48,360 bases of DNA from Bdellovibrionota bacterium (GTDB taxonomy: Bacteria; Bdellovibrionota_C; UBA2361; SZUA-149; JAITKM01). Positions 1 through 48,360 of the stretch are shown here, piece after piece. Each line of letters begins with the position of its first letter. Positions within the stretch are counted from its first letter, which is position 1. The stretch spans positions 1 through 48,360 of the forward strand of contig JAVBQZ010000133.1 in assembly GCA_031548505.1 (NCBI GenBank), written 5' to 3'. The notes beneath the pieces are model-generated. The model was not told the DNA's origin, made no database searches, and worked only from the letters and a program-made list of their open reading frames with translations. A program made the translations under genes and the position numbers.

Positions 1-336
1 GTCTACATTTTTTTTTACAAAAAGACTGTTTACGGCTTTTTGAAAATTTGGAACATTTTGGATCTCATCCAAACAAATATAATTTTTTTGGTCTGGGATT
101 AGGCGATCATTTATATATTTATGAAGAGCTTTGTGATCCAGCAGTGCCTCATTATCACTTTCTTCTAAATTTATATTAATGATTTGATTACTTGATACGC
201 CATTTTTTAGAAGATGATTTTGAAAGATTTCAAATAAAGTGGACTTTCCACATCTGCGTATTCCTGTGACAATTTTTATAAGTTGTGTATTTTTAAAGCC
301 TATTAACTTTTCTAAATATGCCTCTCTTTCTATCAT
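1..336 (-). CDS. AAA+ ATPase, N-terminal part (gene runs off the window start)
   Basis: Absent from the ORF track because it is truncated. My minus-strand translation from the ATG at 334-336 reads MIEREAYLEKLIGFKNTQLIKIVTGIRRCGKSTLFEIF...ICLDEIQNVPNF. It has a Walker A (GIRRCGKST) and a Walker B-like motif (ICLDEIQ), as in DUF4143/COG1373-type ATPases. Confidence 0.6.
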   Translation of the reverse strand, partial: MIEREAYLEKLIGFKNTQLIKIVTGIRRCGKSTLFEIFQNHLLKNGVSSNQIININLEESDNEALLDHKALHKYINDRLIPDQKNYICLDEIQNVPNFQKAVNSLFVKKNVD

Positions 337-718
337 AAATCCTCATTTTATTATGTTTAGCATAAAACAAATTATCTTTATAAGTTTTTAAAGTATATTT
401 TAAAGATATGTCAATATCAATGGTTTTTTAAAGTATATTTTTAAAAAATGATAATTAATGGAAATAGTTGAATTAATTAATGGCCTGAGCCTGTTTTTTA
501 CTAAATAATTGGCAAAAATTAGCAAAAAAATATTCTTAATTCTGGTGTATGGCTCTCTTTATAATCCTTTCGTAACAATTATAATATGAAGTGAATTTAG
601 AAATTTTTCGGGAATGACTATTAAGCAAAAAAATACCACATATTTGCTTGCATTTCCTTATAAAATGTATTATTTTATACTTTAACATGGTATAACATAT
701 ATTTAAATAGGTATTAAT

Positions 719-1033
719 ATGAGAAAATCAATTAAGATATTATCGCCAGTTTCATCGTCCTTGCGAAAACTCGGTAAAGACATGCTTGATGCGCGTCGTC
801 GTCGCAGAATAACACGGGCTTTATTAGCAGAGCGTGCCGGAATAAACGTTTTAACGCTGGCTAAGATAGAAAAAGGCGATGCAGGAGTATCTATTGGTGG
901 ATATGCATCAGTATTGTTTTCCCTTGGGATGGTGGACCGATTACGTGACATCGCGGATGCAAGCCATGACTTAACTGGACAAATGCTGGCAGAAGAACAG
1001 TTGCCAAAACGTGTACGTATCAGCAAAAAATAG
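719..1033 (+). CDS. hipB: XRE-family HTH antitoxin (HipB-like)
   Basis: 104 aa. HTH segment RALLAERAGINVLTLAKIEKG. Ends 12 nt upstream of the hipA-like gene. Confidence 0.75.
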   Translation: MRKSIKILSPVSSSLRKLGKDMLDARRRRRITRALLAERAGINVLTLAKIEKGDAGVSIGGYASVLFSLGMVDRLRDIADASHDLTGQMLAEEQLPKRVRISKK

Positions 1034-1045
1034 AAGGACAACAAA

Positions 1046-2245
1046 ATGGATAATACAAGAGAAGTTTTAGTTTCGATTATGCTCGCCGACAATACGGTGC
1101 CGGTCGGGAGACTATGGTGCTATAATCGCAAAGGTCGTACAAGCACAGCTTTTGAATACGACAAAGAATGGTTGAAGAATCCTAAACGTTTCGCTCTGGA
1201 ACCAGCCTTACACTTAACAGAAGGGTCGCATTATACCGACAAATCCTTGTTTGGCGCAGTTGGAGATTCAGCTCCGGATCGTTGGGGGCGCATTTTAATG
1301 CGCCGCGCAAACGAGACTGGACATACTTTGACGGAGATGGATTATTTGCTTGGAGTTAATGATGAAACGAGACAAGGTGCGTTACGTTTTTCGGAAAAAT
1401 CGGATGGGCCATATTTGGCTGTATCTAAAAATATATCTATTCCTCCGTTAATTAGGTTGCCCGAATTACTTTCGGCTACGGAGAATTTCATAGATGATTC
1501 GGAAAGTGTAGAAGAATTAAAATTGTTGCTTGCTCCAGGATCTTCACTGGGCGGAGCGCGGCCTAAAGCATCTATTGTAGATAAAGCTGGACATCTTGCA
1601 ATTGCTAAATTTCCACGGAAAGATGATGATACTGATGTTGTGCGCTGGGAGGCTGTGGCATTAACATTAGCCAAAAAAGCAGGGCTGAATGTTCCGGATT
1701 GGCATTTGGAAAATATACTTGGGAAATATGTTATAGTTATCAAGCGATTTGATCGCGATAAAAACAGCCGCATTCCTTTTTTATCAGCAATGAGCATGCT
1801 TGGGGCTGCCGATAATGATGGATTGGTTCATAGTTATGAAGACATAGCAGATGTTATTATTCAGCATGGAGCACGGCCGGAAAAAGACTTAGAAGAATTA
1901 TGGCGACGCATGGTTTTTGGAATTATGATTTCGAATAAGGATGACCATTTGAGAAACCATGGTTTTTTATATTTCGGAGCCGGGTGGATATTATCTCCAG
2001 TCTATGATATAAACCCTAATATTGAAAAGGCCGTTTTTTCAACATCTGTTAATGGCAACGGTGCTTTAAACACCGTAGGACTTGCATTAGATTCAGCTTC
2101 ATATTTTAGGCTATCGATTGAACGAGCTAAAGGAATTGTAGAAGAAATAAGAAATGTCGTTGCTGGTTGGGACAAGATTGCCAAACATATTGGTATATCC
2201 AGAAGCGGTATAGAAAAAATGACCTCTGCCTTTCGGACAGATTAA
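1046..2245 (+). CDS. hipA: HipA-family serine/threonine kinase toxin
   Basis: 399 aa. Carries the HipA hallmark motifs SLGGARPK (nucleotide-binding loop) and NKDDHLRNHGF (catalytic loop). Lies immediately downstream of the HTH partner. Confidence 0.85.
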   Translation: MDNTREVLVSIMLADNTVPVGRLWCYNRKGRTSTAFEYDKEWLKNPKRFALEPALHLTEGSHYTDKSLFGAVGDSAPDRWGRILMRRANETGHTLTEMDYLLGVNDETRQGALRFSEKSDGPYLAVSKNISIPPLIRLPELLSATENFIDDSESVEELKLLLAPGSSLGGARPKASIVDKAGHLAIAKFPRKDDDTDVVRWEAVALTLAKKAGLNVPDWHLENILGKYVIVIKRFDRDKNSRIPFLSAMSMLGAADNDGLVHSYEDIADVIIQHGARPEKDLEELWRRMVFGIMISNKDDHLRNHGFLYFGAGWILSPVYDINPNIEKAVFSTSVNGNGALNTVGLALDSASYFRLSIERAKGIVEEIRNVVAGWDKIAKHIGISRSGIEKMTSAFRTD

Positions 2246-2487
2246 AATGAAACCTGACTGGGGTGTAGCCCTATTTTTAACCTCTGGTTGCTTTACTTTA
2301 TTTTGGTGTGGTTTTTTTACTAACTAATTAGTGAAAAAAAATATTAAATTCACTTAAGTCAACGTTAAAGATATTAATTAAGAAAGCTATAGTAGGAAAA
2401 GGAGATGTATTGTTACAATGTGTATAACTGGAAACTTTGATAGTGAGTCAAGTTTTTAAAAGGAAATAGTTAAGAAGTAAAACGATA

Positions 2488-2521
2488 CGGTTGAATGTCT
2501 AATTTAATAAACATTCAACCG
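2488..2521 (-). terminator. Hairpin downstream of the HAD gene (11-bp perfect stem, 12-nt loop)
   Basis: cggttgaatgt (2488-2498) pairs with acattcaaccg (2511-2521). On the minus strand the stem is followed by a moderately T-rich tail. It sits 38 nt after the stop of 2559..3317. Confidence 0.4.
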
Positions 2522-2558
2522 CGTAAAAAATCTATCCGGTGTAATTCGTAAATACACA

Positions 2559-3317
2559 TTATTCGTTGTTCAACAAGTTGAGAATCCAAGTTTCGGTATC
2601 AATGTGGTTTTTCACGAATTTTGTTAAAATACCGGCTTTCAATACCGCATAGTCATTCCCGGTCGGTTCCACAGCATCTCCGATGTAGATGATTTCATTT
2701 TTTCGGAGATCCCAAATGTCCAAAACACGACGAATGCCGAACGCTTTGTCCAGATTCTTTCTGGTAATGTCAATCGAAGTTGACCCAGCTGATCGTATTT
2801 CATGATTTGGTAACTTGGGTTCCAAGTACTCCACCATCTTTTGCCGCAATTCTCCACTCGGGTCGAATTTTGCGCGCATTTCTTTCAGTTCTTCCGTTGT
2901 ATCTTGTCCGCAACCGGAGAACGTGACTTGCGATCTACGATCATCGATTTGTCGGACAAAATTTTCCGATTGTGGAATTTTGAAGTTTTCGATGCACTCC
3001 TTGAGTACAGCAATAATGTGCTTTCTTTCTTCATCAGAAAGATAGTGTTCTTCAAGAATTGCCCACGTATTTCGGAAGGCGTAGATTACCGAACCGGTGG
3101 TGGGAAGGAGCAGCAAGTTTGCTGAAAGTTTAGAGGTTAAGTTAGGGAGATACCCCAGAAACTTTTCCTGAAACTGTTCGTAGCTGGCGCCGGAGATTAT
3201 TGCAATGCGGAATTTCCCCAGGAGTCTAACGAACAACTCAGCCATCACATCACTTGGGCGATCCTTCGCCGGTGCCAATGTACCGTCCATGTCGAATGCA
3301 ATTGCTTTTATTTGCAT
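2559..3317 (-). CDS. HAD-superfamily hydrolase, subfamily IIB (phosphomannomutase/Cof-like)
   Basis: 252 aa. HAD motif I FDMDGTL, motif II ISGAS, and a distal GDAVEPTGNDY motif. Confidence 0.75.
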   Translation of the reverse strand: MQIKAIAFDMDGTLAPAKDRPSDVMAELFVRLLGKFRIAIISGASYEQFQEKFLGYLPNLTSKLSANLLLLPTTGSVIYAFRNTWAILEEHYLSDEERKHIIAVLKECIENFKIPQSENFVRQIDDRRSQVTFSGCGQDTTEELKEMRAKFDPSGELRQKMVEYLEPKLPNHEIRSAGSTSIDITRKNLDKAFGIRRVLDIWDLRKNEIIYIGDAVEPTGNDYAVLKAGILTKFVKNHIDTETWILNLLNNE

Positions 3318-3916
3318 GATTTTTCTCCCGGCATAAAAATGCCATTTGTAGCAGGAGAAGGATTACAAAAAGCCATAAGCTTTTTGTAAATAGCAAAGGT
3401 TGGCCGCCAGTAACTTACTGACTAAAAAACCAAATTCTTAACTATCCCTTCGCAGAGAAGGTAATTTTGATGTTGATATTTTATTGTAGGGAGATGATGG
3501 GGGGGGTAATGCAGAGTCCTATAGTTTTTAACCACATAACAAATAGTTAGGATAATCTCTACGAGGGGATAGTGATTCTACTTCTACCCTATGATTTGCA
3601 GAAAGGTACTGCTTTAGTTTCTACATTTAATGCCTTAAAAGACATAAAAAAACAATACTTGTGTGATTTTTATAATTGGAATTGCTGGGAGGTTCTTTTC
3701 ATAAAACTTTTTATAAAAAAACTAGAATTGAAGTTTCCTTACATTAATAATAAAAATTTTTATTATTAAAAAAATAAAATGCTTATTCTAAACTATAAAG
3801 AATCATTGAGGAGTTTTTAGTTTTAGTTTACAGGCCGAACCCCTTGTAGGGTTACCGTCCTAGGTGGTTTTCACGCTGTTTATCAGCTTTCAATTTCCAG
3901 CTAAGAAAGGAAAGAG

Positions 3917-4414
3917 ATGGAAAATTACGTGATTGTTACCGTAGATAGATCTGATCTTACGGTTAGCATTCAAAATGTATCACCGTGCGATCAACCTATC
4001 CTTCAAATGAAATTATCCAAAGCGGCGCAAGAATTTCTGAGAGATTCTAAGGCATACGCTACAGATTTTGTTATTTCATTTGAAAACTTTTTTAAAAAGA
4101 AATTCAAAAATTATTTGGAGAAAAGCCCATATTTTCGTGTGGGAGTAGAAAAAAGCTATCCGAACTCTGCAGTAATTTGTGGGGTTGCGAAAGACCTTTC
4201 AATTGATGAAATCAAAAATTTCATTGAAAACAATTTTGATCGGATTGAAGCTAACGCTTCTTTCCTTGGTTATGTTGAGAAGGTAGAAAAGCGGGTAGTT
4301 GCAAAGAAACGGAAGTTAAAGAAATGGCTTTATTTTTCGTTTCGTCGATTTTTGGATTGTTGTAATCAATTTAAAATTGCAACCATTGCAATTTTATTTG
4401 ATTATTTAAAATGA
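3917..4414 (+). CDS. Hypothetical protein
   Basis: 165-aa ORF preceded by aaaggaaagag (SD-like) and followed by a strong terminator. No family recognised. Confidence 0.5.
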   Translation: MENYVIVTVDRSDLTVSIQNVSPCDQPILQMKLSKAAQEFLRDSKAYATDFVISFENFFKKKFKNYLEKSPYFRVGVEKSYPNSAVICGVAKDLSIDEIKNFIENNFDRIEANASFLGYVEKVEKRVVAKKRKLKKWLYFSFRRFLDCCNQFKIATIAILFDYLK

Positions 4415-4436
4415 AAGGTGAGTTGGAATCGGAAAT

Positions 4437-4480
4437 GAGTGGTAAAAATAAATCTTTACCACTCTAGTCTTTTTTCTTTT
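4437..4480 (+). terminator. Rho-independent terminator
   Basis: 10-bp perfect stem: gagtggtaaa (4437-4446) pairs with tttaccactc (4455-4464), 8-nt loop. Followed by tagtcttttttctttt. Confidence 0.65.
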
Positions 4481-4661
4481 GATGTTTTTAATAAAGGTTT
4501 TTAAGGATAGTAACTCTACATTTAATATTTAATACTTCTAAAATTCTCTTGCGACATATTGCTTTTGAAAGCTTGCTTTTAAACTTAATCCATATGTGCC
4601 TACAGGCTATTACCTTTTTCGTTAATGTAAAAAATGATTTTTGCAGTAGTAGTATCGTTTT

Positions 4662-5135
4662 TTAAAGTGCAATTGCTTTTAATACCTTGTATGCGTTCTC
4701 TGGGTTGTCGATATCGGAGACTGCTTTCTCTATTGGGCATTTATCGTCATAGGTTTTGTTTGAAATGTAGTCTACTATCTCATTTGCTGAATATTTTACA
4801 TTATATTTTTCCAATATGGGAATTGCCTCTCTGGAAAGGACGCCTGTGTCTAGTTCGGTTGCGCCGCCGTAAATTAATATAAGCGAGGAAGCTTTACCTG
4901 TGAATCTATCAAACACGCGGGAATTTTTGAAATTACTGTGCTCAAGATGTTTGAAAAGAGGCTTTATGCCGTTATCATTATATGTTTTGATGGTGCCGTC
5001 ATTGTATGCGACAACTAATGTATGGTTCTTGAGCAATTCTCTCATTTCACTTACGGATGCCCTATCGTTTTTCGCATTACACCCGAAGAAGAGAGTCACA
5101 AAAAACAAACTAATTATCAAATTTCTTTTCCCCAT
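4662..5135 (-). CDS. Probable lipoprotein with DUF1893 (TM1506-like) domain
   Basis: 157 aa. N-terminal signal MGKRNLIISLFFVTLFFGC (lipobox-like FFGC). The body matches my memory of DUF1893: GIKPL...DRFTGKASSLILIYGG...CPIEKAV. Confidence 0.55.
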   Translation of the reverse strand: MGKRNLIISLFFVTLFFGCNAKNDRASVSEMRELLKNHTLVVAYNDGTIKTYNDNGIKPLFKHLEHSNFKNSRVFDRFTGKASSLILIYGGATELDTGVLSREAIPILEKYNVKYSANEIVDYISNKTYDDKCPIEKAVSDIDNPENAYKVLKAIAL

Positions 5136-5264
5136 ATACTTATTTTTAATATTCTTTGGTTATCAATTTGCTATAAATTAAATCGACTTTACAGACCTAA
5201 TTCATAAAATACTCTTTATAATTTTTTTTTAACTTTTTGTAATTCTGATTTCTTTGAAGAAGAA

Positions 5265-5318
5265 GTTTTGGCTCCCCGAGACGGACTTGAACCGCCGACC
5301 CAATGATTAACAGTCATT
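5265..5318. repeat. attL: 54-bp duplicate of the 3' part of tRNA-Asn
   Basis: gttttggctccccgagacggacttgaaccgccgacccaatgattaacagtcatt is identical to 43656-43709. It covers the anticodon stem-loop through the CCA end plus 4 nt. The 5' half of the tRNA is absent here. Confidence 0.9.
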
Positions 5319-5462
5319 AGGTCAGCTCTATAAGAATGCAACATAATCAATGTGTTACATATTTGATATTTCGCTAATACCACAGCGATTTTTTATGTCA
5401 ATATTTTATTTTCAATAAACCTTTTATTTTTTGAAAAAATAAGGTTTAGTGCCATTCCCCAC

Positions 5463-6470
5463 GTGGCTGATGTAATAGTAACGTCATTATCTCAGCAGTT
5501 GGGGGATTCAATGTCTAGCGATACAGCAGAAATCTTAGCCTACCTTAAGGCTAACCTACCTACCAAGTCACAAACAAATTTCATAGAATATGCATATAAA
5601 GTTCTTAAGGCCAAAGAAGGTAAAAAGAAATCAATTAAGATTGATTACAGAAATGTAAAAAGGTTTTTTCAAGACTTTTTCAAAGATGAAAATATTGAAA
5701 ATATAAAAAAGACAGATATTGAAAGATTGCACACAAAAATCAGCCTAGAAAACGGGGCAGTTCAAGCAAACCGAATTTATTCGCTAGTGCATTCTATTTT
5801 TGAATCTGCGGTTTGCGATGAGCTAATACAATTTAACCCGTGTAGAGGAATAAAGAAAAATGTTGAAACACCACGTGCGCAATATTTGGACAGCAAGAAT
5901 CTAGCACGTTTTTTCATTGCGACTAGTTTATTGCCAACGTACTGGAAAAATTATTTTTTTCTGCTGATTTATACTGGCGCACGTGGTGGCAATGTAAGAG
6001 CAATGAAATGGGAATGCATCGATTTTGCAAGTAATATTTGGACTATTCCGGCAAACGAGGCAAAAGGTGGAAAGAAAATTGAAGTAATGTTGACAAAAGA
6101 AACTTTGATTTGTCTGCAAGAAATGCAGGACATTAATAAAGGTTCGGAATTTGTTTTCCCGGCTAAATCTAAGTCAGGGCATATGCAAGAGCCAAAGAAA
6201 ATATGGGCAAAAATAAAAGATGATGCCGGATTGCAAACGTATTGTATGCACGACTTGCGAGCGACTCTCGCCACTTGGCAAGATGAGCTAGGGAGTGATA
6301 TAAGCGTGATTAGTAAGACTTTAGGACACGCGGATGCTAAGACTACTAAGCGATATATTAGGAATAAAAATAAAAAAGAGCTGTCGGCGGTGCTGGAGTC
6401 AGTCGGAAAGGTGAGAGAGCATTTTTCAAAATTTGCTTTGGATAATTCGGATTGGGTGAGAGGTGATTGA
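5463..6470 (+). CDS. int: Tyrosine recombinase / phage integrase
   Basis: 335 aa from a GTG start; an alternative ATG at 5511 gives MSSDTAE. Has an N-terminal SAM-like region. The catalytic region shows TGARGGNVRAMKW, HDLRATLATW and LGHADAKTTKRYI (R...HxxR...Y). Confidence 0.9.
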   Translation: MADVIVTSLSQQLGDSMSSDTAEILAYLKANLPTKSQTNFIEYAYKVLKAKEGKKKSIKIDYRNVKRFFQDFFKDENIENIKKTDIERLHTKISLENGAVQANRIYSLVHSIFESAVCDELIQFNPCRGIKKNVETPRAQYLDSKNLARFFIATSLLPTYWKNYFFLLIYTGARGGNVRAMKWECIDFASNIWTIPANEAKGGKKIEVMLTKETLICLQEMQDINKGSEFVFPAKSKSGHMQEPKKIWAKIKDDAGLQTYCMHDLRATLATWQDELGSDISVISKTLGHADAKTTKRYIRNKNKKELSAVLESVGKVREHFSKFALDNSDWVRGD

Positions 6471-6557
6471 CTTCTTTAACGAATTATGCAATTTTAAAGC
6501 ACAATTTCTACTACTGTAGATAGCCCGAAAGGGTACCTAACTTTAGGTTAGGATGAA

Positions 6558-6588
6558 TAGCCGGATTTAGTTCCGGCTATTTTTTTTT
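6558..6588 (+). terminator. Rho-independent terminator downstream of int
   Basis: tagccgga (6558-6565) pairs with tccggcta (6572-6579), 6-nt loop, followed by T9 (6580-6588). Confidence 0.7.
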
Positions 6589-6731
6589 CTTAGTTCCGCG
6601 ATAAAGTTTCTTACTTTTTCTATTTCGTCCTTACGCAAATAGAAAAATACAGCTTTACCTCGTTGTCCAGCAGGGAGTTTTTTTCTTCCTGAGCCTTCTC
6701 TAGAACCGCCCCAGTTTTCAGTCTTTTTCAT
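6567..6731 (-). CDS. Small basic protein, 54 aa (possible DNA-binding protein or recombination directionality factor)
   Basis: Below the ORF-track size cutoff. My translation: MKKTENWGGSREGSGRKKLPAGQRGKAVFFYLRKDEIEKVRNFIAELRKKNSRN. Its ATG overlaps the stop of the upstream gene by 14 nt. GGSREGSGRKK is an AT-hook-like motif common in small phage DNA-binding proteins. Confidence 0.35.
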   Translation of the reverse strand: MKKTENWGGSREGSGRKKLPAGQRGKAVFFYLRKDEIEKVRNFIAELRKKNSRN

Positions 6732-7674
6732 TTTTCCCTCCAGCAATTAGTGGTGGTATCCAATTATATTTTAATCTGCGTTCTGCATCTCGCTTACCAG
6801 TCCAAAAGCCATGCCAGTGACCACGCCTTAGATGCGTTCGCTTAGCCGAACCGAGCCTTGCATCTTCTTGTTCTGCAAGATAAAGTTTCTTGCCGATACC
6901 TTTCCCAACGTCCCAAAATATAGGCTTAGATTGCGGGAATATTTTCCAGCCGAATTTTGTTTTTTTCGGCCGCAATCGTTTTGGAAATTCGTTCGGTCGC
7001 TCTAAGTCTTCTATTTCGGGGGCATCGGAGCAGATATAAAGTAGAATAGAAATAATTGCTGAAACAAAAGTAACTGTGCGGTCAAATTCTTTTTTATCTA
7101 CTTCAAAATTTTCTTCAATAGTGCTTTCTATCGCTTCTGAAATTGTAATTTCCTTAAGCGGCAATCGAATTATAAACGGATCTTCTCGGTCGATATACAG
7201 TACTATTCTTTCATCCTGAGAAAGGATGTTGAATTCTAGCGTTACAAAGAAACCATCAATTTTTAAATCTGCAATCGTGCAGTTAGGCGTGCTGATGTAT
7301 AAGGCATATTCCGGCAACCTGTGAAGTACATCAATCGGAAAGTCGCCTTTAATTTCCGTGTCGATTAAGGCGGGAAGTAAGCTATTATCTATAGAATAGA
7401 TGCCTTGGCTATATTGCCAGGTGCCAGCAATCTGAAGATTGATAATTTCTTTGATAATATCATCGGGCGGAATATCTTCAGTGAATCCGTGTTTAGTCCG
7501 CGCCATACTTGTCCAGGCGTCAATTGGCAGAAAGCACCAGCTTGGACAGCGTGGCAAATCTTTACCCTTGCGCAATCTAAGGTCGTTAATCCATTGGTCA
7601 AGATGCGGATATTTGTTTTCAATCGAATTTACAAAACCTCGCAGTCGGTTTTTGATTTGGTTTTTGGTTTTCAT
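6718..7674 (-). CDS. Hypothetical protein, 318 aa, basic C-terminal HLRRGHWHGFWTGKR motif
   Basis: The long ORF is trimmed to ATG 7674 (MKTKNQ), 14 nt downstream of the stop of the preceding gene. No family recognised. Confidence 0.6.
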   Translation of the reverse strand: MKTKNQIKNRLRGFVNSIENKYPHLDQWINDLRLRKGKDLPRCPSWCFLPIDAWTSMARTKHGFTEDIPPDDIIKEIINLQIAGTWQYSQGIYSIDNSLLPALIDTEIKGDFPIDVLHRLPEYALYISTPNCTIADLKIDGFFVTLEFNILSQDERIVLYIDREDPFIIRLPLKEITISEAIESTIEENFEVDKKEFDRTVTFVSAIISILLYICSDAPEIEDLERPNEFPKRLRPKKTKFGWKIFPQSKPIFWDVGKGIGKKLYLAEQEDARLGSAKRTHLRRGHWHGFWTGKRDAERRLKYNWIPPLIAGGKNEKD

Positions 7675-7688
7675 TTTAATTATAAAAA

Positions 7689-8375
7689 TTAAAATTCTCC
7701 ACAAGATGCAAAGTCGTTATACTCTGCTCTGTAGTATGCACGGCATCTTATCGCGTCGTTATAGTCAAGAGCTCTTGTGCAAGCTACTTCTATGTCGCAG
7801 AATTCCTCTTCGATTGTCGTCGGGTGAACATCATAACAATATTGTCTGTATTTTTTCGACTCTATATACTCGTAAGCTTCGCTCTCATTATTGAAGCCGC
7901 CTTGAATTAATTCATCTGTGCTATCGTCAACCAAGCTCCAACTTCCGTCACATTCGCAAGGTGTTGGTCCAACATATTCTAGCGCCATCCTTTCATATTC
8001 TTCCTCGTCGTCAATTGAAGGCGTCCACTTCACGCACCTTGCAAGAATTTTTTCGCAGTCGTAGTCAACGACTGTTTCAACTTCTTTATTTGCCATTAGT
8101 TCGCGAATTATTCGCAAAGCTTCTTTTTCTGATTGTTCAATACGCGCGGAATGATACTCTTCACTATCTGCAGTGTAGTTATCCGGCAGATATTCGTTAA
8201 GTCTTGGATAATCGTAGACTTCGTTGCAGCTGTGCCTAATCCAGTTCGCAAGTTTTCTAACTGCGAATTCTTTCGCGTTTTGTTTTTTGAACTCGCCATC
8301 TTTTTTATTTTGCGGATTTTCAAAAACGATTGAATATAGTTGTTTTCTTGAGATTTTGCTTTCTTTTGTATCCAT
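7689..8375 (-). CDS. Hypothetical acidic, Cys-rich protein, 228 aa
   Basis: ATG 8375 is preceded by aggagag at a 7-nt spacing. The track start at 8393 is a TTG. Rich in D/E, with several Cys pairs (CECDGSW, CDIEVAC). Confidence 0.6.
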   Translation of the reverse strand: MDTKESKISRKQLYSIVFENPQNKKDGEFKKQNAKEFAVRKLANWIRHSCNEVYDYPRLNEYLPDNYTADSEEYHSARIEQSEKEALRIIRELMANKEVETVVDYDCEKILARCVKWTPSIDDEEEYERMALEYVGPTPCECDGSWSLVDDSTDELIQGGFNNESEAYEYIESKKYRQYCYDVHPTTIEEEFCDIEVACTRALDYNDAIRCRAYYRAEYNDFASCGEF

Positions 8376-8454
8376 GATTTTCTCTCCTATCAATTTCGAG
8401 AATTAATAAATTGTAGTGAACAACCTCAGTTATTCGCTACATCTATATTATGCA

Positions 8455-8493
8455 CTATTTCTTGATTTGTGTCAACTAAAAATCAAGAAATAG
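8455..8493. promoter_or_regulatory. Perfect 14-bp inverted repeat (possible operator or terminator)
   Basis: ctatttcttgattt (8455-8468) pairs with aaatcaagaaatag (8480-8493), 11-nt spacer. It lies about 60 nt upstream of the start of the 7689..8375 gene. No T-run on either side. Confidence 0.3.
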
Positions 8494-8615
8494 CAAAAAT
8501 AATTTTCTAATGATTTTAAATAGTTATAAAAAAAGTGTGAAATATTTTTTATTTTAGGGCGGAAAAAGTGGGGAAAATTGAGGGAGTGCCGGAGTTAGGG
8601 CTATATATATATACG

Positions 8616-8831
8616 TTATTCGCTCGAATTAATTTTCAAGATTTGGCGCTCTTCGACTTCTTCACATTCCGTAATACTATGCCTTAAATATTCACCTACA
8701 TTCCTCCAATATTCAGAAATTCCGTCCTCTTTATTTTTAGCATTATTATGCAGACGTGGATTGATAAGAAATGTAAAAGACGTTGCCCCTAGTGCCATCC
8801 CATACAGAAAGTTTTTAACTTTTTCGTTCAT
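8616..8831 (-). CDS. Hypothetical small protein, 71 aa, one hydrophobic segment
   Basis: Isolated ORF in an otherwise non-coding 0.7-kb stretch. Hydrophobic segment FLYGMALGATSFTFLI. Confidence 0.4.
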   Translation of the reverse strand: MNEKVKNFLYGMALGATSFTFLINPRLHNNAKNKEDGISEYWRNVGEYLRHSITECEEVEERQILKINSSE

Positions 8832-9128
8832 GGTTTACCTTTAGATTTTTTTTGCGATTACAACAAATAGTTACTTTAATCGCCTATTTATACATTATCA
8901 ATACTTTTTATACTTTTGTTGCATTTAATACAGATTTTGTTTCATATTTTTGTGTTTTTATGTAGGGTTTGTTGCAAAATAAAGCCTTTTTGAGGCAAAA
9001 AATCCACCCGATATAAAATTTTATGCCGATAACGGATATTATTATATTTCTAGAAGTAAAGAGGATATGGAAAGAGAGATTAGAAGATTTTAGGAGGCAG
9101 ATATCGTCTCAATAATTAAGAATGAGTT

Positions 9129-9662
9129 ATGGAAGAATTTTTAAAATATATAATTGACTTAGCACCAATTTGGGTTCCCACAGGGATATGTTTAGTTTTT
9201 AAATCTATTTTAAAAGCTGATTTACAGCAATATAAAAGCGAGCTTGAGAAAGAACTAAAGATTGTACAAAAAGATTTAGATATTCTCAAAAATAAAGACA
9301 TCGTTTGCCTACACGAGAAGATAAAGATATATCAGTCGGGAATTGATTTTATTGCTAAAACATTATCTGATTTTACCAAATTCGACTTTAGGCCTAATTC
9401 GTTAAAGTTGCCGACGCCTGAATATATGAGGGAGCTAAATACCGAGAGGCTAAAACTTTATGGGCGTATTGCCACGATCGCACCTCAATCATTAATAAAG
9501 GCACAAGATAGGCTGATAGACTATCTATTTGAAGTAGTAGAAGGGAAGATTGATTACAGCTGGGAAAATGAAGTGCGCCCTAGATCTTTAGAACTTCTCA
9601 ATGAAATTAGAAAAGACTTAGGGTTAAATACAGAAAAAATTTCTTATTTTGGGGAAAGGTAA
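9129..9662 (+). CDS. Hypothetical protein with N-terminal TM segment and coiled-coil region
   Basis: 177 aa. IIDLAPIWVPTGICLVF is followed by heptad-like sequence, LQQYKSELEKELKIVQKDLDILK. Confidence 0.5.
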   Translation: MEEFLKYIIDLAPIWVPTGICLVFKSILKADLQQYKSELEKELKIVQKDLDILKNKDIVCLHEKIKIYQSGIDFIAKTLSDFTKFDFRPNSLKLPTPEYMRELNTERLKLYGRIATIAPQSLIKAQDRLIDYLFEVVEGKIDYSWENEVRPRSLELLNEIRKDLGLNTEKISYFGER

Positions 9663-9670
9663 CCCCCCCT

Positions 9671-9700
9671 TAACACTACCCCTCTAAATGCTGTATAATG
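9671..9700 (+). promoter_or_regulatory. Sigma70-like promoter upstream of the Dit-like gene
   Basis: TTAACA (9671-9676), 18-nt spacer, TATAAT (9695-9700). The -35 shares TTAACAC with the three late promoters. A C7 run (9664-9670) lies directly upstream. Confidence 0.45.
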
Positions 9701-9735
9701 CTCCTGTAAAATAAAAACTCACACAGGAACACTAT

Positions 9736-10623
9736 ATGGCAATAGCAAACACTATACTCAACACCGCATCATCTATTAATTCAGTCGGGCAATACGCAGA
9801 AGCCATATACAACCAGTATATCGTGACGTCATCGACACTGCCGGAAGGCGTGCAAGGCTTTGTATTCGATATTTTCAAGGAAAATTCAATCGAGTTAGAA
9901 GCCGAAATCACCGACCATTACGTAGAAGATAATTCTTACATGCAGGACCATATTGCAGAGAGACCGGAACGTGTTTCATTGTCTGGTTTAGTTGGTGAGC
10001 TGACAATGCAAGACACTATTGGCAGTGTCAGAGATGCGCTAAATAGCGATAATTTGTCGGTTAGTGATGTTCTTAACAACAACGCATTGATTGATACTGC
10101 CACACAAAAGATGGGTATATTAGAAGCGTTATTACCGCCTTTATCTAATAGAGATTACAATCTATTTATGAAGGCACAAGATGCTTACAGACAGTCAACA
10201 GCATTGCTTAGAAAAGGGCAAGAACTGAATTTATACGAGTTATTTGAGCAAAAGGCAGTAGCGGTTACTAAGCAAGCAAAGGCGTTTCAGTTCTTTCAAG
10301 AGGCGTTAAAAAATAGAATCTCACTTATAGTTGTTACTCCGTTTCAGGAATTAGATAATATGTTCATTGAGAGCATACGCGCTAATAGGTCGGAGAGTAC
10401 CGGCGTTTCTAATTTTGAGGTTAGGCTTAAAAGGGTTAGGACTGCGCAAACTAAGGTTACGCAGAAAAAGGCAGTTGGTAGGACTGCTATGCAAAAGCAG
10501 GAGACGGTTGATCACGGGTTGGATAATGGGAAGAAGGTAAGTGATGAGATGAAAGCAACAATTGGTGCTGGTTACACTAGGGCGCTTTTTGGAGGTGATT
10601 TCGACTATAAGATAAAATTATAA
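9736..10623 (+). CDS. Putative tail/baseplate protein (Dit-like N-terminal domain)
   Basis: 295 aa. EITDHYVEDNSYMQDHIAERPERVSLSGLVGE and the later LIVVTPFQELDNMFIESI match my memory of a myophage tail-protein family (T.HPVEdGs.isDH...P..l.l.G; vvT...y.nM.i.s). From memory only. Confidence 0.5.
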   Translation: MAIANTILNTASSINSVGQYAEAIYNQYIVTSSTLPEGVQGFVFDIFKENSIELEAEITDHYVEDNSYMQDHIAERPERVSLSGLVGELTMQDTIGSVRDALNSDNLSVSDVLNNNALIDTATQKMGILEALLPPLSNRDYNLFMKAQDAYRQSTALLRKGQELNLYELFEQKAVAVTKQAKAFQFFQEALKNRISLIVVTPFQELDNMFIESIRANRSESTGVSNFEVRLKRVRTAQTKVTQKKAVGRTAMQKQETVDHGLDNGKKVSDEMKATIGAGYTRALFGGDFDYKIKL

Positions 10624-10698
10624 CAAGGATACATTAAGAGAACGATTACGCCAACATGAGTATGCCGGCACCGACGAGGTAGGGAAGGATATAATAAG

Positions 10699-11286
10699 TT
10701 ATGGTGTCACATGATTAGGTGTTGGATTAGGATAGTCTGGCAATCCAATTCGATTTATATAATTAGCAAATCTTTGCGATAGTTGTTCTCGAACTGGGAT
10801 ATTCAGAGACGTTTTATATTTTTCTTTATGATTATTATACAGCGAATTAAAAGAAACGGAGAAGTGTATTTTAAAATCAATAACTAAATCGGTTGGAAGT
10901 TCTGAAAGAGCAGAATTTATAAAGTGATATCTAGGGTCGCTGTTGCTTTTGATAAATTTAAACCTATCTTTGTTTAACTGATCTTGCTTTATACCAAATA
11001 TGTTAATTAGATGTTCCCCTAGTTTCAAAATATCTGCTTCAAAAATAGGCAAAATAAGAACATTGGGCAAAAACTGATGATTAAGAGATACATTATCCTT
11101 ATTTTTATGGTATTGGCATAAATCACAGTCTTGAGACATAATAGCTATATAAGGAAAGTTAAATTTTTTAACTAAATCGGTGCCGCCTATTTCGCTAACA
11201 ATAGTGGTTATGGTATATCCTCCTAATATATCTCCTTGGCATATTCTTTCTATAGGATCTTTTTTTATACAAAAGGTATTACTCAT
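10699..11286 (-). CDS. Hypothetical protein C of the three-gene operon, 195 aa
   Basis: Motifs CQGDIL, IAIMSQDCDL, LILPIF and a C-terminal LSQRFANYINRIGLPDYP. Its start overlaps the upstream stop by 8 nt. Confidence 0.65.
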   Translation of the reverse strand: MSNTFCIKKDPIERICQGDILGGYTITTIVSEIGGTDLVKKFNFPYIAIMSQDCDLCQYHKNKDNVSLNHQFLPNVLILPIFEADILKLGEHLINIFGIKQDQLNKDRFKFIKSNSDPRYHFINSALSELPTDLVIDFKIHFSVSFNSLYNNHKEKYKTSLNIPVREQLSQRFANYINRIGLPDYPNPTPNHVTP

Positions 11287-11488
11287 CGTCTATTTTAATT
11301 ACAGCAATAACCTTATTTCCAGATCTAGGTTTTACATAATCACTATTGATTTTATGGAGGTTTGGATTTTCTTTATATGTGTCCATATATGCCTCTCCCG
11401 CCTTTATATTAAATTTATACACAGCGTCATCCGTTATGATACGATAATCGCTGTTATTGTTATTCGCTTTTTTATATGTCATATACAA
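11279..11488 (-). CDS. Hypothetical small protein B of the three-gene operon, 69 aa
   Basis: Overlaps the upstream gene by 10 nt and the downstream gene by 8 nt, which suggests translational coupling. No family recognised. Confidence 0.55.
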   Translation of the reverse strand: MYMTYKKANNNNSDYRIITDDAVYKFNIKAGEAYMDTYKENPNLHKINSDYVKPRSGNKVIAVIKIDDE

Positions 11489-12228
11489 ATCCCTTTTTGA
11501 ACTAGAACATCACGTATATGTTTGTTAAACTCTATTTTAATTACTTGAGTATATGCTTCATTTAAATACTTATCCACATCGTCACTATAAAAATTAACAA
11601 CACACGCATCGTAGTCTAAAACAAATTCCTTTTGTTTTATTACAGCAGGAAAATAACTATTAAATAATCCAAAATTTATTGTTAAAGAAAAATCATCTTT
11701 ATTTAAAACTACTGCCTGCAGGTTTCTCCTAAGTTCTTCAGATGTTTTATAGCCGTCAAGAAACGCAATCACATCACTTGAGAAACAGTCCTTGTAATCT
11801 AATTGCAAGCTATTCAAGTTAAAAAGATTTATATATCTAAGTCCTAGCCTAAAGATATTTTTAACTTCAAGTTCTTTAATAAAAATAGATAATACCTTTT
11901 TTATTAGATCTTCTAACTTTTCGAAAGATGTATATACTAAGGTTTCGAAACCAATATTATTATAGTTAATTCTAATAATAACGTCTTGCAACGTCAGGAC
12001 GTGTTCTTGCAACATGATAACTCTAAAAGACTTAAGCTGTGAAGCTGTGTCGTCAGGGGAAAATACTGTCGAATTAACTACACTTGTCTTAATATCCGAG
12101 TATAGTGCCTGTATAGAGCTAACTATATTCCCAGATTTGGTCCCCCATGCCTCATGACTTACTGGTGGGATATCCAACCTGAATATAACATTAGTCTTAA
12201 AGCCATTTTCGTTGTTAATCTCTGCCAT
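11479..12228 (-). CDS. TIGR04255-like protein (protein A of the three-gene operon)
   Basis: 249 aa. The N-terminal NVIFRLDIPP and the internal RLGLRYINLF resemble the hallmarks of the uncharacterised TIGR04255 family (GLRYiN motif). From memory only. Confidence 0.6.
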   Translation of the reverse strand: MAEINNENGFKTNVIFRLDIPPVSHEAWGTKSGNIVSSIQALYSDIKTSVVNSTVFSPDDTASQLKSFRVIMLQEHVLTLQDVIIRINYNNIGFETLVYTSFEKLEDLIKKVLSIFIKELEVKNIFRLGLRYINLFNLNSLQLDYKDCFSSDVIAFLDGYKTSEELRRNLQAVVLNKDDFSLTINFGLFNSYFPAVIKQKEFVLDYDACVVNFYSDDVDKYLNEAYTQVIKIEFNKHIRDVLVQKGICI

Positions 12229-12539
12229 AATCGCCCTTGCCTTAAATAATTAAAATAAAATAATTAAAATACGAAAAATATCTGCGCCAATAATATTTGG
12301 AATATACTCATTATTGATACGTAATATAAGAGAACAATCGGAATATGTAAAAGACAATTTCATACTGTTATTAACAAAATTTAATCTAGTGTTTCATTTC
12401 TATCTAGCAATATAGCAAATGTCAATTTGATCATTCTTTTAGATGTTTATCCACTACTTAAAGTTGCTTAAATTCCATAGAATCAACGATTTAGCCTCCA
12501 TTTGAACTTTTTCATATTTTTATATAAGGTACACGCAGT

Positions 12540-12800
12540 TTGATTACGCGATTAATCAATCATATAAAATATAAAGGAGAATTATATATATTTAATTCCA
12601 TTATTTCAGTTTTCTGCATTGCAATAGGGATTATAATATTTGTTGTTTCTTTATTCGCAATATTGCCTTATGGAGCTATACAAGAGGCTGTCAAGTATCT
12701 TGCCTTTGTTTGTGCCTCAATTTTTCTTGTGGGTGATTTTATGTTGGGAATATTGAGTGACATTCTTATAGAGATTAGAAACACAAAAAATGTAGGGTGA
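12540..12800 (+). CDS. Small membrane protein, about 2 TM segments
   Basis: 86-aa ORF with a TTG start. Hydrophobic stretches IISVFCIAIGIIIFVVSLFAIL and LAFVCASIFLVGDFMLGIL. Its stop overlaps the GTG at 12797 of the next gene. Confidence 0.4.
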   Translation: MITRLINHIKYKGELYIFNSIISVFCIAIGIIIFVVSLFAILPYGAIQEAVKYLAFVCASIFLVGDFMLGILSDILIEIRNTKNVG

Positions 12801-14203
12801 TAAGAATGCTAATACCGAGCAATAAAAGTAAGTGGACGACTTTTGTATTGATGATATTTTTAGGTATGTTTGGTGTCCACAGACTTTATACAAAAAATTA
12901 TAAAACGTTTTCCATTTATGTAATTCTTTGGTGTATTGTATATAACAGTCCGTCACAAGGGAATACATCCACAATTTTTACTGTTTTTATTATTCTCTAT
13001 TGGCTTACCGATATAGTTGTTTTTTTGTTTTGGACGATAAAATTAGCTATTTTTGGTAACTCTAAAAGCGAGATAGTAAGTAACTCAATTCATAACATTA
13101 GTGCAAACGGAGAAGACAGCATAACCCAAACAGAGCTAATGTGTGCGGGTAATAAAATTTTATTGCATCCAGACTTGCATGGGCTAGTTTGGATTGCAGA
13201 TGGCAAATATAGAAACTACAATGGGGAAGTTAGTAATAAACAAAATATCTCAACAGTTGGAGGTAACTTTACAATTTCATTCAGCTTTAACGATAATTTT
13301 GGGGCAGTAGGCGTTGAAGAGCCAAGTTTGATATATACAAAACTAGAACTAACCAAGCCTAGAACATCAGTTGAACGCCCATCTTATTTCCCAAGCTATA
13401 GCGGACTAACTCCAGGGCAGCGGTGGACATATCTACAACTATTAATAAATCCATACGATATGAGCATTGATATAGGATATGTGTTTGTCCTATATTATGG
13501 ACTAGAAAGGCATCTTTTGCTTGGTGATTTTGATAGGGCATTTGAAGCAATTTTAAAACTCCGTGATGTTCATCAAAACAAATCATTTCAATTTTATTCG
13601 GCTAATGCGCTAATCCTAGCATCTATGATGCATAAACGTGGAGAGAAACTGCTAGACTTTGTTAATTCTCTTGATAAGGAGTATGAATATAATTTCTCAA
13701 ATAATTTGTTTTTAATTTGTTATTATAGTTTTGGCATACCATTGCAAGCCGGAAATATAATGAGAATGGCCAAAATGGCTGATTTTTCAAATACTAACTA
13801 CATAAAAAAATACCCTGGTATTTTTTGCGCTACATTGTCGGATGTTTTACTTGAAAAGTATGGAGAAAGTAACATTTTACTGAGTAAGATTATAGATATA
13901 TCTGAATTAGAAAAAATAAAACACGAAAAATCAAATATTTTTGCTAATGTATCAATTATTGACGTAAAAATACATGTTCCTATTTTGGACAATAATCCCA
14001 AGTTAAAAAAAGCAATGAATTCATTGCTTAAAGAAGCGCACAGTAGAACCAAGGTAAAATTATCAGCAATGAGGAAAGACGGAACTCTAGAGAAATATAA
14101 TGAGAAGAAAATAGAAATAAAGAAAATAGAAATAAAGAAAATAGAAACCGCGAATTCTGAAAATAATTTAAATATTTTTGGCGAGCCAGTAGAAACAGAT
14201 TAA
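12797..14203 (+). CDS. TM2-domain / TerB_N-domain fusion membrane protein
   Basis: 468 aa from GTG 12797, or from ATG 12806. N-terminal TM2 signature FVLMIFLGMFGVHRLYTKNY plus further TM segments. Central YFPSYSGLTPGQRWTYLQLL...IGYVFVLYYGLERHLL matches the TerB N-terminal domain pattern. C-terminal (KKIEI)x3 repeat. Confidence 0.7.
   Translation: MIRMLIPSNKSKWTTFVLMIFLGMFGVHRLYTKNYKTFSIYVILWCIVYNSPSQGNTSTIFTVFIILYWLTDIVVFLFWTIKLAIFGNSKSEIVSNSIHNISANGEDSITQTELMCAGNKILLHPDLHGLVWIADGKYRNYNGEVSNKQNISTVGGNFTISFSFNDNFGAVGVEEPSLIYTKLELTKPRTSVERPSYFPSYSGLTPGQRWTYLQLLINPYDMSIDIGYVFVLYYGLERHLLLGDFDRAFEAILKLRDVHQNKSFQFYSANALILASMMHKRGEKLLDFVNSLDKEYEYNFSNNLFLICYYSFGIPLQAGNIMRMAKMADFSNTNYIKKYPGIFCATLSDVLLEKYGESNILLSKIIDISELEKIKHEKSNIFANVSIIDVKIHVPILDNNPKLKKAMNSLLKEAHSRTKVKLSAMRKDGTLEKYNEKKIEIKKIEIKKIETANSENNLNIFGEPVETD
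14105..14149 (+). repeat. Tandem repeat, 3 x 15 bp (aagaaaatagaaata), within the CDS
   Basis: Units at 14105-14119 and 14120-14134 are identical. The unit at 14135-14149 differs in its last 2 nt. Encodes KKIEIKKIEIKKIE. Confidence 0.9.
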
Positions 14204-14339
14204 TTATTTAATATAGCCTAATTAGGCTTGTCCTGTTTTTACATACAATTATAATTATAAAGATGATATTAGCTGAAATGAGCCCAAGGACATCTAATTA
14301 ATTTTATAACCCCTACTATACTAACTCAATTGGAGTTTT

Positions 14340-14747
14340 ATGAACAAAACAATTATCATAACAATATTCCTTGCCCTACTAACCTCGTGCACGGATAAGG
14401 CTACTAAGCTCTGCGAAGAAACTATAGATGACAAAAAATATTGTAAGTGCATTGTCAAAGCAGCCAAAGATAATGGGGTTGATGAGGTTGAAGATTTCAT
14501 CACCGTTGCTAGTGACGATGAAGCGAGGCAGGAATATAAACGTATGTTGCTATTTAGCGGTGGCATTAGTGAGAAAGCATCTCGTTACTTAAAAGTAATA
14601 GGGGATATTGATAACTTTTGTGCAATGAGTAGGTCAATGAGAGAAATTGAAAGCGATATGAAAGAGCAGAGAAAGTATATAGAATCGCGAGGCAAGACTT
14701 CAGTGCCTGAAAAATGGCGCGATGGAACGCTTGGAGAAGGTATTTAA
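14340..14747 (+). CDS. Lipoprotein (prophage moron)
   Basis: 135 aa. Signal plus lipobox MNKTIIITIFLALLTSC. Convergent with the tape measure gene, with 3 nt between the stops. Confidence 0.6.
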   Translation: MNKTIIITIFLALLTSCTDKATKLCEETIDDKKYCKCIVKAAKDNGVDEVEDFITVASDDEARQEYKRMLLFSGGISEKASRYLKVIGDIDNFCAMSRSMREIESDMKEQRKYIESRGKTSVPEKWRDGTLGEGI

Positions 14748-14750
14748 TAT

Positions 14751-16106
14751 TTAAATATTCGGGCTGTTAATTTGCATTATTGTGCTACTTAGGGCATTGC
14801 TTAGGTTTTCCTCTGCCGCTTTATACATATTGTCCAAAAACTCCTGCGGGTTTTTGAGATCGGCTGGTATAGTTATATTTTGAGTAACACTAACGTTATT
14901 GTTTGTTGGGTTAGTAGCTTCGTGTTTTTTGATTATTCCCATTAAATTAGAATAGCCCACATAGCGTCTATCTTTTGCGCTGTAAGAAAGCCCCCCTGTT
15001 TTTTCGTCAAAATTTACTAAACCATATTGCATCATTTTGTAATGAAAATCGTCTAATTTATCTTGTCCTATCTCTTCATTTGTTTTGCCACTTCCAAATG
15101 TCCTGCTACGTAAATCTGTCACAATTACTTCGTTCAAGTTTATTTTTGCCTGTTCTAATTGCGCTCTTCTTTTCTGGGCATGTTTGCTATCCTTGCCCCA
15201 AAAATCTTCTGCATGTTTAAGTTCCGCTTCAAAGCTGTCTATATCATCTTTTGCTTTTTTATATTTAGCTGATTGCACGATGTCATTAGCAACAGAGTTT
15301 GGATTGCCGCTTAATACAGCCTTAGCTTCATTAATCAGCATTATTCCCATCCCAAAAACAGCTAAAAGCGGTGCTTTTATCGCTGCTAACACGCCGCCCG
15401 CGACAAGCAATATTTTAGCAACATTCTCCCAGCCGCCAAGCGCGTCAGCAAATTCATTTCCCATTTCGCGCAAGTTTTCAAATGTGTTTATTAGTGGCTT
15501 AGTCAATGTATCGCTAGAAATTATTTTCTTCCACATACCTGACATTTCAAGCTTAAGCAGTCGCCAAGAATGATTGAGTTCCATCACATTATCCCTATCT
15601 TCCTTTGTTAGCTGTAATTTCTTAAACCTTTCTAACTCATCGGCGGATTGATGCATTAGCAAGACCATTTCAGGACTTACTCCGAGCTTGCCTAAGTATT
15701 CGTTTCTAACTCCAGCATTCTTGATTTTGTCAGCGCGCTTGATGATTTGCTCTAATTTAGCGAAAGCGTCAGTATTCGGATTTATGCCGAACATCATCTG
15801 TGTTTTTTGAGCGTTGAAGCTAGATAAATTCTTCAATGAGCTTTCCAACGCGCTAACTTCTACACCTGCTAGTTTAGCGCGTGTTTCCCATTCCTGAAAT
15901 TTATCTGCATTGATGCCGGATAGCTTTTGAATTTTATCGAGATGCGCAACGTAGTCCATCGTTTCGCCAGCGAGCTGTTGAAATACACGTCCTACGCTTT
16001 TAATGCCCTGTTCAAGCACCATTATTTGCCCTAAGGCTTGATTTAGTCCCTTGTTAAAGCCTTGCGGGTTTATGCCGAGTTCAATGAATGCTTCACCTAG
16101 TTTCAT
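14751..16106 (-). CDS. Tail tape measure protein
   Basis: 451 aa, largely helical. Has an internal hydrophobic Gly/Ala segment, ILLVAGGVLAAIKAPLLAVFGMGIML. Lies immediately downstream of the tube and chaperone genes. Confidence 0.8.
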   Translation of the reverse strand: MKLGEAFIELGINPQGFNKGLNQALGQIMVLEQGIKSVGRVFQQLAGETMDYVAHLDKIQKLSGINADKFQEWETRAKLAGVEVSALESSLKNLSSFNAQKTQMMFGINPNTDAFAKLEQIIKRADKIKNAGVRNEYLGKLGVSPEMVLLMHQSADELERFKKLQLTKEDRDNVMELNHSWRLLKLEMSGMWKKIISSDTLTKPLINTFENLREMGNEFADALGGWENVAKILLVAGGVLAAIKAPLLAVFGMGIMLINEAKAVLSGNPNSVANDIVQSAKYKKAKDDIDSFEAELKHAEDFWGKDSKHAQKRRAQLEQAKINLNEVIVTDLRSRTFGSGKTNEEIGQDKLDDFHYKMMQYGLVNFDEKTGGLSYSAKDRRYVGYSNLMGIIKKHEATNPTNNNVSVTQNITIPADLKNPQEFLDNMYKAAEENLSNALSSTIMQINSPNI

Positions 16107-16251
16107 ATTTCGCCCTTAATTTCGCATTATATTCAGTTTCGTAATCAGCTAAAAAGTTCTCAAACCCCTTCATCTTTAGCACTACATCAGTAGGCATTGC
16201 CCTAAGTTCATTATAACTTCCGTAACCTTTCTTAACTAAGTTAAATAACAT
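16093..16251 (-). CDS. Frame -1 extension of the tail assembly chaperone, or an independent 52-aa ORF
   Basis: The frame -1 relative to 16278..16721 is open from about 16290 to the stop at 16093-16095, some 66 codons. It overlaps the tape measure start. There is an internal ATG at 16249-16251. Confidence 0.4.
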   Translation of the reverse strand: MLFNLVKKGYGSYNELRAMPTDVVLKMKGFENFLADYETEYNAKLRAKYETR

Positions 16252-16277
16252 ATAATCGAAGTCGTTCTGTTCTCCCT

Positions 16278-16721
16278 TTATTTTTGCGGCATCTCGTTCG
16301 ATTTCTCGCTCGTATTCTCTCCCTGCGTTTGTGCGAATAACTTCAATGCCGCTTCGGGTAAAAAAGGGGATACGTTCTCCTTGCCGATATGATAAACAAC
16401 AGGGAAGAAGTCTTTGCGCGCTTTAACGTCTTCAAAGAGCTCAGGTTCAACGATAGCACCGTTATACTGGCAACGCCTACCACATTTCCAAATAACATTT
16501 AAAACGTCATCAGATGTGAATACGCCTGTAATCGTCTTGATTATAGTATCTGCGTTACTGGCAATGATGTTAGATAAATCAGAACCTAAATCTAATTTAT
16601 CTAATTTAATTCCTCTTGTTTCTATGTTGCGTTGTAAGGCTTGAAATAACTCAAGCCCGGTAGCAAAATCAGCAATGGTAATATCTAATTTTGCACCGCT
16701 ATTTAGTTTTATTTTTTCCAT
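16278..16721 (-). CDS. Tail assembly chaperone
   Basis: Trimmed to ATG 16721 (MEKIKLNSG), 19 nt after the tube gene stop. Lies between the tube and tape measure genes and has a downstream overlapping frame. Confidence 0.6.
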   Translation of the reverse strand: MEKIKLNSGAKLDITIADFATGLELFQALQRNIETRGIKLDKLDLGSDLSNIIASNADTIIKTITGVFTSDDVLNVIWKCGRRCQYNGAIVEPELFEDVKARKDFFPVVYHIGKENVSPFLPEAALKLFAQTQGENTSEKSNEMPQK

Positions 16722-16740
16722 AAATAAATTTATTGTAGAT

Positions 16741-17196
16741 TTAAGATAATACGCGCTTGACGTTTCCAAAATTAAAACTATAAACACTAACGACTTGCTC
16801 AACATCGCCTTCAGTATTTACTTTTGTTTCTACTGCTTTTGATGGAACGCCAAATTCGCAATCATAGATGTCGTTACTAACCTGTCCTGTGCCATCGCTA
16901 AAACGCTTAGTGATTGCGGCTGAGACAACTCTGAACGCTACCGAATCTTGCTCGTAAGAATTTATAATGCTCTGCAAAAACTTATCGTCAGTGCTCGCAC
17001 GAACTACTCTAAGTTCTAACGCACCTACCTTGCCTGATTGGTTAGGCGAGTGAATAACGTTGCCATTATAACCTCTAGTTGTCGTGGATAAATCAGATCC
17101 GAATGTTAATACTCCAACATCCGCATTTGCTAAGTCTGCGAGTATGCGCCCATTAATAATTACGCTGTCTTTCCCACTTAAAGTTACAGTTGCCAT
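16741..17196 (-). CDS. Tail tube protein
   Basis: 151 aa, directly downstream of the sheath gene. Size and position are typical; I recall it as DUF3277-like. Confidence 0.65.
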   Translation of the reverse strand: MATVTLSGKDSVIINGRILADLANADVGVLTFGSDLSTTTRGYNGNVIHSPNQSGKVGALELRVVRASTDDKFLQSIINSYEQDSVAFRVVSAAITKRFSDGTGQVSNDIYDCEFGVPSKAVETKVNTEGDVEQVVSVYSFNFGNVKRVLS

Positions 17197-17214
17197 ATTT
17201 TTAGTCTCCTTTTA

Positions 17215-18366
17215 TTACGCTTCAATATTGATAATTAAACTTGCGCTATGAATTGCGCCTGCCTCTTTACATGCTACTTGAATTAACGGTGCTTTTCTTT
17301 CCTCTCGTTCGATTTGCAGTTGTTCGGTGATAGGTTGGCTCCAGATATAGAAACCAAAATCATGAACGTTACGCCTTAAATCTTCAGCGTTGCCAAAGAA
17401 GTCAGGACTGTTCCAAGTACCTGGTGCTAAGAATGCATTACGCACGCCTTGCTTTAGGATTTCGCGTACAGAATTTTTTAGCAAATCCATTCCGTTTTCT
17501 GTTTGTGGAATTTTAGTTCGAGTAGTGGCCAATGTATTGAACCCTGCAACTTCAAGCGAATTTTCAAGCCACAAACGGTTATAAACGCTGTCAAAGAAAA
17601 GCGTGTTACTATTGCTTACAACCTTAGGCACGCCTTCGTAAGATACATATAAATCAACACCTACCGCTGTCGCTTGGTCATATATTGTTTGGTCCATGCC
17701 TAAGTCAGGAGATATGCCTGTCAGATCTTTTAAGTTCATAGTTTGCGTAGTGTTATTACCTGCAAATTGTGTAGAAAATGCACGTCCTGCATACGCGCCA
17801 AGCATATTCAATTTTTCAGTATCTTGCGTGTAGAGAAGTATCTTAGTTTTGAAGTTGCCTTTATCATAAACCCATTTACCAGCACCAGTTCCGGTAAGTG
17901 TTCCAATGTCGCTAGTCACATAAATCAATATATGCTTTAAGGCCTGCACCGTATCAGAAGCTGCTAATAATTCATCGTCATCAACTTCTTTGTTAGTGAT
18001 TATTCCGGCGGTATAAACAAGGCTATCAACGCGCAAAATTGCGTCCGATAAATTTTCGATAACTTCCTCTTCTGTTTCTTCGTCAACAGTAACGTTTAAA
18101 GGCGCGATAATAAATGAGCCTCCAGCTGTGACCATATTTTGTCCTTGCATAAATGCTGATAGTGCAATCTTGTAAGTGGAACTATTAGTGCCAAAATCCT
18201 TAGCTACTTCGGTTACGGATTTATAAGTTCTGTAACCGGCTTCAAAAGCCGTTTCCGGCTGGTCGATAGTGAGTAAAGTTACAGTGTTCATATTGCGTTG
18301 CCCAAGCGCACGTGATGCGCCTGAAACACTAACTGTAATTACGTTGCTTAAACTTAATTCTGCCAT
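17215..18366 (-). CDS. Contractile tail sheath protein
   Basis: 383 aa, upstream of the tube gene. I recall it as a DUF3383-type sheath. Confidence 0.7.
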   Translation of the reverse strand: MAELSLSNVITVSVSGASRALGQRNMNTVTLLTIDQPETAFEAGYRTYKSVTEVAKDFGTNSSTYKIALSAFMQGQNMVTAGGSFIIAPLNVTVDEETEEEVIENLSDAILRVDSLVYTAGIITNKEVDDDELLAASDTVQALKHILIYVTSDIGTLTGTGAGKWVYDKGNFKTKILLYTQDTEKLNMLGAYAGRAFSTQFAGNNTTQTMNLKDLTGISPDLGMDQTIYDQATAVGVDLYVSYEGVPKVVSNSNTLFFDSVYNRLWLENSLEVAGFNTLATTRTKIPQTENGMDLLKNSVREILKQGVRNAFLAPGTWNSPDFFGNAEDLRRNVHDFGFYIWSQPITEQLQIEREERKAPLIQVACKEAGAIHSASLIINIEA

Positions 18367-18383
18367 ATTGTTTTGTCCTTTAA

Positions 18384-18893
18384 TTATTGGTTGTAAATCA
18401 CATTAACATTGTATTTATCGTAGTAGTCGATAGACTTAGTCTTATTATACATTGTCAAACACCTAATGTTAATATCGTATCGTTGTAACATTGCCGTTTC
18501 TTCTAAAAAACTTAGTTCAGTTGCCTGACTAATATTAGCAATGTGAAATCCGTATTTTTCTTGAATCTGTTGCGCGTACGTGGACGCGAGAGCCATCATA
18601 ATTTCAGGCAATCTTAAATCTGCTTCCTGGCCCTTAGAACATACGCTGATAACGATATTCTCCTGCATATTAATTGATTGATGTTCTTCTAATCCGTCGT
18701 CGCTTTCTTTAGTTCGGTTGTTGTTAGCGTAAACAATTGGGCTTCTACGCGCTATAATCACAAACGCTTTTTTATCCTTTGGTAATGTTTGGTTTTGATT
18801 AGAGGACCAAACGCGCCCGGCAGTAATATCGGTTTCATGCAGAACAATATCCCGAATTATTTCTATGAGCGGTTTATTCATTATCATCCTCAA
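18384..18893 (-). CDS. Neck / tail terminator-type structural protein
   Basis: About 165 aa. The likely start is MNKPLIEI at 18881. The call rests on position between the connector genes and the sheath gene. Confidence 0.45.
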   Translation of the reverse strand: MRMIMNKPLIEIIRDIVLHETDITAGRVWSSNQNQTLPKDKKAFVIIARRSPIVYANNNRTKESDDGLEEHQSINMQENIVISVCSKGQEADLRLPEIMMALASTYAQQIQEKYGFHIANISQATELSFLEETAMLQRYDINIRCLTMYNKTKSIDYYDKYNVNVIYNQ

Positions 18894-19221
18894 AGGCTTC
18901 GGTTATATGGTATTCAAGATAACCGTAATCGCTGTAATCTAACCTTGCCATTACTTTGTATCTTAAATCTTTGTATAAAATGTAGCTTCCGATTTCTAAT
19001 CTAACATCAGGTAAGCAATGCACTTGTCTGTATTCCCAGTAGCGCGCACCCTCAGGAAGTATCTTTGCAGCAGAAGCCCCGAAAGGTTGAATAATGCCAC
19101 GTGTATCGATGTTGGTAATATTTTCTTTCAAATATCCGTTGACGTTTTCCTCTCTTACAACGCCAAAAGTAAGCGGCTCAAACCAATCGTTAAAATCTGT
19201 GAATACGTTAGGCACTGCCAT
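18874..19221 (-). CDS. Head-tail joining structural protein
   Basis: 115 aa. Its ATG shares 1 nt with the upstream stop. The call rests on position only. Confidence 0.45.
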   Translation of the reverse strand: MAVPNVFTDFNDWFEPLTFGVVREENVNGYLKENITNIDTRGIIQPFGASAAKILPEGARYWEYRQVHCLPDVRLEIGSYILYKDLRYKVMARLDYSDYGYLEYHITEAFEDDNE

Positions 19222-19766
19222 TATATATACCTCTTAACTTTTTTAGTTTCGACTTTAAATTTTATCGACCTAATCATTTTACCAGTATCGATTAAGGGCT
19301 TGTTTAACCCTGCCATCGCTTCCCCAAGTGTTTGGTCTTTCTTAAGTCGCAAATTAGTTTGAGTGCCTTTTTTATTAGTTCTAAAACGTCTCTTTGCTCT
19401 CGCTTCAACTGTCGCGGGGTTAAGCTCAGGCGTTGTAATGCTTTGTATCTTTTCAATCAGATTATCTTTAATAACCTGACCAATATTTTTAAACGCGCCT
19501 TCGAGCGAAATCTGTTCTTTCATTACGCCAACTAATTGCCCATCTAATTCTTCAACCCACTTTTTGCCTTTCTCCTCAATTGTAGGTTGCATAAATGGAC
19601 GGGCAGGAATGCCTCTACTAATTGAGCCAAACTCCTGCGTTGCGGCAATCATCGCAATGGATGTACCATCATCATATTTTGCATCCTCGAACCAACCAAC
19701 CTTAACCGAAGTATCATCCAAGTTTTTTTTAAAACGCTTAAACCCGGAGCTTTCGGTAAATTTCAT
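19221..19766 (-). CDS. HK97 gp10-like head-tail adaptor / tail completion protein
   Basis: Trimmed to ATG 19766, which forms an ATGA overlap with the upstream stop. IAATQEFGSISRGIPARPFMQPT matches the HK97 gp10 family pattern. Confidence 0.6.
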   Translation of the reverse strand: MKFTESSGFKRFKKNLDDTSVKVGWFEDAKYDDGTSIAMIAATQEFGSISRGIPARPFMQPTIEEKGKKWVEELDGQLVGVMKEQISLEGAFKNIGQVIKDNLIEKIQSITTPELNPATVEARAKRRFRTNKKGTQTNLRLKKDQTLGEAMAGLNKPLIDTGKMIRSIKFKVETKKVKRYI

Positions 19767-20191
19767 TCCAATATCCTTTGAGAACCGCCGATATATAATC
19801 CAGACGCAGGAACTTTTACTTGAAGTAACGCAAGTAATCTTTGTCCGTACCCAGTTTGGTTCAGCCAAAAATCTAATTCGTTTTTATTAGTCGGGGCTAC
19901 AAAGGATACCGACACACTACCAGCCGATTTACTTGCAACAGTTCCGCCTGCTGCGCCACTGCCACTCAATGCTTTGTTATTAAGAATAAGTAGGTGAGCT
20001 ACTAACAACATGATAGCTAATCTTCTTGACTCCCCGTTGAGCATCCAAGCAGGATTATTATCAGGAGATATGTAACATTCTGCTTGAATGATAAAAGACT
20101 GAATCACAGCATCAGGATATTTAGTTTCGTCCGCAAACTCTGGGAACACTTCTCTAAATTCATCAACTGTGATTACAATCTTGTTAGTCAT
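19763..20191 (-). CDS. Head-tail connector (DUF4054-like)
   Basis: 142 aa. The N-terminus, VITVDEFREVFPEFADETKYPDAVIQSFIIQAECYI, matches my memory of DUF4054. Confidence 0.55.
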   Translation of the reverse strand: MTNKIVITVDEFREVFPEFADETKYPDAVIQSFIIQAECYISPDNNPAWMLNGESRRLAIMLLVAHLLILNNKALSGSGAAGGTVASKSAGSVSVSFVAPTNKNELDFWLNQTGYGQRLLALLQVKVPASGLYIGGSQRILE

Positions 20192-20579
20192 TCTTTTTCT
20201 TGTTCTTTTTAGCTTCTGTTTCTTCTCCGCCTACAACAGCTGGTGGAGTTTGTCCTTTGCCTTCAAAGTCCTCATCAGTTAATTGCGATGAGCCGTCCTT
20301 TTCTTCCATGTCACTAGTGTCCTTTTTCCCCGCCTTTTGAATCTTAATGAATCCGTTTCGCTCATGCTTTTGAAACACCTTGTTTTGTTTTAGAGCCTCT
20401 AATTCCGTATCAGTAACAGAAGTAGTAACACCTTCAGGCGTTACTAAAGTAACTTTATTAGTTACCCCAGTTCCGCCTGTAACGGTTACTTGCTTTGTAA
20501 TTACGCTGGACCCAGATGGACTCTTCTCATAAATATTATAAACCACATCAGTCGCCATTGTACTTGTTATAAGTGCCAT
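20184..20579 (-). CDS. Hypothetical head-associated protein
   Basis: 131 aa, downstream of the capsid gene. Thr/Val-rich N-terminus and a charged C-terminus. Confidence 0.45.
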   Translation of the reverse strand: MALITSTMATDVVYNIYEKSPSGSSVITKQVTVTGGTGVTNKVTLVTPEGVTTSVTDTELEALKQNKVFQKHERNGFIKIQKAGKKDTSDMEEKDGSSQLTDEDFEGKGQTPPAVVGGEETEAKKNKKKND

Positions 20580-20596
20580 TGTTTCTCCTTTGTTAA

Positions 20597-21730
20597 TTAA
20601 GCAATACCGGTAAATCTAGCTACGCCGATAGGGCAGCCAACTAAACAACCAGCAGTCGCGTTTGTATAATCTTCGATAAATCCTTTAGTGCGCTGTTCAA
20701 CACCTAAGAGAGTTAAAACGGATTGAATGTACTGCCCCAATGTCTTGTTAGTGCCGATTCTATCAGCCACAATATAAAACACACTCACACCACCGTTTGC
20801 TCCGCTAAACTGAGGAACAATAACGATTGTACAACCCGGATAAGTTTCCTTAATCCATGTTTTGAAAGACTTGGTCCCAAGTGGATTTTGTGTATTTAAA
20901 GCCTCTGCCGCATTTGATGCGATTAAGAATTTAAACGAATGTGCCCACGGGTCGAAGTTATCTCCTGACTGAGTACGAACAAGGTTCATCGCAATATTGA
21001 AGTCATTGCAAAGCTCATCGTAAGTTTTATTTACCCATTCAGTGTCGCCAGATGCACCGGCTGGTACAGTTTGGTACGCAGGCAAGTTAGGGTCGTTCAT
21101 CAATCCGTACGTTTTGTTTGCGCCGTTATTGTAGCCATTAAACGCAACGTCATTTAACGAAATTGCCAAACTTTCAAGTGCAGCGTCACGTTTCAATTGA
21201 GGATCATTAAGTCTGCTCTTAGATGAGCGCGAGCTCTCCAATTTAGAAGACATAAAACCGTCTTCAAAACGAACGATTGTACGTTTCTCGTAGTTCGCGT
21301 TGTAGCTAGAATGTTTAACAGCGGTGTGATCACCGTAAGGTTTAGCCTGTCCGATACGTTCAATTACTTGCAATACGATTTCTTCATCTTCCCAGTTTCC
21401 TGCAATCTCACGCCCCATAGCTTCATCAGCTTTACGCGCTTGAGTTACAACTTTAATTGGTTCGGTTAAGAAGTACTGCAAAAACTGTAATCCCGCTGTG
21501 ATTGACGGCGAAGTGATTGTGTTAGGCGATGAGTCTGTCGCATGCTTTTTGTTTTGCTCGAATCTACTCATTAGCCTATTACCATGAGCGATAAAATCGA
21601 ATTCGGTTGCCTTGTCCGCAAAACCAATACCTAAGTTATCTAACGTTCTAGCCGTAGTATCGCTATCCATCGCCAAAGCTCGAACTCTGTCAGATGGAAT
21701 ACTTAATTTTATTTGTGTTTCTTTTGCCAT
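20597..21730 (-). CDS. Major capsid protein
   Basis: 377 aa, downstream of the DUF2213-type scaffold and a small decoration-like gene. I recall it as DUF2184-type. Confidence 0.75.
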   Translation of the reverse strand: MAKETQIKLSIPSDRVRALAMDSDTTARTLDNLGIGFADKATEFDFIAHGNRLMSRFEQNKKHATDSSPNTITSPSITAGLQFLQYFLTEPIKVVTQARKADEAMGREIAGNWEDEEIVLQVIERIGQAKPYGDHTAVKHSSYNANYEKRTIVRFEDGFMSSKLESSRSSKSRLNDPQLKRDAALESLAISLNDVAFNGYNNGANKTYGLMNDPNLPAYQTVPAGASGDTEWVNKTYDELCNDFNIAMNLVRTQSGDNFDPWAHSFKFLIASNAAEALNTQNPLGTKSFKTWIKETYPGCTIVIVPQFSGANGGVSVFYIVADRIGTNKTLGQYIQSVLTLLGVEQRTKGFIEDYTNATAGCLVGCPIGVARFTGIA

Positions 21731-21748
21731 ATTTTTCCCTTCCTTTAA

Positions 21749-22210
21749 TTATGCGTCAGTTGTTAATTGTAGTACGCAGACAAGACCAACGGTCGCATCT
21801 GTTAAGAATTTAGAGCCAACAATTTCAGTTGAACCGCTAACAGTAGCGCCTGCTTCGCCAGCAGAAATTGAACCATTGTCAGTGCTAAAAAATGCAGTAT
21901 CGCCAACATTAGCAGTGTTAGTTACTACGACATAAAGTCGTCCGAAAGTGCATGCCTCGACTTGAGTATTTGCAGCGACTTCCAAACTTGGGTCCAATCC
22001 TTGCAGTGCTAATGTTTTTGGACTGACGATAATTCCGGCAAATGCGCCTGTGCCACCTGCATTAACTCCGCCAGTTCCCTGTGTTACCGCTCTCCCAATT
22101 GTAACTTTGGTTAAGGCAACATGTGAATTAACACGCGATATACTAGAGTCAGCCATTTCGCCGACAATGCCTAACGCCTGTTTGTCATAAACGTTTTTTT
22201 GTAGTGTCAT
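21749..22210 (-). CDS. Head decoration / cement-like protein
   Basis: 153 aa, Gly/Thr/Ala-rich beta-type sequence. Lies between the scaffold and capsid genes. Confidence 0.45.
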   Translation of the reverse strand: MTLQKNVYDKQALGIVGEMADSSISRVNSHVALTKVTIGRAVTQGTGGVNAGGTGAFAGIIVSPKTLALQGLDPSLEVAANTQVEACTFGRLYVVVTNTANVGDTAFFSTDNGSISAGEAGATVSGSTEIVGSKFLTDATVGLVCVLQLTTDA

Positions 22211-22248
22211 GATTTATTTCTCCTTCTTTTTATTTTATTGTTGTTAAA

Positions 22249-23385
22249 TTATTTGCCCTCTAAATATTTTAGAGTGCCTTTGTCCTCTTGCTCCGCGTAA
22301 GCATTGCTAATTGCCTGGTCTATGCCGTAACGAGCGCCATCTTGCTTTTTAGCGGCAAGATAGCCCCGTAATACAGCTTCATGTTCGCCTTTGCCTGCTT
22401 GCAATTTGAGTTTTTTACATCCATATTCAGCAACTTGTTTTGCAGTCCAACCGTCGCAAGCAAAGTCATTGATGAGAGGTTTTAGACTTTCTACAAGTCT
22501 ATTACGCCTATCAATTTCAGCGATTGCTTTCGGCATAGCATCTTGTGATGTTTCGGTTTTTGCTTCTGCTTTTTTAAGTTCGTTGCCTTCTTCATCACTA
22601 GTTTTTTTAGGTTCATCATCTTCCTTTTTAGGATCGTCATCGTTGTCTTCGACTTCCTCTTTATTAAGGTCTTTGTTATCGACGACTTTTTCTTCTATTG
22701 CACCTACTCCTTCATCGCTTGTTTTTTCTGCAACAGAAGCAATAATTATTTTCGCTTGCTCTTCGCTAATACCCGCATTTGCCAATGCTTTAGCTAAAGC
22801 TTCTAATTGTTGTTCATTCATATTAACTGTCTCCTTTTCTTCATTTGTTATTATTGCGTCTATGGCATCAAAAGTAATTTGATGGTCATAAACCCTTACA
22901 TTTTTTCCCATGCGTCCGTTGTCAACCAATGCGATGTGATTACCTTTGATACTTCGTTGTATCGCATCGTATTGTTGCCCTTCCCAAACTCCGTTTGAAA
23001 TTTCGTAGTTGCATCTATAGCCAAGCGATAACTCTTTTTTACCGCTGTTAATTTCATCTTTTAAATCTTCGGAAAAAATCTTGATGTCTGCATACATCAC
23101 GCCGTTATCAATTTTTGGGTTGAAAATTATTCCGCCTGCTTGACGCTTGTCATAAGGCGTAAAATCCTCGCCTATCATTTCGTGTTCATTAATAAGTGGA
23201 ACGGCGTTAAAGCTTTCTATGGTTTCATTATTGGAGAGCTCTTCAATTGGACGAAGTACGTTATAAACCTTATCAGGCTCTAATTCTTGGTTTATATGTT
23301 TGCCTAAATAAGGATAAACACCTGCCTTAGAAATTGGATTATCCTTGATCAACCAAAAGCCATTGTCGTCTATGATTTTTCCCAT
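22249..23385 (-). CDS. Prohead scaffold/protease-like protein (DUF2213-like)
   Basis: 378 aa. The N-terminal FWLIKDNPISKAGVYPYLG...LSLGYRC...GNHIALVDNGRMG matches DUF2213 as I recall it. Acidic, helical C-terminal half. Confidence 0.65.
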   Translation of the reverse strand: MGKIIDDNGFWLIKDNPISKAGVYPYLGKHINQELEPDKVYNVLRPIEELSNNETIESFNAVPLINEHEMIGEDFTPYDKRQAGGIIFNPKIDNGVMYADIKIFSEDLKDEINSGKKELSLGYRCNYEISNGVWEGQQYDAIQRSIKGNHIALVDNGRMGKNVRVYDHQITFDAIDAIITNEEKETVNMNEQQLEALAKALANAGISEEQAKIIIASVAEKTSDEGVGAIEEKVVDNKDLNKEEVEDNDDDPKKEDDEPKKTSDEEGNELKKAEAKTETSQDAMPKAIAEIDRRNRLVESLKPLINDFACDGWTAKQVAEYGCKKLKLQAGKGEHEAVLRGYLAAKKQDGARYGIDQAISNAYAEQEDKGTLKYLEGK

Positions 23386-23391
23386 AACAAT

Positions 23392-23419
23392 ATTGTATAG
23401 GAAAAATTCCTTGTGTTAA
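23392..23419 (-). promoter_or_regulatory. Late promoter P(head): TTAACACAAG -35, 16-nt spacer, TACAAT
   Basis: On the minus strand, TTAACA is at 23419-23414 and TACAAT at 23397-23392. The ATG of the scaffold gene begins 6 nt after the -10 element. Confidence 0.5.
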
Positions 23420-23436
23420 TACTTAGTGAAAAAAAA

Positions 23437-24075
23437 TTATTCGCCAGAGTTGGCGTATTCGATGATATATTTTACACCCATACCTTTAGGTAGATAGCTT
23501 TTTTGATTGGCAATTAAAAAGACTAGCATATTGTCAATGTCGTTTATCGTTATAGTAACCGTCATGTCGTAATTATCTTGACGGGTGATACTATCGCCAA
23601 AGAAAGTTGAATACAATTCGTCCAAGTTGGCTGTCGTCCACTGCGTCATATTGTACATTATTTTCAACTTGATTAATGTGCGCATTTGCACATCATTTAA
23701 GGTATAAATTGAGTTATAGCGCGAACGATAACGCTTATAAATCGCATAAGATAATTTTTGAGCGGTAGAAATTGGCGTGTCAGATAATGCGCCACTATCA
23801 GATAATTCGTAATATATTTTATCTAAGTCAACGCCATATAGATTGCGCGGGATTCCTACCCATTCGCCTAGAATATTGAGCTGTGCACCTTCTGCAGTTT
23901 CCAAGTCAAAGGCGTTTTCTAACTCAAGTAAATCCTCAAATAGCGGGCGAGTAACGGTTGCCACCGTTGCTCGTGCCTTAGTCTTCTGATGATATTGTAT
24001 TATTAGAAGATTGACGTAGTATCTTGCTATGTCGTTACGCCAATCGTTATAGTTTATAGAAATTTGCTGTGTCAT
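23437..24075 (-). CDS. Baseplate-distal protein (DUF2612-like)
   Basis: 212 aa. LIIQYHQKTKA...LETAEGAQLNILGEWVGIPR matches my memory of DUF2612. Follows baseplate J. Confidence 0.55.
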   Translation of the reverse strand: MTQQISINYNDWRNDIARYYVNLLIIQYHQKTKARATVATVTRPLFEDLLELENAFDLETAEGAQLNILGEWVGIPRNLYGVDLDKIYYELSDSGALSDTPISTAQKLSYAIYKRYRSRYNSIYTLNDVQMRTLIKLKIMYNMTQWTTANLDELYSTFFGDSITRQDNYDMTVTITINDIDNMLVFLIANQKSYLPKGMGVKYIIEYANSGE

Positions 24076-25274
24076 TAATCGTATGTAGTTTCGGTTATGG
24101 TAATATTAGCTGGGTCAACCGTGAAAATATTTATTTTACTTGTTGGTGATACATAAGCATCCTCCCAAGTAGTGCCATCATTAGAAACTTGCATATTGTA
24201 GGGTAGGTTATTAGGTACGATACCCTTAACTAAAGCGGTTAATACTGACGTATCTGCTTTTTCACCTACGCCAAGTTTATAATCTCGCTGGAGACTATTT
24301 TTGATATAATCTTCGTCTATCGCGGATAAATCAAGCGATTCTATGTCAAATCTAATGTGTAATGATTCATTTACTGGGCGATCAAACTTAGCTGGGAACG
24401 TACCTTGGAAACCTGCGGCACGCGGAACGTTAACTGTAATATTGCCGTACATATTACAGCCTTCATTATGTTTTAAATAAATTGCACGTCCAATATCGGC
24501 ATCAGAACCACCTTGAACAACTACCCAAATACTATGCGGTGGCTGTTCGTCTGCATCTGTTTCGTTCTCTACATTTTCATAAACTTCGGCATATTTAACG
24601 CCTTCAATATCAAGTAATAATGCTTTCAATCCATCAATAATACCACTAGAAGCAATTGCGGTTGACAAGGCGCGTCTATGCCTAAACTCATCGTCTGTTT
24701 CTTCGTTAGTCCCTCTAATATATTCTGCTTGTGGATTATTGACGCCGACAACGCCTAGTATAATATCAACTGGTATGTTGATTGAGTTAGGTAACGCTTC
24801 AATTTCGCCCATTTGACGTGCCCTAAAAGATAATAATGCCGAACCACTACTTGCGCCTACTGTGCTAGTATTGGCTAATATAAATTGATTATCTTCGGCA
24901 TCTTTGACTGTGTAGCCTGTACCGTTAGGGTCAGAAAAGCTATTGTCTAAGCCTTTCAATGTCACCGTTTTATTGACAGATATTAAAACATTAACTTGCG
25001 TATATGTGCCTGCTTTTCTTTTAATGCCGTTAAGTACGTATGTTCTATCTTGCTGTTGTCCAACATTCGCATTAGGCGCAAAGCTGTTATAAAGGTCGAT
25101 CAACTTTTCATCTTTATCGCGTATCGCCTGCGCAAAAACATTTAGAAGTTGTCCGTCCGGCGAGTTTTGGTCGATATTAATATCATCACCGTAAATTGCT
25201 TTAAATTTAACCGATAATTCGGCTATTATCTCTTGCAAGGCTGGTATCGTAATCCCGTTATAGTTAATCGTCAT
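24075..25274 (-). CDS. Baseplate J-like protein
   Basis: 399 aa. Size, position and N-terminal pattern are typical of gpJ/gp47/XkdT. Confidence 0.7.
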   Translation of the reverse strand: MTINYNGITIPALQEIIAELSVKFKAIYGDDINIDQNSPDGQLLNVFAQAIRDKDEKLIDLYNSFAPNANVGQQQDRTYVLNGIKRKAGTYTQVNVLISVNKTVTLKGLDNSFSDPNGTGYTVKDAEDNQFILANTSTVGASSGSALLSFRARQMGEIEALPNSINIPVDIILGVVGVNNPQAEYIRGTNEETDDEFRHRRALSTAIASSGIIDGLKALLLDIEGVKYAEVYENVENETDADEQPPHSIWVVVQGGSDADIGRAIYLKHNEGCNMYGNITVNVPRAAGFQGTFPAKFDRPVNESLHIRFDIESLDLSAIDEDYIKNSLQRDYKLGVGEKADTSVLTALVKGIVPNNLPYNMQVSNDGTTWEDAYVSPTSKINIFTVDPANITITETTYD

Positions 25275-25277
25275 ATT

Positions 25278-25625
25278 TTATACCTCGGCTTTGCCTGCAT
25301 AATTGTTTCTAAAGATTGTATCTACAGAATAGCTTGCAATTAATTTTCTGTTTTCGTTATATTCAATAACCAAATCTTTCAATGCGACTACTCCGTAAGA
25401 CTGAACTATTATAGCCCTTATTGCACGCTCTAGGACTGGTCTGTAATTTCTATCCAATAGTTTAAACCAATCAATTCCGGCATCCGTATCGAAAAAGCAG
25501 TCATTAAAAAATGAAAGCAAACGCGTCTTTATGTTAATCCCAATGGCATCGTTATTGAACATAAAGTTCTCGCGTCCTTTTCCAAATTGCCAATCGTGAT
25601 TTATATCTAAGTTTCTGTGTATCAT
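25278..25625 (-). CDS. Baseplate wedge protein (gpW/gp25/XkdS-like)
   Basis: 115 aa, between the spike gene and baseplate J. Confidence 0.5.
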   Translation of the reverse strand: MIHRNLDINHDWQFGKGRENFMFNNDAIGINIKTRLLSFFNDCFFDTDAGIDWFKLLDRNYRPVLERAIRAIIVQSYGVVALKDLVIEYNENRKLIASYSVDTIFRNNYAGKAEV

Positions 25626-26416
25626 TAGTTAGGTGCTCCAGTATTTCCGCTACCTGCTGCCGCCGTCCACGTGTACGGATGCTGATGTTGTTTTAAACTT
25701 TTTCCACCTGCTTTAACGTCTCCGGACGTGTTAAAATCAAAAGTAGGTTCATTGCCATCTATCCCAAGTGGTGAACTACCAAGTTGTAGAACCGGGATTT
25801 TCGCAACGCCTGCGAACTCTACAACCGGAGTATTAAGGTTAATGCTGGTGGCCGCTACTATTTGTGCAGTTGCGCAAGTTACAGTTACCGCATCCCCTAC
25901 TATTGTAACAGTTACGGTGCCATTTGTTAAGGTTGCCTCGTTATCTTTTAAAACTAATTTAGTTTTGCCTTTTCTTAAGGTTGTTGCGTTTGCGTCATAA
26001 TCTGCTAGCGGATTGTTCAAACTGCGAAGTCCTACAATCGCAATTCCGTCCATAATGTGATGTGTTCTTTCAGATTGTGGCACGCTTACATCGCCACTAA
26101 AAAACCAATTGTCTAAATCCCTGTCATTGAAACATACTAGACAATCGCAACCAGTCGGATCAGGGAAGGTAAGTTCGCCACTTGTGCCACCACCTATGAT
26201 TACAAGCGGAACTTCGACTAATAATGAACGCTCTGTCACGGTTGGTTCTTGCCCTTCATTCTCAATTGTCATATTATCGACCAGCTGAACCTCAACTGTA
26301 TTTTTGCTTGTGTCGTAAGCTGTTATACGCCCGATTTTATGGCAATTCGTATCAATGCCGATTGTTCTTTGTAGCTCTTTTAGTACGTCGTTTAAACTTG
26401 GTTGTGTCTTTTGCAT
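25625..26416 (-). CDS. Baseplate central spike (gpV / Mu gp45-like)
   Basis: 263 aa. N-terminal OB-like region. C-terminal beta-helical repeats with LKQHQHPYTWTAAAGSGNTGAP (H.H...G.T..P pattern). Confidence 0.6.
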   Translation of the reverse strand: MQKTQPSLNDVLKELQRTIGIDTNCHKIGRITAYDTSKNTVEVQLVDNMTIENEGQEPTVTERSLLVEVPLVIIGGGTSGELTFPDPTGCDCLVCFNDRDLDNWFFSGDVSVPQSERTHHIMDGIAIVGLRSLNNPLADYDANATTLRKGKTKLVLKDNEATLTNGTVTVTIVGDAVTVTCATAQIVAATSINLNTPVVEFAGVAKIPVLQLGSSPLGIDGNEPTFDFNTSGDVKAGGKSLKQHQHPYTWTAAAGSGNTGAPN

Positions 26417-26417
26417 T

Positions 26418-27284
26418 TTATCCCACTAAGGTTAATAACGAATGTCCAAATTCAAGGCTAAGTGTTGTTATACAAGTTCCACTAGTTGCACCTGAAATCG
26501 TGCCTTGATGTTTAACACTACATACTTTGTATTGTCCCGAAAATTTACCTGACGAAGTTCGCAAATCAACAAACTGCCCGGTCCTAATTCGAGGCTCAAA
26601 AATCATCTGTATATCAAGATATTGTTCCCTGCGTTTCGGTGTATCTAGCAATCCTGTTTCTGCATCTACAATGTAAATTTCACCGTTTAACGCCTCACTA
26701 TCGTCTAAGATTATGACTACATCGTTATCAATGTATGCGCGTCCTTCTGTAACCTCTGCAACACCTTCAAGGGTTGAGCCTTGATATACATATCCGCGTT
26801 TATATACCTTAGATTTGGACGATTTGTAGCCCATAGTTAAAAAGGTGCAATCATCTTTGACGAAACGCTCTGCTATATCATTAGCCATAACTTCGCCCTT
26901 GATTGTTTTGGATGTCATAGCGTTTCTCATGTCAAACATTCCACTAGAGCAATCTAATTCAGTAATAAAATTTACTCCGTTGCGAGCTGATACGCCTTCC
27001 CAAACATTGCCTTTAAAAATACAGGCAAGAGAATTTTCATAGCCCGCGTTGAACGTAAGAATTTTAGCGTTGGCGTAATTGAATTTATCGTGATTCAAAA
27101 ATGATTGCGTACTTGCGTTTAAATTATAAATTTTAAATCTTGCTTTGCACTCAAAGTTATATAAATCGCGCGTAATATCAAATTCAACAGTTAGTGGGTA
27201 ATTGATTTCTAATTGGTCTATAAGCCCGTTCTTAGCAGTTCTACTTTCTACGATTAGATTGAAATTGCGCCCTAATTTTCCCAT
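26418..27284 (-). CDS. Baseplate hub-type protein
   Basis: 288 aa, immediately upstream of the spike gene. The call rests on position and size. Confidence 0.45.
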   Translation of the reverse strand: MGKLGRNFNLIVESRTAKNGLIDQLEINYPLTVEFDITRDLYNFECKARFKIYNLNASTQSFLNHDKFNYANAKILTFNAGYENSLACIFKGNVWEGVSARNGVNFITELDCSSGMFDMRNAMTSKTIKGEVMANDIAERFVKDDCTFLTMGYKSSKSKVYKRGYVYQGSTLEGVAEVTEGRAYIDNDVVIILDDSEALNGEIYIVDAETGLLDTPKRREQYLDIQMIFEPRIRTGQFVDLRTSSGKFSGQYKVCSVKHQGTISGATSGTCITTLSLEFGHSLLTLVG

Positions 27285-27629
27285 CTACTGCCTCACAAAA
27301 TAGGTTTCTATTTCTTTTATCTCGTCTTTGTTTTCGACTAGATAGACAGCAACTTTTCCGGTAGCGAAGTCATCTATTGAGTTTATCGGTTGGTTATTTG
27401 CTGATGTAACAAGAAATGAAAAAGGAAAGATATTAACGAACTCGCGCATTATGTTTAGCCCTGTGACTAGGCGTGTATTTTTTATTTCTCTATCTCTATA
27501 TTTAAAGCCATAAAACCAAGTTGCCTGATTTTGTAAGAAGTCAAAAAACAATTCTAGGGTTTCGCCCGTCTCTAAGAGCATTCTAAATCTTTGGCTTGGT
27601 GCATTAGTTAAGGCGGTTAATTGTTTCAT
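27285..27629 (-). CDS. Hypothetical tail/baseplate protein
   Basis: 114 aa. First gene of the baseplate block. Confidence 0.4.
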   Translation of the reverse strand: MKQLTALTNAPSQRFRMLLETGETLELFFDFLQNQATWFYGFKYRDREIKNTRLVTGLNIMREFVNIFPFSFLVTSANNQPINSIDDFATGKVAVYLVENKDEIKEIETYFVRQ

Positions 27630-27792
27630 TACATCTTAGCTCGTAAATTTTGTTATTAATTAATACTTCACGCATTGTCTGAATTGTATCGTTCTCCATG
27701 TCTATGCTTACGGGAATATACAGTTCGCAATACGTATCAATCACGGCCGAGCAAGAACTTAAAAACACACAAAGCAAAATTAAATATTTCAT
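27604..27792 (-). CDS. Small lipoprotein, o-spanin candidate
   Basis: Trimmed to MKYLILLCVFLSSC (lipobox LSSC), 62 aa. Last gene of the lysis cluster. Confidence 0.5.
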   Translation of the reverse strand: MKYLILLCVFLSSCSAVIDTYCELYIPVSIDMENDTIQTMREVLINNKIYELRCNETINRLN

Positions 27793-27793
27793 T

Positions 27794-28027
27794 TTATTCC
27801 CCACGAAATAAGGTAAGCAGTTCATCAATCTTGTCTATTATCTCTTCGCTCGTCCAGCTTTCTTTGCCATCCCAGCCTTTGTAAAGACTTTTTCTCCAGT
27901 ATAATACATCGCAAAGGATTGAGGCGTTATTTTCAGCTTGGATAAAGTCTTGTATTTCACTTAAAGAATCAACGTTGAACTTAAAATTAATTTCCAATCG
28001 TGGTTTGCTTTCAATCTCATCTTGCAT
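27794..28027 (-). CDS. Hypothetical protein, 77 aa
   Basis: ORF within the lysis cluster, overlapping its upstream neighbour by 11 nt. Confidence 0.4.
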   Translation of the reverse strand: MQDEIESKPRLEINFKFNVDSLSEIQDFIQAENNASILCDVLYWRKSLYKGWDGKESWTSEEIIDKIDELLTLFRGE

Positions 28028-28226
28028 ATTTATTAGCCTCTTGTTTTATTTCATCATCAGTCATTTTTCCTACTTGCTCCTGCACCTTTCTTGCTGTTTC
28101 TTTGGCTTCAGCAAGCTCAATCACTTGCTGAATTTCACTGTCTTGCTTCGCTAGTTTATAGCCGAGCAGAAATGCGCCTAGCTTTTCTAGTAGTGCGGCG
28201 AGTTGTAAGAGTAATTTATCCCACAT
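28017..28226 (-). CDS. Hypothetical helical protein, 69 aa (possible i-spanin or lysis accessory)
   Basis: Hydrophobic N-terminus LLLQLAALLEKLGAFLLGY followed by a charged helix. Confidence 0.4.
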   Translation of the reverse strand: MWDKLLLQLAALLEKLGAFLLGYKLAKQDSEIQQVIELAEAKETARKVQEQVGKMTDDEIKQEANKYAR

Positions 28227-28281
28227 GTTAAGTTTCTTAACGTATTGCTAAAACGTGTTTAAAAATAAGCTAGATTTTAAC

Positions 28282-28434
28282 TTATTCGCTTACGCTTTGC
28301 ACCTGTTCGGTCTTAGCCTTGCAATCAATTCCCGCAAAATCACAAAGTTTCTCACCAAACGCAATACCAAGCGCAACAAGAGTTGCTCCGATGCCTGCAA
28401 TTAATGCTTTCCAATTCTTTTTTGCCCATTCCAT
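28282..28434 (-). CDS. Small single-TM protein, 50 aa (holin/antiholin candidate)
   Basis: Below the ORF-track cutoff. My translation: MEWAKKNWKALIAGIGATLVALGIAFGEKLCDFAGIDCKAKTEQVQSVSE. Starts 11 nt after the endolysin stop. Confidence 0.4.
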   Translation of the reverse strand: MEWAKKNWKALIAGIGATLVALGIAFGEKLCDFAGIDCKAKTEQVQSVSE

Positions 28435-28445
28435 AATTTTGTCTC

Positions 28446-29030
28446 CTATAGGTTAGTAAAATATAAATTAGCTTCTCTTTCTCTGCGAAGTTTCAACCCG
28501 TTCAAAACTTCTTTCACTTTCGTTTTTGGATTCGTGAAATAAATCCATTTTAGAAATTCTGACCTAATGCTTTTGTCATTAGGATTGCTAATCACTTTCT
28601 TTTTTAGCGTGCTACTCCGCCAATTCCCCTCGCCGAGATTAAAAATGAAACTGCATAATGCAATCTTCTGATTGTCATTTAAATCAACCGTTTGTGGTAG
28701 TTCAGGTAAGCAACGCGTCTTTAAGAACCAAAAAAATAAATCCTTGCTTGCTTGAACGTTAGGCAATTTATCCGTAATCTTAATTAGTGCTCCGTCCTGA
28801 TATTTGCCAGTTACGCCCACCCCAATAGTGACTTTTCCTGCGCTACAATAATACGCGTTGAGCTTTTCGCCCTCTTGTTCTTTAATAAATTTATAAGCGT
28901 GGGTTAAAAACTTTTCTTCCTTATCAGCTTGAAATTCTGAATTAAGAATTTCTAAACCTGCTTTTGCTTGCGTATTAGTCACCATAAAAATTATTAAACT
29001 ACAGGCTACAATTAGCCTTATAGCGTTCAT
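28446..29030 (-). CDS. Endolysin, T4-lysozyme-like (GH24) with N-terminal signal or SAR segment
   Basis: 194 aa. EGEKLNAYYCSAGKVTIGVG fits the E-x8-(D/C)-x5-T catalytic triad. N-terminus MNAIRLIVACSLIIFMVTNTQA. Confidence 0.8.
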   Translation of the reverse strand: MNAIRLIVACSLIIFMVTNTQAKAGLEILNSEFQADKEEKFLTHAYKFIKEQEGEKLNAYYCSAGKVTIGVGVTGKYQDGALIKITDKLPNVQASKDLFFWFLKTRCLPELPQTVDLNDNQKIALCSFIFNLGEGNWRSSTLKKKVISNPNDKSIRSEFLKWIYFTNPKTKVKEVLNGLKLRREREANLYFTNL

Positions 29031-29035
29031 ATTAA

Positions 29036-29344
29036 TTACTTATTTGCTCCTTTCAGCCCATCATCTCGACCTTTGGTGTATGATAACTCGTTCTTGATAA
29101 TTTGTGCTATTCGATTTGTATCTTTAACTTCGGCCATAATATCTCGACTGGTGGTTTCGATGCGCTCGATTGATTTTTCAAAGTCTTGTTTGGTCGTGTA
29201 TGTTTCTTTAATTTTTTCAATTTGTTGTTTATTCTTTTCGATGTCTGATTTAATTCCGTTAACTACATAACCAACAATCCCGCTGATTGCAGTTGCAGCA
29301 TAGCCAAGAAATTCACCAACTGTAGCAAAACTTAGGTTCTCCAT
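29036..29344 (-). CDS. TM plus coiled-coil protein (holin or i-spanin candidate)
   Basis: Trimmed to ATG 29344, which is preceded by gggaggaaag. TM segment FLGYAATAISGIVGYVV followed by a coiled coil. Confidence 0.5.
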   Translation of the reverse strand: MENLSFATVGEFLGYAATAISGIVGYVVNGIKSDIEKNKQQIEKIKETYTTKQDFEKSIERIETTSRDIMAEVKDTNRIAQIIKNELSYTKGRDDGLKGANK

Positions 29345-29346
29345 TA

Positions 29347-29835
29347 TTAGCTTTCCTCCCAAGTTAAGACTGGTAATTGAGCAACTGCATCTTCTACTGT
29401 TATTGTTGCGTCCATTACATTAGGCATTAACTCAATAGCTTTTGCCCAAGTCGAATCGTAGGCTTGATTAGCTATGCCACCATCAGATTTAAAATCAGTG
29501 GTAAGAGAAGCAAGGCGTGCAGTATCAATGCTGTCGTATTGTTTTTGTAATGCAAAATCATTTAGGTGTTGGGTGACTGCGTTTGAGAATTGTGCTTCGA
29601 GCTCTTGTTCTATTATCTCTTGTGGCTTTTGTGGCTCTGTACCTTTGATGTAAAGTACTTTGTCCCAACCACGAATAATTTCCTTGTCAGTAATTAAACA
29701 ATCATCGTGATACCAAAATTCAGCTGAATCAATTATCGTGCCGTTATCATCTACACGATAGCACAAACTACCTTCAGGTATGATTGGTATTGGTTTTGTT
29801 TCTTCAGTTGTATTTTCAAATGTTTCTGTTTCCAT
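29347..29835 (-). CDS. Hypothetical protein downstream of the tail fibre (possible fibre chaperone)
   Basis: 162 aa, beginning 2 nt after the fibre stop. The call rests on position only. Confidence 0.4.
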   Translation of the reverse strand: METETFENTTEETKPIPIIPEGSLCYRVDDNGTIIDSAEFWYHDDCLITDKEIIRGWDKVLYIKGTEPQKPQEIIEQELEAQFSNAVTQHLNDFALQKQYDSIDTARLASLTTDFKSDGGIANQAYDSTWAKAIELMPNVMDATITVEDAVAQLPVLTWEES

Positions 29836-29837
29836 AA

Positions 29838-32800
29838 TTAATAAGTATTTTCTGCGTAAGTAAATTTAAAAAAGGATATTGTGTTAGAGGGTGTATAAGA
29901 TGCTATGAATTTTTCTCCCTTTCTCACTGGAATATTAACCGCAATTGTTTGTCCAATTGCAAATGTACGAGTGAGTGCTGCAATATTAGAACCCTCATTA
30001 TCTCGTAAAAGTATAAAAGCATCAGCTACTGTGGATGTCATATACAAACTAACAAATCCATCTGCACTTGCTGTGTACTCACTTCCACTTGCATTCAAAG
30101 TTAGGTTTATATACCTATTACTAGGCACTTGGCGTTGTGCGTAATAACCAACGCACATTGATGTGTTTGTAGGTGTTTTGTTTACAGTTGTTCCAGTGAT
30201 TGCATCACGTCTGGAGTAAGGTCCATAATTTTCTATGGATTGTGGTGAAGAGTTACAAACTATGCCCGCATCTATTAAAAGTGCTCTACTACCAAGTCTG
30301 ATATTAGCTGTTGTACCCCCATTAATTGTTGTCGCTCCCCCGATTGCTAAAACACCATCCTCATGATCTAGACCATATTGACAACTTCCAACTGTGAGTA
30401 AACAATTATAAATATGACCAACCCCTTCAAAAGCACTTGTTTGGACCAGATATGTGGCAGATGTTGAGGACTTAAATTCAATGTTATTTAAAAATAATCT
30501 TTTGACTCGTTTATTTATTATAAATTTACGAATAGTATCTGAATTAATAAAATTAATTGTAGCTCTCGCTAATGCATCATTTACTGTTATTATATGTACA
30601 TTATTTAGTGGAAAAAAATTCAAATTATAATCAAATGTTTGTCCGTTAGCCAACACTATATCAACATCGGATAAACCGAGTTGATAATAACTGCCGGCCA
30701 CTTGTATCGCTTTATATAATGTTTGATATGGTTTGGCTGCTGTGCCATCACCAGTAGTATCTGAACCCGTTTCTGTATTTACGTATATCGAAATATTTCC
30801 AACATTAACAACATCAGCTTGAGTTAGCCCCTTGTTTGATGGTGATATTGGTGTTAGAAATTCACCATCTATCGCAATCCATGCTGACCAACCTGTACTA
30901 ATGTATCTTCTTCTATATGTGTTTGGAAAATTACTAGAAGTAACGCCAGTTCCATATGCAGTTTGTATTATGTCATAATTTTCGCCCCTAACTGATAATA
31001 ACCACTTAGTAAGTGCAGCACTCCCTTTTACTGGTTGATTAAAGTCAAGTACATTCCCATCCTGATAAATTGAATAGTCACCAAAAACATTCAGTGTATT
31101 GAAGTCAGTATTATTTGGTAATACTTTGTACTGTACTCCATCAGCTTGAGTTAGCCCTTTATTAGTTGTTGTTAGTTTTGTAACAAAATCGCTTTGAGTG
31201 ACGGCTAGATTCGTGGATGTAACTTCCGTTAAAAAAGAATTGTCAACATAACTTTTTGGAGTAGCGTCATCAGGTTCTTCTGCTCTAAAAACTTTAACAT
31301 TTCCGATATCACCGCGCTTAACAACAGAGTTTGCCGCAGGTTCTACCTCAAGAGCTTCCCAACCTCTACCATCACCACCTGATGTGTATACCAATTCAGC
31401 GTCACCAGTAACCGTGATTTTATCTAACTTGGTATCTGATAAATCAGTAACAAACGCACCATCATCTTTAACTGATACCGCATTATTAGGTGCCTGTGAA
31501 ACATTTAGATTCGCGCTAAAGTCTGTACCGTTATAACTACTGTTAATTGATTTCGTATTATTTGGATTAAAATTAATAGCTCCACCACCGGCAGACAATA
31601 TTTGCCATACAGTTGTGTTTGTATCAGGTTGAATTCCTGTAATAGTATTCTTGGATTTACACCCATAAGAACTACCATCAAAATAAACTATATTCGGATA
31701 TTGATAATATGCTGTCGAGCTATAATTTGAGAAGGCGAAACCTATAGTTTGCATTGCTTCTGCCATCTCTTCAGCCTGTTGAGCTGAATTGTTAGCATTC
31801 GTTTCAGATGTTGCGGCGTTAGTAGCAGATTGTGCTGCATTAGCCGCAGATGCTGCTGATGCACTTGCTGCTGATATTGCGCTTTGATTTGCAGTGTTCG
31901 CGCCCGTCGCGCTATTTTGAGCCGCAGAAGCATAGCTACTGGCATTATTAGCTGCATTACTTGCATTTGTGGCAGAAGAAGATGCGTTGTTTGCAAAATT
32001 CTTAGCGTCTATTGCAGAGCTCGCAGAATTTTGTGCCTGCGTTTCTGCTTCATCGACTAGCTCTTGTACTTCTTCTTTTTTGCCGTCAACGTATTCATCG
32101 AATATTACTATTTGACTTTCAACATACGCTGGGAATCTATCGGCTATTTGCTGTGCAGATTCTGCACTTGCTTGCGCTTCAATTGCGCTACTTGCTGCCT
32201 GCTCTGCACTTAATTCCGCTGCCTGAAAAACTTCATCTATGCCCTTAGTGACTATATAGCAGTATAGGTGAGTTGCGCGTGGAGTAATTTCATCACCGTC
32301 AGCGTGTCCGGCCATAGGATTATTTGTATTGTTATTGTTTGCGTCAAAATCTATATCGGTTGTGTAGTAACCTTCCCATGGCTCATCTCTAAGTACACTT
32401 CTAGAGCCATTTTTAAACGCTCCTTTAGTATAGTTATTTCCTTGCCCTTGTGCTCCTGCAAAACTTCCTTTTATATTTCTAATTTTGTCATCTATGCTTG
32501 CGCCTAACTCACTCAAAGTATTCGTTGCCCTGCTAAAGTTATTTCTATTAGGCACACGGATAGAAGTGCCGTTAAGTACGAATTTTCCGCATGAACCAAC
32601 TTTAGCAACTTCTGCATCAAACGCTGAAGTTGATGTCATTGGCAGATGACCTTTAACTACCGCGTCATAAAGGATTGGATAATTTACATCACAAGACGAT
32701 AACCATTGACCATTAGCGCGCACTGCTCCAGCGGGCGCAACATTAGAATAACTAAAAATTTCAGTTCCGACACTTAGCGCGCTAAACATCGCATTGCCTT

Positions 32801-33299
32801 GTCCAATTAGCTGTTGTGTCTCTTGCAATGTAAGTGCTTTCCATTCGCCATCTGAACCGCCCACAATAAAATATTGGAATTTAGGCAGAGGCATATCCGG
32901 GATTCTTACCCAGTTTATTAAGTCGGTTATAGGATTGTTGCCTACATTGTCATTTGTAAGTGATTTATAGACTGTTGCTTTTCCTGCATTAACGACTGAT
33001 GCACGTGAACCGATATAATAATTTTCTTCTGCGAGATATTCAGGAATGCCTATTTGTAATAAATAGGCGAGTTGTTGTGTAATCGTTAAATTAATCGCAT
33101 TTTCATCTTCAAGAAATGGTGCCTTGTCTTCAACACGTGAAGGCGCGATACCTTGCTCAAATATTTCGGATTGCAGTTGTTGGATGTCTTTTGTGTAGGT
33201 AGGGTTGCCTTCTGCTAACGAGCCATAAACGGCAACATCTCCGTTAGGTGATGTGCTAGCAAATATCTTTTGAAGAACGCGAGGTAGTTTAATTGCCAT
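29838..33299 (-). CDS. Tail fibre / tailspike, multidomain
   Basis: 1153 aa. Has an Ala/Ser/Asn-rich fibre-repeat segment (SSAIDAKNFANNASSSATNASNAANNASSYASAAQNSA...). Later, YVNTETGSDTTGDGTAAKPYQTLYKAIQ resembles the start of right-handed beta-helix, pectate-lyase-like domains. Confidence 0.8.
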   Translation of the reverse strand: MAIKLPRVLQKIFASTSPNGDVAVYGSLAEGNPTYTKDIQQLQSEIFEQGIAPSRVEDKAPFLEDENAINLTITQQLAYLLQIGIPEYLAEENYYIGSRASVVNAGKATVYKSLTNDNVGNNPITDLINWVRIPDMPLPKFQYFIVGGSDGEWKALTLQETQQLIGQGNAMFSALSVGTEIFSYSNVAPAGAVRANGQWLSSCDVNYPILYDAVVKGHLPMTSTSAFDAEVAKVGSCGKFVLNGTSIRVPNRNNFSRATNTLSELGASIDDKIRNIKGSFAGAQGQGNNYTKGAFKNGSRSVLRDEPWEGYYTTDIDFDANNNNTNNPMAGHADGDEITPRATHLYCYIVTKGIDEVFQAAELSAEQAASSAIEAQASAESAQQIADRFPAYVESQIVIFDEYVDGKKEEVQELVDEAETQAQNSASSAIDAKNFANNASSSATNASNAANNASSYASAAQNSATGANTANQSAISAASASAASAANAAQSATNAATSETNANNSAQQAEEMAEAMQTIGFAFSNYSSTAYYQYPNIVYFDGSSYGCKSKNTITGIQPDTNTTVWQILSAGGGAINFNPNNTKSINSSYNGTDFSANLNVSQAPNNAVSVKDDGAFVTDLSDTKLDKITVTGDAELVYTSGGDGRGWEALEVEPAANSVVKRGDIGNVKVFRAEEPDDATPKSYVDNSFLTEVTSTNLAVTQSDFVTKLTTTNKGLTQADGVQYKVLPNNTDFNTLNVFGDYSIYQDGNVLDFNQPVKGSAALTKWLLSVRGENYDIIQTAYGTGVTSSNFPNTYRRRYISTGWSAWIAIDGEFLTPISPSNKGLTQADVVNVGNISIYVNTETGSDTTGDGTAAKPYQTLYKAIQVAGSYYQLGLSDVDIVLANGQTFDYNLNFFPLNNVHIITVNDALARATINFINSDTIRKFIINKRVKRLFLNNIEFKSSTSATYLVQTSAFEGVGHIYNCLLTVGSCQYGLDHEDGVLAIGGATTINGGTTANIRLGSRALLIDAGIVCNSSPQSIENYGPYSRRDAITGTTVNKTPTNTSMCVGYYAQRQVPSNRYINLTLNASGSEYTASADGFVSLYMTSTVADAFILLRDNEGSNIAALTRTFAIGQTIAVNIPVRKGEKFIASYTPSNTISFFKFTYAENTY

Positions 33300-33328
33300 A
33301 ATCTTTTAAAAAAGTTAATTTCAAAAAG

Positions 33329-33356
33329 ATTATAAACAAAAAATCCCTTGTGTTAA
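33329..33356 (-). promoter_or_regulatory. Late promoter P(fibre): TTAACACAAG -35, 16-nt spacer, TATAAT
   Basis: On the minus strand, TTAACA is at 33356-33351 and TATAAT at 33334-33329. It lies in the 77-nt gap between MuF and the fibre gene. Confidence 0.5.
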
Positions 33357-33376
33357 GAGGCACGCTAAAAAATATT

Positions 33377-34225
33377 TTAGAATTTAGGGAGAACGATAGC
33401 CATTAGACAATGGCAGTTAACTTCTTGGCCCGGGAAGCCTGTAGCGCCTGTGGACTCATTGATAACTGGCGGTTTATCAATATCGAATATGCCACCGTTT
33501 AATCCACCGCTATTTACGCTATCTTTATGATGCTTGCGGTAAGTCATGCCTGCACTCGTATGCACCCATTTGAATTGCTTAACTCCACCTTCTTCAAAGT
33601 TGCATAGTTGAATTGCGGTGTTAACCTTGCTGATTTGGTCGTCTGCTATCATACTAGCGCGCTTCTTGGTGGATGCGCCAGTTTTTAAAATTTGCTCTTT
33701 AAGCTGCTGGTAATCGTTTCCGGCTTGTGCCGCGCGCACAACTGAACTTGTTATATTATTAAAATATTGCTCGGGAATTGACTTAATAAGGGATACGTTT
33801 TCGGCGACTGATAATCGTATAATATCCGCCATTTCTCGACTAATAGCTTTACCCTTAAGCGCGAGAATATTCTCATCTTTAATCGCCTTACGCATTGCGG
33901 AATTGAAAGCCCATTTGCCGTTGCGCAAACTTCTTAATACCATTTTCTTTGCTAGGTAAGCGCCTTTCTTATTGAACTCAATCGCAAACGCTCGCTTAAG
34001 CTCTCGTATTACATCGCGCTCTTCTGTGCCTAAGCTGTCTTGTGCTAGACTTACATCGTTTTCATTTTGTTTGTAAATTCTTAGCACTGCCTTAGATGTT
34101 GCGGCTATCATTGGCTTGCATAATTTTTCAAGCTCTTTATTATACCAAGCTTTAATTCCGGCGTTGGGACTTAGTGTCCCGCCAGTAACGTAGTTTTCTG
34201 CATTTTTTGAGCTGTTTTTAGTCAT
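33377..34225 (-). CDS. MuF / SPP1 gp7-like minor head (head morphogenesis) protein
   Basis: 282 aa. The C-terminal FKWVHTSAGMTYRKHHKD...GFPGQEVNCHC matches the Phage_Mu_F pattern. Confidence 0.75.
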   Translation of the reverse strand: MTKNSSKNAENYVTGGTLSPNAGIKAWYNKELEKLCKPMIAATSKAVLRIYKQNENDVSLAQDSLGTEERDVIRELKRAFAIEFNKKGAYLAKKMVLRSLRNGKWAFNSAMRKAIKDENILALKGKAISREMADIIRLSVAENVSLIKSIPEQYFNNITSSVVRAAQAGNDYQQLKEQILKTGASTKKRASMIADDQISKVNTAIQLCNFEEGGVKQFKWVHTSAGMTYRKHHKDSVNSGGLNGGIFDIDKPPVINESTGATGFPGQEVNCHCLMAIVLPKF

Positions 34226-34406
34226 TTTGGCTATTCTTTAGCTTTGCTTTCACTTCGTCATACATATCCAGCGGATATTCGCCTTTGCTTTCGTCAGGTT
34301 CGTAATCTTTCATAACGGTCAGTCTAACTATCATATTGTCTTCAATGGTGAGAATTGTTTTTGTAGCTTGAGCATCTTTTAGCCATCTTTCTGCCATACT
34401 TGTCAT
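34218..34406 (-). CDS. Hypothetical protein, 62 aa
   Basis: Lies between portal and MuF, overlapping the MuF start by 8 nt. Confidence 0.4.
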   Translation of the reverse strand: MTSMAERWLKDAQATKTILTIEDNMIVRLTVMKDYEPDESKGEYPLDMYDEVKAKLKNSQND

Positions 34407-34427
34407 AATAATCTCCCGTTATTTAAT

Positions 34428-36962
34428 TTATACTAATAATTTAGCTTTAAATACGATGTTGCCATCCGAATTTTTACTTTGTTCATATATTTTATACCTC
34501 GAGCCTTTTTGCAGAAGAAATTCCTGTTCCTCTGGCGTTGCTGAATGGTCGAAAATATATGCGCCTCTTCCTATACCCTTTGGAACATCAATTTCCAATA
34601 TTGCTTTTTGTGCAAACGGTGGCGGGAAGTTTTTCGCTATATTGCCAACGCCCTCCCTAGAAAATGATGTTGATGCAAAGGCTGAATCTTTTTCAACTTC
34701 GCCAACTAATTGCTCTGGTGATTTATCGCCAAATACATCTTTATACGGCATAGAGCGAAATACTTTTACATCCTCTGTAAGTTCGTATTTTGATATAGCT
34801 TCGGCTATATTATCAGCTTGCTCTTTATTACCATATTTATCAACACCAGTCCTTAATCCCCTGTTTATCTCTTCATATGTATCGCCTGTATATGTGCTTA
34901 TGCTATGTTTTTGTGCTTGACTGAGATTTTTATTCCATTCTGTAGTTTTGTCAATTAAGTCGTGTATTGGCTCGTCTGGGTCGTCGACTTTAAATTCTTT
35001 TACGTTATTGGCATGCATAATACTTTCTTTATTTTTAACCTCTTTTTCTGAATCTTTATAGTTACTTGCTTCACGAACTGATATTTCTCTTTTGATGCTT
35101 TCTATTGCGCCTAGAGCAATAGTTTTTTGCCGTTCGTTGTTATTATATTTGCCATTTTCTAAATCCTGTTCAATTTTCTCTACGTCAGATTTAAGTTTTT
35201 CAGTTGAGAACTTTTTATATATTTCATTAGGCTTTTCTTTTATTTCTTTATTTGAGCTTGCACTTTCTGATTTACTAGCCCCACCACCTCCGCCACCTTT
35301 TGTAAATTTCCCGCCCTTGTCTCTTGGGTGATCGTCTTCCTTGAAATCTCCATCAGTCGCAACACCAAACGCCCCATTAATTATTCCATCAATATCTATT
35401 CCGCCTTCCAGCCATTCCGCCTCTTCGCCTTCCGTCATCTCTTCTTTATCCTGCAACATCGTATAAGCACCATCAGCATCGCCTTTAAGAATCACCCTTT
35501 GTTCTTCAGGTGAAATGACACCACTGCCAATATAAACTGACGCTGTATTTGCTCTGATTTGCTCCGTTTCTGCGATTTCTTTCGCTGTAGGTGTATCAAC
35601 CGGATTAAAGACAACATTCAGATAAATAACCTTTCCGCACTCTGACTTTGTCATCATCTCATTATGTCTATTAATCAGTGGGATAAAATCATTCTCTTGA
35701 ATATCTATCAGTGTTTGTGCGTAATCTTTCATCTCGTATTCGCCAGTAGCATTAAAGCCTTTAGGCGTGGTTTTAAGCAGTTTTGTTGCTGGCATTTCAG
35801 CAAGAGATGCTACAAGTTGGTATTGTGTCATTACGGACTCGTCTAGTCCAGCTAATGATGTGTCTAACTGCGTAGGGCTTTGTTCAGTATCATGTATCCA
35901 AACGCCGTGATTGTTGCGTGTCTCGACTAATGTATTAATGGCGGTTCTCAATCTGTCTTCATCAAGAATACCATTTAGAAAATTACCGCCCATTGTTAGT
36001 AATCGCTTAGACAATACCAACATAGGTACTTCATCTGCCGTTTTTTCCGCGCAATAAACACGCTTATAGATTTGCTGTGTTAGCGGTACACCGCCATAAT
36101 AGTAGGCAGGTTTAAGAACATCTGAAACTTCTTCATTAATAACTTTAACACACCAACTACGGTGAATTAGTTTTCCGCCATTGAGGCGATACCATGTAGG
36201 AACTTGGAAATATAAACTATCAGGATTTTGAATTGATTCAGCATCAAACTCCGGCATTATCCAGTAAGGGTCGACGATTTTAAAACCTTCGTAGGAATTA
36301 GGCTTAATTGAATCAATATTGTAGGGAAGTGATAAGTTTAGAGTCTTGTCATTAAAAATAGGAATGGCCAAGCCGTAGCCAAAAGTCTTTTTATTAATGG
36401 TTAGCTTTTTACAAGCGTCTTTAATCTTAAAGTCTTGGTCTGATTTTCTTTTTAAATCAGCGAGTAATTTAACCTTTTCGTCTGTACTTTCTATATCTTC
36501 GCTTTCGTCTTTATCAATGTCACTTTCATCTTGGTAGGTAAGCCTATAGTCTGTAGCAATAGCGTCTTTTGCAGGTATTTCGCAAGCCGAGCCAATCATC
36601 TTATTTTGTTTTAGAATTGCACAGGCATTAAAACCAATGAAGTAGTCTTGAAACATATCCAAGACGGCATCTGTACCGGGTTTAAATCTATATTTTGTAG
36701 TTATTCTGTCGCCCACACTATCCATTGCAACAGATGTTGGTTTGCCGTTATCATCAATACGAATAATGCTATCAATTGTCTTAGAGAATATTTTGTTTAG
36801 AAGCTCGTCACGAGATATAGCTTTATCTGCTTTATCAATTTCGTTTAACCTAATTAGCGCGCCTAATACCTTTTCAATATTTTGTTCTTTATTTTCTATA
36901 GGTGCGCTAACAATCATACCTTTATTCTCTTTGCGAAATATCTCTTTGACAAATCCTAACAT
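34428..36962 (-). CDS. Portal protein fused to a C-terminal ADP-ribosyltransferase (R-S-E type) domain
   Basis: 844 aa, starting 1 nt after the TerL stop. The N-terminal ~540 aa are portal-like (DUF1073-type as I recall). A linker follows: DDHPRDKGGKFTKGGGGGG. The C-terminus carries YTGDTYEEINRGLR, VFRSM, FASTSFS and EEQEFLLQKGSRY, i.e. the R, STS and ExE motifs. Confidence 0.75.
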   Translation of the reverse strand: MLGFVKEIFRKENKGMIVSAPIENKEQNIEKVLGALIRLNEIDKADKAISRDELLNKIFSKTIDSIIRIDDNGKPTSVAMDSVGDRITTKYRFKPGTDAVLDMFQDYFIGFNACAILKQNKMIGSACEIPAKDAIATDYRLTYQDESDIDKDESEDIESTDEKVKLLADLKRKSDQDFKIKDACKKLTINKKTFGYGLAIPIFNDKTLNLSLPYNIDSIKPNSYEGFKIVDPYWIMPEFDAESIQNPDSLYFQVPTWYRLNGGKLIHRSWCVKVINEEVSDVLKPAYYYGGVPLTQQIYKRVYCAEKTADEVPMLVLSKRLLTMGGNFLNGILDEDRLRTAINTLVETRNNHGVWIHDTEQSPTQLDTSLAGLDESVMTQYQLVASLAEMPATKLLKTTPKGFNATGEYEMKDYAQTLIDIQENDFIPLINRHNEMMTKSECGKVIYLNVVFNPVDTPTAKEIAETEQIRANTASVYIGSGVISPEEQRVILKGDADGAYTMLQDKEEMTEGEEAEWLEGGIDIDGIINGAFGVATDGDFKEDDHPRDKGGKFTKGGGGGGASKSESASSNKEIKEKPNEIYKKFSTEKLKSDVEKIEQDLENGKYNNNERQKTIALGAIESIKREISVREASNYKDSEKEVKNKESIMHANNVKEFKVDDPDEPIHDLIDKTTEWNKNLSQAQKHSISTYTGDTYEEINRGLRTGVDKYGNKEQADNIAEAISKYELTEDVKVFRSMPYKDVFGDKSPEQLVGEVEKDSAFASTSFSREGVGNIAKNFPPPFAQKAILEIDVPKGIGRGAYIFDHSATPEEQEFLLQKGSRYKIYEQSKNSDGNIVFKAKLLV

Positions 36963-38201
36963 TTAAAAAGCTCCTTTATTGAAAAAATCTAACTCGGTTG
37001 CGTACCTTACTGAATCCAAACAATGGTTGTTCTTATCAGGGTAGTCGCTTCTAACAGTGCCGTCTTTCATCTTTTCGTATTCGTAGTTTATAAACTCTTT
37101 ATACGTGTTTGGGCATCTTGCAGGATCAATTACAATTTCTATTAGGCCCTGCAGTTTCTTAATCCCGAAATGAATACTGCCTGCGCCTTTGGCTGCTGCT
37201 CTAATATTAAATCCGGCGTTCCTAAATTCAGATATACTCTTAGGCTCCGCGCTATCCGCGATAATATTACCATACTTCTCTACCTTCATGTGAAGTTTTT
37301 TTATTGCTTCATCGTTAGAAAAACCGACTTTATAGACTTCATCGAAAATATAAATTTTGCGGCGTGTCTTATCGTAGTGGAGTTTGATATAAACGAAAGG
37401 ATCAACAGCAAAGCCCCAGTCTATGCCTTGCCTGATATTATCAAAGGCTTTTATTTCATAGTCTGTGATTGGGCGGCCAACAACATTGGTGAATACGTTA
37501 AGCCCTGTGCCTGTAGCTATGCCTAGATATTCGTGATCGTAGGCTTGTGAATTTGTATTTTTTAACAACTCGGCTTCAATATGAAAGTTCTCTCCGTTCC
37601 ATTCTTTAGGGACGTCTAAGTAAGTAGATGAATGAACGTGGCGTCTAGGGTGGGCGATTTGTGCTTCTGCATTTACCCAGCTATTTGTTTTTTGAGGTGG
37701 GTTGTACGAATAGAAGTAAGTGAATAGTTTTCCGCCCCTAAGTATAGATTGAGTAACTAGGCGGATTTCTTCCATGCCATCAAATTCGTCTAACTCCTCA
37801 AACCATGCAAATTTGAAATAACCTTTTTTGAGTTTAATGGACTTTGTCTTTTTAGGGTCGTCTAATCCTCTAAAGAATATGGCTTGCCCTGTAGGCTTGT
37901 AATAGATTCTTAGCGGGCTTAATCGCGTATCAAAATAGTTAGAAACGCCTAGTTTATCTATTGCCCAGAGGATTTGGGCGTAACAGCTGTCTTTGAGAGT
38001 GTCGCCGACTTTTCGGAAGCATATCGCATTAGCTTCTTTATCTTGAATAATACCTAATATGATTTCTACGCTTACAAAACTAGATTTGGTGCTGCCACGT
38101 CCACCTTTAAGCCAATAATGTGTGAAGGCATTGGTTTTTACTAAATGATGGAGGTCGTAAAATGATGGTGCAATACAATCTGTTAATCTTATTGTACTCA
38201 T
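36963..38201 (-). CDS. terL: Terminase large subunit (PBSX/XtmB-like)
   Basis: 412 aa. Walker A-like LKGGRGSTKSS, Walker B-like FAWFEELDEF, and a C-terminal nuclease region. Confidence 0.9.
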   Translation of the reverse strand: MSTIRLTDCIAPSFYDLHHLVKTNAFTHYWLKGGRGSTKSSFVSVEIILGIIQDKEANAICFRKVGDTLKDSCYAQILWAIDKLGVSNYFDTRLSPLRIYYKPTGQAIFFRGLDDPKKTKSIKLKKGYFKFAWFEELDEFDGMEEIRLVTQSILRGGKLFTYFYSYNPPQKTNSWVNAEAQIAHPRRHVHSSTYLDVPKEWNGENFHIEAELLKNTNSQAYDHEYLGIATGTGLNVFTNVVGRPITDYEIKAFDNIRQGIDWGFAVDPFVYIKLHYDKTRRKIYIFDEVYKVGFSNDEAIKKLHMKVEKYGNIIADSAEPKSISEFRNAGFNIRAAAKGAGSIHFGIKKLQGLIEIVIDPARCPNTYKEFINYEYEKMKDGTVRSDYPDKNNHCLDSVRYATELDFFNKGAF

Positions 38202-38590
38202 TTTCCTTTGTTGCTTTTTTTAGACTTAGGGACATCGTCAGATATTGTTGGCGGTTCTGTTTCAACGGTTAGTTTATCTGCTGGTTTTTGCCCTGTGGTG
38301 TCGCGGATGAACTCAGCGGCCTTTGTATTTCCCTCAAGCGCGAGATTCCACATCTTCACTGATAAAGCATCGGTTAGGGTTAAGTCTTTGCCTGAGATTT
38401 GTTTGTGTGTGGCTAGTATCTCGCTCACTGTCTCAGGCTTCGGATTAAACTCCCCAAACATCAATAATGATGCTCGCATATCTCTTTTTACACGCCTAGA
38501 TTTTCCTGACGCGATTCCACCTTTTTGTGAGATTTCCTTTGCTTCGCGTTTGGTTCGTTTATTAATTGGTATTAAATCTTCCTTGCTCAT
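38198..38590 (-). CDS. Terminase small subunit
   Basis: 130 aa, basic N-terminus (KRTKREAKEISQKGGIASGKSRR). ATGA overlap with terL. Confidence 0.6.
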   Translation of the reverse strand: MSKEDLIPINKRTKREAKEISQKGGIASGKSRRVKRDMRASLLMFGEFNPKPETVSEILATHKQISGKDLTLTDALSVKMWNLALEGNTKAAEFIRDTTGQKPADKLTVETEPPTISDDVPKSKKSNKGK

Positions 38591-38597
38591 ATATCAT

Positions 38598-38625
38598 ATT
38601 TTACCACTTTATTTTCTTGTGTTAA
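38598..38625 (-). promoter_or_regulatory. Late promoter P(pack): TTAACACAAG -35, 16-nt spacer, TAAAAT
   Basis: On the minus strand, TTAACA is at 38625-38620 and TAAAAT at 38603-38598. The terS ATG begins 7 nt after the -10 element and has no SD. Confidence 0.5.
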
Positions 38626-39102
38626 TAAGTAGGGAATCTTTATCTAAAATGAATATCTCATCATTCCCGATGCTCAATTTGACGAAACTTTTGAAGTACG
38701 AGAAAAAGCCTTTTCTGCTAATTTTGTTAGTTTTGATAAGTTCTTTGAATTTCATTAGTAGCCTGATGTCTAGTCCGGCATAATCACATAAGGTTAATAG
38801 ATACTCATCGTTATCAAGAAACGTGTCTTGCCCTGAATATATTGACTCGCAGAGGCTTTCCCGTATTATCGCTATAAATAGATTTCTGTTGGGATTATCG
38901 GTGTATAGATATGAATAATAATTGCGCTTTCTTGTATGTGAAGCAATGTGCTTAGGCTTTGAAAAATCAATTTCTAGTTGTAAAAAGCAAATAGAATTAC
39001 TGCCTCGCCAGCCTTTTTCTCTTCTTTTTTTTTACGTAAAAAGTCTATTTGCATATTAAATGCAAAGATACATTGCTGTTCTGATCGCTCGTAGTAGCCC
39101 AT
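38609..39102 (-). pseudogene. ORF interrupted at an A9 homopolymer (frameshift needed for a 164-aa product)
   Basis: The ATG at 39102 opens a 42-codon frame, MGYYERSEQQCIFAFNMQIDFLRKKK.... The -1 frame is open from the A9 run (T9 on the plus strand, 39025-39033) to the stop at 38609-38611. That frame has no start codon until near its end. Confidence 0.4.
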
Positions 39103-39115
39103 AGTAACTTAAATG

Positions 39116-39325
39116 TTATATCTTACCCCCGTATAAAAACTTATTACTCCCGTCTACTCGCTCACGCCTTATCTTGCCTTTAAGATATAGCACCGAAATA
39201 GTCGGTCTAATAGAAGTAGCTTTGATGCCTTCGTGATGGTATTCTAGCCACTCTACAATTTCATTCACGGTATAGAATGCCTTCTTGTCTTTTAGGAAGT
39301 TGAGGATTGATTTTTCTATTGTCAT
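39116..39325 (-). CDS. Small winged-helix-like DNA-binding protein
   Basis: Trimmed to ATG 39325 (MTIEKSILNF), preceded by agaggaa. 69 aa. YTVNEIVEWL...IRPTISVLYLKGKIRRE is wHTH-like. Confidence 0.45.
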   Translation of the reverse strand: MTIEKSILNFLKDKKAFYTVNEIVEWLEYHHEGIKATSIRPTISVLYLKGKIRRERVDGSNKFLYGGKI

Positions 39326-39339
39326 TTTGTTTCGTTCCT

Positions 39340-39801
39340 CTAATGCTTCTCCAAACAAATTTTTCTAATTTCGCTCTCATCTAATTCAGGATATTTTTTC
39401 ACTAAATGCCGGATATAATCTTCATCACTTTCGCCTTGAACCTCCGCAAATTTCCTGATTGTTTTATTTTTATGCAGAACTATGAAATCCATTTTAACGT
39501 CACTTTCTAGCGTTGCTTTGCGTACTAGTTCAGGGATTTCGCCGTTGATTTTAGGTTGCGTAACCTCAGAATTCCGTCTGCGAATAAATTCAAGGTGGGC
39601 AAGAAAAACTGCAGGTTCTGGAAACTTCCCGTAGAACCTTTCGTGCGCCAAAACTGAATCACAAACGTCGGAAAACTCCTCGTCAGCAATGTTTTGCTTT
39701 GAGAAAAAACTAAACAACGCTCCCGTTTGTTTTTCGCTAACCTCAAAACCGCAGATTACTGAAATCCGGCTAATTGATTGGATAAATTTCTCTAGTTTCA
39801 T
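39340..39801 (-). CDS. Hypothetical protein of the replication module
   Basis: 153 aa. Overlaps the DUF1376 gene end by 32 nt. Confidence 0.5.
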   Translation of the reverse strand: MKLEKFIQSISRISVICGFEVSEKQTGALFSFFSKQNIADEEFSDVCDSVLAHERFYGKFPEPAVFLAHLEFIRRRNSEVTQPKINGEIPELVRKATLESDVKMDFIVLHKNKTIRKFAEVQGESDEDYIRHLVKKYPELDESEIRKICLEKH

Positions 39802-40585
39802 TTTGTTTTTCCTTTGGGTTTTTATGTTTTTCTAAAATTCGTTTGAACGTTTCTGCATTCTTTTCCTCGATAGATTGTTTCTGTTGCTGTGGTGGCGGTT
39901 TATTCGCAAGTTTCAGCGCGAAAATACCTTCCCAGTTGTTTGCGATTGACTGGTCAATTATGCTTTTCGCTACTGCAAAATCGCTGTTTGCAAGGCGTAG
40001 AAGTTCCGCGTAAAACTTTGAAAATTGTTTTTGGGTTTTGATTGGTTTCTTGATTTCGTGCCGATGCTCAAGCCATTCGCCGATACTGATGCGTAGTTCT
40101 TGTGCAATTTCTGATACGTCGGGGGCAAAGTTTTGATTGAGTTTTGGAACGTCAGATTTTTTCGCTATATTTTTTTTATTTTCAATTCTAATTTCATTTT
40201 CATTTTCATTTTCAATTTCAGTTAGGTTATCTTTAGGTTTTGTTTTTGAAAACCTGTAGGTTTCGTTTAGGTTATCTTTAGGTTTTGCAGGACGACCACC
40301 TAATTTGCCATTTTCACGACTCGCATCTGAATCTTTGCCTCTTTTATCAATTTCCTTTTGTAATCTTACATTGTAATAATTGCCATTTTCATCTTGAACA
40401 AATTTCTCCCTAACAGCATCAAATGAGCATTTACGATTAAAATCCCTTTCGCAAAGATGTCCCTTTTGATGTTGCAAGCAAAGTATTCTAATATATTGCC
40501 CAACCTCTTCATCGGTCATACAATCGCAACCAGTTAGAAAATCTTGTGCATAAAATAAAAATGCTGGGTCTTGTCCTATGCTCAT
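39770..40585 (-). CDS. DUF1376 (YdaU-like) replication-associated protein
   Basis: 271 aa. The N-terminus, DPAFLFYAQDFLTGCDCMTDEEVGQYIRILCLQHQKGHL, matches the DUF1376 pattern. Confidence 0.75.
   Translation of the reverse strand: MSIGQDPAFLFYAQDFLTGCDCMTDEEVGQYIRILCLQHQKGHLCERDFNRKCSFDAVREKFVQDENGNYYNVRLQKEIDKRGKDSDASRENGKLGGRPAKPKDNLNETYRFSKTKPKDNLTEIENENENEIRIENKKNIAKKSDVPKLNQNFAPDVSEIAQELRISIGEWLEHRHEIKKPIKTQKQFSKFYAELLRLANSDFAVAKSIIDQSIANNWEGIFALKLANKPPPQQQKQSIEEKNAETFKRILEKHKNPKEKQNETREIYPIN
40222..40287. repeat. Two perfect 21-bp direct repeats (iteron-like) inside the DUF1376 gene
   Basis: ttaggttatctttaggttttg occurs at 40222-40242 and 40267-40287. Between them is the small palindrome aaacctgtaggttt. 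An adjacent periodic AT-rich run, cattttcattttcattttcaatttca, is at about 40195-40220. Confidence 0.6.
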
Positions 40586-40693
40586 AAAATTTACTTTCTA
40601 AAATTTATAAAAAAGCGCGCGAGCCGTATCTACAATAGTAGAAATTTAAAAATACTCACGCGCCAAAAACTTAAAGTTCGTTTTTAGGGGGTA

Positions 40694-41533
40694 TCAAAAT
40701 GGGTTTGGATTAAATTCAATTGAATTATTATCCGCGCCCATGATTTCTACTTTCTTCTCTTCGTTTTCTTCCGCATCATCTCCCACAGGGCCATCTACAT
40801 ACTCTGCCACAGCACCTTCATCACTAACCACGGCACCATCAGCTACAAACGCACGTTGCATATCAACTGAAAGCATTCCCCAACGACTTAACAATTGTCT
40901 GAGCACCGTTTTTCGTGCCATTGCATCGAAATTATCAGCCCATAATGATGTCTTGCGTTTGCCGTTGAGATAGGCCTGGTGCGCCTGTGAATATTTTTTA
41001 GCGTGTTCTTTTAACTCTTCTACACTCATGTAAATGGCTTTCGTGAATCCGTTAAGATAGGTAAATGTTGCCATGTATCCGATTACGTTTTTCTTGATAC
41101 GTTCAGATTCGTTCGTAGTGAAATTAAAAATATATTTCCCAGTATTAGCTGAACGCCCGGAATATTCGCCTTCGCGAATATCGGTGACATCAATATCAGA
41201 ATATTGGCCACTTCGGATTGCAAGTTGAATGTAACCTTTGTAGCCGAGTTGGAAGACTGCCTTGTTAGCGAAAGGCACTAGATAGAATTGCCCAAGCGCA
41301 GACGCGCAAGACAATTTGAGCGATTGTCCAAGCAGTGCCGCGCTAACGATGCTCTTGTATTCGCAACTTTCTAACATTGGATTATTAGCTACTGCGCTAA
41401 CTACTGTTGTCACAAAGTCATTAGCACTATTTCCGCATGTGTTTTTAACGCTATTTTTAACAGCTTCCGAAGCCATAAACTGCCCGAAAGTGCCTTTTTG
41501 ATTGGTTTTTGTTAAACTATTTTGTAATGCCAT
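40694..41533 (-). CDS. recT: RecT-family single-strand annealing protein
   Basis: 279 aa. SIVSAALLGQSLKLSCASALGQFYLVPFANKAVFQLGYKGYIQLAIRSGQY is typical of RecT. Confidence 0.85.
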   Translation of the reverse strand: MALQNSLTKTNQKGTFGQFMASEAVKNSVKNTCGNSANDFVTTVVSAVANNPMLESCEYKSIVSAALLGQSLKLSCASALGQFYLVPFANKAVFQLGYKGYIQLAIRSGQYSDIDVTDIREGEYSGRSANTGKYIFNFTTNESERIKKNVIGYMATFTYLNGFTKAIYMSVEELKEHAKKYSQAHQAYLNGKRKTSLWADNFDAMARKTVLRQLLSRWGMLSVDMQRAFVADGAVVSDEGAVAEYVDGPVGDDAEENEEKKVEIMGADNNSIEFNPNPF

Positions 41534-41550
41534 ATTTCCCCCTAAAGTTT

Positions 41551-42384
41551 TTAATTAATAACCGAGCATGGAATTTCATACTCACGAATGCAGTCACGTA
41601 GTTTTTCTTTCTGAAAAGAATTAACTACGAATTGAAGTTTTAAGGTTTCTGTTCCGAAGGTATTCTCAACAGTTGGAACTTCTGCCGCTTGTTGAGGTTG
41701 CTCGGCTGGTGCAACGTTCCTGTGAAATACTTTCTCTTGAGGTTGTGTTTGGGTTTGCACTTGAACTTGCTCGCGCCTTTTCTTCTCGTTCTGTAGAACT
41801 AATTCATGTTGCAGAACTTTTCCGAGTTCGAGCGTCTCGAAGAATTTAGAAATTAATTCGTCTTTAAATTCTGTCTTAGTGTTGAGAACATCGAACTCGC
41901 TTTTTAACCTATCAGCTAAATCTGTTAGCTCTTTCATTACGTCTTCTGATTTGTACGTGACGTTGAGCCAGCGTTCGTTGAAGATGCGTCCAATTTCAAC
42001 GCGATTAATTTCGCTCTCGTCAGTTAGAGTTAGCCAAAAAGCCTCAATTTCTGCGCGTTTTTGGTCTTTTTTCGCATTCTCGAATTTTTTAATTTGGCTA
42101 TCAATTTCGTCTAAAGGTTCGTTAATAAGCGCGACTAATTCTTTAATCTTCGCCTCGAAATCCATGTAAGGTTCTGCTTGTTGAGCCTTAATTTCTTTGC
42201 GCTTACTTTCTAGTGTATCGCGGAAAGTAGCCAACTTCGCGCGGTCTGCTTTTGCAGTTTTAATTTGCGCATCGTCGTAAACCAACCCTTTATAAGTTTC
42301 TAATTTGTTGATGATTCCGGTTTTTAATTCCTCGAAATTAAAGGTGATTGGATATGCCCTAATCTCGCTAATAATAATTTCCAT
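41551..42384 (-). CDS. DUF1351-like protein (recombination-module accessory)
   Basis: 277 aa. ITFNFEELKTGIINKLETYKGLVYDDAQIKTAKADRAKL...RKEIK matches my memory of DUF1351. That family is commonly found beside RecT or Erf. Confidence 0.6.
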   Translation of the reverse strand: MEIIISEIRAYPITFNFEELKTGIINKLETYKGLVYDDAQIKTAKADRAKLATFRDTLESKRKEIKAQQAEPYMDFEAKIKELVALINEPLDEIDSQIKKFENAKKDQKRAEIEAFWLTLTDESEINRVEIGRIFNERWLNVTYKSEDVMKELTDLADRLKSEFDVLNTKTEFKDELISKFFETLELGKVLQHELVLQNEKKRREQVQVQTQTQPQEKVFHRNVAPAEQPQQAAEVPTVENTFGTETLKLQFVVNSFQKEKLRDCIREYEIPCSVIN

Positions 42385-42393
42385 TGTTTCCCC

Positions 42394-42579
42394 CTAAAAA
42401 TTAAGTTTGTTGATATTAAATATGTTGTCATTACTTAGCGAATCACGCAGAGCGTCCAGCAATTCATTGACTACTTCGCTCGGCTCGTCATCGAGCTTTT
42501 GCAAATTCTCAATCAGAGAAATTGCGTTCATAATGTCGTTGGCATCCCTGTTTTTCGCATCGTAAATTTGTTTATTCAT
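42394..42579 (-). CDS. Hypothetical acidic protein, 61 aa
   Basis: 4-nt overlap with the upstream exonuclease gene. Confidence 0.4.
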   Translation of the reverse strand: MNKQIYDAKNRDANDIMNAISLIENLQKLDDEPSEVVNELLDALRDSLSNDNIFNINKLNF

Positions 42580-43256
42580 AGCGTCGGTAGTTTACTCCAA
42601 GTCGGCGGCTTACGGTTAATAACGCATTCCCAAAAACGCAGTTCCTCGTCCTCGAGCAGTTTAATATCTGCTTCCACGTCTTTACGTTCGATAACTACAT
42701 CAATGATTTCTGTTTTTGGATTTGAATAATATTTTAATTTTAGAAGCGCGCGTAAATGCGCGAAGTCTGCACCTGTAACATTTAGATAATGTAGAATTTG
42801 GCAGTAGTAGGTGTTAGGAATTTTATTTTTCCATTGCTCGTGATGAAGTGACGAATTGATTTCAGCGGTTTTGATTTCGAGGATTCCTTTTAAATTTGTA
42901 CCTGTATAAACTTCGCCATCTAGGCTCGCAGAAAGGAATGAATGTTTATCACTATAATAGATTCTATGTTCATGATGTTCGACTACGTAATCTGGATAAT
43001 CTAATCTAAATAATTCTCTGATATTCTCTTCAGCATCTTTCCCGTATTGAATTTGTGTTGAGTTCTTAAAATCTTCCGGCTTGGCTTCGCTTGTTTTCTT
43101 TAAACACGGTTGAGGTTCACCAGTTTTCTCAAAGTATAATTGTTGAATTGTTTTGTAAGAGGATAAGCCCATTATTACGGCAGCATCTGAGCCACCAATG
43201 CTTAACTTACGAGCTTCTAACCAATCTTCGCGTGTTGAATAATCAACGTAATTCAT
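42576..43256 (-). CDS. YqaJ-type (lambda Exo-like) recombination exonuclease
   Basis: Trimmed to ATG 43256, preceded by ggaggtg. MNYVDYSTREDWLEARKLSIGGSDAAVIMG is the typical YqaJ N-terminus. Paired with recT. Confidence 0.8.
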   Translation of the reverse strand: MNYVDYSTREDWLEARKLSIGGSDAAVIMGLSSYKTIQQLYFEKTGEPQPCLKKTSEAKPEDFKNSTQIQYGKDAEENIRELFRLDYPDYVVEHHEHRIYYSDKHSFLSASLDGEVYTGTNLKGILEIKTAEINSSLHHEQWKNKIPNTYYCQILHYLNVTGADFAHLRALLKLKYYSNPKTEIIDVVIERKDVEADIKLLEDEELRFWECVINRKPPTWSKLPTL

Positions 43257-43519
43257 TGCGCACCTCCATTTTGTTGGGTGCGTATTTCGCTTAAATGATT
43301 TTCGATTTCTTGCGCTGATTCGTAGTCCCAGTTGCCGACTACGCCAAGCGCGAGGATAAAAAGTAATAAAAATAATAAACCTGCAATTCGATGTAGTCCG
43401 GGCGCGACTAAACACCTAAGACTATACCGCGAATTACTTCTGCATTGCAGGTTTACTATTCCAATTGACTTTTGTTTTTGGCTTAAATTTGTGCATGCCG
43501 CACAATAGTTGAGATACAT
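43253..43519 (-). CDS. Hypothetical small membrane protein (first ORF of the early operon; start uncertain)
   Basis: 88-aa ORF. Hydrophobic GLLFLLLFILALGVVG. Its stop overlaps the exonuclease ATG (ATGA). Confidence 0.3.
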   Translation of the reverse strand: MYLNYCAACTNLSQKQKSIGIVNLQCRSNSRYSLRCLVAPGLHRIAGLLFLLLFILALGVVGNWDYESAQEIENHLSEIRTQQNGGAQ

Positions 43520-43655
43520 AGTCGCGCCCTCGATAATAATAAATTATTATTACCGTGAGGCTTGATTATTTGATACGATTATAGTACGAAACAAAAATCA
43601 GCTTCACGGGGCAAACATGTAAAGTTGATTTTGTATTTGAATTCTTAAAGAAAAG

Positions 43656-43709
43656 GTTTTGGCTCCCCGAGACGGACTTGAACCGCCGACCCAATGATTA
43701 ACAGTCATT
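43656..43709. repeat. attR: 54-bp repeat forming the 3' part of the intact tRNA-Asn
   Basis: Identical to 5265-5318. Confidence 0.9.
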
Positions 43710-43735
43710 TGCTCTACCGACTGAGCTATCGGGGA
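43660..43735 (-). tRNA. tRNA-Asn (anticodon GTT)
   Basis: The reverse complement folds by hand into a 76-nt cloverleaf: acceptor TCCCCGA/TCGGGGA, D arm GCTC/GAGC, anticodon stem AATGA/TCATT with loop CTGTTAA, T arm GGCGG/CCGTC with TTCAAGT. The CCA end is encoded. Confidence 0.9.
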
Positions 43736-44177
43736 ATAGCGTGAAATACTCACTTGAATGGGATACTTTGATGCCTCTACAGAAAAGGGCGTCGCTTTCT
43801 ATTGATTTTTATTTCATTGTCAAGAGAATTAAACATAAATTTCATTTTTCTATCAGACTATTACGTAAATAGAGACTTTTACAGCGTTCTTGCATAAAAA
43901 AGTTTGCCAATTTATAATTTTTCAAGCAATGGGCGCGCCTTCAATAGTTTAAAAGTATTCGGTGTTTTGGAAGATATAGTTTGAGATTCCTCTGCTCCAC
44001 CTAAAAATTTAGAAGTTAGGCACTATGACTGCGGACTGTGCATTGATTGCTGCATTCCTACGGGTCATTGAGTTAAAAATTTTAAATCTTAGAATTGTAT
44101 TCTCGTAATAATATAAACCCGAATATTTTTATAAAAAAATATATTTATTGTTTTGATAACTTTTAAGGAGAGTAATT

Positions 44178-45527
44178 GTGATAGGCGGTTTCTTTGATGC
44201 TACAAAAATACCTGAACTTAGAAAACGACTTTTATTTGTCGTCCTAATGTTAATAATTTATCGTATCGGCGTGTTTATTCCTATTCCGGGAATTGACGTC
44301 ATGGCGTTTAAAAGTTTTATGGAGCAAAGTGCTGCGGCCGGAATTTTCGGTATGGCAAATATGTTTTCGGGTGGTGCATTAGAAAATTTCTCAATCATGG
44401 CTCTCGGGATTATGCCTTATATTTCGGTGAGCATCATCATGCAATTATTGCAGCATACTTTTAAACCGTTAGAAGAATTAGCAAAGGAAGGGCAACAAGG
44501 GCGTAAAAAAATTTCACGTTATACGCGTTTTTTAACAGTCTTTCTGGCTTTGTTTCAGGGATATGTTATCAGTGCAGGACTTGAAGCGCAGGGTGGGATT
44601 GTTGAAACACCGGGGTTAGCTTTTAGAGTTTGTACAGCGATTACACTTTGTACAGGTACAATGTTCATAATGTGGCTTGGTGAACAAATTACGGAACGAG
44701 GAATTGGCAATGGTATCAGTATCATTATTATGTCGGGTATTGTTGCGAGAATGCCTGCAGGAATCGGAAGCACGTACACATTACTTGCTGATGATGATGC
44801 TTATGGTAAGTTTTTACTATTGTTCCTTTTTGGACTTTTGGTAATTTCTTTTGTGGTTTTTATTGAGCGTTCACTTCGGGAAATTCCAGTTAAATATCCA
44901 TCGCGTGCGGTTGGACGTGGGCAGATGGCTAAATCATTTACACAATATTTACCACTTAAGTTGAATAGTTCGGGTGTGATGCCTGCAATTTTTGCATCGG
45001 CGTTCATCAGTTTACCGATCATGATTATTCAATTTTTACATCTTGATTCGATGCAATGGTTTTTAGATCATATTAATCGTGGTGGTGGTTTGTATGAAGT
45101 AATTTTTGGTGCACTTATTGTGTTCTTTTGCTTCTTCTATACTGCACTTGTATTTGACCCGGATAAATTATCTGATAATTTAAAGAGTAATGGTGGTTTT
45201 ATTCCTACTGTACGTCCGGGCAAAGATACTGCAATCTTTATTGGTAATGTAATTACGCGTTTAACGGTTTGGGGCGCTGCTTACATGTGTATTGTTTGTA
45301 TCGTGCCACAAGTCATTTATCGTGAATTTAATGCAGTAAGCTTTAGTTATTTCTTTGGTGGAACGGCTGTGCTTATTACTGTCGGTGTTGTGATAGATAC
45401 TATTTCACAAATTGAACCGTATTTGGTTTCGCGCAACTACGAAAGTTTAATGAAAAAAGGCGCCGGCAAAGTTCGTGGCATAGGTCAGGCAATGCCTCAC
45501 ATGAAAGGGAAGTTGATACAGAGATAG
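44178..45527 (+). CDS. secY: Preprotein translocase subunit SecY
   Basis: 449 aa. GTG start preceded by aaggagag. Canonical motifs LGIMPYISVSII and GEQITERGIGNGISIII, and 10 TM-like segments. Confidence 0.9.
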   Translation: MIGGFFDATKIPELRKRLLFVVLMLIIYRIGVFIPIPGIDVMAFKSFMEQSAAAGIFGMANMFSGGALENFSIMALGIMPYISVSIIMQLLQHTFKPLEELAKEGQQGRKKISRYTRFLTVFLALFQGYVISAGLEAQGGIVETPGLAFRVCTAITLCTGTMFIMWLGEQITERGIGNGISIIIMSGIVARMPAGIGSTYTLLADDDAYGKFLLLFLFGLLVISFVVFIERSLREIPVKYPSRAVGRGQMAKSFTQYLPLKLNSSGVMPAIFASAFISLPIMIIQFLHLDSMQWFLDHINRGGGLYEVIFGALIVFFCFFYTALVFDPDKLSDNLKSNGGFIPTVRPGKDTAIFIGNVITRLTVWGAAYMCIVCIVPQVIYREFNAVSFSYFFGGTAVLITVGVVIDTISQIEPYLVSRNYESLMKKGAGKVRGIGQAMPHMKGKLIQR

Positions 45528-45530
45528 AAC

Positions 45531-45712
45531 TTATACTCCTATTACTTGAATTTTCCTGCAAAAAGCGTTGAAAGTTTTTCAATTCAAACATTTTTTTGTT
45601 TGGTTATCGCTTCGCGATGTTGTTTATATTATAAACAACAGTATATTTGTACATGGCTCCGCGTCGTAACGCTATACTCATGTTTCTAAGGATTTCAAAA
45701 AAATGCAGAAAT
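45531..45712 (+). repeat. Intergenic repeat family 1, copy 1 (about 180 bp)
   Basis: Aligns by eye with 47818-47995. The two share a perfect 28-nt block, ttttttgtttggttatcgcttcgcgatg, plus agtatatttgta and atggctccgc. Confidence 0.75.
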
Positions 45713-45740
45713 TATCAGAGGCGAGTATAAACCTACTTTA

Positions 45741-46394
45741 ATGCAGAATCTTATGAAAAAAAGCTTATCTTTTATTATTTTTTTTATCCTAGCTATTGTG
45801 CTTGTTCCTTTTGCAAATGCTGAAACTATCGAAGGGATTTATGATAATTACCAAATTATTTACTCTCCATCGTCCAATAGTTTTGCGCCGGGTGGTATGG
45901 CTGAAGATAGAATGGTGTTAGCAAAGAAGACATCTTCAGGTTCCGGTAGTTATTCATCTTATTTTTTGCAAGATAAAGAAGTTATTACTCTTGGCTCTAA
46001 TTTTGAATTCATAAAAGATGGAAAACTAATAGCTTGTCATAATTCAAACTTAACATTTTACAATGTAGTGTACGCTGATGGTAAATTTTCTGAGAAACAA
46101 ATGACGGAAAAAGAAGTTCAGGAATTATTTCCGGATGCGAAAATAATAAAGATATCCCAGTTTTCAAAAGGGAAATTTAAAGTAAGTAAGCCGGCTGGTA
46201 AAGATTTAGAAATTATTTTATTAAACGATACGGATAAAGATTTTTATAAATATTCTTACAATCCTTCAGAAGTAAAGAAAACTGATATTGCAGGGTTAAT
46301 AGAAATTTCAAAACCTGGAAAAATAGAATTTTCGCATTTTGGAGAAAATACTAAGAATTCACCAAAATACATTATAGAAGTAAAAGCTGAGTAA
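45741..46394 (+). CDS. Secreted hypothetical protein
   Basis: 217 aa. Signal peptide MKKSLSFIIFFILAIVLVPFANA. The start is probably ATG 45753. Confidence 0.6.
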   Translation: MQNLMKKSLSFIIFFILAIVLVPFANAETIEGIYDNYQIIYSPSSNSFAPGGMAEDRMVLAKKTSSGSGSYSSYFLQDKEVITLGSNFEFIKDGKLIACHNSNLTFYNVVYADGKFSEKQMTEKEVQELFPDAKIIKISQFSKGKFKVSKPAGKDLEIILLNDTDKDFYKYSYNPSEVKKTDIAGLIEISKPGKIEFSHFGENTKNSPKYIIEVKAE

Positions 46395-46424
46395 ATAAAA
46401 AATAACAAAGAATCAACTAAATTT

Positions 46425-46462
46425 ACAATCCTTTCATGATGACTGCGGTATGAAAGGATTGT
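46425..46462. other. Perfect 13-bp-stem hairpin between convergent genes
   Basis: acaatcctttcat (46425-46437) pairs with atgaaaggattgt (46450-46462), 12-nt loop. No flanking T-run. It is part of repeat family 2. Confidence 0.5.
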
Positions 46463-46520
46463 AGAATTAGCCCTGCACCAGTTAGAGTTAGTTAATCCGG
46501 TTGATATAAAATTAATACAG

Positions 46521-47084
46521 CTAATAACGAAAACAACCAATAATATGGTCATCCACATGACCGGTCGCCTGTAAAAAAGCATAACAAATTGTCGAACCGA
46601 AAAACTTAAATCCTCGCTTTTTCATATCTGCTGCAATTGCATCAGATAAATCCGATCTAGCCGGAATTTCCTTAATGCTTTTAAATTTGTTTTTAACAAT
46701 TTTTCCATTAGGCAAAAAGCGACTAAGATAATTTGAAAAGCTTCCAAATTCTTTCTGAATTTCAATAAATAATTTTGCGTTAATTATAGCCCCATTAATT
46801 TTTAGGCGATTTCTAATTATGCCTTCATTCTTCATAAGTTTTTCGACATCATCAGATGAAAACATTGCTACCTTTTTAACATTAAATCCCGCAAATGCTT
46901 TACGATAGTGATCGCGACGCTTTAAAATTGTAATCCATGATAAACCTGCCTGAGCGCCTTCTAAAATCAAAAACTCAAACAATATTTTATCATCATTAAC
47001 AAATTTTCCCCATTCTTCATCATGGTATTTTTTATAGATAGGATCATCACCGCACCAATCACATCTTATATAATTTTTCATCAT
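46521..47084 (-). CDS. tag: DNA-3-methyladenine glycosylase I
   Basis: 187 aa. CDWCGDDPIYKKYHDEEWG...FEFLILEGAQAGLSWITILKKR is typical of Tag. Confidence 0.85.
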   Translation of the reverse strand: MMKNYIRCDWCGDDPIYKKYHDEEWGKFVNDDKILFEFLILEGAQAGLSWITILKRRDHYRKAFAGFNVKKVAMFSSDDVEKLMKNEGIIRNRLKINGAIINAKLFIEIQKEFGSFSNYLSRFLPNGKIVKNKFKSIKEIPARSDLSDAIAADMKKRGFKFFGSTICYAFLQATGHVDDHIIGCFRY

Positions 47085-47150
47085 ATTATCCTTTTATAAG
47101 TATTTAATAACTATCTTATTTTATCTTGGTGGAATTAAGTTAAAGGAGAT

Positions 47151-47241
47151 AAAAAATAGTAAAAAATCGGTTAGTTTTAAAATTTATTTCATACTGCAAT
47201 TATTATGAAGGGATTATCAAAAGTATCACACATCAGTTATT
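47151..47241 (+). repeat. Intergenic repeat family 2, copy B
   Basis: Aligns by eye with 48077-48167 at most positions over about 90 nt, sharing ggttagttttaaaatttattt. The termini also resemble 46396-46490. Confidence 0.7.
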
Positions 47242-47282
47242 TTATTCAACCACCTTTTATTCAATACTGTTGTCTAATAACC

Positions 47283-47813
47283 TTACTGGTCTTTTGTTTC
47301 CAGAATATTCAGCACTGTAGACATGGTAATATGCGGAGTAGAGTTCGTATTATCTATTTTATATTCATTTTTTAAGGTCGGTCGTTCTTGTACACCTTTA
47401 TTCAGAGATATGGCTGTTTCATAATCTTTCCATCCTGAATCTCGAGGGCTTAAAACACGTTCCTTTAATCTTTCATCGCAAGTTAAAAATAATGTGAAGA
47501 TAATATAGTCTAAATCAGAAAAAAGGTGGGGGATTTTAGTAATCCGTTCATCTGTAAAATCTGTTAGGAGAATGTTTTTATAGCCGTATTTTAGGTAATT
47601 CCGGACAATAAAATTCAAATTTTCAAAAGACATTTCTTCTTCTTTTTTGTTAGCGTTACTCCACTCATCATCCAAATGAAATTGTCTAATCCAACCAAAA
47701 TCAATGGTCGGTGGGAAAGATAACTCTGCACGCAATGCCTTTAACAAAGTTGTTTTCCCTGCCCCCGGCGGACCTGCAATGATAATTACATCCTTGTTAT
47801 ATTCTTTTTTCAT
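47283..47813 (-). CDS. P-loop NTPase (small kinase-like)
   Basis: 176 aa. Walker A IIAGPPGAGKTTLLKAL. The size and layout resemble nucleotide/antibiotic kinase-like proteins. Confidence 0.6.
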   Translation of the reverse strand: MKKEYNKDVIIIAGPPGAGKTTLLKALRAELSFPPTIDFGWIRQFHLDDEWSNANKKEEEMSFENLNFIVRNYLKYGYKNILLTDFTDERITKIPHLFSDLDYIIFTLFLTCDERLKERVLSPRDSGWKDYETAISLNKGVQERPTLKNEYKIDNTNSTPHITMSTVLNILETKDQ

Positions 47814-47817
47814 AAGA

Positions 47818-47995
47818 TTATACTCCTGTTACTTGATTTTCCCGGTATAGCGTTCGTAAATTTTACAAATATCTTTTTTGTTTGGTTATCGCTTCGCGAT
47901 GCTATTGTTATTATAAACAGGAGTATATTTGTATATGGCTCCGCTATCGCTCCGCATATTCATGCTCCTAAAGGGTTAAAAGAAATCAGGGAAAC
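47818..47995 (+). repeat. Intergenic repeat family 1, copy 2
   Basis: See 45531-45712. Begins 5 nt beyond the start codon of the minus-strand P-loop gene. Confidence 0.75.
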
Positions 47996-48076
47996 TCAAG
48001 GAACATGAGTGTATTTCTGTGCGTTTTTTTGTTTATTTTCTTTTTCTGTAGAATTAAATTATACTGGTTAAAAATA

Positions 48077-48167
48077 AAAAAATAGCAAAGAATTGGTTAG
48101 TTTTAAAATTTATTTTATACTATGATTATTACGAAAGGATTGTCAAAAGAACCCTGCGCCAGTTATT
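48077..48167 (+). repeat. Intergenic repeat family 2, copy C
   Basis: See 47151-47241. Confidence 0.7.
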
Positions 48168-48324
48168 AACAATTAAGATAGAAACTCACGAACAACTGCA
48201 TTGGCTACTGCAAACCCTACTAAAAAACAACTTTACAGGGACATATTTTATATTCTCTTTAAAGAATCATAGAATTGTGGCACCTTGAGATGCCGATTTA
48301 TTTATCATTTTTCAAAGGAGAAAT

Positions 48325-48360
48325 ATGAAACTACATACTTTATTTCTAATACTATTTTGC
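48325..48360 (+). CDS. Start of a secreted or membrane protein (runs off the window end)
   Basis: aaaggagaaat precedes the ATG. MKLHTLFLILFC looks like a signal peptide. Only 12 codons are visible. Confidence 0.35.
   Translation, partial: MKLHTLFLILFC

Follow-up and report, generated by a model that had tools for sequence, protein, structure and literature searches.

Within the window, a 48,360-nucleotide stretch of Bdellovibrionota DNA, three co-directional minus-strand genes (here A, B and C) lie between positions 10699 and 12228. The genes and the elements preceding them are as follows.

Gene A: 11479-12228, minus strand, 249 aa, ATG start, acidic product (pI 5.2)
Gene B: 11279-11482 (ATG start, 67 aa) or 11279-11488 (TTG start, 69 aa), minus strand, small open reading frame
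Gene C: 10699-11286, minus strand, 195 aa, ATG start
Region upstream of A: 12229-12539, minus strand, intergenic, common to the divergent plus-strand gene at 12540
Candidate sigma-70-like promoter: 12351 to 12323, minus strand, TTTACA-17-TATATT, from a promoter scan
Shine-Dalgarno-like AAGGG: ahead of A, minus strand, read from the sequence
AT-rich direct repeat: 12244-12271, upstream of A, two copies of 14 nt

The preliminary description had presented the three genes as an overlapping minus-strand unit with overlaps of 10 and 8 nt. The arrangement holds and the 8-nt overlap at the B/C junction (ATGAGTAA) is exact, but the 10-nt overlap at the A/B junction arises only if B starts at the TTG at 11488. 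Starting from the ATG at 11482, B is 67 aa long and overlaps A by 4 nt (ATGA), and this is the form recorded in a public protein collection; 4 nt is more likely to be the true overlap. The motifs quoted for the products (NVIFRLDIPP, RLGLRYINLF, QGDIL, IAIMSQDCDL, LILPIF and LSQRFANYINRIGLP) are all present. The promoter scan over 10400-12900 returned 18 sites against 12.9 expected, and the candidate promoter is therefore not significant by itself.

A 38-kb prophage, integrated at a tRNA-Asn gene, carries the cassette in an accessory stretch of low GC content. The host's SecY, HipA, integrase and terminase each form a single-member cluster at 90% identity. The AT-richer island described earlier has a GC content of 0.29-0.33 across ~10.5-14.5 kb against ~0.36-0.43 in the late-gene block. 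Its placement inside the tail module was correct in part: a plus-strand Dit-like gene (9736-10623) adjoins the island, but the island itself is found between the prophage's integrase end and the last minus-strand late gene (14751-16106), which matches tape-measure proteins weakly. Moron-like membrane genes adjoin the cassette, encoding a TM2/TerB_N protein, a small transmembrane protein and a lipoprotein. Positions 9000-15000, compared by blastn with 50,697 phage records, matched none of them.

Recurrence and distribution of the cassette

The same A-B-C order was found in more than 130 independent loci in bacterial and archaeal genomes, so the arrangement is not a product of chance. When loci were collected through C, by a search with an 11-sequence alignment, essentially every one of the 70 genome loci that had space for it carried A directly upstream in the same orientation, and in the reverse direction, starting from A, C was downstream in 68 of 69 metagenome loci. 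Nearly all loci have a small open reading frame between these two genes, and its overlap with C is kept in 78% of 40 loci (median 14 nt). The hosts include Legionella, Piscinibacter, cyanobacteria, Patescibacteria/Saccharibacteria of the candidate phyla radiation, Methanobrevibacter, Methanothrix and Nanoarchaeota. In its layout, with compact overlapping genes read in one direction, and in its sporadic and mobile spread, the cassette fits a generic type II toxin-antitoxin module.

The surroundings of the cassette differ from locus to locus. The 120 genes flanking 60 genomic loci belong to 117 different Pfam families and are unrelated between loci; most are housekeeping genes, and ~5 of the 120 are restriction-modification or helicase-type defence genes. 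The insertion sites include a position between secY and adk in a ribosomal operon, a position beside an integrase and the present prophage. A conserved fourth gene or dedicated regulator was considered and rejected, an HTH gene being upstream in just 2 of the 60 loci. The survey of co-occurrence proposed in the preliminary description thus gave a divided outcome: the three genes are strictly syntenic in unrelated genomes, but the predominance of housekeeping neighbours leaves no clear defence-island signal in the 60 loci, and a scan of 2.9 million viral contigs in IMG/VR with C and A patterns found no relatives. Given this last result, the cassette does not count as a typical phage moron. None of the three proteins matched PADLOC-DB v2.0.0 (a 2023 library, with later systems outside it) at E up to 0.1, in agreement with the earlier remark that its author knew of no described defence system with this composition, and no paper in the literature searched joined a MazF-like protein with a TBP-like one or with a three-gene defence system.

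Folds and conserved residues of the encoded proteins

Protein A had been associated with TIGR04255 by eye, and this assignment proved sound: the NCBIfam model scored 49.3 bits (E 5.6e-13) against a curated cutoff of 30 bits. Only residues 83-229 of A align, to positions 78-235 of the 252-position model, which puts A in a divergent branch of the family. Homologues of A, gathered with a 4-sequence alignment built from the loci, are 235-298 aa long and come from many phyla, and several are annotated as TIGR04255 by NCBI and JGI; the length of A (249 aa) and its sporadic spread fit this family. A single-sequence word-index search with A matched nothing besides A itself. The family (sporadTIGR04255) has no assigned function, no paper in the literature searched mentions it under this name or its synonyms, and the annotations examined here do not mention the obligate pairing with B and C that characterizes A.

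The AlphaFold2 model of A (pLDDT 87.8) consists of two beta-alpha-beta4-alpha repeats. Foldseek matched it to TBP in the PDB (E about 4e-3, probability 0.93, TM 0.26-0.35) and to giant-virus TBP-like proteins in BFVD (E 6e-6), and A is accordingly predicted to adopt a tandem, pseudo-dimeric TBP-like fold, although the TM-scores behind this assignment are low (0.26-0.45). A profile search of the A family against PDB sequences returned only noise. Five residues (R131, G187, N190, P194 and D205) are universally conserved in the family. Its members are acidic, with a median pI of 5.6, which sets them apart from typical nucleic-acid binders.

The model of C (pLDDT 91, pTM 0.83) is predicted to contain a MazF/CcdB-type SH3-like barrel core. 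The best 50 Foldseek matches in the PDB are all MazF, with E down to 2.6e-5 and TM-scores of 0.6-0.75 when normalised to the target and ~0.4 when normalised to the query. C is ~80 aa larger than MazF, the additional residues forming a helical insertion and a C-terminal helix with universally conserved Arg residues. In a manual comparison, the GD[IV] at strand 1, the [F/R]P-hydrophobic strand-(S)Q(D) segment, the N-x-F-x-P preceding the next strand and the D-F-K of C match the places of the MazF/Kid motifs GDV, RPVLVIQND, NRFSPTAIV and (E/D)Q. Searches at the sequence level did not recover this relationship: PF02452 (PemK_toxin) matched neither C nor any of the 68 family members scanned at E up to 10, no other family recurred among them, a profile search of the C family against PDB sequences gave noise without MazF, and hhalign of the C family with Bacillus subtilis MazF gave a probability of 0.1%, aligning only the NQFLPN segment. 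The loose resemblance to PemK/MazF toxins noted earlier is therefore borne out for the fold, but C is not a member by sequence, and the MazF catalytic residues appear to be missing. These residues are an Arg (R25 in B. subtilis MazF, R29 in E. coli MazF) and a Thr/Ser (T48 and T52, respectively). A motif-anchored manual alignment would place F44 and F82 of C opposite R25 and T48; canonical Arg and Thr thus appear to be replaced by Phe, and MazF-type RNase activity of C is for that reason not assured.

The C family, which forms 2,286 clusters at 50% identity and has no model in Pfam, NCBIfam, PHROG or PADLOC, carries a signature of its own: Q17-G-D, S51-Q-D-C-D55, R119-Y-H, D137-F-K139, E167, R172, R179 and P183. 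Thirteen polar, Cys or Pro positions are near-universal among 282 sequences, including a clade at 25% identity, which indicates that C is an enzyme. A structural C2H2 zinc site (C16, C54, H92 and H121) was also considered for C and rejected, with C16 present in 39% of the 282 sequences and H92 mostly missing in the distant clade.

Protein B is small and fast-evolving, and an alignment from 40 loci showed that only a C-terminal Tyr/basic beta-strand-like motif (…SDYVKPRSGNKVIAVIKIDDE) is conserved. As stated in the preliminary description, it belongs to no recognisable family: it matched nothing in Pfam, NCBIfam, PADLOC or PHROG, and the Pfam scan found neither a MazE, AbrB or RHH DNA-binding domain nor another recognisable antitoxin domain. 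A few C-family members have N-terminal extensions, most of which look like gene-calling artefacts; a B-like C-terminal motif in frame with C was seen in one member only (P0226), and B-C fusions are uncertain.

Related systems and alternative readings

We consider it about an even chance that A-B-C is a self-contained, horizontally mobile three-component cassette of the toxin-antitoxin type, possibly acting in abortive infection, which the prophage carries as accessory cargo. Known systems share parts of this design. RnlA has tandem TBP-like domains, and the first of these, TBP1, is needed for RNA binding by this anti-phage RNase toxin (PMC8266594). RnlA/LsoA (TBP1-TBP2-HEPN) with RnlB resembles the triad in that two TBP-like domains occur together with a toxin domain of the RNase type and a small inhibitory protein, and by analogy A and C together could be a split version of the RnlA arrangement. 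There are differences: RnlA/LsoA is one polypeptide whereas TBP-like A and the putative nuclease C are separate, the HEPN nuclease contrasts with the predicted MazF-like fold of C, which has no Rx4-6H motif, and A is acidic. RnlA was absent among the best 50 Foldseek matches of A. The tripartite toxin-antitoxin systems TAC and PaaR-PaaA-ParE likewise consist of three tightly coupled co-directional genes, one of them for a toxin-fold protein and another for a small partner that looks labile, but their third component is a SecB-like chaperone or an HTH regulator, and A is neither. Their gene order also differs from A-B-C, which begins with the large partner and ends with the toxin-fold protein, and they have no sequence homology to A, B or C.

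The predicted SH3-like barrel links C to MazF/PemK (Kid; PF02452, CcdB/MazF superfamily), whose small overlapping upstream gene and sporadic, mobile distribution are shared by A-B-C. The locus might be an ordinary two-gene mazEF/pemIK type II pair, with B the antitoxin, C the toxin and an unrelated TIGR04255 gene adjoining by chance; the MazF fold of C and the small gene overlapping its start would both fit. We regard this as highly improbable. Searches begun from A and from C alike found the two genes coupled in essentially every locus, and this synteny largely refutes a chance neighbour; MazF/PemK toxins have no such constant third gene. C is 195 aa long, was missed by the PemK_toxin model, as was every one of the 68 members scanned, bears its own Q-D-C-D/R-Y-H/D-F-K signature and lacks an apparent catalytic Arg/Thr, and B has none of the DNA-binding domains (MazE/PemI-type, AbrB or RHH) expected of the antitoxin. 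Toxins of the ToxN type are ~170-190 aa long and have a Kid/MazF-like fold, which would suit a type III (ToxIN/AbiQ-like) system in which an upstream repetitive RNA neutralised a MazF-like endoribonuclease and B were no real protein. This reading is extremely improbable and is refuted already by the sequence separating A from C, which contains no tandem repeats and had no match in Rfam; moreover, the B frame is open in nearly all loci with its C-terminal peptide motif and its overlap with C conserved, and the Foldseek matches of C are MazF rather than ToxN.

Two further explanations dispense with a general toxin-antitoxin module. The position of the cassette in the low-GC accessory stretch of a prophage, next to other moron-like membrane genes, would suit a module that benefits the phage, through superinfection exclusion, anti-defence or host takeover, and is particular to this prophage lineage. 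Against such a role, which we hold to be improbable, stand the missing relatives in the 2.9 million viral contigs, the lack of a PHROG match and the chromosomal position of the other 130-plus loci, with their housekeeping flanks. The three proteins might instead form an accessory enzyme complex outside biological conflict, for example in RNA or nucleotide modification or repair, in which the barrel of C would serve only to support a newly arisen active site, structural or substrate-binding roles would fall to A and B, and no toxin-antitoxin behaviour would be expected. We judge this unlikely, although several observations speak for it: C has a different universally conserved set, including a Cys, in place of apparent MazF catalytic residues, A and C are acidic to neutral, the neighbours are mostly housekeeping genes, no defence or toxin-antitoxin model matched, and IMG/VR yielded no relatives. 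The cassette, on the other hand, is spread extremely patchily over Bacteria and Archaea in unrelated contexts; it has inserted in a ribosomal operon, beside integrases and in a prophage, and it is a compact, overlapping, stand-alone unit whose middle gene evolves very fast. Such features are hallmarks of selfish or conflict modules and not of housekeeping enzymes.

A possible mechanism and its significance

The analysis shows the gene structure, the folds, strict synteny, a sporadic spread and absence from known families. For the three-component toxin-antitoxin-like cassette we infer toxicity, a division of roles among A, B and C, a substrate and any anti-phage effect, and the following model may be proposed. 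C would be the effector, a very divergent member of the MazF/CcdB fold that retains the barrel and the substrate groove and in which the classical catalytic Arg/Thr would have been exchanged for its own universally conserved set (Q-D-C-D, R-Y-H, D-F-K, R, R). With this set, C would most likely be a nuclease or some other enzyme whose substrate carries phosphate. B, variable and largely of low complexity, would be a neutraliser or adaptor that is translated in step with C from the overlapping frame and may dock by means of the conserved Tyr/basic strand at its C-terminus, much as MazE-type antitoxins thread their tail onto MazF. A would be the obligate partner, its predicted tandem TBP-like fold either positioning the substrate for C, an idea taken from RnlA with its pair of TBP-like domains, or sensing a trigger and controlling the release of C.

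Extending this model beyond the present locus, we tentatively suggest that A-B-C represents a kind of tripartite conflict system that is very widespread but has so far gone unrecognised. Its more than 2,000 protein clusters would cover Bacteria and Archaea, including Patescibacteria and Nanoarchaeota/Aenigmatarchaeota with their small genomes. It would combine a MazF-fold protein bearing a new catalytic centre (the universally conserved Q-D-C-D, R-Y-H, D-F-K, R, R) with two controlling partners, a hypervariable small peptide and a TBP-like protein that acts as a sensor or binds the substrate. The new catalytic centre may therefore support a new biochemical activity.

Cultured carriers of the cassette include Legionella bononiensis 30cs62, Piscinibacter koreensis ID0723, Chelatococcus reniformis CGMCC 1.12919 and Cronbergia sp. 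UHCC 0137, and its spread is broad, reaching methanogens, Nanoarchaeota and Patescibacteria. The cassette would provide the first functional context for TIGR04255, a curated but unstudied family, and would mark out a new branch of the MazF/CcdB fold, a large one of ~2,300 clusters at 50% identity, with an active-site signature unlike that of classical MazF. Toxin-antitoxin and abortive-infection systems would also gain a three-component design, in which a TBP-like partner and a hypervariable peptide accompany a MazF-fold effector.

Prophage setting and gene layout

The window comprises a prophage of ~38.4 kb and flanking host DNA. The prophage is bounded by a 70-nt direct repeat (5254-5323 and 43645-43714, 93% identical), which is a duplicated 3' part of tRNA-Asn, and its minus strand carries genes for terminase, portal, head protease and baseplate. 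Host genes (hipA, a HAD hydrolase gene, secY and tag) lie beyond the repeats.

Features of the prophage and its host flanks
719-1033, plus strand: 104-aa ORF preceding the HipA-family gene
1046-2245, plus: HipA-family kinase toxin (HipA_C E 3e-47, Couple_hipA)
5463-6470, plus: integrase, at one prophage end
9736-10623, plus: Dit-like/tail-fibre PHROG protein, adjoining the triad
10699-11286, minus: C, 195 aa
11279-11488, minus: B, 69 aa counted from a TTG start
11479-12228, minus: A, 249 aa
12540-12800, plus: 86-aa transmembrane protein, two or three helices
12797-14203, plus: 468-aa TM2 + TerB_N protein, 4-nt overlap with the 86-aa gene
14340-14747, plus: 135-aa lipoprotein-like ORF
14751-16106, minus: last minus-strand late gene
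14751-43415, minus: late-gene block
43660-43735, minus: tRNA-Asn, overlapped by the right-hand copy of the 70-nt repeat
44178-45527, plus: SecY gene, host flank

The ORFs A, B and C were recovered at exactly the coordinates proposed in the preliminary description, and every peptide motif it had quoted was found in them. The triad is part of a mixed-strand accessory stretch that separates the late gene at 14751-16106 from the integrase end, and GC content falls to 0.29-0.33 across ~10.5-14.5 kb, versus ~0.36-0.43 in the late-gene block. The AT-richer accessory island described earlier is thus borne out, whereas its insertion into the tail module is only approximate, the stretch lying between the last late gene and the integrase end. 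The 8-nt overlap reported for B and C is present at their junction (ATGAGTAA), but the 10-nt overlap of A and B is obtained only if B starts at TTG 11488; the alternative start, ATG 11482, gives an ATGA stop/start overlap with A and a 67-aa product, the form of B on record in the public protein collection. A perfect 14-nt tandem repeat in two copies (AAATAATTAAAATA, 12244-12271) precedes the start codon of A by 16-43 nt and could be an operator or merely AT-rich sequence.

The Dit-like gene, encoded on the strand opposite to the entire late-gene block, has the triad on one side and the integrase end on the other, which is unusual for a distal-tail gene. Divergent from the triad is the plus-strand membrane-protein group at 12540-14747, possibly a second module of the moron or exclusion type; its 468-aa protein matches SngA, a PADLOC component of Shango (E 1.9e-11), with neither SngB nor SngC nearby. 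The C-terminal region (residues ~671-841) of an 844-aa portal or minor-head protein (34428-36962, minus strand) matches the PHROG 'ADP-ribosyltransferase exoenzyme toxin' (E 1.1e-8); the protein is possibly a fusion of a portal/Mu-F-like part with an ART-like domain. Close to the prophage but outside it, the host-flank interval 719-2245 looks like a hipBA toxin-antitoxin locus in which the 104-aa ORF is probably HipB. Downstream of secY, intergenic direct-repeat pairs of 70-90 nt (45592-45662/47874-47944, 90% identical; 47151-47241/48077-48167, 81%) could be regulatory elements or small mobile ones present in more than one copy. Clustered at 90% identity within a collection of 15 billion proteins, host SecY, HipA, integrase and terminase are all singletons, which indicates a host lineage without a close sequenced relative in that collection.

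Conservation and distribution of the cassette

A, B and C form one unit. Five neighbourhoods of C or A homologues showed overlapping genes of ~250, ~60-75 and ~190-205 aa in the same arrangement, and a C-pattern scan of one genome per GTDB species gave 70 loci, in essentially all of which, where there was room, hmmsearch placed A directly upstream of C on the same strand, with a small ORF between them in nearly all. An A-seeded metagenome scan, independent of C, yielded 80 loci; C lies downstream of A in 67 of the 69 that continue downstream for 500 nt or more, and a 68th carries C with masked bases. Synteny of the triad elsewhere, on which the preliminary description had made its proposal depend, was hence found from both C and A. 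The overlap of the B stop with the C start is kept in 78% of 40 loci (median 14 nt).

The bacterial hosts include Omnitrophota, Elusimicrobiota, Spirochaetota, Planctomycetota, Acidobacteriota, Chloroflexota, Patescibacteria/Saccharibacteria, the cyanobacterium Cronbergia, and Alpha-, Beta- and Gammaproteobacteria (among them Legionella bononiensis, Piscinibacter koreensis and Chelatococcus reniformis); the archaeal hosts include Methanobrevibacter, Methanothrix, Methanofastidiosum, Nanoarchaeota and Aenigmatarchaeota. The 120 genes immediately flanking 60 of the loci fall into 117 different Pfam families, mostly housekeeping (tRNA synthetases, SecY and DNA polymerase A, for example), with no fourth conserved gene. 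A mobile or defence minority comprises two integrases, one transposase, EcoRI restriction-modification, a type IIG enzyme and a ZorD/DpdE-type SNF2 helicase. At one Elusimicrobiota locus (L003, BAAFTZ010000004.1, 5103-6618) the triad, accompanied by two Mrr_N-domain genes, interrupts the conserved ribosomal-protein (spc/alpha) operon region, with secY on one side and adk on the other, and one further cassette adjoins an integrase. Given these unrelated, housekeeping-dominated flanks, and with no relative found in IMG/VR, the cassette acts like a mobile unit complete in itself; it shows no clear residence in defence islands and is not a common phage gene set.

Properties of the three proteins

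Protein A belongs to TIGR04255, as had been suspected (49.3 bits against a curated cutoff of 30); neither Pfam nor PADLOC gave a match, and PHROG no significant one. The family is curated and functionally blank; no paper mentioning it was found in the literature library searched. An AlphaFold2 model from a 117-sequence alignment (pLDDT 87.8) predicts two successive beta-alpha-beta4-alpha units, a TBP-like topology. Foldseek matched this model to TBP in the PDB, though weakly (E ~4e-3, probability 0.93, TM 0.26-0.35), and in BFVD to giant-virus TBP-like proteins (E down to 6e-6). Members of the A family are acidic (median pI 5.6).

Protein B, described earlier as lacking a recognisable family, has no match in NCBIfam, Pfam, PADLOC or PHROG. 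Across 40 loci of the closer clade it ranges from 39 to 115 aa (median 61) and is hypervariable except near the C-terminus, where a Tyr precedes basic residues and a strand-like segment of alternating hydrophobic character. A distant high-GC clade (loci L049-L079: Nitrospira, Acidobacteriota, Planctomycetota, Chelatococcus and others) has a different, longer protein in its place, which contains a helical 'LCHxLVDxxPxxGLxE…EFY' module and ends in an acidic 'RPxFxIxEE' segment, and the C proteins there have lost several residues conserved in the first clade (R14, H92, R166).

Protein C matches no family in any library searched, including Pfam. Exhaustive HMMER searches place 2,286 clusters at 50% identity in its family at E <= 1e-3, and 1,066 at E <= 1e-10. 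The loose MazF/PemK resemblance noted earlier is strengthened by structure: with a model predicted from a 68-sequence alignment (pLDDT 91, pTM 0.83), the best 50 PDB matches were all MazF toxins, their sources being S. aureus, B. subtilis and M. tuberculosis (MazF-mt1/mt3), at E down to 2.6e-5. Target-normalised TM was 0.6-0.75, and query-normalised TM only ~0.4 because C is ~80 residues larger than MazF. Aligned by eye, GDI, FPY-IAIM-SQD, NQFLPN-VLIL and VIDFK of C pair with GDV, RPVLVIQND, NRFSPTAIV and (E/D)Q of MazF/Kid, and R25 and T48, catalytic in B. subtilis MazF, would correspond to Phe in C. Near-universal among 282 sequences, including a clade at ~25% identity, are Q17, Q52, D53, C54, D55, R119, Y/F120, D137, F138, K/R139, R172, R179 and P183, apparently an enzyme-like signature distinct from classical MazF. 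C shares the predicted MazF fold but fails as a sequence member of the family, and should not be filed as PemK/MazF. A few representatives of the C family carry N-terminal extensions of 55-97 aa (P0226, possibly P0194, P0198, P0259 and P0326); in P0226 the last part of the extension, read in frame with C, resembles the C-terminal motif of B, which could reflect a natural fusion of B to C or an error of sequencing or gene calling.

A candidate tripartite module

The best-supported reading of A-B-C, to which we give an even chance, is a tripartite toxin-antitoxin-like or abortive-infection module. C would be the effector, built on the MazF fold but with its active site invented anew; B, coupled to it in translation, would serve as neutraliser or adaptor and dock via its conserved C-terminal strand; and A would be an obligate TBP-like partner. 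A less likely rival is an enzyme complex with no role in conflict. An ordinary mazEF pair with a bystander gene is contradicted by the reciprocal synteny of A and C, a phage-specific moron by the distribution of the cassette, and a type III system with an RNA antitoxin by the conserved peptide motif of B, by the lack of tandem repeats between A and C, and by a search of Rfam that gave no match.

The closest functional analogy to A and C is RnlA, an anti-phage RNase toxin of TBP1-TBP2-HEPN architecture in which TBP1 is needed for RNA binding (PMC8266594). By this analogy, the triad could be a split version of this arrangement with a MazF-fold nuclease, with the caveats that A is acidic and its similarity to TBP weak; RnlA was absent from the best 50 Foldseek matches. 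In keeping with the earlier statement that no described defence system of this composition was known, neither B nor C is covered by any model in PADLOC v2 (2023), NCBIfam release 20 (June 2026) or Pfam. Judged against the resources searched, the triad is rated as a putative toxin-antitoxin-like module on a MazF fold, whose architecture and signature appear to be new.

Follow-up and report, generated by a model that had tools for sequence, protein, structure and literature searches.

A prophage of a Bdellovibrionota bacterium carries a gene (12797..14203, + strand) whose product joins a TM2-containing membrane module to an intact TerB_N-type core. The core belongs to a very large family of proteins that are carried as cargo on mobile elements and are recurrently anchored in the membrane with the core facing the cytoplasm. 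This fusion gene is found in an island of low GC content in the prophage, within the window of 48,360 nucleotides (the whole of the DNA analyzed, contig JAVBQZ010000133.1). In our reading, the fusion gene is a prophage moron, an accessory cargo gene rather than a virion or lysis gene, and most likely protects the lysogen by exclusion or membrane-level defense. This reading is drawn from context, and we hold it tentatively, at somewhat less than an even chance.

The fusion gene and its prophage island

The prophage spans 38.4 kb (5265..43709, no strand assigned) and is bounded by 54-bp exact direct repeats (5265-5318 and 43656-43709), with the att repeat overlapping the 3' end of tRNA-Asn. SecY and tRNA-Asn genes flank it in a host of roughly 35-40% GC. 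The att repeats, an integrase gene (5463-6470), the tape-measure gene and other phage genes bear out the prophage setting proposed in the first-pass annotation. The tail tape-measure gene (14751..16106, - strand; phrog_9570, E=1.2e-10) is preceded by sheath and tube genes, the sheath gene matching phrog_205 at E=8e-65. About 550 bp separate the fusion gene from the 3' end of the tape-measure gene, and the tail operon is encoded on the other strand. The island that holds it has 31.5% GC, compared with 38.7% in the structural genes. It is located between the tape-measure gene and tail-like genes, inside the att-bounded prophage, and in composition and insertion it fits what is expected of a moron. 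Between the fusion and tape-measure genes is a predicted lipoprotein of 135 aa (14340..14747, + strand) with a signal peptide and an LTSC lipobox, which has no significant family match. No sister phages emerged from a megablast of positions 9000-17000 against GenBank phages, and IMG/VR scans with the tape-measure protein and a 295-aa tail-like protein found no relatives.

Both open reading frames of the first-pass annotation are present on the + strand, one of 86 aa (12540..12800) and one of 468 aa (12797..14203), and the TGA stop of the former (12798-12800) overlaps the GTG at 12797 as described. The fusion protein has 468 aa if translated from GTG 12797 and 465 aa if translated from ATG 12806. 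The ATG is the likelier start because an SD-like GGGTGA lies 5 nt upstream of it, and the database copy of the protein (P0001, 465 aa) begins there. The 86-aa frame starts with TTG behind a weak RBS and is predicted to form a two-TM hairpin with basic residues at either end. When 12229-12800 is resampled with matched composition, 2.1% of the resamples yield a frame of this length (p about 0.02). Homologues were found neither by word-indexed search nor by tblastn in the fetched loci, and the frame is absent among the called proteins of the protein collection. We treat the 86-aa frame as a putative gene with weak support. The two-gene module that had been suggested is not supported, as the frame is an orphan that is not kept beside any relative of the fusion gene.

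The fusion gene is transcribed away from a three-gene operon on the - strand, whose frames of 249, 69 and 195 aa run with overlapping stops and starts from 12228 down to 10699, as first annotated (10699..12228). The 249-aa protein belongs to the TIGR04255 family (E=5.6e-13), and the operon gave no PADLOC match. The divergent region between them (12229..12539, no strand assigned) measures 311 bp at 26% GC, in keeping with the AT-rich stretch of ~310 bp noted earlier, and contains a 14-bp tandem repeat in two copies (12244-12271). Promoter-like hexamers in 12229-12539 are no more frequent than in shuffled background. At the other end, a short hairpin followed by a T-rich tail (14215..14228, + strand) lies 12 nt past the stop of the fusion gene and may be a weak terminator, although hairpin/T-tail sites of this kind are no more numerous than in shuffled background. 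The (KKIEI)x3 repeat reported at the C-terminus was located at 14105-14147 (+ strand), where a 15-bp unit is repeated in 2.9 copies with a 100% match. In the AF2 model, the repeat falls within a C-terminal helix (430-455) of falling pLDDT, beyond the conserved core.

The membrane module

The TM2-plus-TerB_N architecture was recognized correctly at first pass, since both domains exceed their Pfam cut-offs. The TM2 match (PF05154, E=5e-10) covers aa 9-45 (12821..12931, + strand) and profile positions 2-38 of 51, scoring 39.9 bits against a gathering score of 27.9. According to the AF2 model, the N-terminus forms three helices (aa 10-28, 35-49 and 57-87). The complete membrane module would be aa 10-87, consisting of the TM2 domain and one further helix. 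From the model and a tally of hydrophobic segments, the first two predicted helices are joined by a 6-residue loop, and the loop region between the TM2 helices is basic and aromatic (HRLYTKNY). With other TM2 proteins the fusion protein shares a significant Pfam match and two helices linked by a short basic-aromatic loop. Bacterial TM2 proteins are typically small and stand alone, whereas here the TM2 domain anchors a protein of 468 aa and a third helix comes after it. The module also matches phrog_8793 (E=2e-6), and phage TM2-like PHROGs without assigned function match it weakly. Word-indexed search returned no close sequence relatives of the three-helix module, and neither this search nor tblastn in the fetched loci gave homologues of the N-terminal 115 aa. 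The segment that follows (aa 88-119; 13058..13153, + strand) has a pLDDT of 37-41 and is probably a flexible linker.

The charges of the fusion protein are +3 at the N-terminus and +3 in loop 1, so that the topology is not fixed by the charge of this protein alone. N-terminal TM segments occur in 21 of 123 family ORFs (about 17%), namely in 10 of 33 viral loci and 11 of 90 others, and in every anchored member inspected, basic residues come after the last helix. Therefore, the core of the anchored members is located on the cytoplasmic side. The anchors themselves are heterogeneous short hairpins across the family. In the database survey of the architecture proposed at the outset, the TM2-TerB_N combination was found only in this protein, with no TM2 anchor among ~260 further proteins and 123 ORFs from the loci.

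The TerB_N-type core and its family

The TerB-N domain was reportedly defined by Anantharaman et al. in 2012. In the fusion protein, the Pfam match to it (PF13208, E=1.7e-8; aa 173-258; 13313-13570, + strand) scores 34.9 bits against a cut-off of 25, which upholds the original assignment, and is partial, covering profile positions 29-127 of 207. The family alignment and a pLDDT mostly >90 delimit a larger conserved core at aa ~120-430 (13154..14086, + strand). The C-terminal ~200 aa, formerly left unassigned, thus belong to one conserved family core of ~310 aa. Invariant motifs in the core are EPS (175-177), YYGLER (233-238), FANxS (382-386) and H415/K419, and the fusion protein retains all 55 of the 55 family columns conserved at ≥80%.

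Relatives share 46-64% identity with the fusion protein over aa ~120-430. The core family comprises >1,100 clusters at 50% identity in bacteria and archaea, with about 50% identity between phyla and 31-48% in archaea, and the Pfam TerB_N match is present in 88/88 family representatives. The usual member has about 500 aa, made up of the core and a ~150-aa TPR-like tail, and most are soluble. The fusion protein shares with these standalone TerB N-terminal domain-containing proteins the core and the habit of traveling as mobile-element cargo; it differs in adding the TM2 three-helix anchor and in having, instead of the TPR-like tail, a 38-aa tail with the KKIEI repeat.

Foldseek searches for solved-structure or viral relatives of the core in PDB and BFVD returned non-significant helical-repeat noise. 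PDB sequence and profile searches returned TPR proteins only, through the C-terminal tail of the family, which the fusion protein lacks. No enzymatic or binding fold was recognizable in the core by either route.

Elements that bear an integrase or a recombinase, prophages and integrative elements alike, carry the family members as cargo. Frequent neighbors are XRE/ImmA-type regulators, toxin-antitoxin genes and HsdR. Neighbor clustering in 80 genome and 33 viral loci yielded no universal partner gene. Members occur on 33 IMG/VR viral contigs. In two unrelated contractile-tail phages (L118 and L119), a TM-anchored member lies inside the sheath-tube-chaperone-tape-measure block, in L118 exactly between the chaperone and tape-measure genes. 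The place within the tail module differs between phages (behind the chaperone, tube or tape-measure gene), a variability typical of morons and not of conserved structural genes.

Comparison with known defense and exclusion systems

Shango has been shown experimentally to be anti-phage (PMC10250203), and its SngA protein is the TerB_N-containing subunit of SngABC. The fusion protein matches the PADLOC SngA profile with E=1.9e-11 and 42 bits (aa 148-409 against profile positions 63-269), the match covering only the N-terminal half of the 528-position profile. All 88 of the 88 family representatives match SngA, the sole PADLOC family matched on the core. The two cores are therefore homologous but distantly so. 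Shango, in addition, has the SngB ATPase and the SngC helicase, whereas the fusion protein is standalone, membrane-anchored and prophage-borne. No neighbor of SngB or SngC type was detected in the window by PADLOC, Walker A motif or Pfam ATPase/helicase match, and a link to ATPase or nuclease partners, described in the first-pass annotation as usual for TerB_N proteins, found no support in the locus (PADLOC, Walker A scan). Such neighbors are also missing from most related loci, a helicase being adjacent in 3 of 80. Because the helicase or ATPase partner is absent here, and no partner is universal in the 80 + 33 loci, we rejected a Shango-like operon. A link to CBASS was likewise rejected, since a cyclase gene stands beside the closest homologue only (P0002, locus L088) and not in the 80 genome loci, as judged by BLAST of low sensitivity; no CD-NTase/SMODS cyclase was found in the window.

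Two membrane systems offer parallels in design. HK97 gp15 is an inner-membrane exclusion protein whose gene lies between the chaperone and tape-measure genes (PMC3594210). Both it and, in our reading, the fusion gene are prophage morons adjoining the tape-measure gene and encoding inner-membrane proteins, the location of the fusion protein being predicted, and the anchored member of L118 fills the same chaperone-to-tape-measure slot as gp15. The gp15 protein is small and YebO-like, without a large cytoplasmic domain and with no sequence kinship to the fusion protein, and exclusion has been demonstrated for gp15 only. In SNIPE, a variable membrane anchor and a conserved cytoplasmic domain act on injecting phage DNA via the tape-measure protein (PMC13190303). 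SNIPE consists of a TM anchor, DUF4041 and a GIY-YIG nuclease; the fusion protein has no Pfam match to DUF4041 or the GIY-YIG nuclease at E≤1. Common to the two is a logic in which the anchor varies, the cytoplasmic domain is conserved and soluble homologues are numerous. Within the family, P0244 resembles the SNIPE design in having two TM segments, the core and an Mrr nuclease that replaces the usual tail.

Discussion

We favor a defensive role because the fusion gene lies in a low-GC, moron-like island, its core belongs to a mobile-element cargo family, the core is a distant homologue of SngA, and anchored members of the family occur beside tape-measure genes. We infer from this setting that the gene is expressed in the lysogen, that it serves defense and that it acts at an early stage of infection. 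In the mechanism we propose, the three-helix N-terminal module would anchor the protein in the inner membrane, and a flexible linker of about 30 aa would lead to the ~310-aa core at the cytoplasmic face. The core may recognize or block incoming phage or mobile DNA at or near genome entry, with the anchor supplying localization. By analogy with HK97 gp15 or SNIPE, the outcome would be superinfection exclusion or membrane-level defense.

A bolder version, which we think improbable enough to offer only as a conjecture, extends this to the core family as a whole. The family would then be a huge single-gene immunity or exclusion family, structurally unprecedented, acting at the cytoplasmic membrane face as the genome enters. 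Its members might, for instance, engage the incoming DNA, or tape-measure or pilot proteins that have been ejected. Interchangeable anchors would bring the core to the membrane in different lineages, the TM2-anchored protein being an example encoded by a prophage. Most members are soluble with TPR-like tails, which means that the family as a whole cannot work by acting at the membrane.

Alternatively, the protein may act by abortive infection, which we regard as unlikely. The core would sense a cue and trigger oligomerization of the TM2 module, possibly with the 86-aa protein, and the membrane would be permeabilized or depolarized so that the infected cell dies before the phage cycle ends. Sensors combined with TM helices are common in defense effectors such as Cap1 (PMC12642688), and the TerB-containing Dionysus system has the pore-forming DinC. 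The Mrr nuclease of P0244 also fits a core that serves as a sensor with swappable effectors. P0219 has an S_4TM effector-like N-terminus, but the match is weak (E=0.005) and under Pfam's threshold. The gene for P0002 follows a SMODS+AGS_C cyclase gene at a distance of 49 bp, but this adjacency is not seen in the 80 genome loci, which were searched by BLAST only. The heterogeneous short hairpins of the family look like tethers rather than pores, the 86-aa frame is unconserved, and most family members lack any effector-like domain.

A role in serving the phage itself appears less probable still. The gene might act in genome delivery, tail-membrane interaction, anti-host-defense or element upkeep, and its expression would follow that of late or early phage genes. 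The anchored members of L118 and L119 are co-oriented with the late tail genes, in L119 with gaps of just 64 and 31 bp, and thus could be of use to the phage. Six viral contigs carry the family gene between the genes for the large terminase and the portal, oriented as these are, and two members have a Phage_Mu_F-like C-terminal region. The family, however, is found just as often on integrative elements that are not phages and in archaeal chromosomes that lack virion genes. In addition, the position within tail modules varies as described above, and the fusion gene has the opposite orientation to the tail operon and stands in an island of foreign composition.

It is very improbable that the locus is a lysis cassette, with the 86-aa protein as holin, the 468-aa protein as a signal-anchored lysin or lysis regulator and the lipoprotein as spanin. 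The order of a small 2-TM frame, a membrane protein and a lipoprotein does resemble that of holin, endolysin and spanin, small TM2-like proteins are known in phages, and a weak and partial match to an endolysin PHROG (E=6.8e-6) was obtained for the 295-aa protein nearby. The prophage, however, has a clear endolysin gene elsewhere, with a lipoprotein-like neighbor (28446-29030; phrog_7, E=3.9e-29), and on this ground we rejected the cassette as largely refuted. Moreover, archaea whose walls are not of murein also have the core family, the core is joined in other members to TPR or to Mrr, a cytoplasmic nuclease, the anchored forms face the cytoplasm, and the core has no similarity to any muralytic fold or family. 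Tellurite or metal-stress resistance for the lysogen, which the domain name alone suggests (TerB_N is defined by occurring N-terminal to TerB in some proteins), is the least probable of all, as the fusion protein has no Pfam match to TerB (PF05099) or TerB_C at E≤1, the window yielded no ter genes, and the family is found among mobile elements and defense-type genes, not in metal resistance loci.

TerB_N has been a component of one validated defense system, Shango, and suggestions in the papers examined go no further than 'membrane surveillance'. The fusion gene and its relatives present the TerB_N core as a standalone gene that is extremely widespread, strongly conserved, borne on mobile elements, repeatedly membrane-anchored and repeatedly located in tail modules next to tape-measure genes. 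Even if it does not act in defense, the family still ranks among the larger conserved families of mobile-element cargo that lack a function or known fold. If such proteins do block entry, phages would be under selection to carry the gene, and its repeated insertion next to tape-measure genes would be a mark of that selection. If the fusion protein is a single-gene exclusion or defense protein, it would offer a simple and tractable handle on TerB_N function, and would add a common, currently unannotated family to the annotation of defense systems and prophages.

Results

The TM2-TerB_N gene (12797-14203, plus strand) was read in the first-pass annotation as a 468-aa ORF with a GTG start, overlapped at this GTG by the TGA of an 86-aa ORF on the same strand (12540-12800, TTG start), and both ORFs lie where it had placed them. 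In the public protein collection, the protein (P0001, hereafter the window protein, numbered in the 468-aa frame) is a 465-aa product starting at ATG 12806. GGGTGA is located 5 nt upstream of this ATG and no such element precedes GTG 12797, so ATG 12806 appears to be the likelier start. The two domains proposed for the protein exceed their curated Pfam thresholds: TM2 (PF05154) matches aa 9-45 with E=5e-10 and 39.9 bits against a threshold of 27.9, and TerB_N (PF13208) matches aa 173-258 with E=1.7e-8 and 34.9 bits against 25. The annotated KKIEI repeat is a perfect 15-bp tandem repeat encoding (KKIEI)3 (14105-14147). The AT-rich divergent region, estimated at ~310 bp, measures 311 bp with 26% GC, and three overlapping minus-strand ORFs lie beyond it. 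A perfect 14-bp x2 tandem repeat, AAATAATTAAAATA (12244-12271), is located in this intergenic region near the start of the 249-aa gene and could be an operator-like element or an AT-rich chance occurrence.

The 86-aa ORF encodes a predicted 2-TM hairpin whose ends are basic, and its position would suit coupling to the large gene; its ribosome-binding site is weak. ORFs of this length arise by chance in ~2% of composition-matched resamples, and it may be a real gene. It is absent as a called protein from the public collection, and no homologue was found among 5.8 billion clusters or beside any relative of the large gene. By this comparison the ORF is not a conserved partner, and the pair, presented earlier as a two-gene module, should not be treated as one.

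An AlphaFold2 model of the window protein, made from 49 homologues, has a mean pLDDT of 78.8. Three N-terminal helices (aa 10-28, 35-49, and 57-87) are followed by a disordered linker (aa 88-119, pLDDT about 40) and a confidently folded body (aa ~120 to ~440, mostly pLDDT >90). Besides a helical bundle and a long terminal helix, this body contains a beta-hairpin, an extended proline-rich stretch, and a small sheet. A word-indexed search returned 497 proteins, the best with 46-64% identity across 66-81% of the query, and an exhaustive search over 1.84 billion cluster representatives gave 1,182 matches at E<=1e-3, of which 306 reached E<=1e-30. Nearly all of these exhaustive-search matches align over residues ~120-430. 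The alignments indicate that this span, the core, is a single evolutionary unit and that the Pfam TerB_N model covers just part of it. The 200-aa C-terminus, previously left unassigned, is therefore the second half of the core and not a separate region. Invariant or near-invariant polar motifs include EPS 175-177, YYGLER 233-238, R256, N261, and S263, as well as FANxS 382-386, H415, and K419. All 55 columns conserved at 80% or more among 126 diverse relatives are kept in the window protein, an intact family member under constraint rather than a decayed fusion. Foldseek searches with the core gave helical-repeat noise only, with best E=0.9 against the PDB and 1.2 against BFVD, and PDB sequence and profile searches found only TPR proteins, through a C-terminal tail of the family that the window protein does not have. 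The core has no detectable relative among solved structures.

A typical family member is ~500 aa long, its core preceded by a short N-terminus and followed by a ~150-aa TPR-like tail; core-only forms of ~340 aa are also present on long contigs. Among 88 diverse representatives, TerB_N is found in all 88, TPR_1 in 12, Phage_Mu_F in two, and Mrr_cat, a HicB-like domain, and TM2 in one each, the TM2 protein being the window protein. Since none of the 123 family ORFs from the fetched loci carries a TM2-like motif and no close relatives of the window TM2 module were found, the fusion is, within this sampling, unique to the window protein.

Membrane anchoring itself is not unique. TM calls come from a simple hydropathy window and from AF2 helices; the hydropathy scan placed N-terminal TM segments in ~40 of 260 family proteins and in 21 of the 123 locus ORFs (10/33 viral and 11/90 other, uncorrected for redundancy). 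The inspected anchors are of two kinds: hairpins of two helices flanked on both sides by basic residues, and single N-terminal helices with no charge before them and a K/R cluster after them. This charge layout fits the positive-inside rule with a core that would be cytoplasmic in both types, in agreement with the soluble majority and with the cytoplasmic Mrr nuclease of the relative P0244. P0244 (641 aa) consists of a 2-TM hairpin, a ~200-aa helical spacer, the core, and a C-terminal Mrr_cat domain (E=1.9e-27); relatives in loci L062, L068, L072, L075, and L108 share its hairpin, spacer, and core. The charge tally on its own does not settle the orientation of the window protein. Because the protein has three helices and an uncharged second loop, its N-terminus would lie outside, with the TM2 loop and the C-terminal core inside, consistent with the family.

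The window holds a complete prophage of ~38.4 kb. A 54-bp exact direct repeat marks the att sites (5265-5318 and 43656-43709) and overlaps the 3' end of tRNA-Asn (43660-43735, minus strand); the integrase (5463-6470) adjoins the left copy, and SecY (44178-45527) lies directly outside. Minus-strand genes encode RecE-/RecT-like, large terminase, portal, MuF-like, baseplate, protease, major head, sheath, and tape-measure proteins. Their order (14751-38201) is unusual: terminase, portal, MuF, a 1153-aa tail-fibre-like gene, endolysin, and baseplate, then protease, major head, sheath, tube, and the short tape-measure gene. Further tail-like genes (9129-10623) are found beyond the island on the opposite strand, and an inversion or rearrangement may lie behind this arrangement. 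The 844-aa portal protein (34428-36962, minus strand) has a C-terminal extension (aa ~670-840) matching an ADP-ribosyltransferase exoenzyme-toxin PHROG (phrog_3895, E=1.1e-8). Outside the prophage, a 399-aa ORF (1046-2245, plus strand; GC 42%, above its surroundings) weakly matches a HipA/YjjJ-like toxin kinase (E=1.3e-12, far under the curated cut-off).

The tape-measure gene (14751-16106, minus strand, 451 aa) is immediately followed by a mixed-orientation island (10699-14747) with 31.5% GC, compared with 38.7% in the structural genes. It contains the 86-aa ORF, the TM2-TerB_N gene, a divergent operon of three genes whose stops and starts overlap (10699-12228, minus strand; 249, 69, and 195 aa), and, between the TerB_N and tape-measure genes, a gene for a 135-aa predicted lipoprotein, MNKTIIITIFLALLTSC... 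(14340-14747, plus strand), with a promoter-like site ahead of it (14228-14255). The 249-aa product, the first of the operon, belongs to the TIGR04255 family (E=5.6e-13); the three products gave no PADLOC match and no significant Pfam or PHROG match. The operon is low in GC like the rest of the island and may represent a further accessory or defence candidate. The lipoprotein matched no family, and no island neighbour of the TM2-TerB_N gene gave a PADLOC match or carries a Walker A motif. Prophage lipoproteins placed in this way are often exclusion proteins of the Ltp, Cor, and Llp types.

Family members reside on mobile elements. Relatives are found in an element with a tyrosine integrase, family-A DNA polymerase, and serine recombinase (P0014), within an integrase/Phage_CRI element adjoining HicAB (P0019), and beside ParE together with a fragment of an ADP-ribosyltransferase toxin (P0025). 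Eighty loci from species-representative genomes, with identities of 31-56%, come from many bacterial phyla and also from several archaeal orders. Neighbour clustering of naively called ORFs across them found no universal partner gene; integrases are neighbours at 12 loci, XRE-type regulators lie directly upstream at 10, a giant SF1 helicase directly upstream at three, and HsdR is a neighbour at three, in counts that, like the viral ones, are not de-replicated. The gene for P0002, the closest homologue (core identity 64%; L088 360-3158, Logan contig ERR14947308_1327008), lies 49 bp past a gene for a SMODS+AGS_C (CBASS-type) cyclase and overlaps another ORF on its downstream side; by BLAST only, this association was not seen at other loci.

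Among 33 IMG/VR contigs with family members, XRE regulators are upstream at nine (one also with an ImmA-like metalloprotease), with tyrosine integrases at eight and serine integrases at five. In six related phages (L092, L095, L096, L097, L100, and L105), the gene for a soluble ~505-aa member sits between the large terminase and portal genes, with roughly 90 bp separating it from either. In two different contractile-tail phages, members anchored by 2-TM hairpins, not TM2, are located in the tail block, which reads sheath, tube, XkdN-like chaperone, TerB_N (7590-8810), and tape measure in L118, and sheath, tube, TerB_N (7278-9119), XkdN-like chaperone, and tape measure in L119. Together with the window, anchored members thus occupy three separate placements, at differing positions, in or beside the tube-to-tape-measure block.

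Discussion

Among PADLOC families, SngA of Shango alone matches the core, in all 88 representatives and in the window protein (E=1.9e-11, aa 148-409 on profile positions 63-269 of 528). Shango, which comprises a TerB-like protein, an ATPase, and a helicase, has demonstrated anti-phage activity and is mechanistically unexplained (PMC10250203); its discoverers proposed "membrane surveillance" (bioRxiv 10.1101/2022.05.11.491447). The window locus, however, has no ATPase or helicase partners and lacks the C-terminal half of SngA, which rules out membership in Shango. The locus is a standalone, distant relative.

Two other systems resemble the window protein in design or position, not in homology. 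The gene for HK97 gp15, the original moron, has the tail assembly chaperone gene on one side and the tape-measure gene on the other. The protein inserts into the inner membrane, and its exclusion of superinfecting phages depends on the tail (PMC3594210). The anchored member of L118 occupies exactly this slot. In SNIPE, the N-terminal membrane anchors vary and the cytoplasmic domain is conserved; this domain engages the tape-measure protein as well as entering DNA (PMC13190303). The membrane-bound restriction-endonuclease design of P0244 is reminiscent of SNIPE.

These analogies fit the reading that we tentatively favor, a prophage moron that would protect the lysogen at or near genome entry. 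The anchor would tether the protein at the inner membrane with its core facing the cytoplasm; expression in the lysogen, the topology, a target, and an effector step are what we infer for such protection. Genomic context and distant homology make a defence or exclusion role plausible. Of the membrane-anchored exclusion or defence module first proposed, the TM2-TerB_N architecture holds by Pfam, but the pairing with the unconserved 86-aa ORF does not.

Alternatively, the protein might be an abortive-infection switch with its helices as the effector, which we consider unlikely. A role in serving the phage itself, which the co-orientation of the anchored members with late genes in L118 and L119 would favor, seems improbable. 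The 2-TM ORF, membrane protein, and lipoprotein could be read as a lysis cassette, but the prophage endolysin (28446-29030) lies 14 kb away, and this reading is largely refuted. Tellurite or metal resistance of the lysogen has no support because the window protein has no TerB domain proper.

The window protein represents a new architecture, with a TM2 anchor and no TPR tail, in a large conserved family of standalone TerB_N-core proteins. The single window locus is not extraordinary. It is the family-level pattern that makes the role of TerB_N directly testable with one gene: the family is broad and strongly conserved, anchoring with the core towards the cytoplasm recurs, and so does insertion next to tape-measure genes.

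What the first reader, a model, noticed from the sequence alone, without database searches (positions are those of the whole stretch)
34428..35340. Portal protein carries a C-terminal ADP-ribosyltransferase toxin-like domain
The 844-aa ORF directly after terL has a portal-sized N-terminal region of about 540 aa. This is followed by a HPRDKGGKFTKGGGGGG linker, a charged helical stretch, and a domain with the three R-S-E ART hallmarks in the correct order: VFRSM, FASTSFS and EEQEFLLQKGS. These are preceded by YTGDTYEEINRGLR.

ART cargo domains are known on MuF/gp7-type minor head proteins and on T4 Alt. Here MuF is a separate gene (33377-34225) and the ART is attached to the portal ORF. This implies one of two things. 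Either up to 12 ART copies are tethered at the portal vertex, or proteolytic release by the head protease is followed by ejection. No obvious immunity gene is adjacent; the 62-aa ORF at 34218-34406 is the only candidate.
Basis: partly seen in the sequence, partly recalled or inferred. Interest (0 to 1): 0.65.

Follow-up and report, generated by a model that had tools for sequence, protein, structure and literature searches.

The report
Phage portal protein carrying ADP-ribosyltransferase cargo
A prophage's portal protein, the ring through which DNA enters and leaves the phage head, has an intact toxin-type ADP-ribosyltransferase fused to its inner end with a small partner gene next to it; this is one example of a widespread swappable portal-cargo system that was predicted from sequences but never tested in the lab.

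Summary
ORF 34428..36962 (-) is one uninterrupted 844-aa gene next to terL. Pfam finds Phage_portal_3 (aa 112-474, E=4e-63) and ADPrib_exo_Tox (aa 672-831, E=6e-24). The catalytic residues R736, S764-T-S766 and E812-Q-E814 are intact, and the predicted fold matches C3, Vip2 and Certhrax.

The fusion is not an artefact. The same architecture occurs on independent contigs, and the junction DNA is unremarkable.

It is not a one-off. About half of the closest portal homologs carry a C-terminal cargo domain: ART, PBECR1 RNase, glutamine deamidase, LPD13 or others. Cultured Pbunavirus portals carry an InPase enzyme in the part that cryo-EM could not resolve. Two 97%-identical phages differ only by a cargo cassette swapped exactly at the junction.

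Many junctions carry a conserved leader motif, [FW]xExxHPRDxxG[KR]F. The 62-aa ORF travels with this ART cassette in an unrelated gene context, and the deamidase cargos likewise have co-diverging small ORFs. This supports a cognate inhibitor (immunity-type) role.

The most likely mechanism is a head-internal, portal-anchored, arginine-specific ART that is released and injected with the DNA. Portal-effector fusions were already described computationally (Iyer 2017, 2022), so this is a new member of a known kind.

The parts
34428..36962 (-). Complete portal-ART gene (844 aa plus stop), abutting the terL stop codon
   Evidence: No homopolymers or Ns, uniform GC, and the alternative frames are closed at the junction.
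35463..36962 (-). Portal region, aa 1-500. The Pfam PF06381 core is aa 112-474 (35541..36629). The last crown/barrel helices end at about aa 494.
   Evidence: E=3.8e-63; 39% identity to Pbunavirus portals over aa 77-511; full-length AF2 model confident for about aa 105-500.
35346..35462 (-). Acidic, predicted-disordered linker, aa 501-539
   Evidence: pLDDT below 50 for aa 502-539; sequence.
35301..35345 (-). Junction ('cargo leader') motif FKEDDHPRDKGGKFT, aa 540-554
   Evidence: Consensus [FW]xExxHPRDxxG[KR]F at the core/cargo junction in 55 of 120 portal homologs. It is repeated before later modules in P0058 and P0056, and sits at the N-terminus of standalone ART proteins. Local pLDDT rises to about 69 with a small hairpin.
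35232..35300 (-). Gly/Ser-rich flexible spacer, aa 555-577
   Evidence: pLDDT below 50; the Gly6 run is encoded by mixed GGN codons with no slippery run.
35025..35231 (-). Charged helical hairpin, aa 578-646, function unknown. It partly matches the pre-ART region of Alt-like proteins (phrog_802).
   Evidence: helices, pLDDT 80-94; phrog_802 hit at aa 30-175 of the C-terminal fragment; no Pfam family.
34431..34967 (-). ADP-ribosyltransferase domain, aa 666-844 (R-S-E clade, C3/Vip2-like). The mobile cassette shared with P0121 is aa 639-842 (34437..35048).
   Evidence: Pfam; PDB sequence hits to Vip2, Certhrax and a Listeria ART effector; AF2 pLDDT above 90; Foldseek hits to C3bot1, Certhrax, Vip2, Plx2A and iota Ia; 64% identity to P0121.
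34755..34757 (-). Codon of catalytic Arg R736 (VFR)
34665..34673 (-). Codons of the S764-T765-S766 (STS) motif
   Evidence: S764 is invariant in the family alignment.
34521..34529 (-). Codons of E812-Q813-E814 (ExE motif; an ExE rather than QxE motif predicts arginine specificity)
   Evidence: E814 invariant, E812 at least 90% conserved.
34218..34406 (-). 62-aa acidic ORF, candidate cognate inhibitor (immunity protein) of the ART. It has a GGGAG Shine-Dalgarno sequence 7 nt upstream, and its stop overlaps the MuF start codon.
   Evidence: Its only homolog (P0270, 74 aa, L001 1578-1802) lies directly downstream of the only close ART homolog, P0121. RBS and coupling. No Pfam, PHROG or PADLOC hit.
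33377..34225 (-). Separate MuF (SPP1 gp7-like) minor head protein gene without cargo
36963..38201 (-). Large terminase subunit
   Evidence: Terminase_3 plus Terminase_3C.
22249..23385 (-). DUF2213 / Pa193_gp24-type head-maturation protease-scaffold protein, the candidate enzyme for releasing the cargo
   Evidence: phrog_3778 and phrog_530 'head maturation protease'; PF09979 E=9e-43. The protease role is an annotation, not tested; the Pa193 paper calls the homolog a scaffold.
5254..43714 (.). The host prophage (about 38.4 kb), bounded by a 70-nt direct repeat that duplicates the 3' half of tRNA-Asn
   Evidence: Repeat D2 at 5254-5323 and 43645-43714; tRNA-Asn at 43660-43735; integrase at 5463..6470.

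Best explanation
The gene encodes the only portal protein of a roughly 38-kb temperate myovirus prophage. Its C-terminus follows the crown/barrel helices that, in homologous portals, point into the head. From there it continues through a disordered acidic linker, a conserved 'leader' motif (FKEDDHPRDKGGKFT), a Gly-rich spacer and a helical hairpin into a catalytically intact, C3/Vip2-type, arginine-specific mono-ADP-ribosyltransferase.

Shown:
- The architecture and the intact active site.
- The fold.
- This portal family is a modular carrier whose C-terminal cargo cassette is exchanged by recombination exactly at the junction. Cargos include ART, PBECR1 RNase, glutamine deamidase, LPD13 and InPase.
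- Toxic cargos bring a cargo-specific small ORF with them.

Inferred:
1. Up to 12 ART copies are built into the procapsid interior because they are covalently part of the portal ring.
2. While still in the producing cell, the 62-aa protein binds and silences the ART, as Bsi does for the MuF-ART toxin Bxa.
3. The cargo is freed from the portal in or near the linker/leader, most likely by the DUF2213 head-maturation protease.
4. At the next infection it leaves through the portal and tail channel with the DNA, as T4 Alt does.
5. It then ADP-ribosylates arginines of host proteins, either to favour takeover or to blunt defence.
For: Architecture and active site. Fold.

The fusion is real:
- Portal-ART fusions with the same synteny (terL, portal-ART, [small ORF], MuF, DUF2213, cement, MCP) occur on independent contigs: P0034, P0066 (11 contigs), P0069 (5 contigs) and P0058. 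P0146 is a further PF06381 + PF03496 protein (domain scan only).
- BFVD already holds ART domains in proteins named portal.

Modularity:
- 48 of 120 closest portal homologs have an annotated extra Pfam domain, and about 59 of 104 have more than 130 aa after the core.
- L003 (ART) and L007 (PBECR1) are 97% identical on both sides of a swapped cassette whose 5' breakpoint is portal codon about 515.

Topology:
- E217 and Pa193 portals are 39% identical to this one. Their C-terminal barrel projects into the head, and residues 529-765 are unresolved. That part is an InPase enzyme domain.

Small ORF:
- The 62-aa ORF and its only homolog both follow the two members of this ART sub-family.
- The three deamidase-cargo portals have homologous small ORFs whose divergence tracks the cargo: 61% cargo identity with 56% ORF identity, and 37% with 28%.
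- The cargo-less portal locus examined has no small ORF.

Precedent: MuF-ART Bxa is a promiscuous Arg-ART that is toxic to bacteria and is neutralised by a small binding protein (PMC11699363). Head-packaged ARTs fused to MuF or portal were predicted earlier (PMC9503650 and PMC5512222).
Against: - No experiment shows packaging, cleavage, ejection or enzymatic activity.
- The protease role of DUF2213 is an annotation; the Pa193 authors interpret the homolog as a scaffold.
- No cleavage-site consensus could be established. The AMD[SA]-like similarity between the portal and MCP N-termini is only suggestive.
- One portal-ART locus (L002) and the PBECR1 and LPD13 loci have no small ORF, so an inhibitor is not universal.
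- The ART-specific small-ORF linkage rests on only two loci.
- If the cargo stays covalently attached to the portal it cannot be injected.
Confidence: 0.6

Rival explanations
1. The ART stays covalently tethered to the portal ring (12 copies) and is never injected. It would act at the portal vertex or in the producing cell, for example by modifying packaging or head proteins, or host factors and defences that target the portal-terminase machinery.
For: Iyer et al. 2022 raise this alternative for ARTs linked to packaging genes. In E217 and Pa193 the C-terminal enzyme extension is simply unresolved, and no cleavage has been demonstrated. No cleavage consensus was found here.
Against: A tethered enzyme inside a DNA-filled head has no obvious access to NAD+ or to substrates. 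The same leader motif also starts standalone cargo proteins and separates modules in polyvalent proteins, which fits a delivered cargo better. A cargo-specific inhibitor ORF is expected for an enzyme that must be kept inactive until delivery.
Confidence: 0.15
2. It is mainly an interbacterial weapon, a polymorphic toxin in the sense of the MuF toxins. Virions released by a lysogen subpopulation would intoxicate non-immune competitors, and the 62-aa protein would immunise kin lysogens.
For: Cassette swapping at a fixed junction and co-diverging small ORFs are the hallmarks of polymorphic toxin-immunity systems. Jamet 2017 proposed this role for MuF toxins of temperate phages. The element is a temperate prophage.
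Against: The 62-aa ORF sits inside the late operon and is translationally coupled to MuF. It has no promoter signal above chance, so it is probably not expressed in uninduced lysogens and could not protect them. Twelve or fewer enzyme molecules per infection argues for modulation rather than killing.
Confidence: 0.15
3. The ART is a lysis-released factor acting on eukaryotic cells (like Bxa on epithelial cells, or Vip2, C3 and iota toxins on actin or Rho). In this reading the portal fusion is only an expression and stabilisation vehicle.
For: The closest solved structures are eukaryote-targeting toxins. Bxa, a MuF-ART, acts on host epithelial cells.
Against: There is no translocation or binding component and no signal peptide. 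The nearest relatives are overwhelmingly phage head, MuF and polyvalent proteins. The host and habitat of this contig are unknown.
Confidence: 0.07
4. The fusion is an assembly or sequencing artefact, with portal and ART actually being two genes.
For: This exact protein is seen on a single contig. No reads are available.
Against: Fusions of the same kind exist on independent contigs from different samples. The junction has no homopolymer, no N and uniform composition, and the other frames are closed. The linker carries the family-typical leader motif at the family-typical position.
Confidence: 0.02

Closest known systems
Portal- and MuF-fused effectors / 'polyvalent protein' theme (Iyer, Burroughs, Anand, de Souza, Aravind 2017, PMC5512222; Iyer et al. 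2022, PMC9503650)
   Same: A head structural domain is fused to a C-terminal enzymatic effector that is predicted to be packaged and injected. ART of the Alt/VIP2 family is named as a frequent cargo, and portal fusions to PBECR, 2H, InPase, Nudix and ART are mentioned.
   Different: Those papers are purely computational and catalogue the architectures. They do not describe this protein, the HPRD-type leader motif (the word search found no 'HPR'), the cassette breakpoints or cargo-specific small ORFs for portal fusions. This protein has a single effector, so it is the simplest architecture rather than a true multi-effector polyvalent protein.
MuF polymorphic toxins (Jamet et al. 2017, PMC5576092), including the characterised MuF-ART Bxa with its Bsi and BAH immunity proteins (Alexei et al. 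2024, PMC11699363)
   Same: Temperate-phage head-module gene with a conserved N-terminal virion domain, a variable C-terminal toxin (ART, glutamine deamidase and others) and a small downstream ORF. Bxa is an Arg-specific ART neutralised by a small binder.
   Different: The carrier here is the portal (12 copies per virion, essential), not MuF (SPP1 gp7 is present at about 1-2 copies per capsid). MuF is a separate, cargo-less gene in this prophage. No ADP-ribosylhydrolase (BAH-like) gene was found in the parts of the prophage scanned.
Pbunavirus portal gp19 (E217, Pa193; 765 aa)
   Same: Same portal family (39% identity, PF06381), the same myovirus head-gene set, and a C-terminal enzyme extension after the barrel that projects into the head.
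   Different: The cargo there is an InPase domain (PF18823), not an ART. There is no HPRD leader motif, and the next gene is MuF directly with no small ORF between portal and MuF. The fate of the extension is unknown because it gave no cryo-EM density.
T4 Alt (internal head ADP-ribosyltransferase)
   Same: A phage ART carried inside the head and injected with the DNA. The region before the ART domain weakly matches Alt-like proteins (phrog_802, E=3.7e-5). Background.
   Different: Alt is a free protein targeted to the prohead core by an N-terminal capsid-targeting sequence and trimmed by gp21 (my own knowledge). Here incorporation would be achieved by covalent fusion to the portal.
C3 / Vip2 / iota-Ia / Certhrax R-S-E ADP-ribosyltransferases
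   Same: The same fold and the same catalytic R, STS and ExE constellation.
   Different: Those are secreted toxins aimed at eukaryotic actin, Rho or vinculin and have their own delivery components. Sequence identity is only about 20-29%.

Membership tests
R-S-E clade mono-ADP-ribosyltransferases (Pfam PF03496, C2/C3/Vip2-like) | Profile match above the curated threshold | tested here: met
   84.9 bits against a cut-off of 23.4, E=6.2e-24, aa 672-831.
R-S-E clade mono-ADP-ribosyltransferases (Pfam PF03496, C2/C3/Vip2-like) | Catalytic Arg, Ser-Thr-Ser and Glu-x-Glu in order and on the homologous columns | tested here: met
   R736, S764-T-S766 and E812-Q-E814 align with the corresponding Vip2 residues. 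They are invariant or at least 90% conserved in 41 relatives.
R-S-E clade mono-ADP-ribosyltransferases (Pfam PF03496, C2/C3/Vip2-like) | ART fold | tested here: met
   AF2 model with pLDDT above 90 over the core. Foldseek hits: C3bot1 E=2e-14 with target TM about 0.7; also Certhrax, Vip2 and Plx2A.
R-S-E clade mono-ADP-ribosyltransferases (Pfam PF03496, C2/C3/Vip2-like) | NAD+-dependent transfer of ADP-ribose to a target (arginine predicted from the ExE motif) | not testable with these tools
   Needs an enzyme assay. The specificity inference rests on the established ExE (Arg) versus QxE (Asn) rule.
Phage portal protein, PF06381 (Phage_portal_3 / former DUF1073) | Profile match and homology to structurally verified portals | tested here: met
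   E=3.8e-63. 39% identity over aa 77-511 to the Pa193 and E217 gp19 portal solved by cryo-EM.
Phage portal protein, PF06381 (Phage_portal_3 / former DUF1073) | Gene position directly after terL, and the only portal candidate in the phage | tested here: met
   It abuts terL. All other large prophage ORFs are assigned to other functions or are too small.
Phage portal protein, PF06381 (Phage_portal_3 / former DUF1073) | Forms the dodecameric ring at the unique capsid vertex | not testable with these tools
   Needs virion structure or proteomics.
MuF polymorphic toxins (Jamet 2017) | N-terminal MuF domain (PF04233, PF06152, MuF3 or MuF4) as carrier | tested here: not met
   The carrier is PF06381 portal, and MuF is the separate gene 33377..34225. 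It therefore works like a MuF toxin but is not a member.
MuF polymorphic toxins (Jamet 2017) | Conserved carrier with variable C-terminal toxin domains exchanged between close relatives | tested here: met
   L003 and L007 are 97% identical outside a swapped cassette. Several cargo types sit on one portal family.
MuF polymorphic toxins (Jamet 2017) | Small cognate immunity ORF immediately downstream | tested here: inconclusive
   The 62-aa ORF co-occurs with this ART cassette in both known loci. The deamidase cargos have co-diverging small ORFs. However, n=2 for the ART pair, binding and neutralisation are untested, and one portal-ART locus lacks a small ORF.
Polyvalent proteins (Iyer 2017) | Two to 15 effector or accessory domains in one virion- or conjugation-delivered polypeptide | tested here: inconclusive
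   There is one structural domain plus one effector. The paper lists such portal or MuF fusions as 'the simplest architectures'. Relatives such as P0058, P0056, P0070 and P0163 are truly multi-module.
T4 Alt-type internal head proteins | Free protein with an N-terminal capsid-targeting sequence removed by the prohead protease | tested here: not met
   The ART is the C-terminal part of the portal polypeptide. Only weak similarity to Alt-like PHROG 802 exists upstream of the ART.

The most novel reading that the evidence does not exclude
The short motifs found at the cargo junctions may be portable 'cargo leader' peptides. They are [FW]xExxHPRDxxG[KR]F in this gene, and GSGNFGHAGRPGxVGGS or KWITV(N/K)... 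in relatives. They would mark head-delivered effector cassettes across portal fusions, polyvalent proteins and standalone genes, and would act as the recognition or cleavage signal that loads, releases or orders cargo for ejection. Together with cargo-specific inhibitor ORFs this would define a general, programmable portal-anchored protein-delivery system in which any enzyme placed behind the leader is carried in up to 12 copies per virion.
Probability: 0.3. Interest if true: 0.7.

Novelty: new member of a known kind. Interest (0 to 1): 0.45.

Why it matters
How tailed phages load proteins into the head and send them into the next cell is understood for only a few models (T4 Alt and internal proteins, P22 ejection proteins, N4 vRNAP).

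A portal that carries its cargo covalently fixes both the copy number (up to 12) and the location (the crown, on the DNA exit path). That makes packaging, release and ejection directly testable with one gene.

The family-wide cassette exchange and the leader motif suggest a natural plug-and-play delivery module. This is relevant to phage-host arms races (early ADP-ribosylation of host or defence proteins) and to engineering phages that deliver enzymes.

It also bears on an unexplained feature of therapeutic Pbunavirus phages, where about 240 C-terminal residues of the portal are invisible by cryo-EM. Those residues are an enzyme cargo of the same kind.

Tried and rejected
1. Word-indexed homolog searches with the cargo alone and with the small ORF profile returned only one relative each. 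This was informative for linkage but gave no broader family for the 62-aa protein.
2. Host identification through SecY in genome contigs gave only about 50% identity (Thermodesulfobacteriota and Pseudomonadota MAGs). The host remains an unplaced diderm.
3. A literature search for the motif strings returned only Human Protein Reference Database noise. No paper, Pfam family or PDB entry describing the leader motif was found.
4. Protease cleavage-site idea. I looked for a shared site between the portal linker, the portal N-terminus, the MCP N-terminus and DUF2213 proteins. Only a loose AMD[SA]-like similarity appeared, which is not enough to claim a site.
5. Programmed frameshift or two-isoform idea. 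There is no slippery heptamer or homopolymer at the junction, and both alternative frames close quickly, so I dropped it.
6. Search for an ADP-ribosylhydrolase or macro-domain partner. None was found among the prophage ORFs scanned and there was no PADLOC hit for the ART or the small ORF. Not every small ORF was scanned.
7. The Pa193 supplementary proteomics, which could show whether the portal C-terminus is present in virions, is not held.
8. My local MuF HMM, built from seven sequences, was too weak to count MuF carriers among ART relatives reliably. I therefore make no quantitative MuF-versus-portal claim beyond 'one further portal fusion (P0146) among the 149 best representatives'.
Full report
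**1. What is in the sequence**

The window holds a prophage.
- A 70-nt direct repeat (5254-5323 and 43645-43714) duplicates the 3' half of a tRNA-Asn gene at 43660-43735.
- It brackets about 38.4 kb that contains an integrase (5463..6470), RecT and YqaJ recombination genes, terS and terL, head genes, a contractile-tail module (sheath, baseplate hub and wedge, tape measure) and a lysozyme.
- SecY and a HipA-like kinase lie outside the repeats.

The ORF in question is 34428..36962 on the minus strand. It is 844 codons long, starts right after the terL stop, and is followed by a 62-codon ORF (34218..34406) and then MuF (33377..34225). The 62-codon ORF has a GGGAG ribosome-binding site, and its stop overlaps the MuF start codon, so all three genes form one translationally coupled late-operon block. 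Promoter-like and terminator-like sites in the region are no more frequent than in shuffled sequence.

**2. Check of the observation**

- Pfam finds Phage_portal_3 (aa 112-474, E=3.8e-63) and ADPrib_exo_Tox (aa 672-831, E=6.2e-24) in the same polypeptide. PHROGs agrees: portal families, plus 'ADP-ribosyltransferase exoenzyme toxin' and an Alt-like family for the C-terminus.
- Sequence search of the PDB hits Vip2, a Listeria ART effector and Certhrax.
- In an alignment with 40 relatives, S764 and E814 are invariant and R736 and E812 are at least 90% conserved.
- An AlphaFold model of aa 560-844 has mean pLDDT 85, with the ART core above 90. It matches C3bot1, Certhrax, Vip2, Plx2A, CDTa and iota-Ia at E of about 1e-12 to 1e-14.
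- An ExE motif (not QxE) predicts arginine as the acceptor. This is an established rule for this clade and was not tested here.

The full-length model gives this domain map:

| Residues | Feature |
|---|---|
| about 105-500 | Confident portal core |
| 502-539 | Disordered acidic linker |
| 541-554 | Small ordered blip at the HPRD motif |
| 555-585 | Disordered Gly-rich spacer |
| about 581-646 | Helical hairpin |
| about 635-664 | Disordered linker |
| 666-844 | ART domain |

**3. Is the fusion real?**

- The junction DNA has no homopolymer, no N and uniform GC and GC3. Both other reading frames are closed by several stops.
- More importantly, the same architecture exists elsewhere. P0034 (832 aa), P0066 (765 aa, 11 contigs), P0069 (974 aa, 5 contigs), P0058 (1183 aa) and the more distant P0146 (701 aa) all combine PF06381 with PF03496.
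- Where the gene context was examined, they sit in the same gene order: terL, portal-ART, an optional small ORF, MuF, DUF2213, cement, MCP.
- The BFVD library of viral structures also contains ART domains inside proteins named 'portal'.

An assembly artefact is very unlikely. Read mapping is the only check left.

**4. The wider picture: a modular portal carrier**

- Among the 120 best portal homologs, 48 have an additional annotated Pfam domain: 35 PBECR1, 5 ADPrib_exo_Tox, 4 LPD13, 3 Gln_amidase and 1 ART-PolyVal. About 59 of the 104 with a recognisable core end have more than 130 residues after it.
- The closest cultured relatives are the Pbunavirus portals at 39% identity. They are 765 aa long, and their C-terminal part is an InPase domain (PF18823, E=3e-43).
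- In the E217 and Pa193 cryo-EM structures, only residues 94/97-528 were modelled. The C-terminal barrel 'projects into the head', and residues 529-765 gave no density.
- By homology, the ART of the present protein lies inside the capsid, attached to the crown of the portal.

**5. Cassette exchange**

Loci L003 (ART cargo) and L007 (PBECR1 cargo) are 97% identical over 3.9 kb upstream and 2.9 kb downstream. They differ only in a replaced segment: 1011 nt against 557 nt. The 5' breakpoint is portal codon about 515, just after '...TLDEW'. The 3' breakpoint lies about 50 nt before MuF. The ART version brings a 47-codon ORF with it. This is the behaviour of polymorphic toxin systems.

**6. Junction motifs**

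- In 55 of the 120 portals, the cargo is preceded at residue about 500-545 by [FW]xExxH[PN]RDxxG[KR]F. In the window this is FKEDDHPRDKGGKFT, aa 540-554.
- In P0058 and P0056 the motif recurs before the later module.
- Other portals use 'KWITV(K/N)...' or 'GSGNFNHAGRP...' at the same place.
- The HPRD motif is not confined to portals. Among the 149 best relatives of the ART found by an exhaustive HMMER search, it begins six standalone proteins at residues 9-14. It also separates modules of a 1535-aa protein containing several ART matches and a GNAT domain, alternating there with four GNFGHAGRPG motifs.
- By composition, roughly 0.01 chance occurrences would be expected in those sequences (my estimate).
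- No Pfam family, PDB entry or paper describing the motif was found.

I read it as a leader that belongs to the cargo: a packaging, processing or ejection signal. Its function is not shown.

**7. The 62-aa ORF**

- The ART cassette has a single close relative in both the word-indexed and the exhaustive searches. This is P0121, 64% identical over aa 639-842.
- P0121 is a separate 304-aa gene with its own HPREEGGQF leader. It is followed by a 74-aa ORF that is 47-53% identical to the window's 62-aa ORF.
- A profile of the two small ORFs finds no other member in 5.8 billion clusters. Cargo and small ORF therefore move as a pair.
- The same holds for another cargo. The three glutamine-deamidase portals (P0028, P0056, P0060) are each followed by a homologous 71-87-aa ORF, and its divergence tracks that of the cargo.
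- The cargo-less portal overlaps MuF directly. The PBECR1 and LPD13 loci, and one ART locus, have no small ORF.
- This matches the characterised MuF-ART toxin Bxa. Its antibacterial Arg-ADP-ribosylation is blocked by the small adjacent protein Bsi, and its MuF-deamidase relatives also have small downstream ORFs (PMC11699363).

Because the 62-aa ORF is embedded in the late operon, I favour protection of the producing cell during assembly over immunity of lysogens.

**8. Mechanism**

Shown:
- An intact ART is covalently part of the only portal protein.
- The portal family is a carrier with exchangeable cargo.
- Cargo-specific small ORFs exist.
- The topology, by homology, places the cargo in the head.

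Inferred:
1. Up to 12 copies are incorporated.
2. The 62-aa protein inhibits the ART before packaging.
3. The cargo is released in or near the linker or leader, possibly by the DUF2213 protease-scaffold protein (22249..23385).
4. It exits with the DNA, as T4 Alt does.
5. It ADP-ribosylates arginines of host proteins.

Portal maturation cleavage has precedent in this group only as a possibility. The Pa193 portal residues 1-93 were not detected by LC-MS, and its MCP is modelled only from residue 66.

The main rival is that the cargo remains tethered. The other rivals concern the biological role (interbacterial toxin, or eukaryote-directed factor) rather than the chemistry.

**9. Comparison with what is known, and novelty**

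- Iyer et al. (2017, 2022) already reported that PBECR, 2H, InPase, Nudix and ART domains are fused to MuF or portal domains, and predicted head packaging and injection.
- Zhang et al. (2012) and Jamet et al. (2017) defined the MuF toxin system.
- Alexei et al. (2024) characterised a MuF-ART with its immunity proteins.

The present gene is therefore a new member of a known, computationally described kind. It is not a MuF toxin, because the defining MuF carrier is absent, but it most likely works like one.

I did not find the following in the papers I read: the precise junction and leader motifs, the near-isogenic cassette swap, the cargo-specific small ORFs for portal fusions, and the recognition that the unresolved Pbunavirus portal C-terminus is the same kind of cargo. 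These make the system experimentally attractive, but they are extensions rather than a new category.

I score interest at 0.45.

Noticed in passing
window 5254-5323 and 43645-43714: A 70-nt direct repeat (93% identical) duplicates the 3' half of tRNA-Asn (43660-43735). These are the attL and attR sites of a roughly 38.4-kb prophage, with the integrase at 5463..6470.
   Followed up: yes
window 22249-33299 compared with loci L002-L010: In all related loci MuF is followed directly by DUF2213, cement and MCP. In the window about 10 kb is inserted between MuF and the DUF2213 gene: a 1153-aa tail-fibre-like gene, a 162-aa ORF, a holin-like ORF, a lysozyme and baseplate genes. The head module is therefore split, which suggests a module rearrangement.
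   Followed up: partly
window 12797-14203 (+): A 468-aa protein with TM2 and TerB_N domains matches SngA of the Shango anti-phage system (PADLOC E=1.9e-11). It lies in the prophage's accessory region near a Dit-like tail protein gene on the opposite strand (9736..10623). No SngB or SngC was seen, so this is a possible prophage-encoded defence moron.
   Followed up: partly
window 36717-36734 (portal aa 77-82, SVAMDS) and 21662-21676 (MCP aa 19-23, LAMDS); also portals P0002-P0120: An AMD[SA]-type motif sits in the N-terminal region of the portals (position 58-95 in 60 of 120) and near the MCP N-terminus in the window and in L002. In Pa193 these regions are absent from the model. It could be a shared scaffold or protease docking or processing element. 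Unexplained.
   Followed up: partly
proteins P0163, P0058, P0056, P0070: Multi-module phage proteins use HPRDxxG[KR]F and GNFGHAGRPGxVGGS as repeated delimiters between modules (P0163 has 2 + 4 copies). The motif 'KWITV...EEKGRHLLLxDGETPxxAMKRQWG' is a third junction type.
   Followed up: partly
PHROG phrog_30637 (profile of 1119 positions): The window's portal (aa 263-615) matches profile positions 2-367 and the window's DUF2213 protein matches positions 742-1015. Some phages therefore appear to encode portal fused to DUF2213 protease/scaffold.
   Followed up: no
L011 4300-6597 (Pseudomonas phage Pa193 gp19; RefSeq 'minor head protein'): The cryo-EM-invisible C-terminal 237 residues of the Pbunavirus portal are an InPase domain (PF18823, E=3e-43). 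The structural papers read here do not mention it.
   Followed up: yes
L005 and L006 2171-3835; L002 1-2403; L008 1-411 and L093 28-870: Related phages carry an intein in terL (PF14890). One has a QueC / PTPS / radical-SAM / GTP-cyclohydrolase I cluster (7-deazaguanine-type DNA modification) upstream of the terminase genes, and two have TAGT-family genes.
   Followed up: no
window 1046-2245 (+) with 719-1033 (+): A HipA-like kinase (HipA_C E=3e-47) with a small upstream ORF lies outside the prophage. It is probably a host HipBA-type toxin-antitoxin pair.
   Followed up: no
window 45592-45662 / 47874-47944 and 47151-47241 / 48077-48167: Two pairs of 70-90-nt direct repeats (81-90% identical) lie in the host flank downstream of SecY. 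Their nature is unknown.
   Followed up: no
L001 654-1568 (P0121): The standalone ART homolog starts with two copies of a 'KRERDKMIDAI(L/I)AEA(Y/F)' helix that resembles the portal's pre-leader segment 'IDGIINGAFG'. This hints that free cargo proteins may mimic the portal tail. The contig is too short to identify the upstream gene, which has no Pfam hit.
   Followed up: partly
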